NCBI GenBank assembly: GCA_947625475.1
Contig: CANQOL010000003.1
Span: 65,134-129,133 of the forward strand
Direction of reading: 5' to 3'
Source of the DNA: an uncultured Acetatifactor sp.
GTDB lineage: Bacteria > Bacillota > Clostridia > Lachnospirales > Lachnospiraceae
DNA: 64,000 nt
In this document: positions 1 to 64,000 of the stretch, piece after piece
Layout: the number at the start of each line of letters is the position of its first letter
How positions within the stretch are numbered: the stretch's first letter is position 1
Notes under the pieces: generated by a model
The model's input: only the letters and a program-made list of their open reading frames with translations
Databases searched by the model: none
What the model was told of the DNA's origin: nothing
Program-made: the position numbers and the translations under genes

Positions 1-1
1 T

Positions 2-265
2 TTGAGGATCACCGGACAGCTGGATCCGGGGGAAGAGAGTGTGGTGCTGACCGTGGAGGACAACGGGGTGGGCATGGAGCAGGAGAAGGCCCAGAGAGTG
101 CTGACGGAGCACTCCGAGGGCTATGGGGTGCGCAACGTGAACGAGAGGATCCGCCTCTGCTATGGGGAGGAATATTCCCTGCGCATTGAGAGCGCCCCCG
201 GGAAGGGAACCAAGGTGTGGATCCGTTTCCCCGTCAAGAAGCTGCGGCAGGAGCAGGGAGAGTAA
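2..265 (+). CDS. C-terminal fragment of a sensor histidine kinase (HATPase_c, YesM-like); 5' end lies outside the window.
   Basis: Translation ...TVEDNGVGMEQEKAQRV...GYGVRNVNERIRLCYGEEYSLRIESAPGKGTKVWIRFP shows typical G1/G2-box HATPase_c residues. It sits directly upstream of a sugar ABC locus, as YesM/YesN-type systems do. Confidence 0.6.
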   Translation: MRITGQLDPGEESVVLTVEDNGVGMEQEKAQRVLTEHSEGYGVRNVNERIRLCYGEEYSLRIESAPGKGTKVWIRFPVKKLRQEQGE

Positions 266-559
266 AAGGAGCGGCGTAAAAAAGGGTCCATCCGGCGGGA
301 CGGACCTTTCAGGCAGGGCCTTTCGGGAGCCGGCAGGGGCTTCCCGGGGCCTTTTTTATGTTCATAAAAAATCAACATGTTTCAAAAATCATTGATATAT
401 ACGAAATCGGAGCCATAATTTAAACTTTTATTGTAAACAATAGACAAACCGAGCGGACGGTCACCGGGGACGGAGGATGAGAATGCCCTGCCCGGGGACG
501 CCGGCGAGGGAACCGGTATCTCCTGCGGATACCGGAATCAGAAAAAAGGAGAGGCAATT

Positions 560-1870
560 ATGAAAAAGAAGATTTTGGCACTTGTGTTATCTCTGGCCAT
601 GATCGCCGGCCTGACCGCCTGCGGCGGAAGCGGCAGCGGTTCCACGGCGGGCGGCAGCAGCTCTGCCGGCGGCAGTGCTTCCGCAGAGGGCGGCAGTGCT
701 TCCGCAGAGGGCGGATCTGCGGAGACCAAGGACGTGGCCCTGACCGTATGGGGACCTTCCGAGGATCAGGCGGACGACATGGGCAACTGGCTCCAGACCA
801 ACTGTGAGGCCTTCAACGCGGCTCACCCTGAGTGGAACATCACCTTCACCTACGGCGTGTGCGCAGAGGGGGACGCCAAGGCTACCATCACCCAGGATGT
901 GGAGGGTTCCGCCGACGTGTACATGTATGCAAACGACAACCTCAATGACCTGGTGGCGGCAGGCGCCATCGCGAGACTGGGCGGTTCCACCCTGGAGTAT
1001 GTGAACGCAAACATCCCTGAGTCCCTGGTGGCTTCCGTGACTGTGGGAGACGCCGTGTACGGCATCCCCTTCACCTCCAACACCTGGTTTATGTACTATA
1101 ACAAGAGCATTTTCTCCGAGGAGGATGTAAAGAGCCTGGAGACCATGCTGGAGAAGGCAAAGGTCGCCTTCCCTCTGACCAACTCCTGGTATATTCAGGC
1201 ATTCTACGCGGCAAACGGCTGCACCCTGTTCGGCGACGGAACCGACGAGGCGGCAGGCATCGACTTCTCCGGCCCCAAGGCGGAGGATGTGACCAATTAT
1301 CTGGTGGACCTGGTTGCCAACCCCAATTTTGTCAATGACGCGGACGGCGCCGGCATGGCCGGCCTGAAGGACGGCACCATCGGGGCCATCTTCACCGGCT
1401 CCTGGGATTACCAGAATGTGGAGGCCGCCATCGGCGCTGAGAACGTGGGCGCTGCCCAGCTTCCCACCGTTACCATCTCCGGCAACACCAACACACTGAA
1501 GGCTTTCGCCGGCTCCAAGGCCATCGGCGTGAACCCCACCTGTGAGGATATGGATGTGGCTGTCGCTCTGGCGGCCTATCTGGGCGGCGAGGAGGCTCAG
1601 AGAAGCCACTACGAGCTTCGGGGCATCATCCCTGCCAACATCAACGTGGCGGCTGACTCCGCCGTGCAGGCCGATGTGACCGCCAAGGCCCAGGCCGACA
1701 CCATCAGCAATACCTCCATTATGCAGCCCATTGTCGGCAACATGGGAAGATATTGGACTCCCGCTGAGAACATGGGCAAGGCTCTGGTGGCCGGCGAGGT
1801 GACCCATGAGAATGCAGCGGACCAGACCGCTCTGATGAACGAGTCCATGAACAAGGACGCTGTGGAATAA
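560..1870 (+). CDS. Sugar ABC transporter substrate-binding lipoprotein (CUT1 / SBP family 1, maltodextrin-type).
   Basis: RBS AAAGGAGAGG precedes the ATG. The signal peptide carries a lipobox (LAMIAGLTAC), followed by a Gly/Ser-rich linker. Length is 436 aa, and two permease genes follow. Confidence 0.75.
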   Translation: MKKKILALVLSLAMIAGLTACGGSGSGSTAGGSSSAGGSASAEGGSASAEGGSAETKDVALTVWGPSEDQADDMGNWLQTNCEAFNAAHPEWNITFTYGVCAEGDAKATITQDVEGSADVYMYANDNLNDLVAAGAIARLGGSTLEYVNANIPESLVASVTVGDAVYGIPFTSNTWFMYYNKSIFSEEDVKSLETMLEKAKVAFPLTNSWYIQAFYAANGCTLFGDGTDEAAGIDFSGPKAEDVTNYLVDLVANPNFVNDADGAGMAGLKDGTIGAIFTGSWDYQNVEAAIGAENVGAAQLPTVTISGNTNTLKAFAGSKAIGVNPTCEDMDVAVALAAYLGGEEAQRSHYELRGIIPANINVAADSAVQADVTAKAQADTISNTSIMQPIVGNMGRYWTPAENMGKALVAGEVTHENAADQTALMNESMNKDAVE

Positions 1871-1985
1871 GAAGCAAGGTTTTAAGACGGTTTCCGGCGG
1901 CTTTGCCGCCGGAAATTTCTCTATCGGGAGAAGGGTTTTCCTCCCGGATGGGGAGGGAGTAAGAGCAATAAAGGAGGGTTAACAC

Positions 1986-3374
1986 GTGAGTAAGGGAATC
2001 AGCGGGTTATTCACAAAGAAGGTGAGCGACTTCGCAACGCCCTATACGCTGGGGGCGGCGGTCAGAAAGGGGGATCTGGGCACCCGGCTCTCTCTGGTCG
2101 TATGCGGAGCGGGCAACATGCTCCACAGGCAGGTGGGCAAGGGGATTCTTTTCCTGCTGGTGGAGGCCGCCTATATCTGGTTCATGATCCGCAGCGGGAT
2201 CTACAACATCTCTATGCTGCCTTCTCTGGGCTGGCTGGAGCAGGAGGAGGTCTGGAACGAGGCGAAGGGGATTTTTGAGTACACGGCCGGCCATCAGTCC
2301 ATCCTGATTCTGCTCTACGGGGTGGTGACCATATTCCTCACCGCCATGTTTGTGGTATTTTGGCGAGGCTGCTTAAAGAGCGCCTACAAGGCCCAGTGCC
2401 TGCAGGCGGAGGGAAAGCATGTCCCCGGGCTGAGGGAGGATATCCGGGAGCTGTTCAACAGCAATCTGCAAAAGCTCCTGATGACGGTCCCTCTGCTGGG
2501 AATCGTCGCCTTTACTGTATTGCCTCTGATCTTTATGATCTCCATGGCCTTCACAAACTACAGCAAGCTGGGAGACCATCTGGTGCTCTTTGACTGGGTG
2601 GGTCTGGCCAACTTTAAGAAGGTTTTAAGCTTCAGCGATTCGATCGGACAGACCTTCTGGGGCGTTTTGGGATGGACCATCGTGTGGGCTGTCTGCGCCA
2701 CGGCCTTCAACTATATACTGGGAATGATCCTGGCTATCGTGATCAACAGAAAGGGGACCCGCTGCAAGGCGTTCTGGCGCTTTTGCTTTATGCTCTCCGT
2801 GGCAATCCCTCAGTTTGTCTCTCTGCTGATCATACGCACCATGTTCAACCAGGACGGCATCGTCAATATGATGCTCAAGCAGTGGGGCCTGATCTCCAGC
2901 TCCCTGCCCTTCTTCAGCAACGCCACCTGGGCGAGGATCATGGTCATCCTGATCAACCTCTGGGTGGGAATTCCCTACACCATGATGCAGGCCACCGGTA
3001 TCCTGCAGAATATCCCCCAGGAGCTGTATGAGTCCGCCAGAGTGGACGGGGCGGGCCCTGTGGTGACCTTCTTCAAGATTACCCTGCCCTATATGATGTT
3101 CGTGATGACTCCCTATCTGATCACCCAGTTTACGGGCAATGTGAACAACTTTAACGTGATCTACCTGCTCTCCGGCGGGAATCCGACTCCGGTGGGCTCC
3201 ACCGCAGGCAAGACGGATCTGCTTGTGACCTGGCTGTATAAGCTGACGGTAGACCAGCAGTACTACAACCTGGGCGCCGTCATCGGAATACTGACCTTCG
3301 TTGTGCTGGCCATTGTGGCTCTGGTGACCTATCACAACACCGGTTCCTACAAAGATGAGGAGGGATTCCAATAA
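1986..3374 (+). CDS. Sugar ABC transporter permease, MalF-like with an extended N-terminus.
   Basis: GTG start follows the RBS AGGAGGG. The protein has multiple TM segments. An EAA-like loop is present in ...YESARVDGAGPVVTFFKITLP... Confidence 0.75.
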   Translation: MSKGISGLFTKKVSDFATPYTLGAAVRKGDLGTRLSLVVCGAGNMLHRQVGKGILFLLVEAAYIWFMIRSGIYNISMLPSLGWLEQEEVWNEAKGIFEYTAGHQSILILLYGVVTIFLTAMFVVFWRGCLKSAYKAQCLQAEGKHVPGLREDIRELFNSNLQKLLMTVPLLGIVAFTVLPLIFMISMAFTNYSKLGDHLVLFDWVGLANFKKVLSFSDSIGQTFWGVLGWTIVWAVCATAFNYILGMILAIVINRKGTRCKAFWRFCFMLSVAIPQFVSLLIIRTMFNQDGIVNMMLKQWGLISSSLPFFSNATWARIMVILINLWVGIPYTMMQATGILQNIPQELYESARVDGAGPVVTFFKITLPYMMFVMTPYLITQFTGNVNNFNVIYLLSGGNPTPVGSTAGKTDLLVTWLYKLTVDQQYYNLGAVIGILTFVVLAIVALVTYHNTGSYKDEEGFQ

Positions 3375-4243
3375 TGAAAAAAGAAGGAGCATCTGTCAAG
3401 ACAAGACGTTTTGTCAGCAATACTGTGGTGCACATTGTGCTGGCGGCTCTGGCGATCCTGTGGCTGTTCCCCATCTTCTGGGTGGTGATGAAGAGCTTTT
3501 CCACGGATATCGGGCCCTACACCACCAGATTCTGGCCCTCTGAGCTGACCCTGAACAACTATAAGAGGCTTTTTACGGACACCACGGTGCTCAATTTTCC
3601 CCGGATGTTCATGAACACCCTGATCGTCGCAATATTCAGCTGCCTGATCTCCACCTTTATGACCCTGAGCGTGTCCTACTGTATGTCCCGGCTGCGCTTC
3701 AAGCTCAGAAAGCCCTTTATGAATCTGGCCATGATCCTGACCCTGTTCCCGGGCTTTATGTCCATGGTTGCCATCTACTATATCCTGCGGGCCCTGGGGC
3801 TCTCCGAGGGCGCTATGATCCGGGTGGCCCTGGTCATGGTCTATTCCGGCGGCGCGGGCCTGGGCTTCTATGTGGCCAAGGGATTTTTTGACACGATCCC
3901 CAAGGCCCTGGATGAGGCGGCCCTTCTGGACGGCGCCACCAATTGGCAGGTATTCACGAAAATCACCATGCCCCTGAGCAAACCCATCATCGTCTACACG
4001 GTGCTGACCTCCTTTATGGGACCCTGGACGGATTTCATCTTTGCAAAGGTGATCTGCCGTGCCAATGCGGATTACTACACGGTAGCGATCGGTCTGTGGC
4101 GTATGCTGGAGAAGGAGTATATCACCAAATGGTTTACTTCTTTTGCGGCGGGCGCGGTGCTGATTTCCATCCCCATATCCATCCTGTTCCTTGTGACCCA
4201 GAAATTCTATGCGGACGGACTCTCGGGGGCGGTCAAAGGATAA
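3374..4243 (+). CDS. Sugar ABC transporter permease, MalG-like.
   Basis: ATG overlaps the upstream stop (TAATG). It has 6 TM segments. The EAA motif reads ...DEAALLDGATNWQVFTKITMP... Confidence 0.75.
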   Translation: MKKEGASVKTRRFVSNTVVHIVLAALAILWLFPIFWVVMKSFSTDIGPYTTRFWPSELTLNNYKRLFTDTTVLNFPRMFMNTLIVAIFSCLISTFMTLSVSYCMSRLRFKLRKPFMNLAMILTLFPGFMSMVAIYYILRALGLSEGAMIRVALVMVYSGGAGLGFYVAKGFFDTIPKALDEAALLDGATNWQVFTKITMPLSKPIIVYTVLTSFMGPWTDFIFAKVICRANADYYTVAIGLWRMLEKEYITKWFTSFAAGAVLISIPISILFLVTQKFYADGLSGAVKG

Positions 4244-4246
4244 GAT

Positions 4247-5935
4247 ATGAAGCTCTTTACCAGACTACTGACACTGACTTGCATTTTCCTAATCCTGTCC
4301 GGCTGCAGCAGACTGCAGGATGACTCCCCCGGACAGGACTCTGAGGGCGGCAGTCTCTCCTCCGAGGAGGAGAGACTGCTCCAGATTGCCAAAACGACGC
4401 CGGAGGGGAAATATCCCAGCCTGGTGACCTACACTCTGGCCAAGATGACGGGAGCGAACAATTCCAATATGCCGGGGGAGGACACCTATGAGGACAACGC
4501 CTACACCCGGTATCTGAGGGAGCATCTGAATATACAGAATGAAAATGTCTTCGAGGAGAAGGATGACCAGTACTATATCACCCTGGACATGGCCATTTCC
4601 TCCGGAAGGATCCCGGACGTGATGGTAGTGGAGGACGCGGAGACAGTGGCCGAACTGGCGGAGAAGGGGATCATTCAGGATCTGACCGAGAGCTATGAAA
4701 ACTGTGCCAGCCAGGTGATCAAGGATATCTATGACAGCTACGGGGAGGCCATATTCGAGCCCGTGACCATCGACGGGAAACTGATGGCCATCCCGGAAAC
4801 CAATATCTCCGAGGGCCCCAGCCTGATCTGGCTGCGGAAGGACTGGATGGAGAGCCTGGGTCTGGAAGCCCCCAGAGACCTGTCAGATCTGGAGTACATT
4901 GTGGGGCAGTTTTTGGAACATCACATGGGCGGCCAGGACACGGTGGGAATCGTATGCGATACCACCCTGTGCGGGGAGACGGGTTACAGCTCCCAGTATC
5001 AGCTGGACATCATTTTTGCCTCCTTCGGGGCATTTCCCAAGCAGTGGATCCGGGACGGGGAGGGAAAAGTGTGCTATGGCTCGGTGCAGCCTCAGGTGAA
5101 GGATGCCCTTTCCTACATCCACGGGCTCTATGAGAAAGGAATCCTGGATCAGGATTTTCTGCTCCGGACCAATATAAATCTGATCGATCTGGTGGTGAGC
5201 GGCAAGTGCGGGGCCTTCTTTGGCCCCTGGTGGGCGCCCAACAATCCCCTGATGGATGCCATGGAGGCGGACGGGAACGCGGACTGGGAGCCCTATCTGT
5301 TGGCCACGGATCCGGATGGGACCACCTGCTACCACAGCCAGAATCCAAGCTACAAGTATGTGGTGGTCAGAAGCGGCTTTGCCTATCCGGAGGTTGTCTG
5401 CAAGATGATCAGCATTCTTTTTGACTATTCCCGCTACCAGGATGTGGACAATGAGGAGCTGGCGGCCTACTACGCCCTGAATGTGGATCCCACTGCCAGG
5501 CCAATCGCCATCAATGTGGATTACAACACGGCTCTGGAGAAGTGCTACGATATGATACAGGGGGCCCTGGAGGGGCAGGTGGAGGTGACGGATATGCCTC
5601 TTTTGGAGAGGGCCTATTACAGAGCCTGCCAGGCTTACCTGGAGGATCCTGGAAGCGCCAGCCTGGAAGAGTGGGCCGCCTATGAATCCCGGATTGTGGC
5701 CTGCCGCCTGCTGACCCAGGAGAACATTGTCCGGGTGGATTCCCTGTTCTTCGGGGAGACCGAGACCATGCGGGGCAGCTGGTGGAAACTCAGGGAGCTG
5801 GAAAACCAGGCATATTTAAAGATAATCAGCGGGGAGGAAGATATCTCCTATTTCGACACCTTTGTGGAGGAATGGAAGGCAGGCGGCGGTGAACAGATCC
5901 TGCGGGAGGTGGAGGAAAAGCTGGACGGCCGATGA
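4247..5935 (+). CDS. Large lipoprotein (562 aa), possibly a second accessory carbohydrate-binding or SBP-like protein of the locus.
   Basis: Signal peptide plus lipobox (LILSGCS). The gene is co-oriented and tightly spaced (4 bp after malG-like). No catalytic motifs recognised. Confidence 0.4.
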   Translation: MKLFTRLLTLTCIFLILSGCSRLQDDSPGQDSEGGSLSSEEERLLQIAKTTPEGKYPSLVTYTLAKMTGANNSNMPGEDTYEDNAYTRYLREHLNIQNENVFEEKDDQYYITLDMAISSGRIPDVMVVEDAETVAELAEKGIIQDLTESYENCASQVIKDIYDSYGEAIFEPVTIDGKLMAIPETNISEGPSLIWLRKDWMESLGLEAPRDLSDLEYIVGQFLEHHMGGQDTVGIVCDTTLCGETGYSSQYQLDIIFASFGAFPKQWIRDGEGKVCYGSVQPQVKDALSYIHGLYEKGILDQDFLLRTNINLIDLVVSGKCGAFFGPWWAPNNPLMDAMEADGNADWEPYLLATDPDGTTCYHSQNPSYKYVVVRSGFAYPEVVCKMISILFDYSRYQDVDNEELAAYYALNVDPTARPIAINVDYNTALEKCYDMIQGALEGQVEVTDMPLLERAYYRACQAYLEDPGSASLEEWAAYESRIVACRLLTQENIVRVDSLFFGETETMRGSWWKLRELENQAYLKIISGEEDISYFDTFVEEWKAGGGEQILREVEEKLDGR

Positions 5936-6006
5936 GAGAACATGGGCAGAGGAAAAAGTGGAATGGGGGACCGTTCCGCTTTTTCTTCCGCGGAGGGAGA
6001 GAGGAT

Positions 6007-7599
6007 ATGATAAAGAGAGACTTGGCGCGGGTGCTGGCGGCGGTGCTTTTGCTGACCCTGACAGGGTGCGGGGCCGGCGTGGAAGAAGGGGGGAAGATCC
6101 CTAAGCCGGCGGACGACGCCTATCGGAATTATTATGAGGTGTTTGTGCGCTCCTACTATGACGGGAACGGGGACGGCATCGGAGACCTGGAGGGACTGAC
6201 ACAGAAGCTGGACTATATAGAGGATCTGGGCTTCAACGGGATCTGGCTGATGCCCGTCATGCCCTCCCCCACCTACCACAAGTATGATGTGACGGACTAC
6301 TTTGGGATTGACCCCGAGTATGGCACCCTGGAGGATTTCAAGGATTTTATAAAGGCATGCGGGGAGAGGGATATCCATGTGATTTTGGATCTGGTCATCA
6401 ATCACACCTCTTCCCAGCACCCCTGGTTTACCGAGGCGTGCCGGTATCTGCAGGGCCTGGCCCAGGGGCAGGAGCCGGACCGGCAGGAGTGCCCCTATGT
6501 GGACTACTATCATTTCACCCGGGAGAAGCAGGCGGGCTATGCCCAGGTATCCGGGACGGACTGGTATTATGAGTGTGTCTTCGGGGAGGGGATGCCGGAT
6601 TTAAATCTCCAGAGCCAGGCGGTGAGAGAGGAAATCGAAAGGATCACGGACTATTGGCTGGATCTGGGGGTGTCGGGCTTTCGGCTGGACGCAGTGAAGG
6701 AGTATGAGTCCGGGTCCACCTCCCGCAGTGTGGAGATCCTCACCTGGTATGTGGACTATGTAAGAAGCAGGGATCCCCAGGCTTACCTGGTGGCGGAGGT
6801 GTGGGACAGTCTGGATGTGATTGCCGCCTACTACGCCAGCGGCATCTCCAGCATCTTTGACTATCCCTTCGGCAACAGCGACGGACAGATCGTCAAGGCC
6901 CTGCGGGGGGCCGGGGACGGTAAGTCCGGCGCCGCCTTTGCCCGGGCGGTGGAGAGCGTGGAGAACAGGTACAGGGAGCAGAACCCCGGCTTCATAGACG
7001 CACCCTTTTTCAGCAATCACGACACAGGGCGCATCGCGGGCTTTTTAGGACCCAGCGTGGAAAAGATCAAGCTGGGCGGGGCCATGAACCTTCTCATGAG
7101 CGGCAGCGTGTTTGTCTACTATGGAGAGGAAATCGGCATGAAGGGGGCCGGGAAGGACGAGAACAAGCGGGCTCCCATGTACTTTACCTCCGAAGAGTCC
7201 CCGGGGACGCCAAAGGCGCCTCCGGGCATGGACGCGGTGGAGCAAAAGTACGGATCCCTGGAGGAACAGGAGGGCCAGCCGGGATCCATCTACTGCTATT
7301 ACCGCAAGGCCATGTACCTGCGCAACACCTACCCGGAGATTGCCAGAGGACGCCAGCGGGCGGTGGAGCTTTCCGACGGGGATATCATTGTGATTGCAAA
7401 GGAGTATCAGGACGCGGTCACCTATGTGGTAATCAACAACAGCCCGGACGGGAAAGAGCTGGATCTGTCCGGCACGGAGCTCTCCGGCAGGAAGCTGGCG
7501 GATTCTCTTCTGGTGACTTACGGGGAGGAAGGCCCGCAGCCCTCTGTGTCCGGGGATGAGCTGACGGTGCCGGGTTTTGGAGTCTGCATCCTAAAATAA
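6007..7599 (+). CDS. Secreted/lipoprotein GH13 alpha-amylase family enzyme (alpha-glucosidase/oligo-1,6-glucosidase-like).
   Basis: GH13 conserved regions are present: DLVINHTS, GFRLDAVKE, EVWD and FFSNHD. A lipoprotein signal (LLTLTGCGAG) follows the ATG at 6007, which has the RBS GGAGGGAGAGAGG. The upstream part of the 5932 ORF is treated as a non-coding extension. Confidence 0.75.
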   Translation: MIKRDLARVLAAVLLLTLTGCGAGVEEGGKIPKPADDAYRNYYEVFVRSYYDGNGDGIGDLEGLTQKLDYIEDLGFNGIWLMPVMPSPTYHKYDVTDYFGIDPEYGTLEDFKDFIKACGERDIHVILDLVINHTSSQHPWFTEACRYLQGLAQGQEPDRQECPYVDYYHFTREKQAGYAQVSGTDWYYECVFGEGMPDLNLQSQAVREEIERITDYWLDLGVSGFRLDAVKEYESGSTSRSVEILTWYVDYVRSRDPQAYLVAEVWDSLDVIAAYYASGISSIFDYPFGNSDGQIVKALRGAGDGKSGAAFARAVESVENRYREQNPGFIDAPFFSNHDTGRIAGFLGPSVEKIKLGGAMNLLMSGSVFVYYGEEIGMKGAGKDENKRAPMYFTSEESPGTPKAPPGMDAVEQKYGSLEEQEGQPGSIYCYYRKAMYLRNTYPEIARGRQRAVELSDGDIIVIAKEYQDAVTYVVINNSPDGKELDLSGTELSGRKLADSLLVTYGEEGPQPSVSGDELTVPGFGVCILK

Positions 7600-7646
7600 C
7601 AGAATAAGGGAATGGATCATGGAAGAACAGCGGGGAGGGCCTGGCC

Positions 7647-10600
7647 GTGGATTTTTGCTTTGGAAAGACTGACTGGAACGATATCGGGAGAGGACAGGAG
7701 AGATGTTTTCTTTTGACCAACGGGCTGGGGGGCTACAGCTCCCTGTCCCTGGTGGGCTCCTGCGACCGCAGGGATCAGGCCCTGCTGATGGCGGCCCTCG
7801 TCTCCCCCAATGTCCGCTGGAACCTGATCGCCAATGTGGCGGAGCGGCTTGTGTTTCCCGACGCCTCCCTGGAGCTTTGGAGCCAGGAGTATCTGGCCGG
7901 CGGGGAGCGGCGCTGCCACAGGGGATATCTGTTCCTGAACGCTTTTCAGTACGATATCTGCCCGACCTGGACCTACCAGGCCAGGGGGGTGGAGGTCCGC
8001 AAGACCCTTCTGCTGGCCCCGGGGGAGAACACGGCTGCCCTTCGCTACCAGGTGTACAAAAAGTGCGGGGGGCCGGTGACCCTTACGGCCACTCCCCTTC
8101 TCCTGTTTGCCTGTAAGGGCCGGGAGCCGGAGCCCGGCCAGAGATATGAGCTGGAAGAGGGAGCCATTGTGAGCCGGGGCGTGCGGCTCTTTTGCCGGAC
8201 CAACGGCCGGCTGGAGCCGGAGCCTCTGCATCTGACGGAGGAACTCTTCTACGAGAAGGATTTCCGGGACGGCAGGCAGTATCTGGGGCGCTGCGCCGTG
8301 AACCATCACATTTCCTTTGAGATAAAGGGAGAAGAGCAGGAGTTTTATCTGATCTATTCCCTGGAGGCGGGGAGAGGGAGCTTTGAGGAGCTCCTGGAGC
8401 GGACCAGGGAGAGGGAGGAGGAGCTCTCCCGGCGCATACCCGTGAAGGATGAGGTGGGAAGACGGCTGGTCCGCAGCGCCTGCGGCTATATCAGCCGCCG
8501 GGATTCCACCGGGGGAAAAACTCTGCTGGCGGGCTTCCCTTTCTTTGAGGACTGGGGGCGGGATACCATGATCGCCCTGCCGGGCTGTGCGCTGGCTGCC
8601 GGGCGGTATGAAGATGCGGCGGATATTCTGCGCACCTTTATGAGGTACTGCAGGAGGGGACTGATGCCCAACCTGTTCCCCGAGGGGGGAGGAGCCGCCT
8701 TCTACAACACGGCGGATGCCTCCCTGCTCTTTGTCCAGGCTCTGTATGAGTATTATCACGCCAGCGGGGATGCTCCCCTGGCCCGGGAGGCGCTGCCCGT
8801 GATCGATGAGATCATCCGGCGGTACAGGGAGGGAACGGACTACCATATCCGCATGGATGAGGACGGACTGATCCGGGCGGGGGAGGGGCTGGAGCAGCTC
8901 ACCTGGATGGATGTGCGCTGGAAGGATATCCTGCCCACCCCCAGGCACGGCAAACCTGTGGAGATCAATGCCTGCTGGTACAATGCCCTGTGCATTGCGG
9001 ATGAACTGCGGGAGAGCCTGCTGGGGCAGAGGGCCTGTTACGGTCCTCTGCGGGAGCAGGTGAAGAAGAGCTTTCTGGAAAAGTTCTGGATGGAGACGCC
9101 GGGGTATCTGCGGGACGTGGTCAGCCAGGGGGAGGACAATCTGCGGGAACTGGAAAAGTACAGGCGCTTTGAGGGCAGGGAGTGCGCCGGGATCCGGAAG
9201 GGGAAGAAGGGGAGACTTGTGCCGGATGAGCAGATCCGTCCCAACCAGATCTGGGCCCTCTCTCTGCCCTACTCCATGCTGGACGGGGAGAAGGCCCGGC
9301 GGGTGCTGGATGTGGTCTACGAGAAGCTCTACACCCCTCTGGGACTGCGGACGCTGGATCCGGAGGACGAGGATTACCATCCCTTCTATGGGGGAGACCA
9401 GATGCAGCGGGATATGGCCTACCACCAGGGGACGGTCTGGCCCTATCTGCTGGGAGAGTACTATCTGGCCTTCCTGCGGTGGGCGCCGGATAAACGCAGG
9501 GCGACAGAGCGGGTCCGCCGGGAGCTGGAGCCCATGGAGGCCTGTCTGAGGGAGGGCTGTCTGGGGCATATCGCGGAGGTCTACGACGGAGAAAAACCCA
9601 ATGTGTCCAAGGGCTGTTTTGCCCAGGCATGGAGCGTGGGAGAGCTGGCGAGAGTTTATGCCGGGCTGGAGAGGCTGGAGAGGGAGGTGCAGGCGGGCAT
9701 GACCGATCTGGAGAAAAAGCTGCTGTTCGAGTCGGCTGAATTTGAGAAAAATTATACCTATGAGGGGGACGACCTGGGAGCGGTGAGGAGCCCGGAGGGA
9801 ACGGTCTTTAAGGTCTGGGCCCCCACCGCCTCCCAGGTTTGGGTCAATCTCTACCGCACGGGAGGGGAAGAGTCCGGGGACAGCCTGGGGGTATTTCCCA
9901 TGGAGAGGGGAAGCCGCGGCGTGTGGGAGTACCGTTTTCCCCGGGATCTGAAGGGCGTTTACTACACCTACAGCGTGTCGGCGGAGGGAGAGGTGCGGGA
10001 GACCGGGGATCTCTACGCCCGTGCCTGCGGCGTGAACGGCAGACGCAGCATGGTGGTGGATCTGGCGGCGACGGATCCCAAGGGCTGGGAGAAGGACCGT
10101 GCGGTGGGAAGGCGCAGGGAGGCGGGAGCTGTCTATGAGCTGCATATCAAGGATTTCTCTCACGATCCCTGCTGCGGCGTACCCATGCCCTTCCGGGGGA
10201 AATATCTGGCCTTCACCTGTGAGAACACCTGCCTGGAGGGGCACTCTACCTGCCTGGCCTACTTAAAGGAGCTGGGGATCCGCTATGTGCAGCTGCTTCC
10301 CTTCTATGACTTCGGCTCCGTGGAGGAGGGGGAGGGCGGGGAAGACGCCTTCAACTGGGGATATGATCCTGTCAACTATATGGTGCCGGAGGGTTCCTAC
10401 GCCACGGACCCCTTTCACGGGGAGGTGCGCATCCGGGAGGTCAAGAGCATGATTGCCGCTCTCCACAGAGCGGGTATCGGGGTGGTCATGGACGTGGTGT
10501 TCAATCACACATACTCCCAGGACTCCTGGTTCCAGAGGACGGTGCCCGGCTACTACTACCGCACGGACGCAAGAGGACATCTCACCAACGGCTCCGCCTG

Positions 10601-11756
10601 CGGAAACGACACGGCCTCCGAGCGGAAAATGTATCGAAAATATATGGTGGACGCGGTGGTCTACTGGGCCCGGGAGTATCATCTGGACGGCTTCCGCTTT
10701 GATCTGATGGGGCTGCACGACGCGGAGACCATGGGGGAGATCCGAAGAGCCCTGGACGGTCTGGAGGGCGGCAGGGAGCTCCTGATGTACGGGGAGCCCT
10801 GGAGCGCGGGCCTCTCCGGCTTTGCAAAAGGCGCGGTGCCCGCCCTGCGCAGGAATATCGGACTTCTGGATGAGGGGATCGGCATGTTCTGCGATGCCAC
10901 CCGGGATGCGGTGAAGGGGAGCGTGTTCTGGCGGGAAGAGCCGGGCTATGTGAACACAGGGGACGCCGGGCAGCGGCGCCTGCTGACAGGGCAGATCCGG
11001 CGCAGTGTGCTGGCGTGGACAGGGCAAAAGGAGTTTGGGCTAAATTATGTGCGCAGCGCTCCGGGACCCTGGGAGGCGCTGGAACCCTTTTATCCCCGCT
11101 CTCCCAGACAGATTGTCAGCTATGTGTCGGCTCACGACAACTGGACCCTGTGGGATAAGCTGCGCTTTACGCTGGAGGAAAAGCCTGATTTTGGACAGGA
11201 GGATACCCTGGGGACCGGCCCGGCCGCAGGGGCGGATTCCCGGCTTGGCCGGATTTTGCAGGTCAACCGCATGGCGGCCGGGATCGTGTTCACCTGTCTG
11301 GGCCAGCCATTCCTGCAGGCGGGGGAGGAATTTGCCCGCACCAAGAAGGGGGAGGGGAACAGCTACAATCTCTCCCCGGAGCTCAACCGCCTGGACTGGG
11401 GCAGGAGGGTCCGCATGGAGGATCTGGTGAGTTATTACAGAGACCTGATCGCCTGGCGCAGGGAGAAGGAAATCTACGGGGAGAGGATGGAGGCGGGACC
11501 GTCGGCCATACGGTTTTTGGGCAAGGAGGAATCCCTGGAGGAACCGCTGGTGGGCTTTGCCTTCGAGGGCACGGTGGTCTATTATAATCCCCTGTGGCAG
11601 GAGCGGAGAGTGGGGCTGCCCGGGGGCGAGTACGCCCTGCGCTCCGACGGCGCCCGGTTCTGGAGGCCGGGGGAGGGCCCCCGCGCCTGGGGCGGCCCCG
11701 GCGGGGCGGGCGTCCTCCTGGCGCCCAAGAGCGTGACCATATGGGAGAAGTGCTGA
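7647..11756 (+). CDS. Fusion protein of 1369 aa. The N-terminal half is glycogen-debranching amylo-alpha-1,6-glucosidase (GDE_N/GDE_C, GH133-like). The C-terminal half is a type-I pullulanase (GH13_14).
   Basis: The N-half carries GFPFFEDWGRDTMIALPG and an (alpha/alpha)6-barrel GDE_C signature. The C-half carries YELHIKDFS, YVQLLPFYDF, NWGYDPVNY, VVMDVVFNHT, GFRFDLMGLHD, YGEPW and SAHDN. There is no signal peptide, so it is cytoplasmic. Confidence 0.65.
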   Translation: MDFCFGKTDWNDIGRGQERCFLLTNGLGGYSSLSLVGSCDRRDQALLMAALVSPNVRWNLIANVAERLVFPDASLELWSQEYLAGGERRCHRGYLFLNAFQYDICPTWTYQARGVEVRKTLLLAPGENTAALRYQVYKKCGGPVTLTATPLLLFACKGREPEPGQRYELEEGAIVSRGVRLFCRTNGRLEPEPLHLTEELFYEKDFRDGRQYLGRCAVNHHISFEIKGEEQEFYLIYSLEAGRGSFEELLERTREREEELSRRIPVKDEVGRRLVRSACGYISRRDSTGGKTLLAGFPFFEDWGRDTMIALPGCALAAGRYEDAADILRTFMRYCRRGLMPNLFPEGGGAAFYNTADASLLFVQALYEYYHASGDAPLAREALPVIDEIIRRYREGTDYHIRMDEDGLIRAGEGLEQLTWMDVRWKDILPTPRHGKPVEINACWYNALCIADELRESLLGQRACYGPLREQVKKSFLEKFWMETPGYLRDVVSQGEDNLRELEKYRRFEGRECAGIRKGKKGRLVPDEQIRPNQIWALSLPYSMLDGEKARRVLDVVYEKLYTPLGLRTLDPEDEDYHPFYGGDQMQRDMAYHQGTVWPYLLGEYYLAFLRWAPDKRRATERVRRELEPMEACLREGCLGHIAEVYDGEKPNVSKGCFAQAWSVGELARVYAGLERLEREVQAGMTDLEKKLLFESAEFEKNYTYEGDDLGAVRSPEGTVFKVWAPTASQVWVNLYRTGGEESGDSLGVFPMERGSRGVWEYRFPRDLKGVYYTYSVSAEGEVRETGDLYARACGVNGRRSMVVDLAATDPKGWEKDRAVGRRREAGAVYELHIKDFSHDPCCGVPMPFRGKYLAFTCENTCLEGHSTCLAYLKELGIRYVQLLPFYDFGSVEEGEGGEDAFNWGYDPVNYMVPEGSYATDPFHGEVRIREVKSMIAALHRAGIGVVMDVVFNHTYSQDSWFQRTVPGYYYRTDARGHLTNGSACGNDTASERKMYRKYMVDAVVYWAREYHLDGFRFDLMGLHDAETMGEIRRALDGLEGGRELLMYGEPWSAGLSGFAKGAVPALRRNIGLLDEGIGMFCDATRDAVKGSVFWREEPGYVNTGDAGQRRLLTGQIRRSVLAWTGQKEFGLNYVRSAPGPWEALEPFYPRSPRQIVSYVSAHDNWTLWDKLRFTLEEKPDFGQEDTLGTGPAAGADSRLGRILQVNRMAAGIVFTCLGQPFLQAGEEFARTKKGEGNSYNLSPELNRLDWGRRVRMEDLVSYYRDLIAWRREKEIYGERMEAGPSAIRFLGKEESLEEPLVGFAFEGTVVYYNPLWQERRVGLPGGEYALRSDGARFWRPGEGPRAWGGPGGAGVLLAPKSVTIWEKC

Positions 11757-11857
11757 GCGTCCCGATTCTAAGGGAGAGGCTGCAAAAAGGAGTTTCCCGA
11801 CGGACCCAGATATGATATGATGTGTCTATATCAATTTGACTGTAAGGAGGATCCCCC

Positions 11858-14800
11858 ATGCAGAGCGAGATGCAGCTGAAAAACCTGTTTTTAAGGCAGA
11901 GTTATATGGATTCCTGGCAGGAGTATGTCCGGTGGCTGGAGAGAGGCGGCGGCTGGGACTATGTGCTGCTGACCGCCTCCAGCGAGACCCAGGCCCAGGG
12001 CTACCGGCAGCAGATCGCTTACCGGCTGGAGCTGGGATACCTGTCCCGGGACTGCGTATATGAGGTGCTGCCGGATCCGGAGGGCCGCCGGGTGGGCTCC
12101 GGGGGAGCCACCCTCCATGTGCTCCGCTTCCTGGCCGATCAGTGGCCGGAGGGCTTTGAGGAAGGCATCCGGGGCAAGCGGATTCTGGTGATCCACTCCG
12201 GCGGAGACAGCCGGCGGGTGCCCCAGTACAGCGTCTGCGGCAAGCTGTTTTCCCCGGTGCCCAGACAGCTTCCCGACGGACGCCCCTCCACCCTTTTTGA
12301 CGAATTTATGATCTCCCTGTCGGCGGCTGCGGGCCGGTTCGAGGAAGGAATGCTGGTGCTGTCGGGGGATGTGCTTTTGCTGTTCAATCCCCTGCAGCTG
12401 GATTTCCAGTATCGGGGCGCCGCGGCCATCTCCATCAAGGCGGGTGTGGATGTGGGAAAGGACCACGGGGTTTATCTGGGGGACGGAGCCGGCTGTGTAA
12501 AGCGGTTCCTCCACAAGCATTCCCCACAGCAGCTGAGGGCCGTGGGAGCCGTGAACGGCAGCGGCAATGTGGATCTGGACACGGGCGCGGTGCTGCTGGA
12601 CGCGTCTCTTCTGGGCGCTCTCTATTCTCTGATCTCCACCGGTGGGAAAACGGATGAAGAGAAATACGCCCGTTTTGTCAACGATCGGGCCAGACTGAGC
12701 TTTTACGGAGACTTTCTCTATCCCCTGGCCGGGGCCTCCACCCTGGAGGAATATGAGAGGGAGGCCCCGGAGGGTGAGCTGTGCCCGGAGCTTCTCTCCT
12801 GCCGCCGGCAGATATGGGAGGCCATCTCATCCTTTTCTCTGAAGCTGATCTGCCTTTCTCCCGCCCAGTTTATCCATTTCGGCACCACCGGGGAGCTGCT
12901 CTCTCTGATGACGGAGCAGCTGGAGGATTACGGCTTTCTGGACTGGAGCGGAAGCGTGGGCTCCAGCGGGGGCGGGGGAGACTACAGTGCCTATAACAGC
13001 ATTGTGGAGCCCGGCGTCCGGGTGGGGAAGGGAAGCTACCTGGAAAACAGTATCCTGAAGGGGGAGGCCCGGGTGGGAGAGGGCTCCATTCTCTCCGGCG
13101 TGGAGGCTGGGAGGGGAGAGTTCCCGGAGGGAGTCGTCCTGCACGGACTCGCTTTGGAGGACGGGAGATTTGTGACCCGGATTTACGGGGTGCGGGACAA
13201 TCCCAAGGCCGGATTTGGGCAGAGGGCCGGCTGGCTGGGGGGCACCCTGGAAGAGGTGATGGCCTTTTACGGGATCGGTGAGGAAGAGCTCTGGGAGGGG
13301 GAGGACCGGTCCCTTTGGAGCGCCAGACTGTATCCGCCCTGCGCCCGGCAGGAAGAGTCTCTGGAGAGCGCGCTGCAGGTATATCGGATCTTCCGGCTCC
13401 GGGAGCCTGCCCCGGGGGTAAGGAGCTGGCTTTCGGGAGAGCGGCTCAGCCTGCAGAGCAGCTTTGAGCGGGCGGACGTGCCCTCTTTGCTGCCCCGCAG
13501 CCGCAGCCTGCGCCGGCGGATCCGGGCCGCAAGGTTTTGGGAGGCCCTGGCCGCCAGGGAGAGCTATGAGCGGGCGGCGGCCGCCTTTTCCGACGAGCCC
13601 CTGGATCAGGAGCAGTTTCAGGCGCTTTTGGAGAGAGCTGAGGGGGCGCCTCTTGACTGCCGGATCAGGCTGTACTATTTCCTGGCCCGGTATCTGCGGG
13701 AGCAAAAGCCCGCGCTGGCCGGCCCGGAGGCCCGGGAGCTGGAGGCGCTGTGCTTTGAGACTCTGGGAAAGAGTCTCTGCCGGGAGAGCCTCGCGGAGAG
13801 GGAGGACCCCCTGCGGATCTGCCGGGAGGAATGCCGGGTGGAGCTGCCGGTGCGGGTCAACTGGGGCGGCGGCTGGACGGATACGCCTCCCTACTGTGTG
13901 GAGAACGGGGGCGTGGTGCTGAATGCGGCCATCCGGGTGCGGGGGATCGATCCGGTGCAGGTGTGCGTGAGAAGGCTGGAGCAGCCGGTGGCGGAGTTTG
14001 CCAGCGAGGATGTGGGCGTGTCGGGCCGGTTTACCCGCGCGGAGGAAATCCTGGACTGCAAAAACCCCTATGATCACTTTGCTCTGCACAAGGCGGCCCT
14101 GATCGCCTGCGGCGTGGTGGGAGAGGGAATGGGGGATCTGCAGGAGAGACTCCGGGGGATGGGGGGAGGCATTTACCTTTCCACCAAGGTGGCGGGCATC
14201 CCCAAGGGATCGGGCCTTGGCACCAGCAGCATTCTGGCGGGTGCCTGTATCCGGGCGCTGTATCGGTTCTTCGGCCGGGAGCTCACCCAGGAGAGGCTGT
14301 TTGAGCTGGTGCTTTGTATGGAGCAGATTATGAGCACCGGCGGAGGCTGGCAGGATCAGGTGGGAGGCCTGGTGCCGGGGGTGAAGCTGATCCGCACCAG
14401 GCCGGGCCTGCGGCAGGCCATAGAGCTGGAGCCTGTGCGGATCCCCGGGGAGGCCATGAGGGAGCTTCAGGAGCGCTTCGCCCTGATCTACACCGGCCAG
14501 AGGCGTCTGGCCCGGAACCTTCTGCGGGATGTGGTGGGAAGCTACCTGTGCGGAAGAAGGGAGACGCTGGAGGCCCTCTCCGGTATGGAGCGGCTGGCGG
14601 TGCTGATGAAGTTTGAGCTGGAGAAGGGGGATATCGACGCTTTCGCGGAGCTTTTAAACGCCCACTGGGAGCTGTCGCTGAAGCTGGACGGCGGCGCCTC
14701 CAACACCTGCATCGATCAGATTTTTAGAGCCTGCGAGGATCTCATTGACGGCAGGTTTATCGCCGGGGCGGGAGGCGGAGGCTTCCTGCAGGTGATCCTA

Positions 14801-14893
14801 AAGAAGGGAGTCACGCACCGGCAGCTGGACGAAAGACTCTACTGGGTCTTTCAGGACTGCGGCGTGGGCGTCTGGGAGTGTGAGTTTGTCTAA
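11858..14893 (+). CDS. Bifunctional L-fucokinase / fucose-1-phosphate guanylyltransferase (FKP-like, 1011 aa).
   Basis: The N-terminal fucose-1-P guanylyltransferase (Fucokinase family) motif GSGGATLHVL is present. The C-terminal GHMP-kinase glycine-rich motif PKGSGLGTSSILAGA is present. A strong RBS AAGGAGG precedes the start. Confidence 0.55.
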   Translation: MQSEMQLKNLFLRQSYMDSWQEYVRWLERGGGWDYVLLTASSETQAQGYRQQIAYRLELGYLSRDCVYEVLPDPEGRRVGSGGATLHVLRFLADQWPEGFEEGIRGKRILVIHSGGDSRRVPQYSVCGKLFSPVPRQLPDGRPSTLFDEFMISLSAAAGRFEEGMLVLSGDVLLLFNPLQLDFQYRGAAAISIKAGVDVGKDHGVYLGDGAGCVKRFLHKHSPQQLRAVGAVNGSGNVDLDTGAVLLDASLLGALYSLISTGGKTDEEKYARFVNDRARLSFYGDFLYPLAGASTLEEYEREAPEGELCPELLSCRRQIWEAISSFSLKLICLSPAQFIHFGTTGELLSLMTEQLEDYGFLDWSGSVGSSGGGGDYSAYNSIVEPGVRVGKGSYLENSILKGEARVGEGSILSGVEAGRGEFPEGVVLHGLALEDGRFVTRIYGVRDNPKAGFGQRAGWLGGTLEEVMAFYGIGEEELWEGEDRSLWSARLYPPCARQEESLESALQVYRIFRLREPAPGVRSWLSGERLSLQSSFERADVPSLLPRSRSLRRRIRAARFWEALAARESYERAAAAFSDEPLDQEQFQALLERAEGAPLDCRIRLYYFLARYLREQKPALAGPEARELEALCFETLGKSLCRESLAEREDPLRICREECRVELPVRVNWGGGWTDTPPYCVENGGVVLNAAIRVRGIDPVQVCVRRLEQPVAEFASEDVGVSGRFTRAEEILDCKNPYDHFALHKAALIACGVVGEGMGDLQERLRGMGGGIYLSTKVAGIPKGSGLGTSSILAGACIRALYRFFGRELTQERLFELVLCMEQIMSTGGGWQDQVGGLVPGVKLIRTRPGLRQAIELEPVRIPGEAMRELQERFALIYTGQRRLARNLLRDVVGSYLCGRRETLEALSGMERLAVLMKFELEKGDIDAFAELLNAHWELSLKLDGGASNTCIDQIFRACEDLIDGRFIAGAGGGGFLQVILKKGVTHRQLDERLYWVFQDCGVGVWECEFV

Positions 14894-14905
14894 AAGGGAG
14901 AGCCC

Positions 14906-16276
14906 TCAGGGCGTTTCCTCTGCCCTTTGGATCTGATACCGTCTGGACGGGCGCAGGATGGCTGTCACCAGGACGGTCACTGCCGCCGTCACCCCCAGGC
15001 TGATGGGATACACCTGCATAATGGTGGAAAAGGAGGGGTATCTCTTAAAAACAGTGAACATCCACCCCAGCCGGACGCCGCATATGCCCAGGACCGAGCA
15101 GAGGGCGGGCACCGAGGAAATACCGAAGCCCCGCAGATATCCGGAAAAGATTTCCTGGGCGAAGCTGAAGGCGTAGGCGAGAAAAATATATTCCAGACGG
15201 ATATAGCCGATTTCGATCACCTCAGGATCGCTGTTGAAGACGGACAGCAGCGTCCTCCCGGACAGCAGGATCAGCAGGCAGACGGCGGCCGTGGCGAGGA
15301 AGCTCTGTATGAGAGACAGCTTCAGGGTGCGCCGGCAGCGGTCATTTTTGCCGGCCCCGTAGTTCTGCCCCACAAAGGTAGTGCATGCCTGCCCAAAGGA
15401 GTTCATCACATAGTAGGAGAAGATCTCCAGATTATAGGCCGCCGAGGAAGCCGCCATGACGGTGGTGCCCAGGCTGTTGACCGATGTCTGGATCACAATG
15501 TTGGCCAGAGAGAAGATGGCGCTCTGCACGCCCGCCGGGATCCCGATCCGCAGGACCCGCCAAAGGGTTTTCCCGTCTATCCCCAGCTGCCTTGGGTACA
15601 CCTTCACCGTCAGGGTCCCCCTGGTGAGGCAGACAAAGAGAATCACCGCGCTGATCAGATTGGAGATCACCGTGGCGGCCGCCACGCCGTCCACGTCCAT
15701 GTGCAGTCCCATGACGAAAAACAGATTCAGGATCACATTGAGGATGCCGGAGACCGCAAGGGCGATCAGAGGGATCCTTGTGTTGCCGCAGCTCCGGAAG
15801 ATGGCGGATTCAAAGTTATACAGAAGGATGACGGGCATGCCGAGGAAATAGATCCGAAGGTATTTGACCGCCATGTCGAACACTTCGGGAGGTACGTCCA
15901 GGAGCTTCACCACGTATCCCGCGATCCACTCGCCCAGCAGAGTCATCGCAACGCCGCCCAGAAGCGCGAAGATAATAGAGGTATGTACCGCCTTTGAGGT
16001 GGTTTTGCCGTCCCGCCGTCCGATGGAGTTGGCGATGACCACATTGCTGCCCAGGGCGATCCCCACGAAGAGATTGACCAGCAGCCCGATGACGGGAGCG
16101 TTCCCGCCTACCGCCGCCATGGCTGACTTTCCGAATTCCCCGGGCAGCTGGCCCACCACCGCCAGATCCGCGGCGTTGAACAGCTGCTGCAGAATACCCG
16201 TTGCGGCAAGAGGGGCCGCGTATTGGAGGATCTTTGCCCCGATGGGGCCGTCCGTGATTTCAATCTGTTTTGACAT
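14906..16276 (-). CDS. MATE family efflux transporter.
   Basis: 457 aa with 12 predicted TM segments. The N-terminus shows the MATE-typical pattern (...ILQYAAPLAATGILQQLFNAADLAVVGQL...). Start chosen at MSKQ with the RBS AAGGAGAG. Confidence 0.7.
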   Translation of the reverse strand: MSKQIEITDGPIGAKILQYAAPLAATGILQQLFNAADLAVVGQLPGEFGKSAMAAVGGNAPVIGLLVNLFVGIALGSNVVIANSIGRRDGKTTSKAVHTSIIFALLGGVAMTLLGEWIAGYVVKLLDVPPEVFDMAVKYLRIYFLGMPVILLYNFESAIFRSCGNTRIPLIALAVSGILNVILNLFFVMGLHMDVDGVAAATVISNLISAVILFVCLTRGTLTVKVYPRQLGIDGKTLWRVLRIGIPAGVQSAIFSLANIVIQTSVNSLGTTVMAASSAAYNLEIFSYYVMNSFGQACTTFVGQNYGAGKNDRCRRTLKLSLIQSFLATAAVCLLILLSGRTLLSVFNSDPEVIEIGYIRLEYIFLAYAFSFAQEIFSGYLRGFGISSVPALCSVLGICGVRLGWMFTVFKRYPSFSTIMQVYPISLGVTAAVTVLVTAILRPSRRYQIQRAEETP

Positions 16277-16373
16277 GGCTGTATCCACTCTCCTTTTGGC
16301 AGCCTGATTGCTGCCGTACAGAGAATAAAATAGCACACTCTTTGGAAAAAGACAAGATTCATAAATTGCCCGC

Positions 16374-16402
16374 TTGACAGGGGGCATATTTTTGGCTATA
16401 AT
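16374..16402 (+). promoter_or_regulatory. Sigma-A-type promoter (TTGACA, 17 nt spacer, TATAAT) reading toward the adhesin gene.
   Basis: Exact consensus -35 at 16374-16379 and -10 at 16397-16402 with a 17-nt spacer. Confidence 0.5.
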
Positions 16403-16434
16403 CAGTTCACACAGGTCAGTGATGTGAAGATCTG

Positions 16435-16488
16435 CCTGTTCCCGCAAATCGGCGGGAAACAGGATCTTCGGCGTTTCGCCGGTATTTT
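16435..16488 (+). promoter_or_regulatory. Leader RNA hairpins (possible attenuator or riboswitch expression platform) in the ~350-nt 5' UTR of the adhesin gene.
   Basis: An 11-bp stem CCTGTTCCCGC/GCGGGAAACAGG is followed by a second short GC hairpin (CGGCG-TTTC-GCCGG) and a U-tract (TATTTT). Confidence 0.3.
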
Positions 16489-16751
16489 CACAGCAAGGAT
16501 AGGTTTAGAGAGCTTTAGAGAAAATTTTTGTGTATGTTTTTGCCGGAAGGCACAGTCTGGCGCACAACCTCGAAGGAGGTATCTTTTTCTTTTTTCCAGG
16601 GCGGATCTTTTCATCTCTGACAAACAGGCGGGGGATTTTTGGCCCGCGCCGGAAAGGAGCGTGACAGATGATGAGGATGCGGTAGGGCCGGCCCGGCAGG
16701 TTTTTCGAGAGGGAGGAAACGAAAACTGGAAAAGAAGAAGGAGGAAGAAAG

Positions 16752-19700
16752 ATGAAGATCAGACAAAGGATTGCGGCCCTGTTGTCGGCGATAACAGTGC
16801 TGACTGCGGTCTGGCAGCCTCTTGCCGTCTATGGGGCGGGGGAGACGGGACCGGGGCAGAGACAGGAGGCCGCCTGGGAGGATAACCGGGGGGAGAGCGT
16901 CTCAGGAGGGGATGTGTCCCCGGGAGAGCGTCCGTCCTGGGAGGACAGCCCGTGGGAGAGCGCCTCAGGAGGGGATGTGTCCCCGGGAGAGCGTCCGTCC
17001 TGGGAGGACAGCCTGTGGGAGAGCGCCTCAGGTGGGGATGTGTCCCCGGGAGAGCGTCCGGCCTGGCAGGATAACCCGGGGGAGAGCGTCCCGGGAGGGG
17101 ATGTGTCCGGCAGCGACGGCCGGGAGAACGGCGGGCTGCCGCCGGGACTGACCTGGGGAGGACCCGCCTGGGAGCTGGAAGCGAAAGGGGATGTGAGCGG
17201 CTCGGATGTGCCGGAGGATGCGTATCGCCCGGACACCGGCAGCTTCCTGTCCTTTATGGAGATGCCGGATGAGTATGGCATCGCGGCCATCGCGGCGGAT
17301 AAGGGGAACCTGTACGTGGGACAGAGCATTCCCTATCCGGCGGACCTGCAGTCCAATTATACCACCCACTACTACCGGATCGGAAACCGGGTGGCATACT
17401 GTATGCAGCCTTCCCAGAAGGCGCCCTCCAGCCAGGAGGTGGATATGAACTCCGTGTACAACGAGGGTGTGGTGAAGGCCCTCTATTACGGCTGGAATGA
17501 GGACGGCCCGGGGGAGAACGACAAGATGCGGAGCTTTTTGATCGCCAACGGGATCAATCTGAACGCCATGGGGGACAACGGGGCCGCCACCATGTATGTA
17601 TACACGCATATTGCGGTGGCCTACTATTATAACGGAGGGAACGCCCAGGAGGCGTTTCACGGCGTGAAAAACTGGGAAAACTCTGTGGCCTACAAGTGGA
17701 TCCAGTATCTGATCACCCTGCCGGATCCCCTGTACTCTGACGGGGACAATGTGGGGACGGACCGGAGCTTTTTCTGGCTGGCCCCTCAGATCCGGGGAGA
17801 GACCGTCCGCTATATCAGCACCCAGACCTTCCGGTTTACGGGGAGGCTGCACCTGACCTTCCCCGCCGGGATCTCCTACGGCTCCTTTACCTTTATGGGA
17901 AAATACTGGGAGGATTACACGGAGTTTTCCTCCGATGGGGCGACCGCCTATAATCTGGTCCTGGATGAGCGCTCCTTCCCGAACACCCATGGGACGCGCC
18001 CTCGGGCGTCGGGGGGAGAACACGCCAGCATTGTGGGGCAGAGGACGGACCATGCCTACGCGCTGTATTACGTGGCCTTTGACGACGGATCCCAGGATAT
18101 CGGCTGCCTGCTGGAGGTGGAGAACCGTTACAGCAGCGGCAGCGTGCCTCTGAAATGGGATCATGTGGGGATTGAACTGAGCTTTCGGAAGGTGGGGAAA
18201 AATTCCGGCCGCCCCCTGGCGGGAGCCCAGTACACCCTCTACTACGATAAGGAGTGCACAAGGCCCCTGATCGCCTACCAGTGGAGAGACGGGGAGCCGC
18301 CCTCCGCCTACGCCGGCATGCTGGAGTGGGGCGGGGACTGGAGGTATCATATCTCCACAGTTACGGACGAGGACGGCATAGGACGCTTCGACTTTGAAAC
18401 CATGGGGATTCCCACTGTGCTCTACACCATGGAGCTGGAGAACGAGCACCCGGATTTTGTCGTTTACATGAAGGAGACAAGGGCTCCGGCAGGCTGCGGC
18501 CTGGACGAGACGGTCTATCCGATCGACCTGAAACAATATTTTACAGGAGGCGGCGGGGAGAGCGGCAGGAAGGGCGCCACAGACTACAAGACCTGGAACC
18601 TGGGCACCTTTGAGGATGAGGACGGCGTCACCCTGCGTCTGCGCAAGCTGGACGGAGCCCGTCAGACGCCTCTCGCCGGAGCGGTTTACGGAGTATTTAA
18701 GGACGAGAGCTGCACCGGGCAGATCGGCACCTTCCCGGCCACCGGGGCGGACGGCAGCGCAGAGCTGCTGCTGGAGGGCGGATACAGTCAGGTCTGGATC
18801 AGGGAGCTGGAGGCCCCCAAGGGCTACGCGCTGGATCCCGCCGTCTATTCCTGGAGTCCGCAGACGAGCACCCTGGAGCTTAAGGATGAGCCCCAGAAGG
18901 GAACCATTGTCGTGTACAAGGAGGGCCTGGGACTTTCCGGCGCGGTTCGGGACGAGAAGGGGATCCAGTTCCGGTATGCTTCCCAGAGGCTGGCGGGAGC
19001 GGTCTTTGAGCTCCGGGCCGCGGAGGATATCTATGATGTGTACGGAGTGTGTCAGTACCGGCAGGGAGATCTGGCCGCTGTCCTCACCACCGATGAGACG
19101 GGGACGGCCAGGGCAAGGGATCTGTATCCGGGCGCTTATCTGGTGACGGAGACCAAGGCCCCCGCCGGGTACGAGAAGGCGCCGAAGGCAGAGAGGGTCC
19201 TGCTCACAGGCGACGGAAGCGTTCAGAGTGTGGAAAAGAGCGCCGCCTTCACGGACCTCAGAAGAACCACCTCCGTGAGAGTCGTCAAGAGAGACGCCGA
19301 GACGGATCAGCCTCTTGGGGGCGCGGTAATCGGCCTGTACGCGGCGGCCCCCATACAGGCCGGCGGGCAGACGCTTGTGTCAAAGGATGAGCTGATCGAG
19401 AGGATAGTTACCGGGGACGACGGGAAGGCTGTCTTCACCGCGGACCTGCCCGTGCAGTTTTCCTATTACCTAAAGGAGATCACGGCCCCCGCCGGGTATC
19501 TGCTGAACGGGGAAAGCTTTCCGGTCAGCCCCATGGAGGGGGATGAGACGGTCTCCATCCTCTCCGTGGCGGTCTCGGACCGGGAGCAGTACGGAAGGAT
19601 CACTCTCTACAAGGAGGGAGAGATGCTTGCCGGCTGGAACGGCAGCCAGTTTGTCTATGAGAGAGGAAGACTTGCGGGAGTCGTCTTCCAGCTCAGCGCC

Positions 19701-22700
19701 GGGGAGGACATTTACCGGGCGGACGGCAGGAGAGTCTATCGGAAGGGAGAAGTGATCGAGCAGGAGCTGACCACCGGGGAGGACGGGAGCGTGACGACCC
19801 CCTATCTCCACCTGGGTGTCTATGAGCTGCGGGAGGTGCAAACCGTCCCCGGCTATGCTCTGGCCCGGGAGCCGATTATGGTGGAGCTGAGCTATGCAGG
19901 GCAGCTGGCCCAGACAGCCTCGGCCAGCGCTGTGGCGTATAACCGGCGCCAGACGGCGGCTGTCCGGCTGCAAAAGCTGGACGCCCAGACCGGAAACCCT
20001 CTGGAAGGAGGGGAGTTTACGCTGTACGCGGATGAGGATATCAGGGACGGAGAGGGCCGTCTGATCGTGAAAAAGGATACGGCCCTGGAGAAGGTTTACA
20101 CCGACGGGGAGGGAAGGGCCGTCTTTGAGACGGATCTGCCCATTCACGCCTCTTACCGGGTGGAGGAAACGAAGGCGCCGGAGGGGTATCTGCGGAATGT
20201 GCAGGAGAGGTGGAAATTTTCCTTTGATGATCTGGATCCGGCCAGGGAGAGCGCGGAGTTTTCCCACAGCTTTTTAAACGAGAGAGTGGAGGCTGCCGTC
20301 GGACTGCAAAAGCTGGATAAGGAAAACGGCGCCCCGGTTCCCCAGGGGGATGCCAGCCTGGAGGGAGCCCGCTACGGCATCTACGCCGGAGAGGATATCC
20401 GGCATCCGGACGGACATACCGGCGTCCTGTACCGAAAGGACGAGCTGGTGGACGTGCTGGAGACCGACGCCCAGGGACAGGCCCGGATATCGGGGCTTTA
20501 TCTGGGAAGGTACTATGTGAAGGAGATCAGCCCCTCGAAAGGGTATCTGCAGGATGAGACCGTCTATGAGCTGGACTGCGGCTATGAGGGGGATCTCACG
20601 GCTCTGGTCCAGCGGGAGGCTGTGTCCCATGAGCAGGTAAAAAAACAGGCGTTTCAGCTGATCAAGGTGAAATCCTCCCAGGAGGATACGGAGAGCCAGA
20701 CCCTGGCGGGCGCCGGCTTCTCGGTTTATCTGCTCTCCGAGCTGAAACAGCTTCCCCAGGGCGGTTATGATTTTGAGAGCGCGGCTCCCGTGCCGGTGAC
20801 GGAGGACGGCTCCCGGATCCTGTACACGGATCGGAACGGGTACGCCTGCTCCATCCCTCTGCCCTACGGGACCTACCTGGTGAGAGAAACCGTGGTGCCC
20901 GGGAATCTGAAGGAGGTAACACCCTTTGTGGTGACGGTTTCGGAGCACAGCCCTCAGGAGCCACAGGAGTGGAGGGTGCTGCTGGACCGGGAATTTTCGG
21001 CCCGCCTGCGGATTGTGAAGAAGGATGCTCTAAGCGGCAGGCCCGTGCTGGTGCCCGGGGCGGCCTTCCGGATCTATGACCTGGAGCGGGAGGAATACGT
21101 CACCATGTACACCACCTACCCCTCCGTGACGGCCCACTCTGTCTTTGAGACGGATGAGGACGGAGATTTGATTCTGCCCCAGAATCTGAGCCCCGGCGAA
21201 TATCGGATCGAGGAAGCAGGAGCGCCATACGGCTATACCGTGAATCCGGAGAGCGTGACGGTACGGATTTCCTCCGGATCGGCCTATCTGACAGACCCGG
21301 ATACGGGGGAGCCGGTGATCACGGCAGAGTACGAGGATACGCCGGTGAAAGGAAGACTGGAGGTGCACAAGAGAGGGGAGGTCCTGACTGCCTTTGTCCC
21401 GGAGGACGGGGAGAAGGGAGAGAGCGCAGAATTTATTTATCAGGAGAGAGGTCTGGCCGGAGCCGTATATAAGGTGTATGCGGCGGAGGATATTCCGGAG
21501 CCGGACGGAACCAGGGACGAGAACGGCAGGCCCCTTTTGCGATATGCGAAGGACGAACCGGTGGGAACCGTGACCACCGGGGAGGACGGAACGGGAGCTC
21601 TGGAGGATCTGCCCCTGGGAGTATACCGGGTGGAGGAAGCTGCAGCGCCCCTCGGCTTTGTGAGGGATCCCAGGCCGCAGCTTGTGACCCTGTCCTATGA
21701 GGACGATCAGACGCCCGTGGTGTTCGCGGGGATCACCTTTGTGAACGCCAGACAGAAGCTGGAGCTTGCGGTGGAAAAGCGGATTGCCGGGACGGATCTG
21801 CCTCTGGCGGGAGCCCGGTTCGGCCTTTACGCCGGGGAAGATATTCAAAACGCAGACGGCCGGGTGCTGGTTCAAAAGGGAGAATACATTCGTTCCGGCT
21901 GCTCCGATGAGCGGGGAGAGATTCTCTTTGGAGCCGATCTGCCCTTTGCGGCCTATGAAATCCGGGAGCTGGAAGCGCCGAAGGGATATGCATCCCTGGA
22001 AGGAACCTGGAGCGTGGAGACAAAGCCCGGGGGAGGGGATGAGCCCTGCGTCCGGTATGAGACAAGGATAGAAAACGAACCGACCCGGCTGAAGGTCTCC
22101 AAGCGGGATCTGACAAGCGGGGAGGAACTGCCCGGCGCGAAGCTCGCCATTGTAGATGCGGCGGGGGAGACGGTGGAAGAATGGATCTCCGGGAAAGAGC
22201 CCCATTATGTGGAGGGCCTGACGGCGGGAGAGAGCTACACCCTGGAAGAGAGAAAACCGGCGGACGGCTATGTGACGGCGGAGAGTATCGTCTTTACCCT
22301 GGAGGATACGGGAGAAATCCAGCAGGTGGTCATGGAGGACGACGTGACGAAGCTGGAGATTTCCAAGCGGGATCTGACAAGCGGGGAGGAACTGCCCGGC
22401 GCGAAGCTCGCCATTATAGATGAGGCGGGAGAGACGGTGGAAGAATGGATTTCCGGTAAAGAGCCCCATTATGTGGAGGGCCTGACGGCGGGGGAGAGCT
22501 ACACCCTGGAAGAGAGAAAACCGGCGGACGGCTATGTGACGGCGGAGAGCATCGTCTTTACCCTGGAGGATACGGGAGAAATCCAGCAGGTGGTCATGGA
22601 GGACGACGTGACGAAGCTGGAGATTTCCAAGCGGGATCTGACAGGCGGGGAGGAACTGCCCGGCGCGAAGCTCATCATTATAGATGAGGCGGGGGAGACA

Positions 22701-23162
22701 GTGGAGGAATGGATCTCCGGGGAAGAGCCCCATTATATAGAAAGGCTGCCCATCGGGATCTATGTGCTCAGAGAGGAAAGCGCCCCCGACGGATATTTCA
22801 TGGCCCGGGAGATCCGCTTTGAGGTGACGGACACGCCACAGCTGCAGCAGGTGGTTATGGAGGACGAGAGAATTCCGACCCCCGCTCCCACGCCTGCTTC
22901 CACGCCAGCGCCAACCCCCACGCCTGTGCCCACACCTGCCCCCACGTCCACCCCGAAGCCGGAGGTGCTCTCCGTCACACAGGAGGGCCCGGAAGAGGAA
23001 CTCTGGAGCAACGCCAGAACCCAGGACAACGGCCAGGAGGGATATTCTATTCTGCTGACAAAGGAGGATACGAAAAGATTTCCTCTGGGAGAAGCCGCAG
23101 TGCTGGCCGGGGCGGCGGCCCTCTGGATCACGGAACTGAGACGCAGAAGAAAGAGGTTTTAG
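16752..23162 (+). CDS. Giant cell-surface adhesin (2136 aa). It has a signal peptide, 23-aa N-terminal repeats, a putative thioester domain (TED), more than 10 Cna-B/SpaA-like isopeptide-type domains, a Pro/Thr linker and a C-terminal hydrophobic anchor with an Arg-rich tail.
   Basis: Signal peptide is MKIRQRIAALLSAITVLTAVWQPLAVYGA. The YCMQ motif (matches [YFL]C-hydrophobic-[DNEQ]) is followed ~140 residues later by STQTF (TQXA-like). Recurrent motifs LxKxD...PLAGAxF/Y...(A/V)PxGY are typical of Cna-B/SpaA folds. The C-terminus has a PTPAPTP linker and the anchor AAVLAGAAALWITELRRRRKRF. Confidence 0.7.
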   Translation: MKIRQRIAALLSAITVLTAVWQPLAVYGAGETGPGQRQEAAWEDNRGESVSGGDVSPGERPSWEDSPWESASGGDVSPGERPSWEDSLWESASGGDVSPGERPAWQDNPGESVPGGDVSGSDGRENGGLPPGLTWGGPAWELEAKGDVSGSDVPEDAYRPDTGSFLSFMEMPDEYGIAAIAADKGNLYVGQSIPYPADLQSNYTTHYYRIGNRVAYCMQPSQKAPSSQEVDMNSVYNEGVVKALYYGWNEDGPGENDKMRSFLIANGINLNAMGDNGAATMYVYTHIAVAYYYNGGNAQEAFHGVKNWENSVAYKWIQYLITLPDPLYSDGDNVGTDRSFFWLAPQIRGETVRYISTQTFRFTGRLHLTFPAGISYGSFTFMGKYWEDYTEFSSDGATAYNLVLDERSFPNTHGTRPRASGGEHASIVGQRTDHAYALYYVAFDDGSQDIGCLLEVENRYSSGSVPLKWDHVGIELSFRKVGKNSGRPLAGAQYTLYYDKECTRPLIAYQWRDGEPPSAYAGMLEWGGDWRYHISTVTDEDGIGRFDFETMGIPTVLYTMELENEHPDFVVYMKETRAPAGCGLDETVYPIDLKQYFTGGGGESGRKGATDYKTWNLGTFEDEDGVTLRLRKLDGARQTPLAGAVYGVFKDESCTGQIGTFPATGADGSAELLLEGGYSQVWIRELEAPKGYALDPAVYSWSPQTSTLELKDEPQKGTIVVYKEGLGLSGAVRDEKGIQFRYASQRLAGAVFELRAAEDIYDVYGVCQYRQGDLAAVLTTDETGTARARDLYPGAYLVTETKAPAGYEKAPKAERVLLTGDGSVQSVEKSAAFTDLRRTTSVRVVKRDAETDQPLGGAVIGLYAAAPIQAGGQTLVSKDELIERIVTGDDGKAVFTADLPVQFSYYLKEITAPAGYLLNGESFPVSPMEGDETVSILSVAVSDREQYGRITLYKEGEMLAGWNGSQFVYERGRLAGVVFQLSAGEDIYRADGRRVYRKGEVIEQELTTGEDGSVTTPYLHLGVYELREVQTVPGYALAREPIMVELSYAGQLAQTASASAVAYNRRQTAAVRLQKLDAQTGNPLEGGEFTLYADEDIRDGEGRLIVKKDTALEKVYTDGEGRAVFETDLPIHASYRVEETKAPEGYLRNVQERWKFSFDDLDPARESAEFSHSFLNERVEAAVGLQKLDKENGAPVPQGDASLEGARYGIYAGEDIRHPDGHTGVLYRKDELVDVLETDAQGQARISGLYLGRYYVKEISPSKGYLQDETVYELDCGYEGDLTALVQREAVSHEQVKKQAFQLIKVKSSQEDTESQTLAGAGFSVYLLSELKQLPQGGYDFESAAPVPVTEDGSRILYTDRNGYACSIPLPYGTYLVRETVVPGNLKEVTPFVVTVSEHSPQEPQEWRVLLDREFSARLRIVKKDALSGRPVLVPGAAFRIYDLEREEYVTMYTTYPSVTAHSVFETDEDGDLILPQNLSPGEYRIEEAGAPYGYTVNPESVTVRISSGSAYLTDPDTGEPVITAEYEDTPVKGRLEVHKRGEVLTAFVPEDGEKGESAEFIYQERGLAGAVYKVYAAEDIPEPDGTRDENGRPLLRYAKDEPVGTVTTGEDGTGALEDLPLGVYRVEEAAAPLGFVRDPRPQLVTLSYEDDQTPVVFAGITFVNARQKLELAVEKRIAGTDLPLAGARFGLYAGEDIQNADGRVLVQKGEYIRSGCSDERGEILFGADLPFAAYEIRELEAPKGYASLEGTWSVETKPGGGDEPCVRYETRIENEPTRLKVSKRDLTSGEELPGAKLAIVDAAGETVEEWISGKEPHYVEGLTAGESYTLEERKPADGYVTAESIVFTLEDTGEIQQVVMEDDVTKLEISKRDLTSGEELPGAKLAIIDEAGETVEEWISGKEPHYVEGLTAGESYTLEERKPADGYVTAESIVFTLEDTGEIQQVVMEDDVTKLEISKRDLTGGEELPGAKLIIIDEAGETVEEWISGEEPHYIERLPIGIYVLREESAPDGYFMAREIRFEVTDTPQLQQVVMEDERIPTPAPTPASTPAPTPTPVPTPAPTSTPKPEVLSVTQEGPEEELWSNARTQDNGQEGYSILLTKEDTKRFPLGEAAVLAGAAALWITELRRRRKRF
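16880..17110 (+). repeat. Coding tandem repeat, 69-nt unit x ~3.5 (23-aa units GGDVSPGERPSWEDSxWESAS).
   Basis: Near-identical DNA units are visible directly in the sequence. Confidence 0.6.
22101..22892 (+). repeat. Coding tandem repeat, 264-nt unit x 3 (88-aa SpaA/Cna-B-like modules), at least 95% identical at DNA level.
   Basis: The motif ...TCCAAGCGGGATCTGACAAGCGGGGAGGAACTGCCCGGCGCGAAGCTC... recurs at 22101, 22365 and 22629. Confidence 0.6.
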
Positions 23163-23165
23163 GAA

Positions 23166-24098
23166 ATGAAGGGAAAAAAGACCGGTATCCCGGGAGCCCT
23201 GCCGGCGGCAGCGGCCCTGGCGGGGATCCTGTGGATTTTGTGTCATACGGCCCTGGCCGGGCCGGGAGAGAAGGCGCCGGGTGAAGCCCCCGGCGCCGGA
23301 GAAACCCGGGAGGGGACGGAGAGTGCTGTCCCCCAAACCTGGCTTGGGAAGCTTTTCGGAGAGGGCGCCGCTGTTCCGGCGCCCTCCGGGGCAGGCTATG
23401 GCTTTCGCCGGCCGGAGCCTGGGGATATGCGCCTCCTGGAGCGATACCGGGAGCTCAACGGCTCTGTGGAGGCCATTTTGCGGATCCCGGGGACTGTGCT
23501 GGATCACCCGGTGGTACAGACCCCCTGGAACGAGGAATACTATTTGAACCGGGATCTGCTGGGGAATCCCAACAGCCACGGCGTCCCCTTTTTGTCCGCC
23601 GGCAGCCGTCTGGAGGCGGAGGGAGAAAATATCGTGATCTATGGGCATAATATATGGAGACGGACCAGGGACGTGTTCTGCGATCTGGCCGGCTATGAGG
23701 AGCTGGATTTTTATAAGGAACATCCCCTGGTGGAGACTGTCAGCTCCGGCGGCCTGAGAAGATGGCTGATCTTCGCTTACTTTCTCACGGACACGGGGGA
23801 GGAGGACACATTCCGCTATTCGGACGTCACCGGCTTTCCCACCCGGCAGAGCTTTGAAGATTATTTGAAGGAGGTGGAAAAGCGTAATTTCCTGGAGGTG
23901 GATGTGCCTCTCGCCTATGGGGACACGCTTTTAACGCTGTCAAGCTGTTCCCGGGAGCTGTCCGGAAGCGGCACCAACCGCATGGTGGTCATGGCCAGAC
24001 TCCTGGGAGGGGACGAGGACTGGGAGAAGATCGCGGAATCCGCCCGGATGGCGCCCTGTCCCCTTCTGCCCGCCCGCCTGGGAAAAAATCTAAAATAA
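23166..24098 (+). CDS. srtB: Class B sortase.
   Basis: An N-terminal membrane anchor is present. The catalytic His lies in IVIYGHN. The catalytic Cys lies in LTLSSCS (TLxTC-like). The ATG is 4 bp after the adhesin stop, so the two genes are in an operon. Confidence 0.7.
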   Translation: MKGKKTGIPGALPAAAALAGILWILCHTALAGPGEKAPGEAPGAGETREGTESAVPQTWLGKLFGEGAAVPAPSGAGYGFRRPEPGDMRLLERYRELNGSVEAILRIPGTVLDHPVVQTPWNEEYYLNRDLLGNPNSHGVPFLSAGSRLEAEGENIVIYGHNIWRRTRDVFCDLAGYEELDFYKEHPLVETVSSGGLRRWLIFAYFLTDTGEEDTFRYSDVTGFPTRQSFEDYLKEVEKRNFLEVDVPLAYGDTLLTLSSCSRELSGSGTNRMVVMARLLGGDEDWEKIAESARMAPCPLLPARLGKNLK

Positions 24099-24242
24099 GT
24101 ATTAAATCCCCCTAAATGGATAAAAATGAGAAAATAAAAGAAAATAAAAGAAAACAAGAGAAATTCAAATTAAATATGGGGATATACGGGTATGCGTGCG
24201 TTTGAAAAAAATGGAAGGGGACTCTAATATATCTGTTAGTGA

Positions 24243-24269
24243 TTAGCACTCGGCATCAATGAGTGCTAA
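24243..24269 (+). promoter_or_regulatory. CIRCE operator (HrcA binding site), perfect consensus TTAGCACTC-N9-GAGTGCTAA.
   Basis: An exact inverted repeat lies 30 bp upstream of the groES start. A putative -35/-10 (TTTGAA...TAATAT) lies just upstream. Confidence 0.85.
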
Positions 24270-24300
24270 CAAAAAGAATGACAAGCAAGGAGGCAATCAT

Positions 24301-26228
<1,928 letters not shown>

Positions 26229-26241
26229 GTGATTATGATTA

Positions 26242-26265
26242 AAAATTCGCGGGGCGAATTTTTAA
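26242..26265 (+). terminator. Rho-independent terminator of groESL.
   Basis: Hairpin AATTCGC-GGG-GCGAATT followed by TTTT. A second hairpin (CAAGAATCCGCC...GGCGGATTCTTG) lies just downstream. Confidence 0.6.
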
Positions 26266-26510
26266 TCTTCAAGAATCCGCCTGTTAGGCGGATTCTTGTG
26301 GAGCGCGAGCTTTTCGTAGCGCTTCGAAGGTCTGATAGAGAGAGGGTATCTCGAAGGTCATTTGAAATGGCGGGAGGGATGCCCTCTGTTTTTGATATCT
26401 CCGGGAGGGCGCGCTTTTTGCAGATACAGGGCACGCAGTTGCCCGCAGGCAGCGAACAAAGTTTATTGTACGGTTAAATATTTGGGTAAGCTGGATATGG
26501 CAAAAAGTTG

Positions 26511-26539
26511 TTGACGGGGGAGCTGATCTGTGTTAGTAT
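26511..26539 (+). promoter_or_regulatory. Promoter of sRNA copy A (TTGACG, 17 nt spacer, TAGTAT).
   Basis: Read directly from the sequence. The same -35/-10 hexamers recur at 29555-29583 in front of copy B. Confidence 0.5.
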
Positions 26540-26545
26540 CTTTTT

Positions 26546-26634
26546 AGAAAAGGTGTTACCGTAAAGCAACGGTTCGCCTTGGTTGGTTATCTTCAAAAAA
26601 GCAACCTAACTTTGGCTGGTGCGGTTGCTTTTTT
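26546..26634 (+). ncRNA. Small RNA (~90 nt), candidate type I antitoxin. It is convergent with, and overlaps the 3' end of, a small hydrophobic-peptide gene, and ends at a bidirectional intrinsic terminator.
   Basis: No ATG and no ORF. It ends in the stem GCAACC...GGTTGC plus TTTTTT. A 100% identical copy lies at 29591-29678. The opposite strand encodes a 54-aa TM peptide whose stop codon lies inside the terminator stem. Confidence 0.5.
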
Positions 26635-26770
26635 GATGTTTGTCTTTTCCCTTGGTCTGCCGGATGCTGATTGTTGTGACGATGATGCTGATAACCGTCA
26701 CAACGATCCCGGCAAGTTCCAAAATCATTTTGAACACCAATGCTGCATACCTTTCGCAATATTTTCCCAT
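26606..26770 (-). CDS. Small hydrophobic peptide (54 aa), candidate type I toxin: MGKYCERYAALVFKMILELAGIVVTVISIIVTTISIRQTKGKDKHQKSNRTSQS.
   Basis: Not in the ORF track (shorter than 60 aa). The RBS GGAGGGG lies 7 nt upstream of the ATG. A single TM helix is followed by a Lys/Arg-rich tail. Its own promoter (TTGCAA-16/17-TGaTAGAAT) sits at 26862-26889 on the minus strand. The 3' end overlaps the antisense sRNA. Confidence 0.45.
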   Translation of the reverse strand: MGKYCERYAALVFKMILELAGIVVTVISIIVTTISIRQTKGKDKHQKSNRTSQS

Positions 26771-26861
26771 ATGTATCCCCTCCTTCGATACAGGAAGCTC
26801 TCAAAATGGAATCATTTTGGCAAAAGGCGAACCGCTACCCGTTTTGGTAACACCTGCCTCC

Positions 26862-26889
26862 ATTCTATCATAGTGACAGGATTTTGCAA
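26862..26889 (-). promoter_or_regulatory. Promoter of the toxin-peptide mRNA (TTGCAA ... extended -10 TGATAGAAT).
   Basis: Read from the minus strand. The predicted TSS gives a ~85-nt 5' UTR that contains a same-sense copy of the sRNA 5' motif. Confidence 0.4.
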
Positions 26890-27545
26890 GATATTACAGT
26901 AAATAAATTTTAGTTATGGTTTTATTTTATAATTTTTTTAATATATAAACATTATTTCGGATTTTTTACTGCCGGGGCGGGACGAAAAAGGAGGGAAAAG
27001 AGTGCCAGATGGGACATTCGGCGGCGAATTCAAGAAAAACTCTTGTATAAAAACGATAGATATGGTAATATATTCCAGAGAATTCAAGGGCATAATGGTG
27101 TACCACCCGATGAGGCTGCAACCTCATCGGGCAAGGATGGTAACAGGGCTACCACACGATACAGACAAGCGTCTGCGATACACACATGTATCATTATAGG
27201 GCAATTTGCCCCAAATTACAATGATTTTATGTGGAAAAGCGGCGCGGGTCTGAGCCTTCGTTGTTGTATAACGGCAAGGTGCATGGTGTGGACGCATACC
27301 GGCACCTTGTTCTTGATTTCTCACCGGGGAGGGAGGCCTGCTTTTTGGCCCTCCCGGTTTTCCCCGTGTGAGAAGTCGGAGTTTGAGAGAACTGCGGCTG
27401 TGGTTGGTCTGCGGTTCTCTTTTCTTTTTCTCCGCATTGGGGGAATTTGCCGGGCGGAGGTCTCCGATTCTCAAGTCTCTACTTTGCATCGGCCGGGAGA
27501 GCCGAAAAGGGCGCCCGGCACAATTCTCAGAAGGAGGAAAAGGAC

Positions 27546-29216
27546 ATGAGAAAGAGAAACTGGAAAAGGCTGCCTGCCCTCTTGGGAGCGGGGATACTGG
27601 CGCTGTCCGGTACGCTGGGGGCATCCGCCGCAGAGCTGAAGGATCTTTTTGATCCGGAGTACTATGCGGATACCTACGCGGACGTGGAGAGCGCCTACGG
27701 CCACGACGCGGATGCCCTGTGGAAGCATTACCAGGAACACGGCATGCAGGAGGGGCGAAATGCCTGCCCATACTTTGATGTGCGGTATTACAGGGAGCAC
27801 AACGGAGATCTGGAGGAAGCCTATGGGGACGACTGGAGCGCCTACTATGAGCATTTTTTGGAGCATGGGATTTTGGAGGGGCGCAAGGGGTCGGAGAACG
27901 GCTTTGACGCGAAGGACTACCTGAGCCGGTATGCGGATCTGCAGGAGACGATCGGGGAGGATCCGGCGGCCCTGTTTGAGCATTATATCGAGCACGGCTA
28001 CAAGGAGGGAAGGGACGGGAAGCCCGAGCCCACACCTGCACCCGCGCCTGTGGTGAGTGTACCCCAGACCCCGGCAGCGGAGCCGGAGAATACGGCGGAA
28101 CCGGAGGCAACAGAAGTGCCAGAAGTGACGTCGGACCCCACTTCGGAACCGCAGCCGACGGAAACGGCTGCTCCTGTGCCGACTTCGGCACCACAGGAAT
28201 CTGATTTCATTCCTTGGTCGGAGGCGGGACTTGAAGATCATGTGATGGATTGGCAGGATGACAATTTGGAAGCGGCAATGCGTCAGATTACTGGAATTAA
28301 AGATCGGGATATTATGCTCAGTGACGTATGGGAAGAAGAAATATTAGGACTGGCTGCAAAAAAGATTACAAATATCAGTGCGTTATCTGAATTGAAAAAT
28401 CTGAAACGGTTGGAGCTAATTAGTAATCAGATTAGTGATATTAGCGCCTTGTCTGGCTTGGTAAATTTGGAGTGGCTGGATCTCTCAGGAAATCAGATCA
28501 GTGATATTAGTGCATTGTCAGGACTAACAAATCTAAAAGATGGGTTGCGTTTGAGCTGGAATAAACAGATTAGTGATATCAGTGCACTGTCAGGTTTAAC
28601 AAAACTGATAAGTTTAGAACTGGAAGATAATCAGATCAGCGATATTAGTGCTTTGGCAGGGCTGACAAATCTTCAAGTTTTGGAATTGAATTATAATCAA
28701 ATTAGTGATATCAGCGCACTATCAGGCATGACAAAGCTGGGATATTTGTCCTTATCCGGCAATCGAGTTAGTGACATCAGTACACTGTCAGATATGACAA
28801 ATTTGTATTCTTTAGCATTAGGAGGGAACAATTTCAGCGACATCAGCGCACTGTCTGGCTTGAAAGGATTATCCACCTTGTATTTGGGAAATGATCAGAT
28901 TCACGATATCAGTGTATTAGCGGGACTGACAGATCTGGAACATTTGGAGTTATGCGGTACACAAGTCAGCGATATTAATGCACTGGCCGGATTGACAAAG
29001 ATGGATATGTTGGTTATGTCTTCTAATCCGATGCTTAGTGACATCAGTGCACTGTCAGAAATGAAAAACCTCTATTATTTGGATATAAGTTCTAATCAGA
29101 TTAGAGATATCAGTCCTTTGTCTGGTTTGGAGAATTTGTACACGGTGTTTATTTACGGGAATCCTATCACAGACTATTCTCCGGTAGATCATGTATCGAA
29201 TGTCTACAAAGATTAA
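27546..29216 (+). CDS. Secreted leucine-rich-repeat (internalin-like) protein with N-terminal ~40-aa repeats and a Pro/Thr/Glu linker.
   Basis: Signal peptide is MRKRNWKRLPALLGAGILALSGTLGASAAE. A ~40-aa repeat x3 reads FDxxYYxxxxxDLxxAxGxDxxAxxxHYxEHGxxEGR. There are at least 14 22-residue LRRs (LxxLxxLxLxxNQISDISALSGL). The RBS GAAGGAGG precedes the start. Confidence 0.65.
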   Translation: MRKRNWKRLPALLGAGILALSGTLGASAAELKDLFDPEYYADTYADVESAYGHDADALWKHYQEHGMQEGRNACPYFDVRYYREHNGDLEEAYGDDWSAYYEHFLEHGILEGRKGSENGFDAKDYLSRYADLQETIGEDPAALFEHYIEHGYKEGRDGKPEPTPAPAPVVSVPQTPAAEPENTAEPEATEVPEVTSDPTSEPQPTETAAPVPTSAPQESDFIPWSEAGLEDHVMDWQDDNLEAAMRQITGIKDRDIMLSDVWEEEILGLAAKKITNISALSELKNLKRLELISNQISDISALSGLVNLEWLDLSGNQISDISALSGLTNLKDGLRLSWNKQISDISALSGLTKLISLELEDNQISDISALAGLTNLQVLELNYNQISDISALSGMTKLGYLSLSGNRVSDISTLSDMTNLYSLALGGNNFSDISALSGLKGLSTLYLGNDQIHDISVLAGLTDLEHLELCGTQVSDINALAGLTKMDMLVMSSNPMLSDISALSEMKNLYYLDISSNQIRDISPLSGLENLYTVFIYGNPITDYSPVDHVSNVYKD

Positions 29217-29554
29217 TAGGTCAAACTTTTTTTGTAATCAGGCGCCCTGGCCTTTGGCTGGGGCGCTTTGGCCGTATATTGTTGCTCCAGCTGCATGTAA
29301 TGCTGACGGATGCATTCATCAAGTGTGGATTAGGAAGTAAGAGAAGAATATGGCGATTCAGCAATAAATTTTGCGGCGGGAAGGTCTGGATAACCTGCAT
29401 GGAGAACATTGTTTTGCGAAAGGTCACAAATGCACGGGATTGCAAAATTGCAGAAGCAGACAAAGAAAATAAAAAGAGAAGCAGATATATTTATAGAATA
29501 CAATATTCAATTCGATAAATTGATATTAAAATTTTAGAGCATTAAAAAATATTG

Positions 29555-29583
29555 TTGACGAAGCAGTTAATATGTGGTAGTAT
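29555..29583 (+). promoter_or_regulatory. Promoter of sRNA copy B (TTGACG, 17 nt spacer, TAGTAT).
   Basis: Same hexamers as copy A but a different spacer sequence. Confidence 0.45.
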
Positions 29584-29590
29584 TTTTTTA

Positions 29591-29678
29591 GAAAAGGTGT
29601 TACCGTAAAGCAACGGTTCGCCTTGGTTGGTTATCTTCAAAAAAGCAACCTAACTTTGGCTGGTGCGGTTGCTTTTTT
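29591..29678 (+). ncRNA. Second copy of the sRNA, identical over ~95 nt to 26546-26634 including the terminator. The opposite-strand peptide ORF is degenerate (27-39 aa).
   Basis: Exact sequence identity with copy A. The opposite strand retains only ...HQKSNRTSQS* with a truncated hydrophobic N-part (MSIYILFVLQSFLRKNR...). Confidence 0.45.
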
Positions 29679-29778
29679 GATGTCTATTTTTTCTGAGAAA
29701 TGATTGCAAAACGAACAGTATGTATATTGACATCCCACCAAAGCCGTAACAACATGGACACGGCATACCGCCAAAGCC

Positions 29779-29910
29779 GTGAGGACGGCATATACTCCCT
29801 CCAGGGGCGTGAGAGGACGCCGACTCTTAGCGAGGTCTTTTCGAGCTTAGAGTCGCTGCGTCCGAACCCGAGCGAAAGCGCCCCCTGGAGGGAGTATATG
29901 CCGTCCTCAC
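29779..29910. repeat. Large near-perfect inverted repeat (31-bp arms separated by 69 nt that themselves form an internal imperfect hairpin), giving a ~130-nt stem-loop element.
   Basis: Left arm GTGAGGACGGCATATACTCCCTCCAGGGGCG pairs with right arm CGCCCCCTGGAGGGAGTATATGCCGTCCTCAC. Inner pairings are GACGCCGACTCTTAGC and GCTTAGAGTCGCTGCGTC. Confidence 0.5.
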
Positions 29911-29914
29911 GGCC

Positions 29915-29962
29915 CCCATCCTGCCTCCCAACCCATCCTGCCTCCCAACCCATCCTCAAACC
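29915..29962. repeat. Tandem repeat, 17-nt unit CCCATCCTGCCTCCCAA x 2.8.
   Basis: Read directly from the sequence, immediately 3' of the palindromic element. Confidence 0.6.
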
Positions 29963-30134
29963 GGCCCAGCCTGTCCCTTTGACCTATTCCCACCTGTTTT
30001 CAACCTGCCTCTTTGACCTATCTCCCAGCCTGAAATCCTCCCCCAACCCGCGAAATAACAATTGCCTTTCCCCCACCGACCCCTTATAATAAACTCAGGA
30101 TCTCAAAACCAGATCCGGAAAGGACATAAAAAAT

Positions 30135-30752
30135 ATGAAGGTTTTACTGCTGAACGGAAGCTCCCATGAAAAAGGCTGCACCGACGCCGCCCTGCAGGAG
30201 GTATCCCGCGCCCTGAACGAGGAAGGAATCGACACCGAGATCCTTTTCCTTGGCAACGCCGGGATCCCGGACTGCATCGCCTGCGGCGGATGCCGGGAGA
30301 CAGGAGAGTGCGTATTCCACGACATTGTAAATGAGATAGTTCACAAGGCCAAGGAGAGCGACGGCTTCGTATTCGGTTCCCCCGTCTACTACGCCCACCC
30401 CAGCGCCAGACTCCTGACCGTGCTGGACCGGGCCTTCTATTCCGGCGGCGCAAACTTTGCCTTCAAGCCGGCGGCCGCCGTCTGCAGCGCCAGAAGGGCA
30501 GGAAACACCGCCTCCTTCGACGTGATCAACAAATACTTTACCATCAACAGCATGCCCGTGGTTTCCTCCAACTACTGGAACCATGTGCACGGCAACACCC
30601 CTCAGGAGGTGGCCCAGGACAAGGAGGGACTTATGACCATGTACAACCTGGGCAAAAACATGGCCTGGCTGCTAAAATGTATCCGCCTGGGCCAGGAAAA
30701 CGGACTCCCGCATCCTGTGAACCAAAAGATTGCCACCAATTTTATCCGCTGA
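30135..30752 (+). CDS. NADPH-dependent FMN reductase / flavodoxin-like iron-sulfur flavoprotein.
   Basis: MKVLLLNGSSHEKGCTDAAL... is the flavodoxin-like fold N-terminus of the FMN_red family. A CxxCxxxxxC cysteine cluster (DCIACGGCRETGEC) is typical of Isf-like proteins. Confidence 0.55.
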   Translation: MKVLLLNGSSHEKGCTDAALQEVSRALNEEGIDTEILFLGNAGIPDCIACGGCRETGECVFHDIVNEIVHKAKESDGFVFGSPVYYAHPSARLLTVLDRAFYSGGANFAFKPAAAVCSARRAGNTASFDVINKYFTINSMPVVSSNYWNHVHGNTPQEVAQDKEGLMTMYNLGKNMAWLLKCIRLGQENGLPHPVNQKIATNFIR

Positions 30753-30778
30753 ACCGGATTCTGCGGCCAGGGGAGATA

Positions 30779-32617
30779 TCAGCTCTCCTTCCGCAGGGCC
30801 GCCCGCTTGCGCTGGGTGGCATCCAGAATCTTTTTGCGGATCCGAAGACTGGAGGGAGTCACCTCCAGCAGCTCGTCCGTGTCGATGAAGTCCAGAGCCT
30901 GCTCCAGGCTGAGGATCTTGGGAGGGGTCAGACGCAGGGCTTCGTCGGCGCTGGAGGAGCGGGTGTTCGTCAGCTGCTTCTTGCGGCACACATTCAATTC
31001 GATATCCTCTCCCCGGCCGTTCTGACCCACCACCATGCCGGCGTAAACCTTCTCGCCGGGTCCGATAAACAGGGTGCCCCTCTCCTGGGCGTTGAACAGA
31101 CCGTAGGTGATGGCCTCCCCCGCCTCAAAGGCGATCAGAGAGCCCTGCTTGCGGTAGGTGATGTCCCCCTTGTAGGGGCCGTAGCCGTCGAATACGGTAT
31201 TCAGGATCCCGTTTCCCTTGGTGTCTGTGAGAAACTCTCCCCGATAGCCGATCAGGCCTCTGGCGGGGATGGAGAACTCCAGCCGGGTGTAGTCGCCCCC
31301 GGTGATGGAGCCCATATTCCGAAGCTCCCCCTTTCTCTGGCTGAGCTTCTCGATGACAGTCCCGGAAAATTCGCTGGGCACGTCGATATAGGCCAGTTCC
31401 ATGGGCTCTGTCCGCCTGCCCGCCTCGTCCTGGCGGTAGAGGACCTCCGCCTTGCTGACCGCGAACTCATAACCCTCCCGCCTCATACTTTCAATCAGGA
31501 CGGACAGATGCAGCTCGCCTCTGCCGGAAACCTTAAAGCAGTCCGGGGAATCCGTTTCCTCCACCCGCAGGGAGACATCCGTGTTCAGCTCCCGCATGAG
31601 CCGCTCCCGCAGATGACGGCTGGTGACATAGCGCCCCTCCAGGCCCGCCATGGGGGAGTCGTTGACCATAAAGTGCATGGCGATGGTGGGCTCGCTGATC
31701 TTCTGGAAGGGGATGGGCACCGCATGCTCCGGGGAGCAGAGAGTGTCGCCGATGTGGATGTCGCTGATGCCGGAGATGGCCACAATGGAGCCGATGCCCG
31801 CCTCCCGGACCTCCACCTTCTTTAATCCGTCGAATTCATAGAGCTTGCTGACCTTGACCCGGGTCTGCTTGTCGGGCTCATGGTGGTTGACGATCACCAC
31901 CTCCTGTCCCACGCTGATGACGCCGTTGTCCACCTTGCCCACTCCGATGCGCCCCACATATTCATTGTAGTCGATGGTGCTGATGAGGACCTGGGTGCCA
32001 GCCTGGGGATCCCCCTCGGGGGCCGGGATGGCGCTCAGGATGGTCTCAAAGAGGGGCTCCATGCTGGTGCCGGGCTGATCCGCATCCAGGGAGGCCACCC
32101 CTGTTTTGGCCGAGGCGAACACAAAGGGGCTCTCTAACTGGGAGTCGTCCGCGTCCAGCTCCAGAAACAGCTCCAGCACCTCGTCCACCACCTCCCGGGG
32201 CCTTGCCTCGGGCCGGTCGATCTTGTTGACGCACACCACCACGGGGAGCTTCAGCTCCAGGGCCTTGCGCAGCACAAACTTGGTCTGTGGCATGGGGCCC
32301 TCGAAGGCGTCCACCACCAGGATCACCCCGTTCACCATCTTCAGCACCCGCTCCACCTCGCCGCCGAAGTCCGCGTGCCCCGGCGTGTCCACGATGTTGA
32401 TCTTGGTGCCCTTGTAGGTGACGGCCGTGTTCTTGGAGAGGATTGTGATGCCCCGCTCCCTCTCTATCTCGTTGGAATCCATGACACGCTCCGCCACTTC
32501 CTGATTTTCCCTGAATACGCCGCTCTGCTTGAGCAGCTCGTCCACCAGAGTGGTCTTGCCGTGGTCCACGTGGGCGATAATGGCCACATTCCTGATATCG
32601 TTTCTTTTCTGCCTCAT
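30779..32617 (-). CDS. typA: Translational GTPase TypA/BipA.
   Basis: The G1 motif reads [19 protein letters not shown]. Length is ~612 aa. The RBS GGAAGGAG precedes the ATG at 32617. Confidence 0.85.
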
Positions 32618-33031
32618 AAAGACTCCTTCCCTATACCTGCAGGGAACCCTTAAGGGCTCCAAAAATCCTGTCGAACTGTCACATCGTAAGGATTTCCGTC
32701 AACCGATTTTTCCCGACGGATCTCAAACTGTTATAGTATAGCACCATTTATGTTTTGATGCAAGAAATTGGGAGAGTTTTTTCGCCCTGTATTTCTTTTT
32801 CGGAAATTCTTCTCTGCACGTTCGGACAAAGGGACAGTCGAGCATTGTCGACTTTTTACCTTGATTGTCGAAGCGTGCGGTGTATTTCAGTTTTATTTTG
32901 GATGAAAATACGGTATATTTTTAAATATATCACATAACTGACGGCAGAGGGAATTCCGCCGGACCGGAAGGGGACGGGAGAGGCGGAGGTGTGCCAGAAA
33001 AAATCTTAGTGTGTAAGAAGGGAGAACAGGA

Positions 33032-33667
33032 ATGATGGATAAGGTTATTGAAAACAATCAGGTGACGGTCATGGGGGAGATCATAAGCGATTTTTCCTAC
33101 AGCCATGAGATCTTTGGGGAAGGATTCTACATGGTGGACGTAAAGGTACAGAGGCTGAGCGAGAGCTTTGACGTGATTCCGCTGATGGTCTCGGAGCGCC
33201 TGCTGGATGTGACGGCGGATTACAAGGGGATGTACATCTGCGTCAACGGCCAGTTCCGCTCCTACAACCGGCATGAAGAGCGCAAAAACAGACTGGTGCT
33301 CTCCGTATTTGCCCGGGAGGTGGAGTTTGTGGATCAGATTGAAGAGAGCTCCAAGACCAATCAGATCTATCTGGACGGCTATATCTGCAAGGAGCCCATC
33401 TACCGGAGGACGCCCCTGGGAAGGGAGATCGCGGATGTTCTGCTGGCTGTGAACAGACCCTACGGAAAGTCGGACTACATCCCCTGCATCTGCTGGGGAA
33501 GAAACGCCCGCTATGCGGGAACCTTCAAGGTGGGAGAGCGCTGCGCGGTGTGGGGCAGGATCCAGAGCAGAGAATATATGAAAAAGCTGGATGAGGAGAA
33601 TGTGGAGAGAAGGGTCGCCTTTGAGGTCTCCGTGAGCAAGCTGGAGCTGATAGAGGAGGAGCCGTAG
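33032..33667 (+). CDS. Protein with two tandem OB-fold, SSB-like domains (function unknown; not a canonical ssb).
   Basis: Two segments resemble SSB cores: NQVTVMGEI...FYMVDVKVQR and NQIYLDGYI...DVLLAVNRPYGKSDYIPCICWGRNA...GERCAVWGRIQSREY. The acidic C-tail and a ribosomal-gene context are both lacking. Confidence 0.35.
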   Translation: MMDKVIENNQVTVMGEIISDFSYSHEIFGEGFYMVDVKVQRLSESFDVIPLMVSERLLDVTADYKGMYICVNGQFRSYNRHEERKNRLVLSVFAREVEFVDQIEESSKTNQIYLDGYICKEPIYRRTPLGREIADVLLAVNRPYGKSDYIPCICWGRNARYAGTFKVGERCAVWGRIQSREYMKKLDEENVERRVAFEVSVSKLELIEEEP

Positions 33668-33853
33668 GCGCGTGGGCCCCGTCCGTCCTCCCGCGCAGGG
33701 CAGGACGCCGCCGGCATGTTATTGCGCCGCCGGCACGTCATTTGCGCAGGGTATTGTCAAATTATGGAACATGTGTTATCCTTTTTACTGATATGTGAGG
33801 TTGAGCCTTAGAGAACGGACCGAGGAAGACCTTGGAAGGGAAAAGGTGCAGGG

Positions 33854-34336
33854 ATGAATATGGGAAGTATTTACATATACGCGGGGTACGGGCGGGGCAA
33901 ATCCTCCGCAGCCATGGGCAGGGCGGTCCAGGCGGCCGCCGAGGGAGGAACGGTGGTCATCATTCAGTTCCTGAAGGGGAAGGGACTCTCGGACAATGAG
34001 TTCATGCGCAGGCTGGAGCCGGAGATCAAGGTCTTTCACTTTGAAAAATCGGAGGAAAACTATCAGACCCTCTCTGAGGATGAGAAGAAGGAGGAGTACG
34101 AAAATATCCGCAACGGCCTGAACTTTGCCAAGAAGGTGCTGACGGTGGCGGAGTGCAGCCTGCTGATCCTGGATGAGGTGCTGGGACTGATCGACGAGAA
34201 TATCATCACCGCGGAGGATCTGAAGGGCCTCCTGGAAAACCGCCGGGAGACGGATGTGATCCTGACGGGATATTCCCTGGGGGAGGAAATCCAGGCTTTG
34301 GCGGACGGCGTTTCCCGGATCGACACTATAAAATAG
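33854..34336 (+). CDS. Cob(I)yrinic acid a,c-diamide adenosyltransferase-like P-loop protein (CobO/CobA/BtuR family).
   Basis: The N-terminal P-loop-like IYIYAGYGRGKSSAAMGRA resembles the IYTGxGKGKTTAAxG motif of the family. Size is ~160 aa. Confidence 0.45.
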   Translation: MNMGSIYIYAGYGRGKSSAAMGRAVQAAAEGGTVVIIQFLKGKGLSDNEFMRRLEPEIKVFHFEKSEENYQTLSEDEKKEEYENIRNGLNFAKKVLTVAECSLLILDEVLGLIDENIITAEDLKGLLENRRETDVILTGYSLGEEIQALADGVSRIDTIK

Positions 34337-34479
34337 AAGGGACGCCCCGGGAAAAGGTATTTTGTGCGCCCGGGGCATTGACAAGAGACCGTTATGATGC
34401 TATGATGGAGCAAATGCGGCAGGTTAATGAAATAGGGTAGAGGTTGCGCGTTTTATCAGTAGCTTTCCGGATGCGTCAG

Positions 34480-34682
34480 GCGCAGAGGACGGGAAGGGAA
34501 AGGAAAACGCGCCGAAAGAGGCGGTGCCTGTTCACCGCATCTTGGGCATGGGGTTAAGAGCCACATGACTGTCATCTGTATTTTAGATGGGGCGCTATCG
34601 GAAGAGAATATCAGAGGGAAGGTTTTGGAGAAGAGATTTCCCGGATATCAGTCGTCGGCGCGTTATCGTGCCGGCGTTTTTG
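34480..34682 (+). promoter_or_regulatory. Probable lysine riboswitch (L-box) with an intrinsic-terminator expression platform, in the dapA-dapB leader.
   Basis: Conserved L-box blocks are present: GGAAAGG, GCGCCGAAAG, ACTGTCA and TGGGGCGCTATC. The terminator GTCGGCGCG...CGTGCCGGCG plus TTTTT lies at 34652-34682. The element sits upstream of lysine-biosynthesis genes. Confidence 0.5.
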
Positions 34683-34754
34683 TATCCGGATACGGAGGGG
34701 AGATCCCCGGCGTATCCCTCACCACACAGGAAAAGAGAAAGGAAGGAAAAAGGT

Positions 34755-35639
34755 ATGGCTATCTTTAAGGGAGCGGGAGTGGCGATCGTAACGCCCATGC
34801 ATGAGGACGGGACCGTCAATTATGAGGCGTTTGCCAGACTCCTGGAATTTCAGATTGCAAACGGCACGGACGCCGTTATCGTGTGCGGCACAACGGGGGA
34901 GTCCTCCACGCTGACCCATGAGGAGCATCTGGATGTGATCCGCTATTGTGTGGAGGCGGTAAAGGGCAGGATCCCGGTGATCGCGGGAACCGGCTCCAAC
35001 TGCACGGACACGGCGGTGTATCTGTCCGCCGAGGCGGAAAAGTACGGGGTGGACGGACTGCTTTTGGTATCCCCCTATTACAATAAGGCCACCCAGAACG
35101 GCCTTTACGTTCATTACAGGACGGTGGCGGAGTCTGTGAAGCTGCCCATCATCCTGTACAATGTGCCCAGCCGCACCGGCTGCAATATTCTGCCGGATAC
35201 GGTGATGCGGCTGTGCAGGGACTGTGAAAATATCGTGGGAGTGAAGGAGGCCAGCGGCAATATCAGCCAGATCGCAAGACTGGCCGCCATGGCCGGGGGG
35301 ACCATCGATATCTATTCGGGCAACGATGACCAGATCGTGCCCATACTGGCGCTGGGAGGAAAGGGTGTGATCTCCGTTCTCTCCAATGTGGCGCCCAGAC
35401 AGACCCATGAGATCTGTGAAACGTTTTTCCGGGGCGATGTGGAGGAAAGCTGCCGGATGCAGCTGGAGGCCATGGAGATGTGCGACGCCCTGTTCTGTGA
35501 GGTGAATCCCATCCCGGTGAAGAAGGCCCTCAATCTGATGGGCATGGAGGCCGGGGTCACCAGGCTGCCCCTGACCGAGATGGAGGAGGCGGACAGCGCC
35601 CGCCTGAGGAAGGCCATGGAGAACTACGGGCTTTTGTAG
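34755..35639 (+). CDS. dapA: 4-hydroxy-tetrahydrodipicolinate synthase.
   Basis: IVTPM...G, the GTTGE motif, a Schiff-base lysine context and YNVP are all present. Start MAIFKGAGVAIVTP has the RBS GGAAGGAAAAAGG. Confidence 0.85.
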   Translation: MAIFKGAGVAIVTPMHEDGTVNYEAFARLLEFQIANGTDAVIVCGTTGESSTLTHEEHLDVIRYCVEAVKGRIPVIAGTGSNCTDTAVYLSAEAEKYGVDGLLLVSPYYNKATQNGLYVHYRTVAESVKLPIILYNVPSRTGCNILPDTVMRLCRDCENIVGVKEASGNISQIARLAAMAGGTIDIYSGNDDQIVPILALGGKGVISVLSNVAPRQTHEICETFFRGDVEESCRMQLEAMEMCDALFCEVNPIPVKKALNLMGMEAGVTRLPLTEMEEADSARLRKAMENYGLL

Positions 35640-35701
35640 GCCGGCGGTTTTGAGAGGATGATATGCTTCCCGGGGCCCGGGAGGGCGCAGCCGGGGAAAG
35701 G

Positions 35702-36484
35702 ATGGAGAAAAGTATGGTCAGACTGATCATGAATGGATGCAACGGAAAGATGGGGCAGGTCATCAGCCGTCTGGCGGCCCAGGATCCGGAGGTGGAGCTG
35801 GCGGCGGGGATCGATATCGCCGATGACGGGCACAACCCTTATCCGGTGTTTTCGGATATTTTCAAATGTGATGTGGAGGCGGATGTGCTGATTGATTTCT
35901 CCACTGCCTCCGCGGTGGATCGGGTGCTGGATTACTGCGTGGCCCGCTCCCTGCCCTGCGTGCTCTGCACCACGGGCCTCGACGAAAAGCAGCTGGAGAA
36001 GGTGAAGGAATGTTCGGAGCAGATCCCTTTGCTCCGCTCAGCCAACATGTCCATGGGGATCAACCTGCTGCTAAAGCTGGTCAGGGAGGCTGCCGGCGTG
36101 CTGGCCCAGGCGGGCTTTGACGTGGAGATCGTGGAGAAGCACCACAATCAGAAGCTGGACGCTCCCAGCGGGACGGCGCTGGCGCTGGCGGACGCCATTA
36201 ACGGCGAGCTGGGAGATTCCTACCGCTATGTGTATGATCGGAGCGGCCGCCGGGAGAAGAGGGACAGCCGGGAGATCGGCATCAGCGCCGTGAGAGGCGG
36301 CACCATTGTGGGGGATCACGATGTGATCTTTGCGGGGGAGGATGAGGTCATCACCTTCTCCCACAGGGCCTACTCCAAGACCGTCTTTGCCCAGGGCGCC
36401 ATACAGGCCGGAAAGTTCCTGGCCGGGAAAAGCGCCGGTATGTATGATATGAGTCACGTAATCGCGGACAGCCTGGCAAAATGA
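35702..36484 (+). CDS. dapB: 4-hydroxy-tetrahydrodipicolinate reductase.
   Basis: An N-terminal Rossmann fold (NGCNGKMG) is present. The motif EIVEKHHNQKLDAPSGTA (E-H-H-x-x-K-x-D-A-P-S-G-T-A) is canonical DapB. Confidence 0.8.
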   Translation: MEKSMVRLIMNGCNGKMGQVISRLAAQDPEVELAAGIDIADDGHNPYPVFSDIFKCDVEADVLIDFSTASAVDRVLDYCVARSLPCVLCTTGLDEKQLEKVKECSEQIPLLRSANMSMGINLLLKLVREAAGVLAQAGFDVEIVEKHHNQKLDAPSGTALALADAINGELGDSYRYVYDRSGRREKRDSREIGISAVRGGTIVGDHDVIFAGEDEVITFSHRAYSKTVFAQGAIQAGKFLAGKSAGMYDMSHVIADSLAK

Positions 36485-36582
36485 GAGCGCCGGCTGTGAA
36501 GTTCAGATAAGAGGGATGCCACAGGGATCTCCCTGTGGCATCCGTCTTTTGCCTGTGCAGCTTTTGAAAGTACCGGTCTGTT

Positions 36583-37170
36583 TTAGTTGGAGCCGCTGCC
36601 GGTCATGTCGTTCATCAGGCCGTTCACACCGTCTGCCACGCCGTTGACCACGTCGTCCACAGCGTCGCCGGCGTCCTCAAGCAGAGAGCCGCCGTTCCCG
36701 GAGCTTCCCGCGCCGGATCCCTCGGTGACGGAATTGTTGTTCCCGGGGCCGTTCATACCGGTGCCGTTGTCAGTTCCCGAGCCTGTGCCGGAACCGGCGG
36801 AGCCGCTGCCGGCGTGACTGCCGTCCGTGCCTGTGGTGTTCCCGTTCCCGGCAGAGTCAGTCCCGGATTGTCCCGGGGTGGAGCTGCCGGTGCCGTTCCC
36901 GGCGGTGTTGTTGTCTTCTGCTGTATCAGAAGCGCCTGTGCCGGAACCGGCTGAGTCGCTGCCGCCTGCGTTGTTGGTGTTGGAGCTGCCGTTCGTACCG
37001 GTGCCGCTGCCAGAGCTGCTCTCGGTGCCGGAGCCGGCGGCACCGTTCCCGGCCATATCGCCGGTGCTGCCGCCGTTGTTTCGAGCCGTGCAGGCTGTCG
37101 CCATGCACATATAAGCCATGATCAGGCCAAGTACAATGAGTTTTTTGGATCTGAATTTTAACTTACCCAT
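36583..37170 (-). CDS. Low-complexity Gly/Ser/Thr/Asn-rich lipoprotein of unknown function.
   Basis: Signal peptide plus lipobox (MCMATAC). The rest of the 195-aa protein is Gly/Ser/Thr/Asn-rich low-complexity sequence. Confidence 0.45.
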   Translation of the reverse strand: MGKLKFRSKKLIVLGLIMAYMCMATACTARNNGGSTGDMAGNGAAGSGTESSSGSGTGTNGSSNTNNAGGSDSAGSGTGASDTAEDNNTAGNGTGSSTPGQSGTDSAGNGNTTGTDGSHAGSGSAGSGTGSGTDNGTGMNGPGNNNSVTEGSGAGSSGNGGSLLEDAGDAVDDVVNGVADGVNGLMNDMTGSGSN

Positions 37171-37300
37171 GTTATCCTCCTGTTTGTTTGGTTTTTGGCT
37201 CTGAGGATAGTATGCGTATGCGCCCCGGAATTATTCATTTGGGAAAAAATGGAAAATTGCCGTCCCCTGCCGGGGAGGGGCACAGAGAGGGAGGTGTGCC

Positions 37301-38083
37301 GTGGAATTCCGGCCCTGTATCGATATTCATAACGGGAAGGTAAAGCAGATTGTGGGCGGGAGCCTCCGGGACCGGGGGGATCGGGCCAGGGAGAACTTTG
37401 TGTCCGCCCGGGACGCGGCCTATTACGCGGAGATATACCGGAATGCGGGAATCCGGGGAGGACATGTGATCCTCCTGAACGGCCGGGAGAGCAGCCGTTA
37501 CCCGGACACAAAGAGGCAGGCCCTGGGAGCCCTGGCGGCGTACCCGGGGGGCCTCCAGGTGGGCGGCGGGATCGGGGAGGACAATGCCCTGGAGTTTTTG
37601 GAGGCGGGAGCTTCCCATGTGATCGTCACATCCTATGTGTTCCACGACGGGGAGGTGGATTACGGGCGCCTTCGGTCCCTTTCCCGCACGGTGGGCAGGG
37701 AGCGGCTGGTGCTGGATGTAAGCTGCCGGAGGGCGGAGGGGGAGTACCGGGTGGTTACGGACCGGTGGCAGAAGCTCACCGGAGAGAGGGTCTGCGCGGA
37801 GCTCCTGGACCGTCTGTCGGAGTATTGCGCGGAGTTCTTGGTTCACGGAGTGGATGTGGAGGGGAAAAACAGAGGCATTGAAAAGCCCCTGGCCAGGATG
37901 CTGGGGGAGTGGGGGAAGATCCCGGTTACCTACGCGGGGGGAGTCCACAGCTATGAGGACATAGAGCTTCTGCGGCGTCTGGGGAGAGACAGGGTGCATG
38001 TGACGGTGGGAAGCGCCCTGGATCTGTTCGGGGGAGAACTGAGCTTTGAGGAAATTCAAAGGAGGGTCAGCGCGCCCCTTTAG
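37301..38083 (+). CDS. hisA: ProFAR isomerase of the HIS6 (eukaryote-like) subtype of the HisA/HisF family.
   Basis: The N-terminus MEFRPCIDIHNGKVKQIVGGSL closely resembles yeast His6 (..CIDLHNGEVKQIVGGTL..). GTG start follows the RBS GAGGGAGG. It stands alone, with no his operon in the window. Confidence 0.55.
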   Translation: MEFRPCIDIHNGKVKQIVGGSLRDRGDRARENFVSARDAAYYAEIYRNAGIRGGHVILLNGRESSRYPDTKRQALGALAAYPGGLQVGGGIGEDNALEFLEAGASHVIVTSYVFHDGEVDYGRLRSLSRTVGRERLVLDVSCRRAEGEYRVVTDRWQKLTGERVCAELLDRLSEYCAEFLVHGVDVEGKNRGIEKPLARMLGEWGKIPVTYAGGVHSYEDIELLRRLGRDRVHVTVGSALDLFGGELSFEEIQRRVSAPL

Positions 38084-38098
38084 AGGGTATTTCAGGAC

Positions 38099-38136
38099 AA
38101 AAAAAGCTGTGTACCGGGAAGTACACAGCTTTTCTC
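38099..38136. terminator. Bidirectional intrinsic terminator between hisA (+) and csp (-).
   Basis: AAAAAAAGCTGTGTAC-CGGGA-AGTACACAGCTTTTCTC has a perfect 11-bp stem flanked by A/T tracts on both sides. Confidence 0.55.
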
Positions 38137-38257
38137 TAATCTCATAAAACGATATTGCAAATTCTAAATAAATGTTGACATTCTATTTAAGAACAGGTAC
38201 ATCGTGTTACTGATTATTTTTGATGCTTTTGAAACATGAAACAGATGTTTCTGTTTC

Positions 38258-38458
38258 TTATAACTTTGTTACATTTACGGCCTGAGGTCCCTTTTCTCCG
38301 TTTACTACCTCGTACTCAACGGAAGCGCCCTCTTCCAGAGACTTGAAGCCTTCCATATTCAGTCCGGAGTAATGAACGAATACATCGTTTCCATTCTCAT
38401 CGGAGATGAAGCCGTAACCCTTTTGGTTGTTAAACCACTTTACCGTACCTTTGTTCAT
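38258..38458 (-). CDS. Cold-shock protein (CspA family).
   Basis: [18 protein letters not shown]...DVFVHYS contains the RNP-1/RNP-2 motifs. The RBS GGAGG precedes the start. Confidence 0.85.
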
Positions 38459-38816
38459 TGCAAATACCTCCAAAAAATAGATATGTTGTTTTCCACAACA
38501 TCATTAGAATAGCACACCTATGAAAAAATGTAAAGGGATTTATGTAAAAAAATACGCAAAAATTAAAATTCTCCCGGGAGCACTGTCCAGATAGACGAAA
38601 GATAGATTCATTTTCCGTCATTTTGCTGAAATTTTTCTCAAAAAAGAGGAAAAATGACAAAAAAAGTAGAATTTTCTTGGAAAGATGTTACGAAAATATT
38701 AAAATATCGTTGAGCAGGGAGAGGACTTGTGCTACAATGTCCACAGAAAGAGCGAAACACTGCCCGGACGGTTCCCGGCGGGGAGGCAGCGGGCATGAGG
38801 GAAACGGAGATCGGAT

Positions 38817-39551
38817 ATGAAATTTATGAAGCAGAAGCGGGAGAGCGACCGCGTGGTGATCCTTACCTCCGAGGCGGAGGACGCCCGGGTGCGGAAGTTC
38901 AGAATCCGCCATTGGCTGATCAGCCTGGCGGCGGTGGTCCTGTGTATTCTGGCCGGCGCGGCCATCGGATATGTGATTTACGAGAACCGGACCTGGGATA
39001 TGGCCAACGAAAGGATTGGGCAGTATCAGCGGGATATGGAGGCCCTGGAGCAGGAGAAGGAAAAACTGCAGGAGGAAATGGAAGCCCTGGAGCAGGAGAA
39101 GAGCAGCCTGGACAGGCAGCTGCGCTTCCTCGGCAGTACATACATCCAGGTCCGGGAGTCGGAGGGAGAGCTCAGAGAGCAGCTGGAGAAGCTCAGTCTC
39201 CCCACCCTGATGCCCCTGACCGGTTCCCCCTCTCTGGAGCTGATCTCCCAGGGGGATATCATCTGCATCTTTACGGCGTCCCCGGGGAGCCTGGTCGTTG
39301 CCTCCGGAAAAGGGGAGGTGACGGAGATCGCAGAGGATGAGGAATACGGAAACCGGCTGGTGATCGATCATGGGAACGGATACCGGACGGTTTACCGCAA
39401 CCAGGGGACGGCAGTCGTCATGCCCGGGGACACGGTGTCCCAGGGAAGCGCCCTGTTTGTGGTAGGGGAGGAAAATACCCGGCTGGGATATCAGATGGAA
39501 AAGGACGGTAAGCTGGCCGACCCGATGGAGCTGCTGGAGATCAGCGGCTGA
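38817..39551 (+). CDS. Membrane-anchored M23/LytM-family peptidase with a coiled-coil region.
   Basis: An N-terminal TM is followed by a heptad-rich segment (EALEQEKEKLQEEMEALEQEK). The C-terminal M23 signature reads ...GNRLVIDHGNGYRTVYRN... Confidence 0.65.
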   Translation: MKFMKQKRESDRVVILTSEAEDARVRKFRIRHWLISLAAVVLCILAGAAIGYVIYENRTWDMANERIGQYQRDMEALEQEKEKLQEEMEALEQEKSSLDRQLRFLGSTYIQVRESEGELREQLEKLSLPTLMPLTGSPSLELISQGDIICIFTASPGSLVVASGKGEVTEIAEDEEYGNRLVIDHGNGYRTVYRNQGTAVVMPGDTVSQGSALFVVGEENTRLGYQMEKDGKLADPMELLEISG

Positions 39552-39599
39552 GGATCCTGCCATAGCCTCCCGGCCGGGAGGCCGGGGGCGGCTGGGGCG

Positions 39600-39890
39600 T
39601 CAGCTCTCCTTCATGCGGCCAAATACCAGGTCGTAGCCGTCGTTGCCGTAGTTGAGAGAGCGGTTGACGCGGCTGATGGTAGCGGTGGAGGCGCCTGTCT
39701 TCTCGGCGATCTCAAGGTAGGTTTTGTGCTCTTTGAGCATGGCGGCCACCTCGAAGCGTTGGGAGAGGGAGAGAAGCTCGTTTACAGTGCAAAGATCTTC
39801 AAAAAAGCTGTAACATTCCTCCTTGGTCTGAAGCTGGAGGATGGCCTCGAACAGGCGGTCAACCGCCTTGGTCCTGATCTTGTTGTTCAT
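39600..39890 (-). CDS. YerC/YecD (TrpR-like) family DNA-binding protein.
   Basis: ~96 aa. ...LLSLSQRFEVAAMLKEHKTYLEIAEKTGASTATISRVNRSLNYG matches the TrpR/YerC HTH region. Confidence 0.55.
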   Translation of the reverse strand: MNNKIRTKAVDRLFEAILQLQTKEECYSFFEDLCTVNELLSLSQRFEVAAMLKEHKTYLEIAEKTGASTATISRVNRSLNYGNDGYDLVFGRMKES

Positions 39891-40014
39891 GTCTGCTCCC
39901 GTCCGCCTGCCCGCAGGCAGGCAATTCTTCAATGATTAGACCATTTTAACATATTAAAGTTGTAAAGTAAAGGATGGGATGAGAATTCTTTCGCAGCATT
40001 CTTTCGCAGAAGTG

Positions 40015-40045
40015 AAAAGCCGCAGATTTGAGCGGCTTTTTTTTA
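40015..40045. terminator. Intrinsic-terminator-like hairpin (GCCGC-AGATTTGA-GCGGC plus T8) in the promoter region between yerC-like and the lipoprotein gene.
   Basis: Read from the sequence. It has an A-tract upstream and a U-tract downstream, so it could act bidirectionally. Confidence 0.45.
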
Positions 40046-40069
40046 TGGAGAAAAGGGGGACGGGAGTGA

Positions 40070-40123
40070 TTAGGTAAAATAAAAGAACTGATTTAGGTAA
40101 AATAACAGGAAATTAGGTAAAAT
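40070..40123 (+). promoter_or_regulatory. Three direct repeats TTAGGTAAAAT with 23- and 20-bp spacing (candidate transcription-factor binding array) upstream of the acidic lipoprotein gene.
   Basis: Exact 11-mer at 40070, 40093 and 40113, ~140 bp upstream of the ATG at 40264. Confidence 0.4.
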
Positions 40124-40263
40124 ATTAGAAAAAGTCTTGCCATGAGGACGGGAGTGTTTTATAATTACATTGTTATGTGTCCACGGATGGCCGGCGGCCG
40201 CCCGGGCGGGAGAGACCATTCTAAGGGAAACAAACGGCACATAAAATGTGCAGGAGGTGTGAA

Positions 40264-41073
40264 ATGAAAAAGAGAATAGGAATCCTTTTGGCGGCCTGCT
40301 GCGTGTCCCTGGCGGCATGCGGGAAGGGCGGCACGGTAAACGAGGGCGACCAGGTGAACGGGAGCAATCCGGTGCAGGAGAGCGTCCAGACACCCCAGGT
40401 GAGCAGCCAGGAACCGGAGGAGAGCGTCCAGGCGCCCGAAGAGAGCAGCCAGGAACCGGAGGAAAGCTCCCAGGCACCGGAGGAAGACAGCCAGCCGGAT
40501 GAATCCCAGTTTCCGGAGGGCCTCCCCTCTGTGGATGTGCAGAGCATGACCCAGGAGGAGCTGCAGAGCCTGGCGGATGGCATGTCTGAGGAAGAGTTCT
40601 GGATGTGGCTTTCCACTCTGGACAGCGAAGATCTGGACTATGTGATGGAGAATTATGCCACTGTCACCGAAGATCTGCCGGTGGGAGAAGAGCCGGAGCA
40701 GGGGGAGGAAGACGCCCAGGCGTCCGAGGAAGACAGCCAGTCGGATGAGTTCCAGCTTCCGGAGGGCCTCCCCTCTGTGGATGTGCAGAGCATGACCCCG
40801 GAGGAACTGCAGAGCCTGGCGGACAGCATGTCTGAGGAAGAATTCTGGATGTGGTTTTCTACTCTGGACAGCGAGGACATGGACTATCTGATGGAGAATT
40901 ATGCCACTGTCACCGGCGGTCTGCTGGAGGGAGAAGAGCTGGAGCAGTGGGAGGAAGAGAACGGCGTCACCACCTCCGCCCACTGGGACTGGGACGAGGA
41001 AAATGAGCAGTGGGTGCTGGTGGAGGACGCCCCGGAGGACGGCGGGGAAGGCCAGGAGCCCTCGGCGGAATAA
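40264..41073 (+). CDS. Acidic lipoprotein with two ~90-aa internal repeats.
   Basis: The lipobox is LAACG. The unit ...EESSQAPEE(D)SQxDExQxPEGLPSVDVQSMTxEELQSLADxMSEEEFWMWxSTLDSEDxDYxMENYATVT occurs twice. Confidence 0.5.
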   Translation: MKKRIGILLAACCVSLAACGKGGTVNEGDQVNGSNPVQESVQTPQVSSQEPEESVQAPEESSQEPEESSQAPEEDSQPDESQFPEGLPSVDVQSMTQEELQSLADGMSEEEFWMWLSTLDSEDLDYVMENYATVTEDLPVGEEPEQGEEDAQASEEDSQSDEFQLPEGLPSVDVQSMTPEELQSLADSMSEEEFWMWFSTLDSEDMDYLMENYATVTGGLLEGEELEQWEEENGVTTSAHWDWDEENEQWVLVEDAPEDGGEGQEPSAE

Positions 41074-41241
41074 GATTTTTGGGAAAGAAAGTTCCTGAAA
41101 CCCTTGCCATGTGAAAACCGGGGGGATATAATGAAAACAGACACAGATTTGACGTTCATCAGGAATAGGGGATAGTCAAAAGCGGGTTTCCTGTGTTATA
41201 CTATACTGTGACCGGGGATCTGGAGAAAGGAACGGGCCCAT

Positions 41242-41865
41242 ATGACGATTGATACGGAGAATCTGCTGGACAGCATCTGGAAGAGCTTTGACAGGATCGC
41301 ATACATAAAGCCGGAGGAAATTCCGGAGATAGATCTTTATATGGATCAGGTCACCACCTTTATGGAGAGCAGGCTTAAGTCCTCCACCCGTTATCCGGGG
41401 GAGGATAAGATCCTGACAAAGACCATGATCAACAATTATGCGAAGAATGATCTGCTGCCCCCTCCTGTGAAGAAGAAGTACACCAAGGAGCATGTGCTTT
41501 TGCTGATCCTGATCTACTACTACAAGGGCGTGATGACCATCGGCGACATCCAAACGCTCCTGCAGCCCATCACGGAGCGCTTCTTCCAGAACGGGCAGGA
41601 GTTTAATCTGCAGAGCATCTACGAGGAAGTGTTCGGGCTGGAGGAAGCCCAGGTGGAGGTTCTGAAGCAGGACGTGAAGGAAAAGTACCGCCAGTCCATG
41701 GAAACCTTCCGGGACGCCCCGGCGGAGGACGCGGAATTCCTGCGCAGGTTTTCCTTTATCTGTCTGCTCAGCTTCGATGTATATGTGAAAAAGCTCCTGA
41801 TCGAGAAGATGATCGACGGGATCGGCGGGGGGAAAGAAAAGGATCGGAAAAAGAAAAAAGAATAA
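41242..41865 (+). CDS. DUF1836-like protein.
   Basis: The N-terminus ...IPEIDLYMDQVTTFMESRL...TKTMINNYAKNDLLPPPVKKKYTKEHVLLLILIYYYK resembles the DUF1836 family (recollection; needs HMM confirmation). Confidence 0.4.
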   Translation: MTIDTENLLDSIWKSFDRIAYIKPEEIPEIDLYMDQVTTFMESRLKSSTRYPGEDKILTKTMINNYAKNDLLPPPVKKKYTKEHVLLLILIYYYKGVMTIGDIQTLLQPITERFFQNGQEFNLQSIYEEVFGLEEAQVEVLKQDVKEKYRQSMETFRDAPAEDAEFLRRFSFICLLSFDVYVKKLLIEKMIDGIGGGKEKDRKKKKE

Positions 41866-41996
41866 CTAGAAAGCTGTGTACGGAACGGATCATTTCCGGT
41901 TTAGGAAAAAATGTGGTTCTACATCAGCCCGGCTGCGGCGGGATCTTGTAGAACCATCTGTTTGCGGGGACACAGGGTGGGAGGTATTACCGTATT

Positions 41997-43376
41997 ATGA
42001 ATCTGCGTATGCCCGTCCTTGACAAAGTGTTGGAATCCGCCGCCCAATCTGCCGGCTTTAACGGGCAGGAAATTGTTGTGCTGCATGTCAACCACTGTAT
42101 GGACAATTCCTTTTATTTCAGCGAGGCGCTGAAAAAGGTTTTTTATGATGTTGTATTTATAGGCGTACCCTACAATGACAGGGAAGTGGAGAAGGGTTAC
42201 AGTTTCCGGTATTATTACGGGAAAAACAAAAAAGGGGTTTATGAGCTGTACCGGGGCAATTCTCTCTTTGAGACGGCCCGGTGCGGTTTTGTGGAGGCCG
42301 TGGAGCTGCTGCTGGAGCAGGCCATAGAGCAGGATATCCTTCCGCTGCTGGAGGCAGGGAAAAAGCTGCTGATCATCGAGGACGGAGGCTACCACTACGG
42401 CGTGGTGAAGCGCATGGCGGAGAGCCATCCCGTTCTGCGCACCCACATCCTCGGCAGTGTGGAGCAGACCACCTCCGGGACCTCCAAGTGCCTGAAAAGC
42501 GGGAAGGGCAGCGGGTTTTCCTATCCCTGCACCAGCATTGCCCGCTCCGACATTAAGATGTATGTGGAGTCCCGGTTTATCGGGAACCGGGTGGTGGAGG
42601 AACTGAGCAGCTTCCTGTACTCGGCCAACACCTTCCTGGATTTTCACAATGTTCTGATTCTGGGCTACGGCATTGTGGGGCGCCGGGTTGCCAGGAATCT
42701 CCAGCAGAAGCAGTGCCGGATCACGGTGTACGATACGGACGGGAATGTCTCCCGGCTGGCCCGGCAGGAGGGCTTTGCCACAGCCTCCCAAATTACGCCG
42801 GAGCACTTCCCCCACAGCACCGTTGTGATCGGAAACGCGGGAAAGCCCTCCTTCACGGAGGAGATGCTGGAGGCGTTTTTCCGGGGCCGGGCGGATACCC
42901 TGTATCTGGCCAGCTCATCCTCCCAGGACCGGGAGTTTAAAACCTTTCTGAACCTGGCGGAGGGGAAGGCGCCCCTCCCTGAGGGGGCGGCTCTCCTGGA
43001 GGCGCTGACGGAAAAATATTTCACCGCCTACCGTTTCTCCTGGGAGGGAAGGGAGAAGACCGTCTATCTGATTGCCCAGGGAATGCCGGTCAATTTCTAC
43101 CGCAAGGATGTGATCAGCCTGACATACAGTATTATCGACCTGATTTTTGCCGAGATGCTTTCCATGGGGCTGACCCTGTGCGCCGCCTCCGGCCTGGAGA
43201 ACAGGCTTTACCTGCTGGGGCGGGACGACGGCTTTATGCCCTTTATCTCCGAGGAGGAGCTGACCCGGCTCTGGTTTGCCAAGTATGATCTCAGCGGTGA
43301 GGGCGGTATCTCCCAGATCCTGGATCCCCATCCTCTGGGCGGATATCTGCGGGAAAAACTGATGAAGGAGTCGTGA
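41997..43376 (+). CDS. Rossmann-fold NAD-binding protein, S-adenosyl-L-homocysteine-hydrolase-like (divergent); function unknown.
   Basis: VLILGYGIVGRRVARNLQQKQCRITVYDTDGNVSRLARQEGF matches the AdoHcyase NAD-domain pattern (GYGDVGKGxA...V.E.DP..AL.A..GF). The substrate-domain ETTTG-like motif is degenerate (EQTTSGTSK). Confidence 0.35.
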   Translation: MNLRMPVLDKVLESAAQSAGFNGQEIVVLHVNHCMDNSFYFSEALKKVFYDVVFIGVPYNDREVEKGYSFRYYYGKNKKGVYELYRGNSLFETARCGFVEAVELLLEQAIEQDILPLLEAGKKLLIIEDGGYHYGVVKRMAESHPVLRTHILGSVEQTTSGTSKCLKSGKGSGFSYPCTSIARSDIKMYVESRFIGNRVVEELSSFLYSANTFLDFHNVLILGYGIVGRRVARNLQQKQCRITVYDTDGNVSRLARQEGFATASQITPEHFPHSTVVIGNAGKPSFTEEMLEAFFRGRADTLYLASSSSQDREFKTFLNLAEGKAPLPEGAALLEALTEKYFTAYRFSWEGREKTVYLIAQGMPVNFYRKDVISLTYSIIDLIFAEMLSMGLTLCAASGLENRLYLLGRDDGFMPFISEEELTRLWFAKYDLSGEGGISQILDPHPLGGYLREKLMKES

Positions 43377-43380
43377 GGCT

Positions 43381-45162
43381 ATGGAAGAACGCATCGTAAA
43401 GAACACATTCGGCCGTTTCTTTATGCCCACCCTTACGGCCTCGGTTACCCTGTCCGTTATTTCCATGACGGATCTGATTATTGCGGGAAGGTTTGTGGGG
43501 GAGGAAGCGCTGACCTCCATTTCCCTGGCCCTCCCGGTGATCATTTTCGTTCAGATTATCGGGGCCTTTCTGGGGACAGGCGGCGCCATTGTCCTGTCCA
43601 CACGGCTGGGGGAGGGAAAGCTGGAGGAATGCAGCCGGATTTTCTCCTGCGCCATGGCGGGGGCCCTGCTGATCGGGATTCTGGTTTCCGTGGCGGGAAC
43701 CGTCTTTCTGGAGCCCATTATCCTGCTGTGCGGCGGAAGCTACGGGGAAGTGATGGAGGGGGCCAAGGCGTACATGGGGACCCTGTTTTACGGGATGACC
43801 TTTATGATCCTTTCCCCCATTATGATGACCTATCTGCGCAATGACAACGAGCAGCAGTATTCCATGGTCTGCGTGGTGACCAGCGGACTGTTCAACATTG
43901 TGTTTTCCTACAGCTTCGCCGTGCTTTTCGGGCTCGGGATCCGGGGGATCGCCCTGGCTACGGTCCTCTCCCAGCTTCTGACCTGCATCCTGGGCTCCCT
44001 GAAGCTGTTCCGCAAAAACCGGACCTTCCATCTGGTGAAGTTCCGCCTGGGGGGCGGGCTTCTGTTTTCGATTCTGCGGCCCGGCTTCCCGGTAGCCGCC
44101 ATCTTCCTTTCCCAGGTGATCCTGACCATGGTGATCAACAAGGTGCTGATGAGCGCCGGGGGAAGCGAGGGAGTGGCCGTCTACGCGGTGATCAAATATC
44201 TGATCAATTTCATGTACGCCCTTTTCGACGGAGTGACGGGGGCCATCCAGCCCATGCTGGGGATTTATTTCGGGGAGCGGGAGAGAAGCAATATCCGCCA
44301 CACCGTAAAGTATTCCCTGGCGGCCATGCTGGCGATCTCCGGGGGCATGTTCCTGGCCATGGAGCTTCTCGGCACGCCCCTGTGCCGGCTTTTCGGCGTG
44401 GAGAGCGGTTCCCTGACCGGGCTTACCGTCCACGCCATGCGCATTGAGGCCATCTGCTGCCTCACGGCCGGGTGCATCACCTATGTGAACGCCTTTTACC
44501 GCTGCACGGGCAATGCGTCCGTGTCCTTTGCCCTGAGCATCGCGGACAATTTCGTGTTTCCCATTTTTTGGGTGCTGGTGCTTGCCCGGGGGCTGGGGCT
44601 CGGAGTCTCCGGCGTCTGGTGGGGCCTGGCGGCGGGGGGCCTGAGCACGCTGCTGTGCTGGTTTGTCTACTGCCTGAAGGAGAAGCGGGGCTTCCTGCTT
44701 CTGCGGGAGGAACAGTTTGTGCGGCCGGAGGGGGAGTACCATGTGATCCACCCGGCCACCTCGGAGCAGATGGAGATCCTTCTCCCGGAGGTGGAGGAAG
44801 TCTGCGACTCCATGGATATCCCCATGAAAAAACAGTATTACATATCTTTGGCCATTGAAGAGCTGGTGGCCAATGTGGTGGGGCTGGCCCAGACCGACGC
44901 AAGGCGGAAGAAAAAAAAGGAGTATTATGTGGATATCCGGATCTCTCCCCGGGAAAACGGGGAGGTGGAGCTGCGGATCCGGGACAATCTGACGGAGTTC
45001 AATCCGGGCGAGGTCGCCACGGACGATATGAGCTCCCTGCTGCAGGGAGGCGGCGAGAGCGCCGTGAATACCCTGGGAATCGGCATGGTGAAAAAGATAG
45101 CAAGCGAGTACAGCTACAAGAGAACCATCGGCTTCAACAATTTTTCGGTGATTCTGCCCTGA
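43381..45162 (+). CDS. MATE-family transporter fused to a C-terminal RsbW/SpoIIAB-like GHKL ATPase (HATPase_c_2) domain.
   Basis: Residues 1-450 have 12 TM segments with the MATE N-terminal pattern. The C-terminal ~140 aa read ISLAIEELVANVVGLAQ...YYVDIRISPRENGEVELRIRDNLTEFNPGEV...GGGESAVNTLGIGMVKKIAS (N-box, G1 and G2-like). Confidence 0.55.
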   Translation: MEERIVKNTFGRFFMPTLTASVTLSVISMTDLIIAGRFVGEEALTSISLALPVIIFVQIIGAFLGTGGAIVLSTRLGEGKLEECSRIFSCAMAGALLIGILVSVAGTVFLEPIILLCGGSYGEVMEGAKAYMGTLFYGMTFMILSPIMMTYLRNDNEQQYSMVCVVTSGLFNIVFSYSFAVLFGLGIRGIALATVLSQLLTCILGSLKLFRKNRTFHLVKFRLGGGLLFSILRPGFPVAAIFLSQVILTMVINKVLMSAGGSEGVAVYAVIKYLINFMYALFDGVTGAIQPMLGIYFGERERSNIRHTVKYSLAAMLAISGGMFLAMELLGTPLCRLFGVESGSLTGLTVHAMRIEAICCLTAGCITYVNAFYRCTGNASVSFALSIADNFVFPIFWVLVLARGLGLGVSGVWWGLAAGGLSTLLCWFVYCLKEKRGFLLLREEQFVRPEGEYHVIHPATSEQMEILLPEVEEVCDSMDIPMKKQYYISLAIEELVANVVGLAQTDARRKKKKEYYVDIRISPRENGEVELRIRDNLTEFNPGEVATDDMSSLLQGGGESAVNTLGIGMVKKIASEYSYKRTIGFNNFSVILP

Positions 45163-45208
45163 TCCGGCAGCCGGCCTCGCAAAACAGAATAAAGGGAGGT
45201 ATTATATC

Positions 45209-47212
45209 ATGAAGGATGTATTCAAAGTGTTTACGGATCGGAAAGCGCTGATCCGCATGGTGATCTCCGGCGTTCTCTTCCTGGCGGTGGCGGCCCCTTT
45301 TAAGGCCATGCTGTCGCTGGTTCCCGGCGTGACGGAGGTGCGGCCCGCCAATATGATCCCGCCGGTTCTGGGAATCCTGTGGGGCCCTGCGGCGGCCTGG
45401 GGCATCGCCATCGCCAACGCCATCTCGGACATTGTGGTTTCCCACTCCGCCTTTCGGGTCTGGTTCCCGGGGATGATTATCAATTTCTTCTTCGCCTACC
45501 TGCCCTACCGGATGTGGTATTCCCTGAACATCAACAAGAAGGGTTCCATCCGGCCCAAGCTGAGCCGGGTATCCGAGATCCTTCGCTTCATTTATATCTG
45601 TCTCATGGATTCCCTGGTGACGACGGTGCTGCTGGCCCTGCTCTTTGAGATTTTAGGGTTCCAGTCCTACGCCTCCTCGGTGCTGCTGCTGTTTTTCAAC
45701 AACTTTGATTTTGCCATTATCCTGGGAGTCCCGGTGATCCTGCTTTTGACCAACTCCAAGCGGACCGGCCTGTGGGTGCCCAGCGAGTGTTCCGCGCTGC
45801 CGAAGGAGGTGCTGACGGACAAAAAGCATATTCAAAAGCAGCGGTTTTTCGACGGCCTGTTTGCGGTCATAGGGGCCGTGGGCATTCTGTACTATTTCGC
45901 CACAGCCTTCGGCGGCTTTGTATTTCCCCATACCGTGGAGCTGGTGATTTTTGTCCTGTTCCTGCTCTTTGAGCTTTCCTACCTGTTAAAGCCCTTAAAT
46001 CCGGTGAACGACCAGTCGGAGGATGTGGAAATCCGCGGACTTTCCATCCGGGCCAAGGTTATCATCGGCTTCCTGATGCTGTCCGTCTTCTTTGTGGTCA
46101 TCATAGGAGTAGCCACCTATGTCTCCCAGAGCGGCGTGGTCGCCAGCCAGAAGGATCTGTGGCAGTATATTTACACGGTGGTGGGTATTTCCCTGAATAT
46201 TATTTTCCTGATTTCCCTGGTATTCCTGAAATACGTAGAGTTGAAGATCACGGCGCCCCTGGAAAAGCTCTCCCGTCTGGTAAAGCTCTTCGCCGCCAGA
46301 GACCATCAGGCCAATGCGGACGACGGCCAGATCGTGAAGGAGAGCCTGTCCATCAGCACCGGGGACGAGATCGAGGAGCTCTCCGGATCCTTTGCCAAGA
46401 TGATGACGGATATCGATCAGTATGTGGTCAACCTGGCCGCGGTGACGGCGGAGAAGGAGAGGATCGGGGCCGAGCTGAACGTGGCCACCCAGATCCAGGC
46501 CTCCATGCTGCCCTGTATTTTCCCGGCCTTCCCGGACCGGCCCGAGTTTGACATTTATGCCACCATGGATCCGGCCAAGGAGGTGGGAGGCGACTTCTAC
46601 GACTTCTTTATGGTGGATGAGAGACATGTGGCCATCGTGGTGGCGGACGTCTCCGGCAAGGGCGTGCCGGCGGCCCTGTTCATGGTCATCGGCAAGACAC
46701 TGATCAAGGACCACACCCAGCTGGGCTCCAGCCTGGGCCAGGTTTTCGCGGAGGTGAACGATCTGCTGTGCGAGGCCAACAGCGAGGGCCTGTTTATCAC
46801 GGCCTTTGAGGGCGTGCTGGATCTGGTGACGGGAGAATTTGTCTTTGTCAATGCGGGACATGAGACCCCCTTCATCTCCAAGGCGGGAGGGGCCTTCGAG
46901 CCCTACAAGATCCGCCCCGGCTTCGTGCTGGCGGGCATGGAGGGAATGCACTACAATGTGAGCACAGTCCAGCTGGAGCCGGGCGACCGGATTTTCCAGT
47001 ACACGGACGGCGTCCCGGAGGCCACAGACAGCAAGGAGGAACTCTACGGCATGGAGCGCCTGGAGAAGGTGCTCTCCGCAAATGCGGATAAGAACCCGAC
47101 GGAGCTGCTGCCTCAGGTGAAGGCGGACATCGACGCCTTTGTGGGAGAGGCTCCCCAGTTTGACGATATTACCATGCTCTGCCTGGAGTATAAGCAGAGG
47201 ATGACGGAGTAA
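45209..47212 (+). CDS. Polytopic membrane protein with a C-terminal PP2C-family Ser/Thr phosphatase domain (SpoIIE/RsbU-like).
   Basis: The N-terminal ~330 aa have 8-10 TM segments. The phosphatase metal-binding motifs are GGDFYDF and VVADVSGKGVPAALFM. Confidence 0.65.
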   Translation: MKDVFKVFTDRKALIRMVISGVLFLAVAAPFKAMLSLVPGVTEVRPANMIPPVLGILWGPAAAWGIAIANAISDIVVSHSAFRVWFPGMIINFFFAYLPYRMWYSLNINKKGSIRPKLSRVSEILRFIYICLMDSLVTTVLLALLFEILGFQSYASSVLLLFFNNFDFAIILGVPVILLLTNSKRTGLWVPSECSALPKEVLTDKKHIQKQRFFDGLFAVIGAVGILYYFATAFGGFVFPHTVELVIFVLFLLFELSYLLKPLNPVNDQSEDVEIRGLSIRAKVIIGFLMLSVFFVVIIGVATYVSQSGVVASQKDLWQYIYTVVGISLNIIFLISLVFLKYVELKITAPLEKLSRLVKLFAARDHQANADDGQIVKESLSISTGDEIEELSGSFAKMMTDIDQYVVNLAAVTAEKERIGAELNVATQIQASMLPCIFPAFPDRPEFDIYATMDPAKEVGGDFYDFFMVDERHVAIVVADVSGKGVPAALFMVIGKTLIKDHTQLGSSLGQVFAEVNDLLCEANSEGLFITAFEGVLDLVTGEFVFVNAGHETPFISKAGGAFEPYKIRPGFVLAGMEGMHYNVSTVQLEPGDRIFQYTDGVPEATDSKEELYGMERLEKVLSANADKNPTELLPQVKADIDAFVGEAPQFDDITMLCLEYKQRMTE

Positions 47213-47271
47213 GGCCCCAGGGGAGGGCCCGTCCCGGCTGCAGTCTTATGATACGAGGAGGAATACGAAAG

Positions 47272-49131
47272 ATGAACAGGAGCTTTTGTCCGCCCCGCAG
47301 ATTTTTGAGTACGGCCCTTTTGATGCTGGCGCTGTGGGCCTTTGCAGGCTTTGCACAGGTGCAGGCCGCCCAGACGGGTGGGCTGCCGGGCCCGGGGGAG
47401 GCGTCTTCCCAGGAGGATACGGCCTCTTTCCCGGAGGATACGGAGAGTTTCTTTGACTGCAGCGTGACGGACGTGTACGGGGTGAGGATACACGCCTATC
47501 TCTCGCCCCAGGATGGGATTTACTATCTGTTTGTGCCCCACTCGGTGGGAATCTCCACGATGGAGCTGTGCTGCGAGGGGGAGATCCGCGGTGCCTCCAA
47601 GGGAAGCTGGGATCCCGCAGAGGGCGTTCTGAGGGGCGCCTTTCAAAAGAGCGGGGACCAGGTGGCCCTGGAGCTTGACGGGCAGAGCATTCAGGTAAAG
47701 GTGCTGCAGTCCGACCTCCCCAGCCTGGAGCTTCAGCTTAAGGATACCACCCTGGCCCAGGTCCAGAAGGACAAAAATATCAAGTACAAGGGGAATACCC
47801 TGTATCTGACCAGCGCGGAGGGCCCCCTGCTGCTGGAGGAAAAGGAGAGCGTGGAATTTAAGGGCAGGGGCAACAGCTCCTGGACCCAGTACGACAAAAA
47901 GGGCTATCAGATTAAATTTGGGGAGAAAATCTCCCTGCTGGGCATGGAGGCAGCCAAGAAGTGGGTTCTGCTGGCCAACGCCTCCGACGACAGCATGATC
48001 CGCAACAGGATCGCCATGGATCTGGCGGAAGGGCTGGAGATGCCCTACACTTCTCAGTTCCGGTATGTGGACCTGTGGATCGACGGAGACTACCAGGGCA
48101 CCTATCTGGCGGGAGAGAAGGTGGAGATCGGCTCAGGCCGCATCCCTCTGAAGGATGAAAAGGGAGTGGTGATGGAGCAGGACTACGCCTTCTATGAGGA
48201 AGAGGATTACTGGATTTACGATGAGCTCCTGGACACCCATATGAGTCTGAAGGAGTCGGTGGAGGAGGAGGATCCCGAAAAGATCCGGGAGGCTATCGCT
48301 TCCTTCCAGGAGGCTTTGGATGAGTTTCTCACCTATCTGTACCGCACCCCCCAGGATCAGGTGACGCTGGATGAGCTGTCCGCCCGGATCGACGTGGATT
48401 CCTTTGCCAAGTATTATCTGGCGGTGGAATATACTCTGAACCGGGAGGCCAATCACACCAGCTATTACTGGTATCGGGACGGGGAGGGGGATGTGCTGCA
48501 CCTGGGACCTGTGTGGGATTTTGACACCTGTATGGGCAACGAGGACCTGGGAGCCGGCGAGTACTATGCGCATCTTTACAATTATATGATGAACCGGCTG
48601 CTTGCCTGCCCGGCCTTCTCCGGGAGAGTGGAGGAAATCCGCCGGCTCTATGACGGGGCCTTTCGGAATATGCCGGAGGGGGTGAAGGCCTATGAGAAGG
48701 AGATCGCTTCCTCAGCCTACATGAATTACATCCGCTGGAATACCCTGGGCGGAGTCAACCCCAAGGGCTTTGGCGATTTCGCGGCCACCTATGAGGATTC
48801 GGTGGAAAAGCTGGAGGACTGGCTGAAGGAGCGCTACAGGGAGTTTAAGGTGCAAAAGCCCCAGATTGCAGTGGCGGTGAGCGGGGATCAGACCCAGATG
48901 ACCGTCTGCTGCGGCCTGCAGTCGGATAACCTTGTGGCGGCGGTCTGGAGCGGCCGGGAGCCGGAGGATATTCAGTGGTATCCGGCGGAGAGGACGGAGA
49001 ACGGCGCCAGCGTGTTCACCGTGGATTTTGGCCGGTATGAGCCGGACGGAATGTATCATATCTATGTCAACGGCCCTGAGAATGAGGGCCTGGAAGAGAG
49101 GACGACCTATTACCGGTTCCCGCAGGAATAA
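47272..49131 (+). CDS. Secreted CotH-family (atypical kinase-like) protein.
   Basis: A signal peptide is present. ...KKGYQIKFGEK...SMIRNRIAMDLAEGLEMPYTSQFRYVDLWIDGDYQGTYLAGEKVE matches the CotH core. The RBS AGGAGG precedes the start. Confidence 0.55.
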   Translation: MNRSFCPPRRFLSTALLMLALWAFAGFAQVQAAQTGGLPGPGEASSQEDTASFPEDTESFFDCSVTDVYGVRIHAYLSPQDGIYYLFVPHSVGISTMELCCEGEIRGASKGSWDPAEGVLRGAFQKSGDQVALELDGQSIQVKVLQSDLPSLELQLKDTTLAQVQKDKNIKYKGNTLYLTSAEGPLLLEEKESVEFKGRGNSSWTQYDKKGYQIKFGEKISLLGMEAAKKWVLLANASDDSMIRNRIAMDLAEGLEMPYTSQFRYVDLWIDGDYQGTYLAGEKVEIGSGRIPLKDEKGVVMEQDYAFYEEEDYWIYDELLDTHMSLKESVEEEDPEKIREAIASFQEALDEFLTYLYRTPQDQVTLDELSARIDVDSFAKYYLAVEYTLNREANHTSYYWYRDGEGDVLHLGPVWDFDTCMGNEDLGAGEYYAHLYNYMMNRLLACPAFSGRVEEIRRLYDGAFRNMPEGVKAYEKEIASSAYMNYIRWNTLGGVNPKGFGDFAATYEDSVEKLEDWLKERYREFKVQKPQIAVAVSGDQTQMTVCCGLQSDNLVAAVWSGREPEDIQWYPAERTENGASVFTVDFGRYEPDGMYHIYVNGPENEGLEERTTYYRFPQE

Positions 49132-49250
49132 GGGCATTGGGGCCGGACGCAGAATCAGGGAGGATCAGGGAAAATGTGTCGAAGTGTTTCAGACACATTT
49201 TCCCTTTTTTGTCAGTATAATAAAGCATCAAAAATGATATGGAGGATACT

Positions 49251-50255
49251 ATGAAAGGAAAAAAATGGATCCTGGCTCTTTTGATGCTCTCCCTGACGGC
49301 CGGGGTGCTGGGCGGCTGCGGAAAGAGCGGGGGAAAGAGTGAGGGACTCACTCGGGTTACCCTCAACGAGGTGGCCCACAGCATCTTTTATGCTCCCATG
49401 TATGTGGCCATAGAGGAAGGATATTTTGAGCAGGAGGGGATCGAAATCGAGCTTGTCACCGGCTTTGGGGCAGACAAGACCATGACGGCGGTGCTCACCG
49501 GGGAGGCGGACATCGGCTTTATGGGAAGCGAGAGCACGATCTATACCTACGCGGGAGGAACCCAGGACTATGTGGTCAACTTCGCCCAGCTCACCCAGAG
49601 GGCGGGCAATTTCCTGGTGTCCCGGGAGCCGGTGGACAATTTTACCTGGGATATGCTGAAGGGGAAAACCGTGCTGGGAGGCAGAGCGGGCGGGATGCCC
49701 GAGATGGTCTTTGAGTACATTCTGAGAAAGAACAATATCGATCCCGCCGAGGTGGATATCGACCGGAGCATCGATTTCGGCTCCACTGCGGCGGCCTTCT
49801 CCGGCGGGGACGCCCAGTTTACCGTGGAGTTTGAGCCCCACGCCACCGCCCTGGAGACCAAGGGGGACGGCTATGTGGTGGCCTCCCTGGGGGAGGACTC
49901 CGGCTATGTGCCCTACACGGCCTTCAGCGCCAGAAAGAGCTACCTGGATGAGCACGGGGATACGGTGCAGGCCTTCACCGACGCCCTGCAGAAGGGAATG
50001 GACTTTGTGCAGAGCCACACCCCCCAGGAGATTGCCCAGGTGATCGCCCCTCAGTTTGCCGAGACGGATCTGGACACTCTCACCACCATTGTGAAGCGCT
50101 ACTACGATCAGGATACCTGGAAGGAGAATCTGATCTTCGATGAGGATGCCTTCGATCTGCTCCAGAATATCCTGGAGGATTCGGGGGTGCTGGAAAAAAG
50201 GGTGCCCTACCGGGATCTGGTGGACACCGGCTACGCCGAGAAGGCGTTAGAGTAG
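49251..50255 (+). CDS. Orphan ABC-type substrate-binding lipoprotein (NMT1/THI5-like, nitrate/sulfonate/HMP family).
   Basis: The lipobox is LGGCG. The fold pattern is ...LNEVAHSIFYAPMYVAIEEGYFEQEGIEIELV... No cognate permease or ATPase is nearby. Confidence 0.55.
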   Translation: MKGKKWILALLMLSLTAGVLGGCGKSGGKSEGLTRVTLNEVAHSIFYAPMYVAIEEGYFEQEGIEIELVTGFGADKTMTAVLTGEADIGFMGSESTIYTYAGGTQDYVVNFAQLTQRAGNFLVSREPVDNFTWDMLKGKTVLGGRAGGMPEMVFEYILRKNNIDPAEVDIDRSIDFGSTAAAFSGGDAQFTVEFEPHATALETKGDGYVVASLGEDSGYVPYTAFSARKSYLDEHGDTVQAFTDALQKGMDFVQSHTPQEIAQVIAPQFAETDLDTLTTIVKRYYDQDTWKENLIFDEDAFDLLQNILEDSGVLEKRVPYRDLVDTGYAEKALE

Positions 50256-50378
50256 GCCGGCGGCAAATTAAGCCGGCTGTGAAACAGACGGACTGAGAAA
50301 CAAAAGGGCAGCAGAACAGACGGGCGGAAAAACAGGCCGGCGGCAAAATCCGGCGGCGAAACGGGCCGCCGCCGCGGA

Positions 50379-50864
50379 CTAACGGATGTGGATATTTTTC
50401 ACGGCCCAGAGCTGCAGGGCCTTGGCGTTGACGCTGATCTTCTCCAGGGAGTCTAAGATCTCCTGGAAGGCGGGCTTTTCCGACTCGTCGATGCAGCCGT
50501 CCTCGCAGATGGAGATCAGGGAGGCCCGCAGAGAGTCAATATTTTTCAGGGACCCCAGAACCTTCAGGGCCAGACGGTCAAAATCCGTGATGGTGACCTC
50601 CTTCACGTCGCCCTTCCCGATGGGGCATTCCCGGGCGCAGTAGGAGTTGCACAGCTCGGGAGTGTTGTAGGCGGCGGCCATGGCCTTGACCTCCTCCGGG
50701 TAGGGTGGGATGGTGTCCAGCTCAATGCGGGCCAGGCGGGTGCGGTCGATGCCCACGATCTCAGCCGCTTTCTCCCTGCTGGTCAGGTCCGGGTTGGCCG
50801 CGGCGGCCTCGGACCGGGCCAGGTAATACATATTATCGGCTGCCTTGGTGGCTTTTTTGCTCAT
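50379..50864 (-). CDS. XRE-family HTH protein (start uncertain).
   Basis: ...AAEIVGIDRTRLARIELDTIPPYPEEV is an HTH_XRE-like helix-turn-helix. The ORF can extend to a TTG at 51005. Coordinates may be off by 1 nt. Confidence 0.4.
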   Translation of the reverse strand: MSKKATKAADNMYYLARSEAAAANPDLTSREKAAEIVGIDRTRLARIELDTIPPYPEEVKAMAAAYNTPELCNSYCARECPIGKGDVKEVTITDFDRLALKVLGSLKNIDSLRASLISICEDGCIDESEKPAFQEILDSLEKISVNAKALQLWAVKNIHIR

Positions 50865-51215
50865 AGGGCTCTCCATTCCGGAGCGTTCTGCGGACGGGGC
50901 GATGAGAAATCTGCGAATGGTTTTTTCATCTGCCGTCAGGAGAATTTGCGGCGCTCCGGCACAAATCCCCTTTTGAAAATAAAGCACATCAGAGTGATTT
51001 TTCAAACGAATCCTTCTGGAAAACGGGGCCCCAAGCGGTCCCTTTTAGCATAGTGTAAGCGATTTCTGAAAATTTGTAAAGAATATTCGGGAAAAGCTGT
51101 TGAGATGCGGCAAAAAATTTGGTATGATACTGATAAGACATGTTACCGGCGGATGACGGAAAACGGGTGAGGACGCTTTCCGCTGCCGCAGACCAAGCTA
51201 AGGGAGGGAATACAT

Positions 51216-52580
51216 ATGGGACTGATACAGGCTGCAAAGGACACGGTTTCGTCTCTGCTGGCGGACCAGTGGAGAGAGTATTTTTACTGTGACTCTCTGG
51301 ACGACGAGGTGCTGGTGGTCAAGGGACAAAAGCGCGTGAACAACGGCAGGAACAGCAACAAAAAGGGAAGCGACAACCTGATTTCCAACGGCTCCATCGT
51401 GGCTGTCAACGAGGGGCAGTGCATGATTATCGTGGATCAGGGCGAGGTGGTGGAGTTCTGCGCCGAGAGCGGGGAATTCGTCTACGACACCTCCACGGAG
51501 CCCAGCCTCTTTTACGGGAATCTGAGCGAGAATGTGAAGAACACCTTCTCCCTGGTGGGGCGGCGTTTCTCCTTCGGGGGCAACACGGCCAGGGACCAGA
51601 GAGTGTATTATTTCAACACCAAGGAGATCCGCAAGAACCTGTTCGGGACCGTCAACGCGGTGCCCTTCCGGGTGGTGGACGCGCAAATCGGTCTGGATAT
51701 TGATATTTCGGTGCGCTGCAACGGCGAGTACACCTTCCGGATCGCGGATCCTCTGCTGTTTTACAAGAATGTGTGCGGCAATGTGTCGGAGGCATATGAG
51801 AAGTCCCAGATTTCCGGCATCATGAAGGCGGAGTTTTTGACCGCCCTGCAGCCGGCCTTCGCCCAGATCTCCCAGATGGGAATCCGCTACAGCGCGGTGG
51901 CGGGACACACCCAGGAGCTGGCGGACGCCCTCAATCAGGCTCTGAGCCAGAAGTGGGGCGAGATCCGGGGCATCGAGGTGGTCTCCGTGGCCATCAACAG
52001 CATCAAGGCGCCCGAGGAAGACGAGCAGATGATCAAGGATCTGCAGAAGACCGCCGTGCTGCGCAACGCCAATATGGCGGCGGCCACTCTGGCAGAGGCC
52101 CAGGCAGAGGCCATGAAGGCGGCTGCCTCCAACACCTCCGCCGGCCCTATGATGGCCTTCGCCGGCATGAATATGGCCAATATGGCCGGGGGCATGAACG
52201 CGGCCTCCCTCTTCGCCATGGGCAGCCAGGATCAGGCGTCCCAGAACCCGGCGGGGTCCGGCGCTCCTGCGGGGGGCCAGGGGGCGGCAAGGATGCAGGC
52301 GCCGGTTCCCGGCTGGACCTGCGCAAGCTGCGGCAAGACGGACAACCGGGGGAGGTTCTGCGAGGAATGCGGGGCCAAGAAGCCGGAGGCGGCGGGCTGG
52401 ACCTGCTCCTGCGGGGCGGTGAACCAGGGCAAATTCTGCCAGGAGTGCGGGGCAAAGCGCCCGGAGGGAGCGCCTCTGTATAAGTGCGACAAGTGCGGCT
52501 ATGAGCCGGAGGATCCCCAGCATCCCCCTAAATTCTGCCCGGAGTGCGGCGATATATTTGACGAGAAGGATATCCGTTAA
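51216..52580 (+). CDS. SPFH/band-7-like domain protein with three C-terminal zinc-ribbon modules (COG4260-like 'virion core protein' family).
   Basis: The N-terminal ~300 aa carry SPFH-like features. Three zinc-ribbon modules follow: CASCGK...CEECGAK, CSCGAV...CQECGAK and CDKCGY...CPECGD. The central region is Ala/Met/Gly-rich. Confidence 0.55.
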   Translation: MGLIQAAKDTVSSLLADQWREYFYCDSLDDEVLVVKGQKRVNNGRNSNKKGSDNLISNGSIVAVNEGQCMIIVDQGEVVEFCAESGEFVYDTSTEPSLFYGNLSENVKNTFSLVGRRFSFGGNTARDQRVYYFNTKEIRKNLFGTVNAVPFRVVDAQIGLDIDISVRCNGEYTFRIADPLLFYKNVCGNVSEAYEKSQISGIMKAEFLTALQPAFAQISQMGIRYSAVAGHTQELADALNQALSQKWGEIRGIEVVSVAINSIKAPEEDEQMIKDLQKTAVLRNANMAAATLAEAQAEAMKAAASNTSAGPMMAFAGMNMANMAGGMNAASLFAMGSQDQASQNPAGSGAPAGGQGAARMQAPVPGWTCASCGKTDNRGRFCEECGAKKPEAAGWTCSCGAVNQGKFCQECGAKRPEGAPLYKCDKCGYEPEDPQHPPKFCPECGDIFDEKDIR

Positions 52581-52698
52581 GGAAGAGACGTAAAAGTAAC
52601 GAGGATAGAGAGTCTGGCGGAGCAAAGGGATATGCCCCGCCAGACTTGCGTAAAGCCCGGAGGGAGGACCCGGATCCGGGCGGAAAGGAGACGGGCGG

Positions 52699-53469
52699 AT
52701 GGATGTTCGGTTTGCCCTTGGGGGCGGCATCGCCGTATTGCTTCTGCTGCTGGTTTTGACAGGCGCTGTCTGGCTGCTGTACCGCCGGATCCGCCGGGAT
52801 GTGAGAGGGCTTTCCCAGACGCTGTTCCATACCTCATCCCTGAGGCAGGGAGTGCGCCAGATGGAGGAGGAATACGCCTCCACGCCCAAGTCCCTGTCCG
52901 CGGCCACGGAGCTGTATCTGCCCGGGATTCTGCGGGATTTTCCGGAGTTTCACCTGGATGAGATGCGGGAGAGGGCGAAAAACGTGCTGACCTCCTACCT
53001 GCGCAGCGTCAGCCAGGGGGACGCCTCCCTTTTGACGGAGGGGACCCGGGAGCTGCGGGAGAGGCTGCAGATGCGGATTTCCCAGCTGCGGGAGCAGGGC
53101 GCGGGGGAGCGCTACGAGAGGATCCGGGTCCACCGGGCGGAGATCCACCGATACCGGAAGGAAAAGGGCCGGTGCAGCATTGTCTTCCAGATTTCGGTGG
53201 AGTATGTCCACTACCTGCTGTCCGGGGAGACGCTTGTGCGGGGGAACCGGGAGAGGCTGGAGCAGAGCAAGTACAATGTGGAGGTGGACTACATACAGGA
53301 CAGGGAGCTGGCCGAGGCGAAGGGAGAGGGAGGGATGGCCCTGAACTGTCCCAACTGCGGGGCCCCTCTGCCGGGACTGGGGGCCCAGACCTGCGCCTAC
53401 TGCGGCAGCCCCATTGTGCCCTTCAATATCCGGGTGTGGAATTTTGCCTCTGTGGAGGAGGTCCGATAG
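52699..53469 (+). CDS. Single-pass membrane protein with a C-terminal zinc ribbon (CPNCGAP...CAYCGSP); likely partner of the SPFH protein.
   Basis: An N-terminal TM is present (GIAVLLLLLVLTGAVWLLY). A C-terminal zinc-ribbon module (CPNCGAP...CAYCGSP) is present. It lies 119 bp downstream of the SPFH gene on the same strand. Confidence 0.4.
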   Translation: MDVRFALGGGIAVLLLLLVLTGAVWLLYRRIRRDVRGLSQTLFHTSSLRQGVRQMEEEYASTPKSLSAATELYLPGILRDFPEFHLDEMRERAKNVLTSYLRSVSQGDASLLTEGTRELRERLQMRISQLREQGAGERYERIRVHRAEIHRYRKEKGRCSIVFQISVEYVHYLLSGETLVRGNRERLEQSKYNVEVDYIQDRELAEAKGEGGMALNCPNCGAPLPGLGAQTCAYCGSPIVPFNIRVWNFASVEEVR

Positions 53470-53526
53470 TTTAGGAGCCCGGACGGACCGCAGGCGGTCC
53501 GTCCGGCGCTTCGGAATGGGAGCTGC

Positions 53527-55833
53527 ATGAGCATATACGATACCTTGAATAAAGAACAGAGGGAGGCGGTGGCCGCCACGCAGGGGCCTCTTTTGCTGCT
53601 GGCGGGAGCGGGCAGCGGCAAGACCCGGGTTTTGACCCACCGGGTGGCCTATCTGATCCAGGAGATGGGAGTTCCCCCCTGGAATATTCTGGCCATCACC
53701 TTTACCAACAAGGCGGCGGGAGAGATGCGGGAGCGGGTGGACAGTCTGGTGGGCGCCGGCTCCAGCCAGGTGTGGGTGGCCACCTTCCACTCCACCTGCC
53801 TGCGGATCCTGCGCCGGTATATTGACCGGCTGGGGTTTGACAACCACTTTACCATTTACGATACGGACGACCAGAAGAGCCTGGTGCGGGATATCTGCCG
53901 CAGGCTGCAGATCGACACCAAGCAGATGCGGGAGAAGGAGTTTATGGGGGCCATCTCGTCCGCCAAGGATCAGCTGATTTCCCCAACGGAGTACCAGCTG
54001 AAGGCCATGGGGGATTTTCGGCTGGGAAAGATCGCGTCGGTGTATCTGGCCTACCAGGAGGAACTGAAAAAAAACAACGGCCTGGACTTTGACGACCTGC
54101 TGATGAAGACAGTGGAGCTCTTCAAGGCATGCCCGGAGGTGCTGGAGCAGTATCAGGACCGGTTCCGCTATATCATGGTGGACGAGTACCAGGACACCAA
54201 CACCGCCCAGTTTGAGCTGATCCGCCTGCTGGCGGGGGAACGCCGGAACCTGTGCGTGGTGGGGGACGACGACCAGTCCATCTACCGGTTCAGGGGGGCC
54301 AACATCCGCAACATTCTGGATTTTGAGAAGATCTATCCGGACGCCAGGGTGATCCGCCTGGAGCAGAATTACCGCTCTACCGGCCATATCCTGGAGGCGG
54401 CCAACGCCGTGATCCGCAACAATGCGGGGCGGAAGGAGAAAACCCTTTGGACAAGCCGGGAGAAGGGCTCCCGGGTGCGCTTCCGGCAGTTTGAAAACGG
54501 CTATGAGGAGGCGGAGTTTATTGCCGAGGACATAGCCCGCCTGGTGAAGAGAGGACAGACGGCCTATGGGGAGTGCGCGGTGCTCTACCGCACCAACGCC
54601 CAGTCCCGGCTGCTGGAGGAGAGCATGGTGACCATGGGGCTGCCCTACCGGGTGGTGGGAGGCGTCAACTTTTATGCCAGAAAGGAAATCAAGGATATCC
54701 TGGCCTATTTAAAGACCGTGGACAACGGACGGGACGACGTGGCGGTGAAGCGGATCCTGAACGTGCCCCGGCGGGGCATCGGGGACACCTCCCTGGACAG
54801 GCTGCAGAGCTTTGCCCAGGCCAGAAACATAAGCTTCTTTGAGGCCCTGGAGGAAGCGGACCGGGTGCCGGGGCTTGGCAGGGCCGGGACGAAGATCGCG
54901 GCCTTTGTGGAGCAGATCCGCGTGATGCGCACCAAGGCCCGGATTTATGGGATCAAAGAGCTGATCCGGGATGTGATCGAGAGCATCGGGTACGCAGAGT
55001 ATCTGCGGGATCAGGACGGGGACGAGGAGGAGACCCAGGACAGGCTGAACAACCTGGAAGAGCTTATGGGCAAGGCGGCGGTCTACAGCCAGACCCATGA
55101 GGATCCCACTCTCAGCGAATTTTTGGAGGAGGTAGCCCTGGTGGCGGATATCGACAGCCTGGAGGGGGAGAGCGAGAGGGTGCTTCTGATGACTCTTCAC
55201 AGCGCCAAGGGGCTGGAATTCTCCCAGGTTTACCTGGCCGGCATGGAGGACGGGCTCTTTCCCGGCTATCTCTCCCTTCCCTCCGGGGATTCCCAGGATA
55301 TGGAGGAGGAGAGGCGCCTGGCCTATGTGGGGATCACCCGGGCCAAGGATCAGCTGACACTGACCTGCGCCAGGACGCGTATGATGCGGGGGGAAACCCA
55401 GCGGAACGCGGTCAGCCGCTTTGTGCGGGAGATCCCCGGGGAGCTTTTGGACAGCTCCCTTCCCGGCAGCTATTGGGAGCCGGAGAAGGAGATGGAAAGA
55501 GAGGCAGGGGAAAGAGAACCTGTGCCCGCCTATGACTTCCGCCCCCGGGCGTTTCTTCGCTCCCGGGCCACGGCCCAGGAGAACAAACCCTTTATCGCCC
55601 AGGGGATCGGCAGCCTGAACCGGATCGCGGGGATCTCAAAGGGCGTGGGAGAGATCCGGCTGGAGGCCCTGGATTACGGGGAGGGAGACCGGGTGAACCA
55701 TACCAAGTACGGGGAGGGGACCGTGCTGAAGATTGACCGGGAGCCCAGGGACTACAAGGTGACGGTGCTCTTTGACAGGGCGGGGCAGAAGATTATGTAC
55801 GCCTCCTTTGCAAAATTAAAAAGAGTGCCGTAA
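53527..55833 (+). CDS. pcrA: ATP-dependent DNA helicase PcrA/UvrD.
   Basis: Walker A is GAGSGKT. Other SF1 motifs present are DEYQDTN, VGDDDQSIYRFRGA, YRS, VGITRAK and TLHSAKGLEF. Confidence 0.85.
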   Translation: MSIYDTLNKEQREAVAATQGPLLLLAGAGSGKTRVLTHRVAYLIQEMGVPPWNILAITFTNKAAGEMRERVDSLVGAGSSQVWVATFHSTCLRILRRYIDRLGFDNHFTIYDTDDQKSLVRDICRRLQIDTKQMREKEFMGAISSAKDQLISPTEYQLKAMGDFRLGKIASVYLAYQEELKKNNGLDFDDLLMKTVELFKACPEVLEQYQDRFRYIMVDEYQDTNTAQFELIRLLAGERRNLCVVGDDDQSIYRFRGANIRNILDFEKIYPDARVIRLEQNYRSTGHILEAANAVIRNNAGRKEKTLWTSREKGSRVRFRQFENGYEEAEFIAEDIARLVKRGQTAYGECAVLYRTNAQSRLLEESMVTMGLPYRVVGGVNFYARKEIKDILAYLKTVDNGRDDVAVKRILNVPRRGIGDTSLDRLQSFAQARNISFFEALEEADRVPGLGRAGTKIAAFVEQIRVMRTKARIYGIKELIRDVIESIGYAEYLRDQDGDEEETQDRLNNLEELMGKAAVYSQTHEDPTLSEFLEEVALVADIDSLEGESERVLLMTLHSAKGLEFSQVYLAGMEDGLFPGYLSLPSGDSQDMEEERRLAYVGITRAKDQLTLTCARTRMMRGETQRNAVSRFVREIPGELLDSSLPGSYWEPEKEMEREAGEREPVPAYDFRPRAFLRSRATAQENKPFIAQGIGSLNRIAGISKGVGEIRLEALDYGEGDRVNHTKYGEGTVLKIDREPRDYKVTVLFDRAGQKIMYASFAKLKRVP

Positions 55834-55914
55834 ATGTCTGGTAAATCGGAGGATTTTGTGGTATGCTAAAAGCAGCAACGTGAATCTGCCGTATGAAGAA
55901 AGGAAGGCGAAGGT

Positions 55915-56208
55915 ATGAGCGATCTGAAAAAGCTGGCGGAGCTGACCAAGCTGGGAAGCCTCCTCCGGAAAGAGGAGAAGGAGGCAGAGGCGGACAAGAA
56001 GTTTACCGTGGTCTTGTGGGTGCTGGCGGTCATCGGCGTGATCGTGGTAGTGGCGGCTGTGGCCTACGCGATTTACCGTCATTTCACTCCGGATTACCTG
56101 GAGGACTTCGAGGACGAGTTTGAGGACGAGGAATCCGAGGAAGAAGAGGAAGAGGAAAAAGAAGAGGAAGAAGAGGAAGATATCTTCGAGGACGAGGGAG
56201 AGAACTGA
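55915..56208 (+). CDS. Small single-TM protein with a poly-acidic C-terminal tail.
   Basis: The TM segment is VVLWVLAVIGVIVVVAAVAYAIY. The tail reads EDFEDEFEDEESEEEEEEEKEEEEEED. The RBS GGAAGGCGAAGG precedes the start. Confidence 0.35.
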   Translation: MSDLKKLAELTKLGSLLRKEEKEAEADKKFTVVLWVLAVIGVIVVVAAVAYAIYRHFTPDYLEDFEDEFEDEESEEEEEEEKEEEEEEDIFEDEGEN

Positions 56209-56212
56209 TCGG

Positions 56213-57877
56213 ATGAAAAAGGGCCAGGTATACACCGGTGTGGTGGAGCGTGTTGAGTTTCCCAACAAAGGGATCGTGCGGGTGGGGGAGGAGACATGCA
56301 TCGTAAAGAACGGCCTGCCCGGACAGAAGATTTCCTTTGCGGTCAATAAAGTGAGAAAAGGGAAGGCGGAAGCCTGTCTGCTGGAGGTGCTGGAGAAATC
56401 CCCTCTGGAGACAGGGCATCCGTGTTCCCATTTTGGCGTGTGCGGAGGATGCACCTATCTGTCCCTCCCCTACAGGGAGCAGCTTCGGATCAAGGGGGAG
56501 CAGGTAAAGGCTTTGCTGGACGGCGCCCTCTCCGGCCAGGAGGGAGGCTATGTCTGGGAGGGCATCAAGGCCAGTCCCAGGGAGTATGAGTACCGCAACA
56601 AGATGGAGTTTTCTTTCGGAGACGAGTACAGGGAAGGGCCCCTGTCTCTGGGCATGCATAAGCGGGGCAGCTTTTACGATGTGGTATACACGCCGGACTG
56701 CCGGATCGTGGACGGGGACTACCGGGTGATCTGGGGGGCGGTGCTGGCCTATTTCCGGGAGAGGGGGATCTCCTACTTCCACCGGGTCAGGCACACCGGC
56801 TATCTGCGGCACCTGCTGGTGAGGAAGGGCTTTGCCACCGGGGAGATCCTGGCGGCGCTGGTGACCACCTCCCAGGAGCCGGAGGCAGCAGGGGAGCTGC
56901 TGGAGGGCTTTAAGGAGCTGCTCTTGAACCTGGAGCGGCAGGGAGAGCTTTCCGGGCACCTGGCGGGGATCCTGCACATCACCAACGATTCCCAGGCGGA
57001 CGTGGTGCAAAGCGACGGGGCGCAGGTGCTCTACGGCAGGGAATATTTTTATGAAGAGCTGCTGGGGCTGCGCTTTCGGGTCTCTGTCTTTTCCTTTTTC
57101 CAGACCAACTCCTTCAGCGCCCAGGTGCTGTACCGGACTGCCAGAGAGTATGTGGGAGAGTGCCGGGGACAGACCGTGTTCGACCTTTACAGCGGCACGG
57201 GCACCATCGCCCAGCTCATGGCCCCCGCGGCCCGGAGGGTGATCGGCGTGGAGATCGTGGAGGAGGCGGTGGAGGCCGCCCGGGAGAACGCAGAGCTGAA
57301 CGGTTTACATAACTGTGACTTTATAGCGGGGGATGTGCTGAAGGTTTTGGACGGGCTGGAGGAAAAACCCGGGCTGATCCTGCTGGACCCGCCCCGGGAC
57401 GGGGTCCATCCGAAGGCGCTGCCCAAGATCATCGGCTACGGGGTGGAACGGATCGTGTATATCTCCTGCAAGCCCACCAGCCTGGTGCGGGATTTGGAGG
57501 CATTCCTGGCGGGCGGCTACCGGGTGGAACGGGCTGCGGCGGTGGACCAGTTCCCTTGGACGGGGAATGTGGAGACGGTCTGTCTTTTGTCCAAACTCAA
57601 TGTCGAACATCATATTGAGGTGGAATTAAATTTGGATGAGATGGATTTGACGGCGGCGGAGAAGAAGGCCAGTTATGAGGAGATTAAGGCGTATGTGCTG
57701 GAGCATAGCGGACTAAAGGTAAGTAATCTTTATATTGCGCAGGTTAAGAGGAAATGCGGGATTATTGAGAGGGAGAATTATAATAAGGCGAAGGCAGAAG
57801 GCGTGAAAGTGCCCAAGTGTCCGGAGGAAAAGGAGAGGGCAATCAGGGAGGCGTTAGAGTATTTTAAGATGGTGTAA
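56213..57877 (+). CDS. rlmD: 23S rRNA (uracil-C5)-methyltransferase RlmD/RumA-like (TRAM + [4Fe-4S] + SAM-methyltransferase) with an unusual ~95-aa C-terminal extension.
   Basis: The TRAM domain reads VYTGVVERVEF.... The cysteine cluster reads CSHFGVCGGC. The methyltransferase motifs are DLYSGTGTI and ...DPPRDG. ~460 aa would be expected, but the protein continues to 554 aa. Confidence 0.7.
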   Translation: MKKGQVYTGVVERVEFPNKGIVRVGEETCIVKNGLPGQKISFAVNKVRKGKAEACLLEVLEKSPLETGHPCSHFGVCGGCTYLSLPYREQLRIKGEQVKALLDGALSGQEGGYVWEGIKASPREYEYRNKMEFSFGDEYREGPLSLGMHKRGSFYDVVYTPDCRIVDGDYRVIWGAVLAYFRERGISYFHRVRHTGYLRHLLVRKGFATGEILAALVTTSQEPEAAGELLEGFKELLLNLERQGELSGHLAGILHITNDSQADVVQSDGAQVLYGREYFYEELLGLRFRVSVFSFFQTNSFSAQVLYRTAREYVGECRGQTVFDLYSGTGTIAQLMAPAARRVIGVEIVEEAVEAARENAELNGLHNCDFIAGDVLKVLDGLEEKPGLILLDPPRDGVHPKALPKIIGYGVERIVYISCKPTSLVRDLEAFLAGGYRVERAAAVDQFPWTGNVETVCLLSKLNVEHHIEVELNLDEMDLTAAEKKASYEEIKAYVLEHSGLKVSNLYIAQVKRKCGIIERENYNKAKAEGVKVPKCPEEKERAIREALEYFKMV

Positions 57878-57930
57878 TAATATGGAATGCAGAAGGCTTC
57901 ATTCATGAATAGAAATGTGGTATATTTATG

Positions 57931-57943
57931 TTTGGTATAATAC
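57931..57943 (+). promoter_or_regulatory. Extended -10 promoter element TGgTATAAT for the unknown two-gene cassette.
   Basis: Read from the sequence, 16 nt upstream of the RBS GAGGAGG. Confidence 0.4.
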
Positions 57944-57956
57944 GAGGAGGAAGAGT

Positions 57957-58466
57957 ATGGATAAAGAAAAGATCAAAGAAGATTTGAGCATATGTTATTT
58001 AAAGACTATTGCCGCTATAAATGGTATTGCTATGGAAAGAATAGAACATGATGAAGATAGTGTTGATGTTGTAATAAAAAAAATAATATATTTAAAAAAT
58101 GGTGGAAAGTTTAATTCACAGATAAGTGTACAGTTAAAAGCAACAGCTTCTAGTTCTCAATATAATATTAGCAATACTGAGATTTCATATTTGTTAAAGG
58201 CGAAAAACTATAATGACTTATGTGCACCAGCATCTATGCCAAGTATATTAGCTTTATTAATTTTGCCAGAAAATGAAACTGAATGGATTAGATGGAGTTC
58301 TGAAGAATTAATGATAAAAGGGAAAATGTTTTGGATTTCGTTTCAAGGTAAGGAGGAAACAAAGAATGTTAGTCATATTACTGTAAAAATACCTAAAGAA
58401 AATGAGTTAAATGCAATAACGATAGAAACTTTAATACAAAAGGTGGCAGAGGAGGGAATGATATGA
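57957..58466 (+). CDS. Small protein (169 aa) of unknown function, DUF4365-like (tentative). It is the first gene of a two-gene cassette adjacent to the type I R-M.
   Basis: MDKEKIKEDLSICYLKTIAAINGIAMERIEHDEDSVDVVIKK... resembles the N-terminal pattern of DUF4365 proteins as I recall it. Its stop overlaps the next start (ATGA). Composition is AT-rich. Confidence 0.4.
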   Translation: MDKEKIKEDLSICYLKTIAAINGIAMERIEHDEDSVDVVIKKIIYLKNGGKFNSQISVQLKATASSSQYNISNTEISYLLKAKNYNDLCAPASMPSILALLILPENETEWIRWSSEELMIKGKMFWISFQGKEETKNVSHITVKIPKENELNAITIETLIQKVAEEGMI

Positions 58467-59605
58467 TATATTCTATAAATTTTGTAGATATGACATTGAA
58501 GTTAAATCCCTTGGCAGTAGCAAAATATTTAATAGATACTCAGTGGAAAGAGTATTTGGTAAAACGAAATGATATAAAAATTTTTCAATATGAAAAAGAT
58601 GATACATTTGAACAGGTTACGGTACCGTTAGAGAAAAATTTGCGGGATTATAAACAAATAATGTACGAAACTATTTGTAAAATAGCATATATTGAAAAGA
58701 AATCTGTGGAGCAACAAATGTTATATTTACTTAATCCAAATACAGATATTTTAAAAATACGTCTTGATAGAAAAGAAGTAGAATCTGGGAATATAATGTT
58801 TGACGATGCTATACAATTGTATGATAATGCAAAAAAACTATTAGCAGCGACTGCATTAGATATTATAAATCCCAAAAGGATACATTGGGGAAGAATTGAT
58901 GATTCGGTTCAACAATTTTTGACACGATGCAGATTTGGTCAAACAGAAATTGGAAGCTATGTTGTATCTGTTGTGTGTCCGTTTGCAGAATTATCAGAGG
59001 CAGAAGGTTATAAACAGTTAAGCATATTTTCTGATGAGGAACGATGTGCTAATTCACTTACAAGAAAAGTTACAAATAGATTGATGTCTAATATTGCAAT
59101 AATTAAAAAAAAGGTAGACGAGGGTAATTTGGAATCGTTAGTCAATTATGAAGATGGTATTAGCTCAAATTTTTATGAAGCGTTAAATGGTATGGATTTA
59201 TACTCTGAAAATACGAGCGTGGAATTTATAGCAGAGTGGTCTCCTATAGTTAAAAGTAATAGAAGTCCAATCGAAAAGGTAATGATTACAAATGACTATT
59301 ATGAGCCTCTGCAAAGTGTAATATCAAAAATAAAAGAATGTACTAATGAAAGAACGGAAATAATTGGTAAGATTAAAGACCTGAAAGCGGCACCAATTAT
59401 CGATAAGCGCAAGTTTGGAACTGTGGTTGTAGTTTATATTAGCGGTAATGGCAAGGCGAAGTCCGTTAAAGTAAAATTAGATAAAGAAGATTATGATAAT
59501 GCAGTCATGGCTCATCAATATGGAAAAACAGTAAGATTGATTGGCGAGTTGAAAGAGGCACCAAGAGCAATGATGGAAAATACTTTATTTAGTGTAATTG
59601 AGTAA
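58463..59605 (+). CDS. Hypothetical protein (380 aa) with no recognisable motifs, translationally coupled to the upstream DUF4365-like gene.
   Basis: There is a 4-bp start/stop overlap. It shares the AT-rich composition of the island. No NTPase, nuclease or HTH motifs were seen by eye. Confidence 0.4.
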   Translation: MIYSINFVDMTLKLNPLAVAKYLIDTQWKEYLVKRNDIKIFQYEKDDTFEQVTVPLEKNLRDYKQIMYETICKIAYIEKKSVEQQMLYLLNPNTDILKIRLDRKEVESGNIMFDDAIQLYDNAKKLLAATALDIINPKRIHWGRIDDSVQQFLTRCRFGQTEIGSYVVSVVCPFAELSEAEGYKQLSIFSDEERCANSLTRKVTNRLMSNIAIIKKKVDEGNLESLVNYEDGISSNFYEALNGMDLYSENTSVEFIAEWSPIVKSNRSPIEKVMITNDYYEPLQSVISKIKECTNERTEIIGKIKDLKAAPIIDKRKFGTVVVVYISGNGKAKSVKVKLDKEDYDNAVMAHQYGKTVRLIGELKEAPRAMMENTLFSVIE

Positions 59606-59654
59606 TAACAAGTAAAGTAGCAATGTATTTACATGGATAATTGGAGAAAAGACA

Positions 59655-61478
59655 ATGGACAACAAAAGCATAAAAAAACTGGAAGCTGATCTTTGGGAAT
59701 CTGCAGATCTGCTCCGTGCAGGATCAAAGCTGACCTCTCAGCAGTATTGTATGCCGGTACTCGGTTTGCTATTTCTGAGGTATGCATATAGCAGATTTAA
59801 GAAAGTGGAAGAAGAGATCTTGAAGGACAGACCAGTTAGGAATGGCCGTGTAATGCCTGTGGAAGCTTCTGACTTCGCTGAGAAGAGCGCGCTGTATCTT
59901 CCGAAGGAAGCACATTATTCCTATCTGGTGAATCTGCCGGAGGATATCAAGGCTGCAAATATCGTGACTGAAAATGGGCAGCAGATGAATAGTCTGGGCG
60001 AAGTTGTGAATCATGCAATGGAGTTGGTAGAGGCTCAATCTGAACAGTTGGCCGGCGTTCTTCCGAAAGAGTACACCAATTTTGCGGATGATCTGCTGGC
60101 AGAGTTATTGCGTATTTTTAACAATAATGCTCTTGATGATGTAGGCGGCGATGTGATTGGACGCATCTATGAATATTTTCTCAGTAAGTTTGCACCGGCG
60201 GTGGCTTCTGATGACGGTGTGTTCTTTACACCGAAGTCTCTGGTAAAAATGATTGTAAATATTTTGGAACCGACTTCCGGTGTTCTGGTGGACATTGCCT
60301 GCGGCAGCGGCGGTATGTTTGTTCAATCCGGCGATTTTGTCAATAGCAAGGGAATGTCGGCCAATAAGTCAATGACGTTTTACGGGCAGGAGAAGGTTGA
60401 ATATAATGCGCAGCTCTGTCTCATGAATATGGCGGTTCATGGACTGACCGGTGTAATTAAGTCTGGAAATGAAGCCAATACTTTCTATAATGACGCTCAT
60501 AATCTAGCTGGGTGTTGTGATTATGTGATGGCGAATCCGCCTTTCAATGTGGACAAAGTAAAGGCAGAAGCGGCTCAAAATGCAGGGAGATTGCCGTTTG
60601 GCCTGCCGGGTGTGAACAAGGCAAATGAAGTTGGTAATGCAAACTATTTGTGGATTTCTTATTTTTATGCGTATCTTAATGAAACCGGAAGAGCCGGTTT
60701 TGTTATGGCATCTTCTGCAACAGATAGCCAAGGTAAAGACAAGGACATTAGAGAGAGACTGATTAAGACCGGTCATGTGGATGTGATGATCAGTGTTGGA
60801 AATAATTTCTTTTATACAAAGAGCCTGCCTTGTAGCTTATGGTTTTTCGATAAGGGAAAAGCAGAGAATCTGAAGGATAAGGTACTGTTTATTGATGCCA
60901 GAAATTATTATACTGTTGTGGATCGCACCCTGAATGAATGGAGCGACTGGCAGTTGAAAAACATGAATGCCATTGTGTGGCTGTATCGTGGAGAAACTGA
61001 CAAGTACCAACAGCTTATAGAGGAATACCATGCTGTTTTGGGAAAGGGTGATTTTGAAGAAATCCTTCATGTCCAGGAGGAGCGCATTAAGACACTGAGA
61101 ATCGAAACCAAGGCAACTGTAGATGCTGCGGCAAAGAAGGATAAGAAGAGAATCCAGGCAGAATTTGATGAGAAAGTAGCCGAGCAGGAAGAACAGCTCA
61201 CGATAGCTAAGGAAGCAGTATGGCTATACAGTAAATTTGGCGATGGAGAGTATCAAGATATTCCTGGTTTCTGCAAGATTTCTAATCGGGATGAAATTGA
61301 AGAAAAAGGCTGGTCATTGACTCCAGGTGCATATGTTGGTGTTGCTCCGATCGAGGATGACGGTGTTGATTTCCATGAACGTATGGATGAGATCCATGAA
61401 GAATTATTGAAGCTTCAGGAGGAGAGTAACCGACTGATGGATACCATCTCAAAGAACTTAAAGGAGATGGGGATATGA
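59655..61478 (+). CDS. hsdM: Type I restriction-modification system DNA methyltransferase subunit HsdM.
   Basis: The HsdM N-domain reads LWESADLLRAGSKLTSQQYCMPVLGLLFLRY. The SAM-binding motif is VDIACGSGGMF. The catalytic motif NPPF is present (VMANPPFNVD). Confidence 0.85.
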   Translation: MDNKSIKKLEADLWESADLLRAGSKLTSQQYCMPVLGLLFLRYAYSRFKKVEEEILKDRPVRNGRVMPVEASDFAEKSALYLPKEAHYSYLVNLPEDIKAANIVTENGQQMNSLGEVVNHAMELVEAQSEQLAGVLPKEYTNFADDLLAELLRIFNNNALDDVGGDVIGRIYEYFLSKFAPAVASDDGVFFTPKSLVKMIVNILEPTSGVLVDIACGSGGMFVQSGDFVNSKGMSANKSMTFYGQEKVEYNAQLCLMNMAVHGLTGVIKSGNEANTFYNDAHNLAGCCDYVMANPPFNVDKVKAEAAQNAGRLPFGLPGVNKANEVGNANYLWISYFYAYLNETGRAGFVMASSATDSQGKDKDIRERLIKTGHVDVMISVGNNFFYTKSLPCSLWFFDKGKAENLKDKVLFIDARNYYTVVDRTLNEWSDWQLKNMNAIVWLYRGETDKYQQLIEEYHAVLGKGDFEEILHVQEERIKTLRIETKATVDAAAKKDKKRIQAEFDEKVAEQEEQLTIAKEAVWLYSKFGDGEYQDIPGFCKISNRDEIEEKGWSLTPGAYVGVAPIEDDGVDFHERMDEIHEELLKLQEESNRLMDTISKNLKEMGI

Positions 61479-62611
61479 GTTGGGAATATGTGACATTGGA
61501 TATGCTTGGAGAAGTTTCAAGAGGAAAATCAAAACATAGACCAAGAAATGATGCGTCTCTGTTTGGCGGCAAATATCCATTTATACAAACAGCTGATGTT
61601 AAAGATGCACCTTTTTACATCACATCGTATAGTGACACTTATAATGAAACAGGTCTCGCGCAAAGCAAGCTATGGAAGAAGGGAACTCTTTGTATTACTA
61701 TTGCTGCAAATATTGCAGATACTGCAATACTTGATATTGATGCGTGTTTTCCAGATAGCGTAATGGGCTTTATACCTTATGAAGAAATCTCGGATGTAAG
61801 ATTTGTCAAGTATAGTTTTGATATGTTGCAACGGGATATGCAGCAAATATCACAGGGAACAGCTCAGGATAATCTCTCGTGGAAGAAACTATCTACAATA
61901 AGGTTTCCGAAACCTCCGATTGAAGTGCAAAGGAAGATAGCAGATGCTTTAGTTTCATATGAGGATTTAATTGAGAACAATCAGAAACAAATCAAATTAC
62001 TGGAGGAAGTAGCGCAGAGACTGTATAAAGAATGGTTTGTGGATCTGCGTTTTCCGGGATATGAAAACGTGGAAATTGTTGATGGTGTGCCAGAGGGATG
62101 GAAGTTAGTAGGACTAAATAAATTAGCACCTATTCTTACAGGGAAAAAAGATGCTAATTATGGAACAAGAGATGGGAAATATCTATTTTTTACTTGCGCA
62201 CAAGAACCAATAAAAGCCCCAAGTTATTCTTTTGACTGTAGTGCGGTAATACTCGCAGGAAATGGTGATTTTAATGTAAAGCTTTATCGTGGGAAATTTG
62301 AAGCATATCAGAGAACGTATGTATTTAATCCAACTGATGAAAAGAATTTATATTTAATATTCCACGCAGTGAGAGAAAATATGAGAAATTTGTTTCAAGG
62401 AGCCAGCGGCTCCACAATTAAATTTCTTACGAAAGGAATGCTTGAAAATATAAAAGTATTTCAGCCTTCTAAAGAAATATTGACGTTCTTTAATAAATAT
62501 AGTGAGTCAATTCAGAAAAAAATAGAAGCTTTAAAACAACAGATAATTTTAGCAGCAGAAGCCCGCGACCGCTTACTTCCAAAGCTTATGTCAGGCAAAA
62601 TAGAACTGTGA
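61475..62611 (+). CDS. hsdS: Type I R-M specificity subunit HsdS (two target-recognition domains).
   Basis: Its start overlaps the hsdM stop. Length is 378 aa. Conserved central and C-terminal helical repeats are present (...LLEEVAQRLYKEWFVDLRFPG... / ...AAEARDRLLPKLMSGKIEL). Confidence 0.75.
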   Translation: MSWEYVTLDMLGEVSRGKSKHRPRNDASLFGGKYPFIQTADVKDAPFYITSYSDTYNETGLAQSKLWKKGTLCITIAANIADTAILDIDACFPDSVMGFIPYEEISDVRFVKYSFDMLQRDMQQISQGTAQDNLSWKKLSTIRFPKPPIEVQRKIADALVSYEDLIENNQKQIKLLEEVAQRLYKEWFVDLRFPGYENVEIVDGVPEGWKLVGLNKLAPILTGKKDANYGTRDGKYLFFTCAQEPIKAPSYSFDCSAVILAGNGDFNVKLYRGKFEAYQRTYVFNPTDEKNLYLIFHAVRENMRNLFQGASGSTIKFLTKGMLENIKVFQPSKEILTFFNKYSESIQKKIEALKQQIILAAEARDRLLPKLMSGKIEL

Positions 62612-62654
62612 GGTCGGTATAAACCATGGAATGATTACAAGGAGGGCATTCTTT

Positions 62655-64000
62655 ATGAAATATGAGTACTCTGAAAATGTATTGGTTCAGGACAGTGCGG
62701 CAGCTCTCATGCATGATGAGCTGGAGTGGGATGTCGTCTTTGCCTATAATACGGAAGTGCTTGGAGAGAACGGTACACTTGGCAGGAGAGATTACCATGA
62801 GATTGTCTTATGGAGATACTTTAATCAGGCTCTGAAGAAGCTGAATCCGTGGATCACAGATGAACAGATCACCGAAGCACGTCAGATGCTTTCATCACAC
62901 CTATCTTCGGCATCGTTGCTTCAGATCAACGAAGAAAATTATTTCATGATCCGAGATGGCATTCCGGTGACTGTTAAGAAGCTGGACGGGAAGACAGAGG
63001 AAAAGAAGGCTATTGTAATCGACTTTAATGATCCGGGTAATAATTATTTTCTTGCTGTGAAGGAATTGAAAATACACGGAGACCTTTATCGGAGGCGTAC
63101 AGACATCGTGGGCTTTGTAAATGGTCTGCCACTGCTATTCATAGAGCTGAAGCGGAACGATGTGGACGTGGAGAATGCCTATACAGATAATTACACAGAC
63201 TATCAGGATACGATTCCGTTCCTGTTTTACTATAATGCTTTTCTGATGCTCTCCAATGGTATGGAAGCCAAGGTTGGAACACTTGGAAGCAAATATGAGT
63301 TCTTCCATGAGTGGAAACGTCTGTCCGAGGATGGTGAAAGCAGTGTGGCTCTGGAAACGATGCTTCGAGGTATCTGTAAGAAGGAGAATTTCCTTGATCT
63401 GTATGAGAACTTCATCCTTTATGATCATTCCGATGGAAAGACCGTAAAGATTTTGGCAAGGAATCATCAATACTTGGGAGTGAATGAGGCTGTCAAGGCT
63501 TATAGAGAACGTCAATTTCGCAAAGGTAAGCTGGGTGTTTTCTGGCATACACAGGGATCCGGCAAGAGCTATTCCATGCTGTTCCTGTCACAGAAGATTC
63601 GCAGGAAGTTTCCTGGCTCTCCAACAATTGTTGTATTGACTGACCGTGATGAATTGAATAAACAGATCTGTGGCACTTTTGAAGCATGTGGACTTCTTGG
63701 TAAGACTGAAGGAAAGAAGTTTATGTCTACAAGTGGTACAGATCTGATTAATAAACTGAAGGGGAATCCAAGCTTTATTTTCACATTGATCCAAAAGTTT
63801 AATAAGCCGGATGAACCGCCAATCTATCCTGATCACGATATCCTCATTATTTCGGATGAAGCGCATCGCAGCCAATATGGTGTATTCGCTGATAATATCG
63901 AGAAGTTACTTCCTACAGCATCGCGCATCGGATTTACCGGAACACCGCTGTTATCATCCAATGAGATTACGGCCAGAACATTCGGTGGCTATATTTCCGT
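62655..64000 (+). CDS. hsdR: Type I R-M restriction subunit HsdR, N-terminal part (truncated by the window end).
   Basis: Not in the ORF track because it has no stop in the window. The RBS GGAGGG precedes the start. The nuclease/helicase N-domain is present, and the motif II DEAH box reads ILIISDEAHRSQYG near the end of the window. Confidence 0.75.
   Translation, partial: MKYEYSENVLVQDSAAALMHDELEWDVVFAYNTEVLGENGTLGRRDYHEIVLWRYFNQALKKLNPWITDEQITEARQMLSSHLSSASLLQINEENYFMIRDGIPVTVKKLDGKTEEKKAIVIDFNDPGNNYFLAVKELKIHGDLYRRRTDIVGFVNGLPLLFIELKRNDVDVENAYTDNYTDYQDTIPFLFYYNAFLMLSNGMEAKVGTLGSKYEFFHEWKRLSEDGESSVALETMLRGICKKENFLDLYENFILYDHSDGKTVKILARNHQYLGVNEAVKAYRERQFRKGKLGVFWHTQGSGKSYSMLFLSQKIRRKFPGSPTIVVLTDRDELNKQICGTFEACGLLGKTEGKKFMSTSGTDLINKLKGNPSFIFTLIQKFNKPDEPPIYPDHDILIISDEAHRSQYGVFADNIEKLLPTASRIGFTGTPLLSSNEITARTFGGYIS

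Follow-up and report, generated by a model that had tools for sequence, protein, structure and literature searches.

Directly 3′ of groES-groEL (24259-26228), in a 64,000-nt stretch of DNA from an uncultured Acetatifactor sp. (the window, in what follows), we identified a small locus that is probably a chromosomal type I toxin-antitoxin-like module of the 3′-overlap class: a minus-strand gene for a small membrane peptide converges there with a plus-strand gene for a small RNA (sRNA), and both transcripts are predicted to end at one shared terminator. We class it as a new family of type I systems of that class, since no catalogued toxin or antitoxin-RNA family matched it and no description of it was found in the literature. 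A preliminary description, made from the sequence alone, had proposed this layout and its position downstream of groEL, and our analysis agrees with both and recovered each sequence feature that it named. The features of the locus are as follows (positions are those of the window):

26511-26539, plus strand: sRNA promoter, with a -35 box TTGACG, a 17-nt spacer and an extended -10 box TG-T-TAGTAT (consensus scan)
26546-26636, plus strand: predicted sRNA of ~91 nt, the candidate antitoxin, with predicted ends (single-sequence and consensus folds)
26593-26636, both strands: bidirectional intrinsic terminator with 14-nt arms and a 16-nt loop, equal to the 44-nt transcript overlap (inverted repeat I9)
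26606-26728, minus strand: peptide core from Met15 to the stop, MILELAGIVVTVISIIVTTISIRQTKGKDKHQKSNRTSQS, with one transmembrane (TM) helix and a basic tail (alignment, codon variation)
26621-26638, minus strand: HQKSNR codons (CAT CAA AAA AGC AAC CGC), which double as the mRNA terminator's 5′ arm and contribute to the antisense overlap
26729-26770, minus strand: N-terminal 14 codons, MGKYCERYAALVFK, a separate leader open reading frame (ORF) in relatives and fused in frame here (frame analysis)
26777-26785, minus strand: Shine-Dalgarno (SD) sequence AAGGAGGGG, with 6 nt between it and the ATG (direct reading)
26792-26797, minus strand: anti-SD element CUUCCU, the predicted partner of the SD sequence (MFE fold of the window mRNA)
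26826-26854, minus strand: 5′-terminal motif of the peptide mRNA, GGTGTTACC-N11-CGGTTCGCC (pattern search)
26862-26889, minus strand: peptide mRNA promoter, with a -35 box TTGCAA, a 16-nt spacer and an extended -10 box TG-n-TAGAAT (consensus scan)
~29555-29680, plus strand: second, solo sRNA gene, with the presumed toxin gene deleted (direct repeat D3, promoter scan, covariance model R1)
29650-29693, minus strand: toxin-gene remnant, in which only about the last 10 codons (…HQKSNRTSQS and the stop) match (alignment of the two copies)

Two convergent genes and a shared terminator

The minus-strand ORF (26606-26770) encodes 54 amino acids, with a sequence identical to that given in the preliminary description, which had also reported a good ribosome-binding site (the SD sequence listed above) and a promoter of its own for this gene, found here as TTGCAA-16-TAGAAT with an upstream TG (26889-26862). 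An ORF of 54 codons is not significant by itself, and it is its conservation in relatives that places it above chance. A genome scan located 75 loci in reference genomes, nearly all of them MAGs of Lachnospiraceae from the guts of rabbits, mice, and other hosts; and when 70 loci are aligned, per-column identity stays at about 90% or higher across the ~390-bp module, up to the -35 box at each end, while the flanks are unrelated. As the identity spans -35 to -35 with sharp borders, the conserved unit consists of two convergent promoters and the intervening DNA. The -35 and -10 columns of the peptide promoter are conserved in this alignment, with similarity ending just upstream of the -35 box; the -35 box of the sRNA promoter (TTGTTGAC) is about 90-100% conserved, and there too similarity stops just outside. 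Upstream of the start codon, 34 of the 70 relatives carry AGGAGGGGATACAT.

The peptide has a hydropathy of 2.44 over 19 amino acids and a basic tail with a charge of +5 (2.84 and +6 for the family consensus), and AlphaFold2 predicts a single helix over residues 2-45, with pLDDT of 94-97 across the core; it has the general character of a type I toxin, a hydrophobic peptide of <60 amino acids with a transmembrane segment. An Fst/TxpA-like architecture had been proposed for it, which holds for the TM helix followed by a basic tail, but does not extend to sequence homology with Fst or TxpA: searches of Pfam and NCBIfam at E up to 10 gave no significant match to the peptide and no Fst_toxin, and those of PHROGs and PADLOC were likewise without a significant hit. 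The best scores in the protein libraries (TrbK, E 0.011; holin PHROGs, E about 0.005) are TM-like noise.

On the plus strand, the proposed ORF-less RNA of ~90 nt converging on the peptide gene corresponds to a predicted transcript of ~91 nt driven by TTGACG-17-TAGTAT with a TG. It comprises, in order, an A-rich 5′ tail, a hairpin with a U-rich (UU/U) internal loop (26550-26581), a variable linker with no conserved seed, and the terminator; the hairpin has a folding z of -4.2, and is conserved as strongly as the overlap. The shared bidirectional terminator was recovered with arms TCAAAAAAGCAACC / GGTTGCTTTTTTGA (26593-26606 and 26623-26636), and 99.7% of the cells of its stem are paired in 68 sequences. 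The mRNA is predicted to be ~264 nt long (26856-26593), and because both transcripts converge on one bidirectional terminator, their final 44 nt are perfectly complementary, giving a 44-bp duplex of -78.2 kcal/mol. This overlap spans the final 11 codons of the peptide, its stop, and the terminator hairpin; the TAG stop (26606-26608), which had been placed inside the terminator stem, sits where the loop meets the 3′ arm. Since the 44-nt overlap lies wholly inside two stable terminator hairpins, pairing could be slowed. At the level of sequence, the locus thus has the RNA attributes that are general for type I systems: base-pairing complementarity between the candidate antitoxin RNA and the peptide mRNA, a promoter consensus with conserved -35 and -10 elements, and an sRNA near essentially every peptide gene.

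We built a covariance model (R1) from the sRNA alignment. It finds a convergent sRNA, at 73-134 bits, by essentially every peptide gene, including those of distant mobile-element subfamilies, and scores the sRNA of the window at 117.3 bits (26537-26645); we conclude from these matches and the alignments that the predicted sRNA gene is conserved across the family along with its promoter and terminator. The preliminary description had pointed to covariance-model searches as a check, and this one supports it. No Rfam family matched the sRNA at threshold; the only Rfam match in the whole window at the gathering score is a lysine riboswitch elsewhere. The proposed sRNA pairs are standard in 98.7% of cases in 68 sequences (36-55% with slid partners), and nearly all substitutions are wobble-compatible. 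Two-sided changes are absent from the main family, whose sequences are so alike that the structure did no better than the shuffle control; we read these data as compatibility with the fold, and do not claim proof of it by covariation. A sister module (at L024) has its outer stem altered on both sides (GGUG/CGCC to GGGUU/AGCCC), with the fold kept. We also looked for a second co-evolving pairing site between sRNA and mRNA near the ribosome-binding site, and rejected it, since the duplex energies of cognate (-24.9 kcal/mol), non-cognate (-25.1 kcal/mol), and shuffled (-25.7 kcal/mol) pairs are alike.

Leader reading frame and shared 5′ motif

In most relatives, a strong SD sequence and an ATG open a separate leader ORF of 10-14 codons (consensus MENKVKGKHYWCSE; 8-16 codons across the family), which is in a different frame from the peptide and ends at the peptide start. 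The leader stop overlaps or abuts the peptide start in about 50 of the 70 loci (with GGAATGATT, the overlap is ATGA and the peptide has 40 amino acids; with CTATTGATGT, they are TGATG and 43), and only six have an in-frame fusion. Where the leader stop comes earlier, the peptide frame gains an ATG at the same spot, which suggests that the overlap itself is selected. The gene in the preliminary description is confirmed, but not as the typical form: the family core is 40-43 amino acids long and usually follows a separate leader ORF, and the 54-aa form of the window, a fusion in frame, belongs to a minority. What sets the window apart from the consensus is a single extra G following the ATG, together with two TAA-to-TAT changes, and the closely related strains L092 and L093 carry this fusion too. 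As it departs from the family norm, the regulation and activity of the fused 54-aa form may differ from those of other members.

The predicted pairing of the anti-SD element with the SD sequence is a family feature: the CUUCC/GGAGG helix is retained in consensus folds of 61 and 62 leaders, and shows no covariation because it is nearly invariant. It lies inside a predicted long-range leader helix, of GCCUUUUG with YGRAAGGU, in which 36 one-sided substitutions keep the pairing.

The sRNA starts with a same-sense copy of the 5′ motif of the peptide mRNA, and the pattern GGTGTTACC-N-CGGTTCGCC has three matches in the window against 0.00 expected. Four lineages have different forms of the motif (GGUG...CGCC, AGCG...CGCC, GGUGC...CACC, and GGG...AGCCC), and variants are common to both RNAs of a locus: AGCG in the L077 group, GCUA...CACC in L086, and GGG...AGCCC in the L024 sister. 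None of 2000 permutations (0/2000) equalled this matching, which has few independent events behind it. One compensatory change was observed in the mRNA motif (GUUACC/GGUAGC to GUUGCC/GGCAGC, in L049 and L054). The leader copy folds weakly, however (z -1.8 in the window; range -1.8 to +0.3), so we rejected a secure hairpin there and retain the element as a shared sequence motif only. A DNA operator is an unlikely cause of the sharing, since the substitutions are transitions that preserve RNA wobble pairing and would worsen a DNA palindrome. If the matched motifs are real, they may reflect a shared RNA-binding protein or RNase, or a second hairpin-hairpin contact after 3′ tethering. That the family has a mechanistically distinct type I design, in which termination-reinitiation at a leader ORF is joined to matched, co-changing 5′ motifs on both RNAs, is a tentative and somewhat doubtful proposal; but leader-ORF coupling and matched 5′ motifs could raise the family above one more type I example.

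Peptide family, distribution, and alternative explanations

A word-indexed protein search returned 106 relatives of 40-61 amino acids, none of which has a Pfam domain (the few that are named are “hypothetical” proteins of Lachnospiraceae), and a full profile search returned 318 protein clusters (50% identity, E up to 1e-3), 135 of them at E up to 1e-10. The ORF is thus conserved in related genomes, one of the points on which the preliminary description had made its proposal depend. Our literature search found no description of a type I toxin-antitoxin system in Lachnospiraceae, nor of the motifs of this peptide family, which is apparently a large and undescribed one in gut Lachnospiraceae.

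The alignment of the peptides has a near-invariant core, G-IVVTVISIIVT-ISI-Q, and a C-terminal HQKSNR. In core codons 7-24, variation among 66 length-matched genes is almost only third-position and synonymous (for example, GTT/GTC/GTA/GTG; AGT/AGC at 37:29; and ACG/ACA/ACT), which argues for purifying selection on the protein; distant family members retain the peptide though their DNA diverges. By these codon patterns, we judge the peptide gene to be real and under purifying selection. In contrast to the TM core, the six HQKSNR codons have zero synonymous changes among 66 sequences, and since these codons are also the terminator arm, the conservation of the tail is at least partly a constraint on RNA or DNA. 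The high nucleotide identity across genera could also partly reflect recent horizontal spread instead of constraint.

Several genomes have three or more copies of the module, and many copies are at contig ends. Tandem arrays occur at L014 (three copies), L007 (two), and L068 (two); and the P0049 and P0101 subfamilies are located inside integrative elements, with large serine recombinases, Tn916-type Int/Xis, a rolling-circle Rep, an XRE regulator, an Eco57I-type restriction-modification enzyme, and a TIR protein as neighbours. The window copy and L085 sit between housekeeping genes. A blastn search of the module against annotated plasmid and phage records gave no match, and no relatives were found among IMG/VR viral contigs.

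The window contains a second copy of the plus-strand module, which is absent from the preliminary description. This repeat (29546-29693) is 91% identical over 148 nt and 98% over a 111-nt core, which includes the entire overlap segment; it has an intact promoter (TTGACG-17-TAGTAT, 29555-29583), the hairpin motif (29596-29622), and terminator arms (29637-29650 and 29667-29680), and R1 scores it at 120.7 bits (29581-29689). On the toxin side, similarity to the main copy ends about 12 nt beyond the terminator. A 38-aa ORF upstream lacks the family TM core and has a hydropathy of 1.50; we rejected it as a second toxin, since it shares the tail only, its hydropathy is low, and it has neither a leader motif nor a ribosome-binding site. 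The solo copy is also present in the related strain L092, and at L036, an independent case, the sRNA is retained with only 19 toxin codons left, so that loss of the toxin gene with the sRNA kept is seen in two independent cases (window/L092 and L036). It is typical of toxin-antitoxin modules to ride on mobile elements, to multiply in tandem, and to lose the peptide gene but keep that for the RNA.

These patterns bear on what the peptide does. It might be a conserved non-toxic small membrane protein, such as a modulator of a membrane complex, with the sRNA as an ordinary cis-antisense regulator; the unusual invariance of the TM core (G-IVVTVISIIVT-ISI), which could mean a specific protein partner, fits this, as does the position of the window copy and L085 among housekeeping genes. 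We consider it unlikely, because the tandem arrays, the integrative elements, and the repeated loss of the peptide gene with the sRNA kept are what toxin-antitoxin modules typically display, and the layers of predicted translational repression suggest a dangerous product.

The solo copy, intact in at least two strains, would also be expected if the plus-strand RNA were mainly trans-acting or protein-binding through its 5′ hairpin, with the terminator merely shared and the solo copy a normal independent gene. Conservation of the 5′ hairpin equals that of the overlap, and the presence of its motif at the head of the peptide mRNA would suggest a shared factor. With E up to 10, the local Rfam scan yielded matches at chance level (Thr leader, miRNAs) and a sub-threshold alignment with LLnc147 (RF02573, Lactococcus lactis), which models the same 5′ hairpin (a 5-bp outer stem, a UU/U internal loop, an ACC/GGU inner stem, and a loop of ~10 nt) followed by a terminator; LLnc147 was not found in our literature search. 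The sRNA is not a member of that family, however, its score of 21.7 bits being far below the gathering score of 127 bits; the variable linker has no conserved seed; and the sRNA is always convergent with a family peptide gene or its remnant, all of which makes a mainly trans-acting role quite improbable. A non-coding repeat or miniature mobile element with a fortuitous ORF, which the multiple copies, sharp borders, very high cross-genus nucleotide identity, and frequent contig ends might suggest, is hardly credible and was rejected, given the synonymous-only substitution in the TM core (a sign of selection on the protein), the retention of the peptide in distant members while the DNA diverges, and borders that are promoter -35 boxes without terminal inverted repeats or target duplications.

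Lachnospiraceae rank with the most abundant commensals of the gut. Because the family is large, multi-copy, and found on chromosomes as well as integrative elements, it could have a bearing on mobile-element stability, on stress tolerance or persistence, and on genome rearrangements among gut Lachnospiraceae. The module also offers a system of ~390 bp for studying codons that double as a terminator arm, the proposed leader-ORF coupling of a Gram-positive toxin, and matched 5′ motifs in sense and antisense RNA; and it flags small genes and sRNAs that annotation leaves unnamed, the peptides being “hypothetical” or nameless in the sources.

Proposed mechanism and comparison with known systems

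For a type I module of the 3′-overlap class, we infer transcription of both genes, toxicity of the peptide, its neutralisation by the sRNA, involvement of RNase III, and coupling between leader and peptide. The minus strand would yield the ~264-nt mRNA for a one-pass membrane peptide, the presumed toxin, and the plus strand, from its own promoter, the ~91-nt sRNA, the presumed antitoxin. By analogy with txpA/RatA and bsrG/SR4, the two RNAs would first touch through their complementary 16-nt terminator loops; the duplex would then extend and be cut by RNase III, as in the Bacillus systems, and the cut mRNA, having lost its protective 3′ hairpin, would be degraded. Translation would be held down independently, by pairing of the upstream CUUCC with the SD sequence within the long-range helix. 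In most relatives only coupling from the leader ORF of 10-14 codons would bring ribosomes to the peptide ORF; in the window, the leader is fused in frame to give 54 amino acids, and the solo sRNA gene 3 kb away could add antitoxin.

The nearest taxonomic precedent is in Clostridioides difficile, the only clostridial source of characterised type I systems according to a review of Clostridia, where known type I toxins were found by homology in almost no clostridial species (PMC6563280). Its modules CD2517.1-RCd8, CD2907.1-RCd9, and CD0956.2-RCd10, with their prophage relatives, encode toxins of 34-53 amino acids whose N-terminal part is hydrophobic and whose C-terminus is charged and rich in lysine, and help to maintain the mobile elements that carry them (PMC6563280; PMC7699646). 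The family described here shares the class Clostridia, a convergent overlapping gene pair, and location on mobile elements; but it belongs to Lachnospiraceae, was not found on phage or viral contigs, and has no visible link to CRISPR arrays or c-di-GMP riboswitches. Its peptides had no family-level match in the libraries searched.

Likeness to par (Fst/RNA I-RNA II) of the Enterococcus faecalis plasmid pAD1 had been suggested as well. It stands for the convergent transcripts, the single bidirectional terminator, and the small membrane peptide, and goes no further, because par, which stabilises mobile DNA, relies on blocking the ribosome by means of complementary 5′ repeats (DRa/DRb) (PMC4147584). 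Those repeats and the second pairing site have no counterpart here: both RNAs carry the 5′ motif in the same sense, unlike the complementary DRa/DRb, and there is no cognate-specific second duplex. The peptide has no Fst homology (Pfam), and the overlap covers 11 codons, whereas that of par stops short of the ORF.

The functionally closest systems, by analogy, are txpA/RatA and bsrG/SR4 of Bacillus subtilis. The antisense RNA is on the 3′ side in all Gram-positive type I families (PMC8594479); RatA/txpA combines 3′ overlap with RNase III dependence and antitoxin excess (PMC3531473), and SR4 makes contact through its terminator loop and has a dual action on bsrG (PMC3834814). The 3′-overlap layout of txpA/RatA, which the preliminary description had recognised, is seen here in an antisense RNA that covers the last 11 codons and the stop (26593-26636). 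Further likenesses are a small one-pass membrane peptide (also in bsrE/SR5 and yonT/SR6; its role as toxin is presumed here), an antisense RNA transcribed convergently from a promoter of its own and overlapping the 3′ end of the mRNA together with the last part of the ORF, terminator loops that are complementary and likely to make first contact, an SD sequence partly sequestered in the mRNA, and association with integrated mobile DNA (PMC3531473; PMC3834814; PMC8594479). The differences are that there is no sequence similarity of peptide (Pfam, NCBIfam) or RNA (Rfam), that the overlap is 44 nt (about 120 nt for RatA/txpA), and that the sRNA is ~91 nt long (180-220 nt in the Bacillus systems); moreover, most members of this family add a separate leader ORF, and both RNAs share a 5′ motif.

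It is this leader ORF that recalls hok/sok/mok: in most relatives the leader has the only strong SD sequence and its stop overlaps the peptide start (ATGA or TGATG), and, as in hok, an anti-SD element is predicted to close the initiation region of the leader (PMC9841398). The scale and the site of pairing differ. While mok has 70 codons and overlaps hok extensively, the leader has 8-16 codons, and in the window it is fused to the peptide; and while Sok pairs at the 5′ leader region, the complementarity of our sRNA is confined to the mRNA 3′ end, away from the initiation region of the leader. To our knowledge, leader dependence of the mok/hok kind is not recorded for any Gram-positive type I family; if the leader coupling is true, this family would combine the mok/hok-like principle with a 3′-end antisense RNA.

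Genes and repeats flanking the module

The complete module, which we read as type I toxin-antitoxin-like, and a second, solo copy of its sRNA gene lacking the toxin gene are direct repeats of each other, with the gene for a 589-aa protein located exactly in between:

16752-24098, plus strand: gene for a 2136-aa repeat-rich surface protein, then a sortase gene, directly upstream of groES-groEL
26511-26889: complete module (54-aa transmembrane peptide gene on the minus strand, convergent sRNA on the plus strand)
27447-29216, plus strand: gene of a leucine-rich-repeat-like protein (589 aa); contains twelve repeats of 66 nt each
29555-29680, plus strand: solo sRNA copy
34430-34605, plus strand: lysine riboswitch aptamer (118.7 bits; Rfam gathering score, 30)

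The lysine riboswitch was the only match to an Rfam family in the window, and the SpaA/pilin-type domains of the 2136-aa protein are taken from the annotation of a syntenic, closely related strain (L093). Adjoining the solo sRNA copy, at 29776-29948, we observed a 32-nt perfect inverted repeat (arms 29776-29807 and 29882-29913, separated by 74 nt) and, after it, the tandem duplication of a 17-nt sequence, CCCATCCTGCCTCCCAA, at 29915-29948; this element has no match elsewhere in the window or in any of the fetched loci.

The same order of module, leucine-rich-repeat-like gene and solo sRNA is found in another closely related strain, L092, and the similarity between L092 and the window stops exactly at the module border (L092 5270, window 26502), outside which lies groEL in the window versus ABC-transporter and LytTR two-component genes in L092. 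Either recombination with a breakpoint at the module took place, or metagenome assembly produced a chimera at a repeat.

Inverted repeats in and before the peptide gene

Within the transmembrane-coding region there is an imperfect inverted repeat (GTGACG...CGTCAC, 26669-26708), which derives from V-T...V-T codons; since codon 17 varies freely among relatives, a conserved RNA stem is unlikely, and the repeat probably just reflects the repetitiveness of the peptide. Five relatives (L045, L067, L051, L069 and L042) carry a palindromic hairpin insertion exactly on the start codon of the leader ORF, the short ORF that precedes the peptide ORF in most relatives, ∼60-90 nt before the codons for the IVVT of the conserved peptide core. 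The inserted hairpins are of three unrelated sequences (ATATGTG-GAGTG-CACATAT, ATGTGCG-ATACT-CGCACAT and CGCGAA-CACGG-TTCGCG); each looks like an additional stem that would occlude the start codon, apparently of more than one origin.

Tandem arrays and a sister module

Two or three complete modules stand head-to-tail in three relatives (L014, 2173-3162; L007, 2570-3162; L068, 2943-3583), spaced ∼424-451 bp apart, and the terminator loop varies slightly from copy to copy. L024 contains, ∼450 bp from its main-family module, a sister module (3330-3730) encoding a different 32-aa transmembrane peptide, MDILGLIAVLSFGLTCFGIGYSIGKDSNKTQK. Its layout is that of the main family: an extended -10 promoter, an anti-SD, a terminator that overlaps the final codons, and an sRNA converging on the peptide gene (39.5 bits with covariance model R1, built from the sRNA alignment); both RNAs of the sister module start with GGG-N-CUACC...CGGUUAGCCC.

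Follow-up and report, generated by a model that had tools for sequence, protein, structure and literature searches.

Control of sigma factors is the textbook role of partner-switching modules, and in the Bacillus systems RsbU/RsbP–RsbV–RsbW and SpoIIE–SpoIIAA–SpoIIAB the output is a sigma factor. In the Sia and Hsb systems, the STAS protein of the partner switch releases outputs other than sigma factors; Pseudomonas aeruginosa SiaABCD and HptB–HsbR–HsbA, Vibrio fischeri SypE–SypA and Anabaena HenR–All4160 act on diguanylate cyclases, FlgM or glycosyltransferases, and none has a transporter-fused HATPase_c_2 domain. To our knowledge, few cases of post-translational enzyme regulation by partner switches have been described. 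The existence of partner switches with non-sigma outputs is documented (bioRxiv 10.64898/2026.04.08.717354). In Mycobacterium smegmatis, the RsbW paralogs have divided the work, RsbW1 being a non-kinase binder and RsbW2 the kinase of RsfB (PMC7693655). STAS domains also contact and regulate transporters, as in MlaB–MlaF of the MlaFEDB complex (PMC7367683) and in SLC26/SulP proteins; there the STAS domain binds an ABC ATPase or is itself fused to the transporter, with no kinase/phosphatase cycle.

The window analysed here, a 64-kb stretch of DNA from the gut Firmicute Acetatifactor, contains three consecutive genes (41997–47212) that may form the reduced core of a larger signalling cassette. 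We found no published account of this cassette, which is apparently undescribed and whose switch seems aimed at a small-molecule export pump and not at a sigma factor. The genes, their domains and their neighbours are as follows.

41242–41865, flanking: DUF1836 gene
41997..43376, + strand: P460, SAHH-like (S-adenosylhomocysteine-hydrolase fold) NAD-domain protein that starts the three-gene core and is conserved there (profile match to adenosylhomocysteinases)
43381..44736, + strand: MATE core (DinF/PfMATE-type, 12-TM), aa 1–452 of the 593-aa fusion (Pfam, Foldseek)
44737..45162, + strand: RsbW/SpoIIAB-fold HATPase_c_2-like domain with degenerate ATP-lid motifs, aa 453–593 of the fusion
45209..45778, + strand: QueT-like ECF S-component domain, aa ~1–190 of the 667-aa phosphatase (orthologs match Pfam QueT)
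45779..46618, + strand: further TM helices and HAMP-like linker, aa ~191–470 (hydropathy, partial HAMP-model matches)
46619..47212, + strand: SpoIIE/RsbU-type PP2C, aa 471–661, and C-terminus (Pfam SpoIIE, motifs)
47248–49131, flanking: CotH gene

The ORFs at 43381..45162 (+, 593 aa) and 45209..47212 (+, 667 aa), with a 46-nt gap between them, lie exactly where a sequence-only reading of this DNA had placed them. That reading treated the AdoHcyase-like, DUF1836 and CotH genes alike as flanking genes. Pfam and NCBIfam scans confirmed all three, but the AdoHcyase-like gene is more than a flank: it is a conserved, tightly linked cassette member, its stop codon is 4 nt ahead of the MATE start codon, and of 27 loci that could be evaluated, 26 have it immediately 5' of the fusion gene; L003 lacks it. 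DUF1836 and CotH are non-members. None of the three window genes is disrupted, and no catalytic or family-invariant motif is missing from them.

The 593-aa protein had been read as a full 12-TM MATE core fused to an RsbW/SpoIIAB-type domain, and HMM searches bear this out, with Pfam MatE matched in two stretches (E = 1.1e-32) and HATPase_c_2 above threshold. A frameshift artefact was ruled out, as the ~590-aa architecture recurs in ~60 protein clusters at 45–70% identity. These relatives of the window protein constitute the clade (60 members) to which we refer below; the wider family comprises at least 78 more distant fusions, since 78 of the best 150 50%-identity representatives retrieved with a profile restricted to the C-terminal domain have the same architecture. 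The identical 593-aa protein is encoded on 12 independent contigs from different samples, with gene order unchanged, and its C-terminal domain is conserved like the rest of the protein (67% vs 69% identity to the Blautia homolog). Foldseek comparisons of the MATE core gave target-normalized TM-scores of 0.82–0.87 with PfMATE, DinF-BH and VcmN and 0.76 with ClbM, while MurJ and WzxE scored clearly lower; TIGR00797 scored 137.2 bits, just under its cut-off of 147.4. The core is thus DinF/PfMATE-like, of the small-molecule exporter group to which ClbM belongs, and is predicted to carry out cation-coupled efflux of a small molecule.

The fused domain has the fold of the STAS-partner class of kinases (SpoIIAB, RsbW, UsfX), and a sequence search with its profile gave no match to a kinase of solved structure at E ≤ 10. 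Within the clade, the N-box residues E493, E494 and N498 are invariant (60/60), so the Glu...Asn pair for Mg-ATP coordination is present in the window domain. The G1 box, D-x-G-x-G in canonical kinases, reads D535-N-L-T-E-F: the Asp is invariant in 60/60, but at +2 there are 42 members with Leu and 18 with Ala, and none with Gly. In the lid, which has low pLDDT, the only invariant glycine is G566, and the 'GG' that opens the G2 box of the small kinases described below is replaced by an invariant Asn followed by Glu in 46 of 60 members (N-(usually E)-L-G). The domain has its own invariant tail, R-T-x-G-x-N-x-F. Across the wider family the G1 Gly is gone in 64/78 and the Mg-binding Asn in 34/78, whereas EE and the G1 Asp are retained. 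Judged by these motifs, the fused domain is a divergent paralog of the small kinase of the cassette. The invariance of the N-box Asn and the G1 Asp implies that ATP may still be bound, or some kinase activity kept, in the window's clade.

The second ORF encodes a polytopic-membrane SpoIIE/RsbU-like PP2C phosphatase, as had been claimed (Pfam SpoIIE at aa 471–661, E = 3.6e-45), with intact metal-binding motifs at GGDFYD(460), DVSGKG(480), TDG(599) and FDDIT(651). Hydropathy analysis showed ~9–10 hydrophobic segments in aa 1–350, in agreement with the 8–10 TM segments proposed; peaks beyond the QueT-like part lie at aa 213–260, 284–302 and 317–349. Residues 311–430 gave partial matches to the HAMP-containing models SiaA, CtpM and NarQ, and a weak Pfam HAMP match was obtained with the PP2C of one distant relative. 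The membrane part, which had been described as transporter-like, is specifically a homolog of QueT-type ECF S components. Pfam QueT is matched by 13 of 21 family members (best E = 2.8e-9) but missed at E ≤ 1 by the window's own domain, which aligns with standalone PF06177 ECF S components at 31–36% identity (E down to 5e-20); the domain is therefore homologous to PF06177 but divergent. ECF S components of the QueT type work with energizing T and A components to import queuosine precursors, and no ECF T or A gene was found within the cassette, either at the window locus or at the loci of relatives. Because the domain is fused to HAMP-PP2C, it is more likely to serve in sensing than in transport, and we propose the QueT-like domain as a candidate ligand-sensing input of the phosphatase.

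The P460 family profile matched PDB adenosylhomocysteinases across both domains (E = 2e-14), yet NCBIfam AdoHcyase models scored P460 at ≤ 51 bits against equivalog cut-offs of 275–512. The SAHH-aligned EDGG, EQTTSGT, K187...E191 and GYGxVGR motifs are retained; at the positions that correspond to the two catalytic histidines of SAHH, the P460 consensus has no conservation. On this evidence P460 is a protein of the SAHH fold and not an SAHH ortholog, and it probably binds a nucleoside and NAD.

The full cassette in relatives consists of genes for a STAS protein, the SAHH-like enzyme, the MATE–HATPase_c_2 fusion, the QueT–PP2C and a second, small, canonical RsbW-like kinase. In 14 loci the STAS gene (~100 aa) directly precedes the AdoHcyase-like gene, three others have it within 6 kb, and seven loci have no STAS within 8 kb or more; the phospho-Ser motif Y-x-S-S-A-G-L-R is invariant in 21/21 STAS sequences. 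By eye, conservation between clades looks far higher for the STAS protein than for the pump. The small HATPase_c_2 kinase (135 aa) has a gene of its own 3' of PP2C in 12 loci, whereas in nine it extends the PP2C at the C-terminus; it has the motifs EExxxN (DExxxN in most PP2C-fused copies), DxGxPY and GGLGI and with its glycines in 23/23. Co-occurrence analysis placed QueT–PP2C directly 3' of the fusion in all evaluable loci except L029; at L042 the family member is a pump without the rest of the cassette (an orphan). In L004 the gene immediately 5' of STAS encodes a GGDEF protein. A stop codon splits the PP2C gene in L005 and L040, and L031 carries a fragmented copy of the MATE fusion.

The neighbours of the pump gene vary by clade, NRPS, radical SAM and YcaO genes being among them. 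Distant MATE–HATPase_c_2 clades (~25% identity) retain STAS/PP2C/kinase genes and have exchanged the enzymes: formyltransferase, LPG_synthase_C and radical SAM adjoining C39-ABC exporters in L036, an NRPS in L039, and DJ-1, ThiJ-like and TPP-enzyme genes in L043; L041 has HAMP-PP2C and a small kinase. Exchange of enzymes with retention of signalling genes suggests the regulated export of a locally made metabolite.

Two of these parts are missing from the window. The absence of a STAS gene from the local cluster, noted previously, extends across the 64 kb: none was detected by six-frame translation with phmmer/jackhmmer seeded with cassette STAS sequences, or by Pfam scans of ~39 window ORFs. 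Neither was a small RsbW-like kinase found within the 64 kb, and CotH occupies the kinase position. An adjacent STAS gene is missing throughout the Blautia-like subclade, the small kinase in the window lineage only. The earlier description of a membrane module of the partner-switching type without a local STAS gene is thus sound for this DNA, but the lack of a STAS gene is not a general feature, since relatives carry one. Without these two genes the circuit proposed below cannot be built from window genes alone; the window core would either use trans-encoded partners or work as a simpler PP2C/pump pair.

Our best explanation, to which as a whole we assign a probability of about 0.5, is that genes 41997–47212 are the reduced three-gene core of a conserved Lachnospiraceae/Oscillospiraceae cassette in which STAS phosphorylation gates MATE export via the fused domain. 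The small kinase and the membrane PP2C would set the phosphorylation state of STAS, with ligand binding to the ECF-S-component-like domain controlling PP2C activity via HAMP. Unphosphorylated STAS would dock onto the degenerate HATPase_c_2 domain, the cytoplasmic C-terminus of the pump, and docking would gate the export of a small molecule that the co-encoded enzyme, in the window P460, makes or modifies. The MATE-fused domain would take the 'anti-sigma factor' role, and the output would be the pump in place of sigma. A broader and more tentative idea is that the cassette closes a make–export–sense loop by itself and at the post-translational level: the partner switch would be a transporter valve of autocrine or quorum type and would need no transcription factor. 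The enzyme (SAHH-fold P460 here; radical-SAM, NRPS or TPP enzymes elsewhere) would make a molecule that the MATE pump exports, the ECF-S-component-like domain of PP2C would sense that molecule, or the version made by a competitor, in the cell's surroundings, and the STAS phosphorylation state would feed back directly on the pump via the pseudokinase tail.

The fused domain had been taken as the kinase of the partner switch; the kinase-type fold stands, while the kinase role fits poorly with the degenerate G1 and G2 boxes and with the canonical small kinase of relatives. That small kinase means that the switch is already supplied there with a conventional kinase, and the lost G1/G2 glycines, together with the loss of the Mg-binding Asn in 34/78, make the fused domain more likely a STAS-docking output on the pump than a kinase. 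It is probably what the partner switch acts on at the membrane, as a bound partner or as the output. It is also conceivable, though we consider it unlikely, that the domain is an active serine kinase that phosphorylates a STAS protein encoded elsewhere, with transport modulating its activity. The above-threshold HATPase_c_2 match, the invariant N-box Glu/Asn and G1 Asp, and the lack of any other kinase near the fusion in the window lineage would fit such a kinase, as would the 13 of 78 wider-family fusions that keep both Asn and G1 Gly and look fully kinase-competent at N-box and G1. Set against this are the absence of the G1 Gly from all 60 clade members, the replacement of the leading G2 glycines, the failure to match solved kinases, the extra canonical kinase in nearly all cassettes, and the 33 of 78 relatives that keep the domain without either Asn or Gly. 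An anti-sigma factor tethered to the membrane, holding an alternative sigma factor that STAS frees as in SigB/SigF systems, would share its fold with SpoIIAB, RsbW and UsfX; we regard it as highly improbable, as no sigma-factor gene was found in the scanned window ORFs or in or adjoining the cassette at ~30 loci. The sole sigma-factor gene seen, FliA-like, is 7 kb off in L003, inside a chemotaxis/flagellar cluster.

Information might instead flow outward from the pump. MATE would then act as a transceptor that senses substrate or flux, its conformation governing the sequestration of STAS or the small kinase by the fused domain, and would signal to some target further down the pathway, such as a diguanylate cyclase or a different enzyme. 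The GGDEF gene in L004 is in keeping with this, the apparent conservation of STAS fits the constraints of multiple partners, and STAS proteins releasing non-sigma outputs are known from other partner switches. We nevertheless judge it quite unlikely: the loci compared do not share any additional output gene, the variable genes encode enzymes typical of metabolite synthesis, and the MATE core resembles a complete, ordinary exporter. It is less probable still that the window holds a decayed remnant, a switch dismantled by loss of STAS and kinase, in which pump and PP2C are independent, PP2C acts on other phospho-proteins and the C-terminal domain is vestigial or purely structural. The two missing genes, CotH in the kinase position and the broken copies in L005, L040 and L031 are what decay would leave, but the three intact window genes with their motifs, the even conservation of the C-terminal domain and the identical arrangement on 12 contigs are at odds with it.

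Unlike the Bacillus systems, the cassette contains no sigma factor; it has two HATPase_c_2 paralogs, one of them MATE-fused and without the G1 and most G2 glycines, its PP2C input is a QueT ECF-S-component homolog, a metabolic enzyme gene lies inside the operon, and in the window STAS and canonical kinase are missing. In the M. smegmatis SigF system a soluble binder holds sigma (PMC7693655), whereas here the presumed binder is a transporter C-terminus and the split between paralogs is inferred from motifs. The Sia system was rejected as an identity for these genes: NF038263 (SiaA equivalog), whose cut-off is 700 bits, gave a score of 58.4 and covered the HAMP-PP2C part only. Compared with MlaFEDB and SLC26, the transporter of the cassette bears the kinase-like partner and the STAS protein is separate and phosphorylatable. 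With ClbM, which exports a colibactin precursor, the cassette pump shares a DinF-type MATE fold and an enzyme-gene neighbourhood; it differs in its signalling parts, since the MATE pumps known from biosynthetic clusters lack a cytoplasmic signalling domain and have no partner-switch genes of their own.

If correct, the gated-export reading would widen the partner-switch paradigm so that it includes membrane transport under direct control, in a widespread gut-Firmicute cassette whose phosphatase would take its input from a sensor domain of the vitamin-transporter type (ECF S component). Hundreds of proteins with no annotation beyond 'MATE efflux transporter' or 'ATP-binding protein' would gain a role, and the cassette would point to undescribed exported metabolites in Lachnospiraceae and Oscillospiraceae, some beside RiPP, NRPS and radical-SAM genes. 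Graded at the ATP site, the wider family (n = 78) comprises 13 kinase-like, 31 intermediate and 33 fully degenerate fusions and one other, which would offer a natural series for the passage from kinase to pseudokinase docking module.

The core of the module in the window consists of three genes, followed by a gene for a CotH-family protein:

41997-43376, + strand, P460, a protein with an SAHH-like NAD domain
43381-45162, + strand, MATE~HATPase_c_2 fusion, 593 aa (Pfam MatE and HATPase_c_2)
45209-47212, + strand, membrane PP2C phosphatase, 667 aa (Pfam SpoIIE at aa 471-661)
47248-49131, CotH-kinase-family protein; signal or TM segment at the N-terminus, GBS_Bsp-like repeat at the C-terminus

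The sequence-only reading had described a MATE core and a C-terminal HATPase_c_2 domain in one protein, with a SpoIIE-type membrane PP2C encoded 46 nt downstream. Both descriptions were confirmed and the coordinates are exact; good Shine-Dalgarno sequences precede both genes. Pfam models matched the 593-aa protein with MatE (E = 1.1e-32) and, at aa 458-582, with HATPase_c_2 (33.7 bits, gathering cut-off 27.4), and the 667-aa protein with SpoIIE (E = 3.6e-45), all four metal-binding motifs of the phosphatase being present. An AlphaFold model of the 593-aa protein (pLDDT 84, pTM 0.79) gave target-normalised TM-scores of 0.82-0.87 with PfMATE, DinF-BH and VcmN and of 0.76 with ClbM, while the MurJ and WzxE flippases superposed clearly less well than the first three; the model thus points to a complete DinF-type small-molecule exporter. 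A lipid-linked-sugar flippase (MurJ/Wzx) was ruled out, since the drug and metabolite MATEs scored clearly higher. The first ~190 residues of the PP2C are homologous to QueT-type ECF S-components: PF06177 was matched by 13 of 21 orthologs (best E = 2.8e-9), and the window's region shares 31-36% identity with standalone S-components (E down to 5e-20). Further TM helices and then a HAMP-like segment follow C-terminally.

A homolog search returned ~60 protein clusters with 45-70% identity to the 593-aa protein, all of ~590 aa and nearly all with both Pfam domains, from metagenome-assembled genomes of Blautia, Lachnospiraceae, Oscillospiraceae and 'Eubacteriales'. A profile built from the fused domain only, run against 1.84 billion cluster representatives, gave 466 matches at E <= 1e-10; of the best 150 of these, 78 were full-length fusions in which the domain forms the very end of a MATE protein. 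The exact window protein also recurred, each time between the same neighbours, on 12 contigs that come from different samples. A frameshift or assembly artefact joining a MATE gene to a separate rsbW-like gene, a concern raised with the original claim, is ruled out by the recurrence of the architecture in the clade's 60 members and in 78 more distant clusters, and by these 12 contigs. The domain pair is already recorded in databases, one family member bearing the JGI name 'Na+-driven multidrug efflux pump/anti-sigma regulatory factor'; full-text literature searches found no published account of the architecture or the cassette. PADLOC gave no match for any cassette protein, and an anti-phage defence system was rejected on that ground.

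Comparison of 27 loci from GTDB species representatives, together with several metagenome contigs, revealed a conserved operon order: STAS (~100 aa), P460, MATE~HATPase_c_2, membrane PP2C and a small HATPase_c_2 protein (135 aa). Of 27 evaluable loci, 26 have P460 directly 5' of the fusion gene, and all evaluable loci except one have PP2C directly 3' of it. The small HATPase_c_2 protein has its own gene in 12 loci and is joined to the PP2C C-terminus in 9. The STAS gene is adjacent in 14 loci and at most 6 kb away in 3 more; Y-x-S-S-A-G-L-R, the counterpart of the phosphorylated-serine motif of SpoIIAA and RsbV, is present in each of the 21 distinct STAS sequences. Neither a STAS gene nor a small kinase was found in the window by phmmer and jackhmmer searches of six frames or by Pfam scans of ~39 ORFs. 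A STAS gene is likewise absent over at least 10 kb around the core in the window and in its nearest relatives, L040 and L044 (~69% identity), both of which have the small kinase that the window lacks. The earlier remark that the cluster has no STAS gene therefore holds for the window but not for the cassette, and the absence reflects a lineage-specific reduction of a normally complete partner-switching set. The window instance is the most reduced form of the family.

The flanking genes had been listed together as of unknown role. The AdoHcyase-like gene among them, P460, is a conserved cassette member; DUF1836 and CotH are not, and were ruled out as module members, being found beside the core in this lineage only. 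The CotH gene, with its secreted product, fills the small-kinase position in the window. That this protein stands in functionally for the RsbW-like kinase is unlikely because it is predicted to be extracytoplasmic, though CotH proteins are atypical kinases.

The small kinases follow the canonical RsbW pattern, with an N-box EExxxN (DExxxN in most PP2C-fused copies), G1 D-x-G-x-P-Y and G2 G-G-L-G-I; all glycines are kept in 23 of 23 sequences, and one small kinase aligns by sequence with RsbW 6m36. The MATE-fused domain can be recognised as a paralog of these proteins (phmmer E about 1e-6). Its G1 reads D-N/D-(L/A)-T-E-F, with glycine in 0 of 60 sequences; in G2 an invariant Asn stands for the first residue of the 'GG' pair and is followed by Glu in 46 of 60, and R-T-x-G-x-N-x-F forms a private invariant tail. 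Against the PDB, a single-sequence search of the fused domain gave only spurious matches and the family profile none at E <= 10; sequence comparison having failed, it took a fold search to place the domain. Among the 78 distant fusions, whose alignment was checked and is in register, the Mg-binding Asn and the G1 Gly are both kept in 13, Asn only in 31 (the state of the window), Gly only in 1 and neither in 33, the EE pair and G1 Asp being almost invariant throughout. Where a domain is kept and stays conserved while its ATP site erodes, and an intact paralogous kinase lies beside it, the simplest reading is a putative binding module. A direct published precedent for such a division of labour between binder and kinase is the M. 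smegmatis SigF system, in which RsbW1 binds the STAS antagonist RsfB without kinase activity and RsbW2 is the sole kinase of RsfB (PMC7693655).

No Pfam family was assigned to P460. Its family profile, built on 52 homologs, aligned with PDB adenosylhomocysteinases over the substrate and NAD domains (E = 2e-14), and the motifs EDGGYH, VEQTTSGT, K187...E191 and GYGxVGR are conserved. NCBIfam AdoHcyase models score the protein far under their cut-offs, and the positions matching the two SAHH catalytic histidines are not conserved. P460 is an SAHH-fold protein, probably one binding NAD and a nucleoside, and is not an SAHH ortholog. A long form (751 aa), with an unassigned N-terminal extension of ~270 aa, occurs in L045 and also in L046, within a set of four (L045 4454-11308): a 1048-aa AAA_16/FGE-sulfatase protein, a cupin, the long P460 and a radical SAM enzyme. 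This form stands between the cupin and radical-SAM genes in a neighbourhood free of partner-switch genes, which supports the reading of the family as enzymes.

We propose, at roughly even odds (about 0.5), that the MATE pump carries a STAS-docking pseudokinase tail. The small kinase and PP2C would set the phosphorylation state of STAS; a ligand at the ECF-S-component-like domain would control PP2C via HAMP; and unphosphorylated STAS would dock on the MATE tail and change export activity, the pump standing in for a sigma factor as output. Such docking agrees with the topology, MATE C-termini and HAMP-PP2C modules both lying in the cytoplasm. In the window, the switch would use STAS and kinase encoded in trans, or may have been simplified. 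That the fused domain is instead an active kinase, as the sequence-only reading had it, is unlikely: the HATPase_c_2 match stands, but the G1 glycine is missing from every clade member, the 'GG' pair is replaced, and nearly all cassettes have a separate canonical kinase. We consider it somewhat less likely again that the pump is a sensor controlling the availability of STAS for another target. A decayed remnant is improbable, since all three window genes are intact, every family-invariant residue is kept, and conservation of the fused domain matches that of the pump (67% and 69% identity to the Blautia homolog, respectively). Least credible is a membrane anti-sigma factor, no sigma-factor gene being associated with the cassette in the window or the comparison loci.

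The module is built from the parts of RsbUVW and SpoIIE-AA-AB, from which the window differs in having no STAS protein or sigma target and in a fused domain without proper G1 and G2. Functionally, the cassette comes nearest to the non-sigma partner switches (Sia, Hsb, Syp, Anabaena HenR-All4160) and to the STAS-regulated transporters MlaB-MlaF and SLC26. None of these is known to have its kinase-like partner built into a transporter, nor a phosphatase with an ECF-S-component sensor. What is notable is the finding at the level of the family; the mechanism is inferential.

In distant MATE~HATPase_c_2 clades (~25% identity), STAS, membrane PP2C and small kinase are kept and P460 is swapped for other enzymes. 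A signalling and pump chassis that stays constant while the enzyme slot varies suggests that a metabolite produced locally is exported in a regulated way. The nearest relatives' operon adjoins YcaO/RiPP-like genes and LytTR regulators. These neighbourhoods were as follows:

L036, 6014-13758, formyltransferase, LPG_synthase_C and radical SAM beside C39-peptidase ABC exporters
L039, 1-10500, NRPS and adenylating enzyme
L043, 760-6229, DJ-1, ThiJ-like and thiamine-diphosphate (TPP) enzymes, with two flanking STAS genes
L041, 6914-11952, HAMP-PP2C and small kinase
L040, 1734-8399, and L044, 1742-8487, genes preceding the P460 homolog: YcaO, small peptide ORFs, an AgrC-like HATPase_c_5 kinase and a pair of LytTR response regulators

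One small peptide ORF upstream of the L040/L044 operon is weakly Bacteriocin_IIc-like; in the window, DUF1836 stands where these loci have the YcaO/LytTR genes. T-rich direct repeats (TTTTGTC...ATTGTC) are common to the ~100 nt 5' of P460 in L040, L044 and L006, and could be LytTR sites, a hint of quorum-sensing control. In L003 (7596-9779) the fusion gene lacks P460 and has upstream a PTPS/QueD-like gene (6-pyruvoyl-tetrahydropterin synthase family, queuosine synthesis), a curious neighbour given the QueT-like sensor on PP2C elsewhere; the contig ends right after the fusion gene. Some relatives show signs of decay. L031 has the clade-1 fusion gene only as fragments (12050-12576) between intact P460 and PP2C genes, and a distant (26%) MATE~HATPase_c_2 paralog and a STAS gene lie a few kb upstream; in L005/L040 (11755-13806, a Blautia MAG) the PP2C frame is broken ~50 codons short of its end.

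The window is otherwise ordinary chromosome, with a sugar ABC transporter, amylase, glycogen-debranching enzyme, pilus adhesin and sortase, GroES/EL, BipA, DapA/B and UvrD; Pfam scans of its ORFs found no biosynthetic cluster, sigma factor or STAS gene. Further features were:

14906-16447, - strand, second, ordinary MATE gene, just upstream of the surface protein
16752-24098, 2136-aa surface protein with a thioester (TED) domain and 11 SpaA-type prealbumin-fold repeats, followed by a sortase
27447-29216, 589-aa leucine-rich-repeat protein in a second low-GC patch (GC ~0.44-0.50, 26-30 kb), right after groES/groEL
40246-41073, 275-aa acidic putative lipoprotein with an internal tandem duplication of ~90 aa
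41914-41956, inverted repeat GTGGTTCTACA / TGTAGAACCAT, 11 bp perfect, between DUF1836 and P460
57915-62611, low-GC island (GC 0.33-0.41 versus ~0.58 elsewhere) with DUF4365, a 380-aa protein without assignment, HsdM and HsdS

The surface-protein locus is pilus- or adhesin-like. The low-GC island, whose HsdM and HsdS are type I restriction-modification subunits, was probably acquired horizontally. The inverted repeat surrounds a GC-rich inner stem (RNA fold energy -24.8 kcal/mol) and has only a weak T-tract after it; it is not conserved in relatives, and could be a DUF1836 terminator or a regulatory hairpin/operator. The lipoprotein matched no Pfam family significantly (one weak MgtE_N match fell under threshold), and its repeat reads ...PEGLPSVDVQSMT.EELQSLAD.MSEEEFWMW.STLDSED.DY.MENYATVT...
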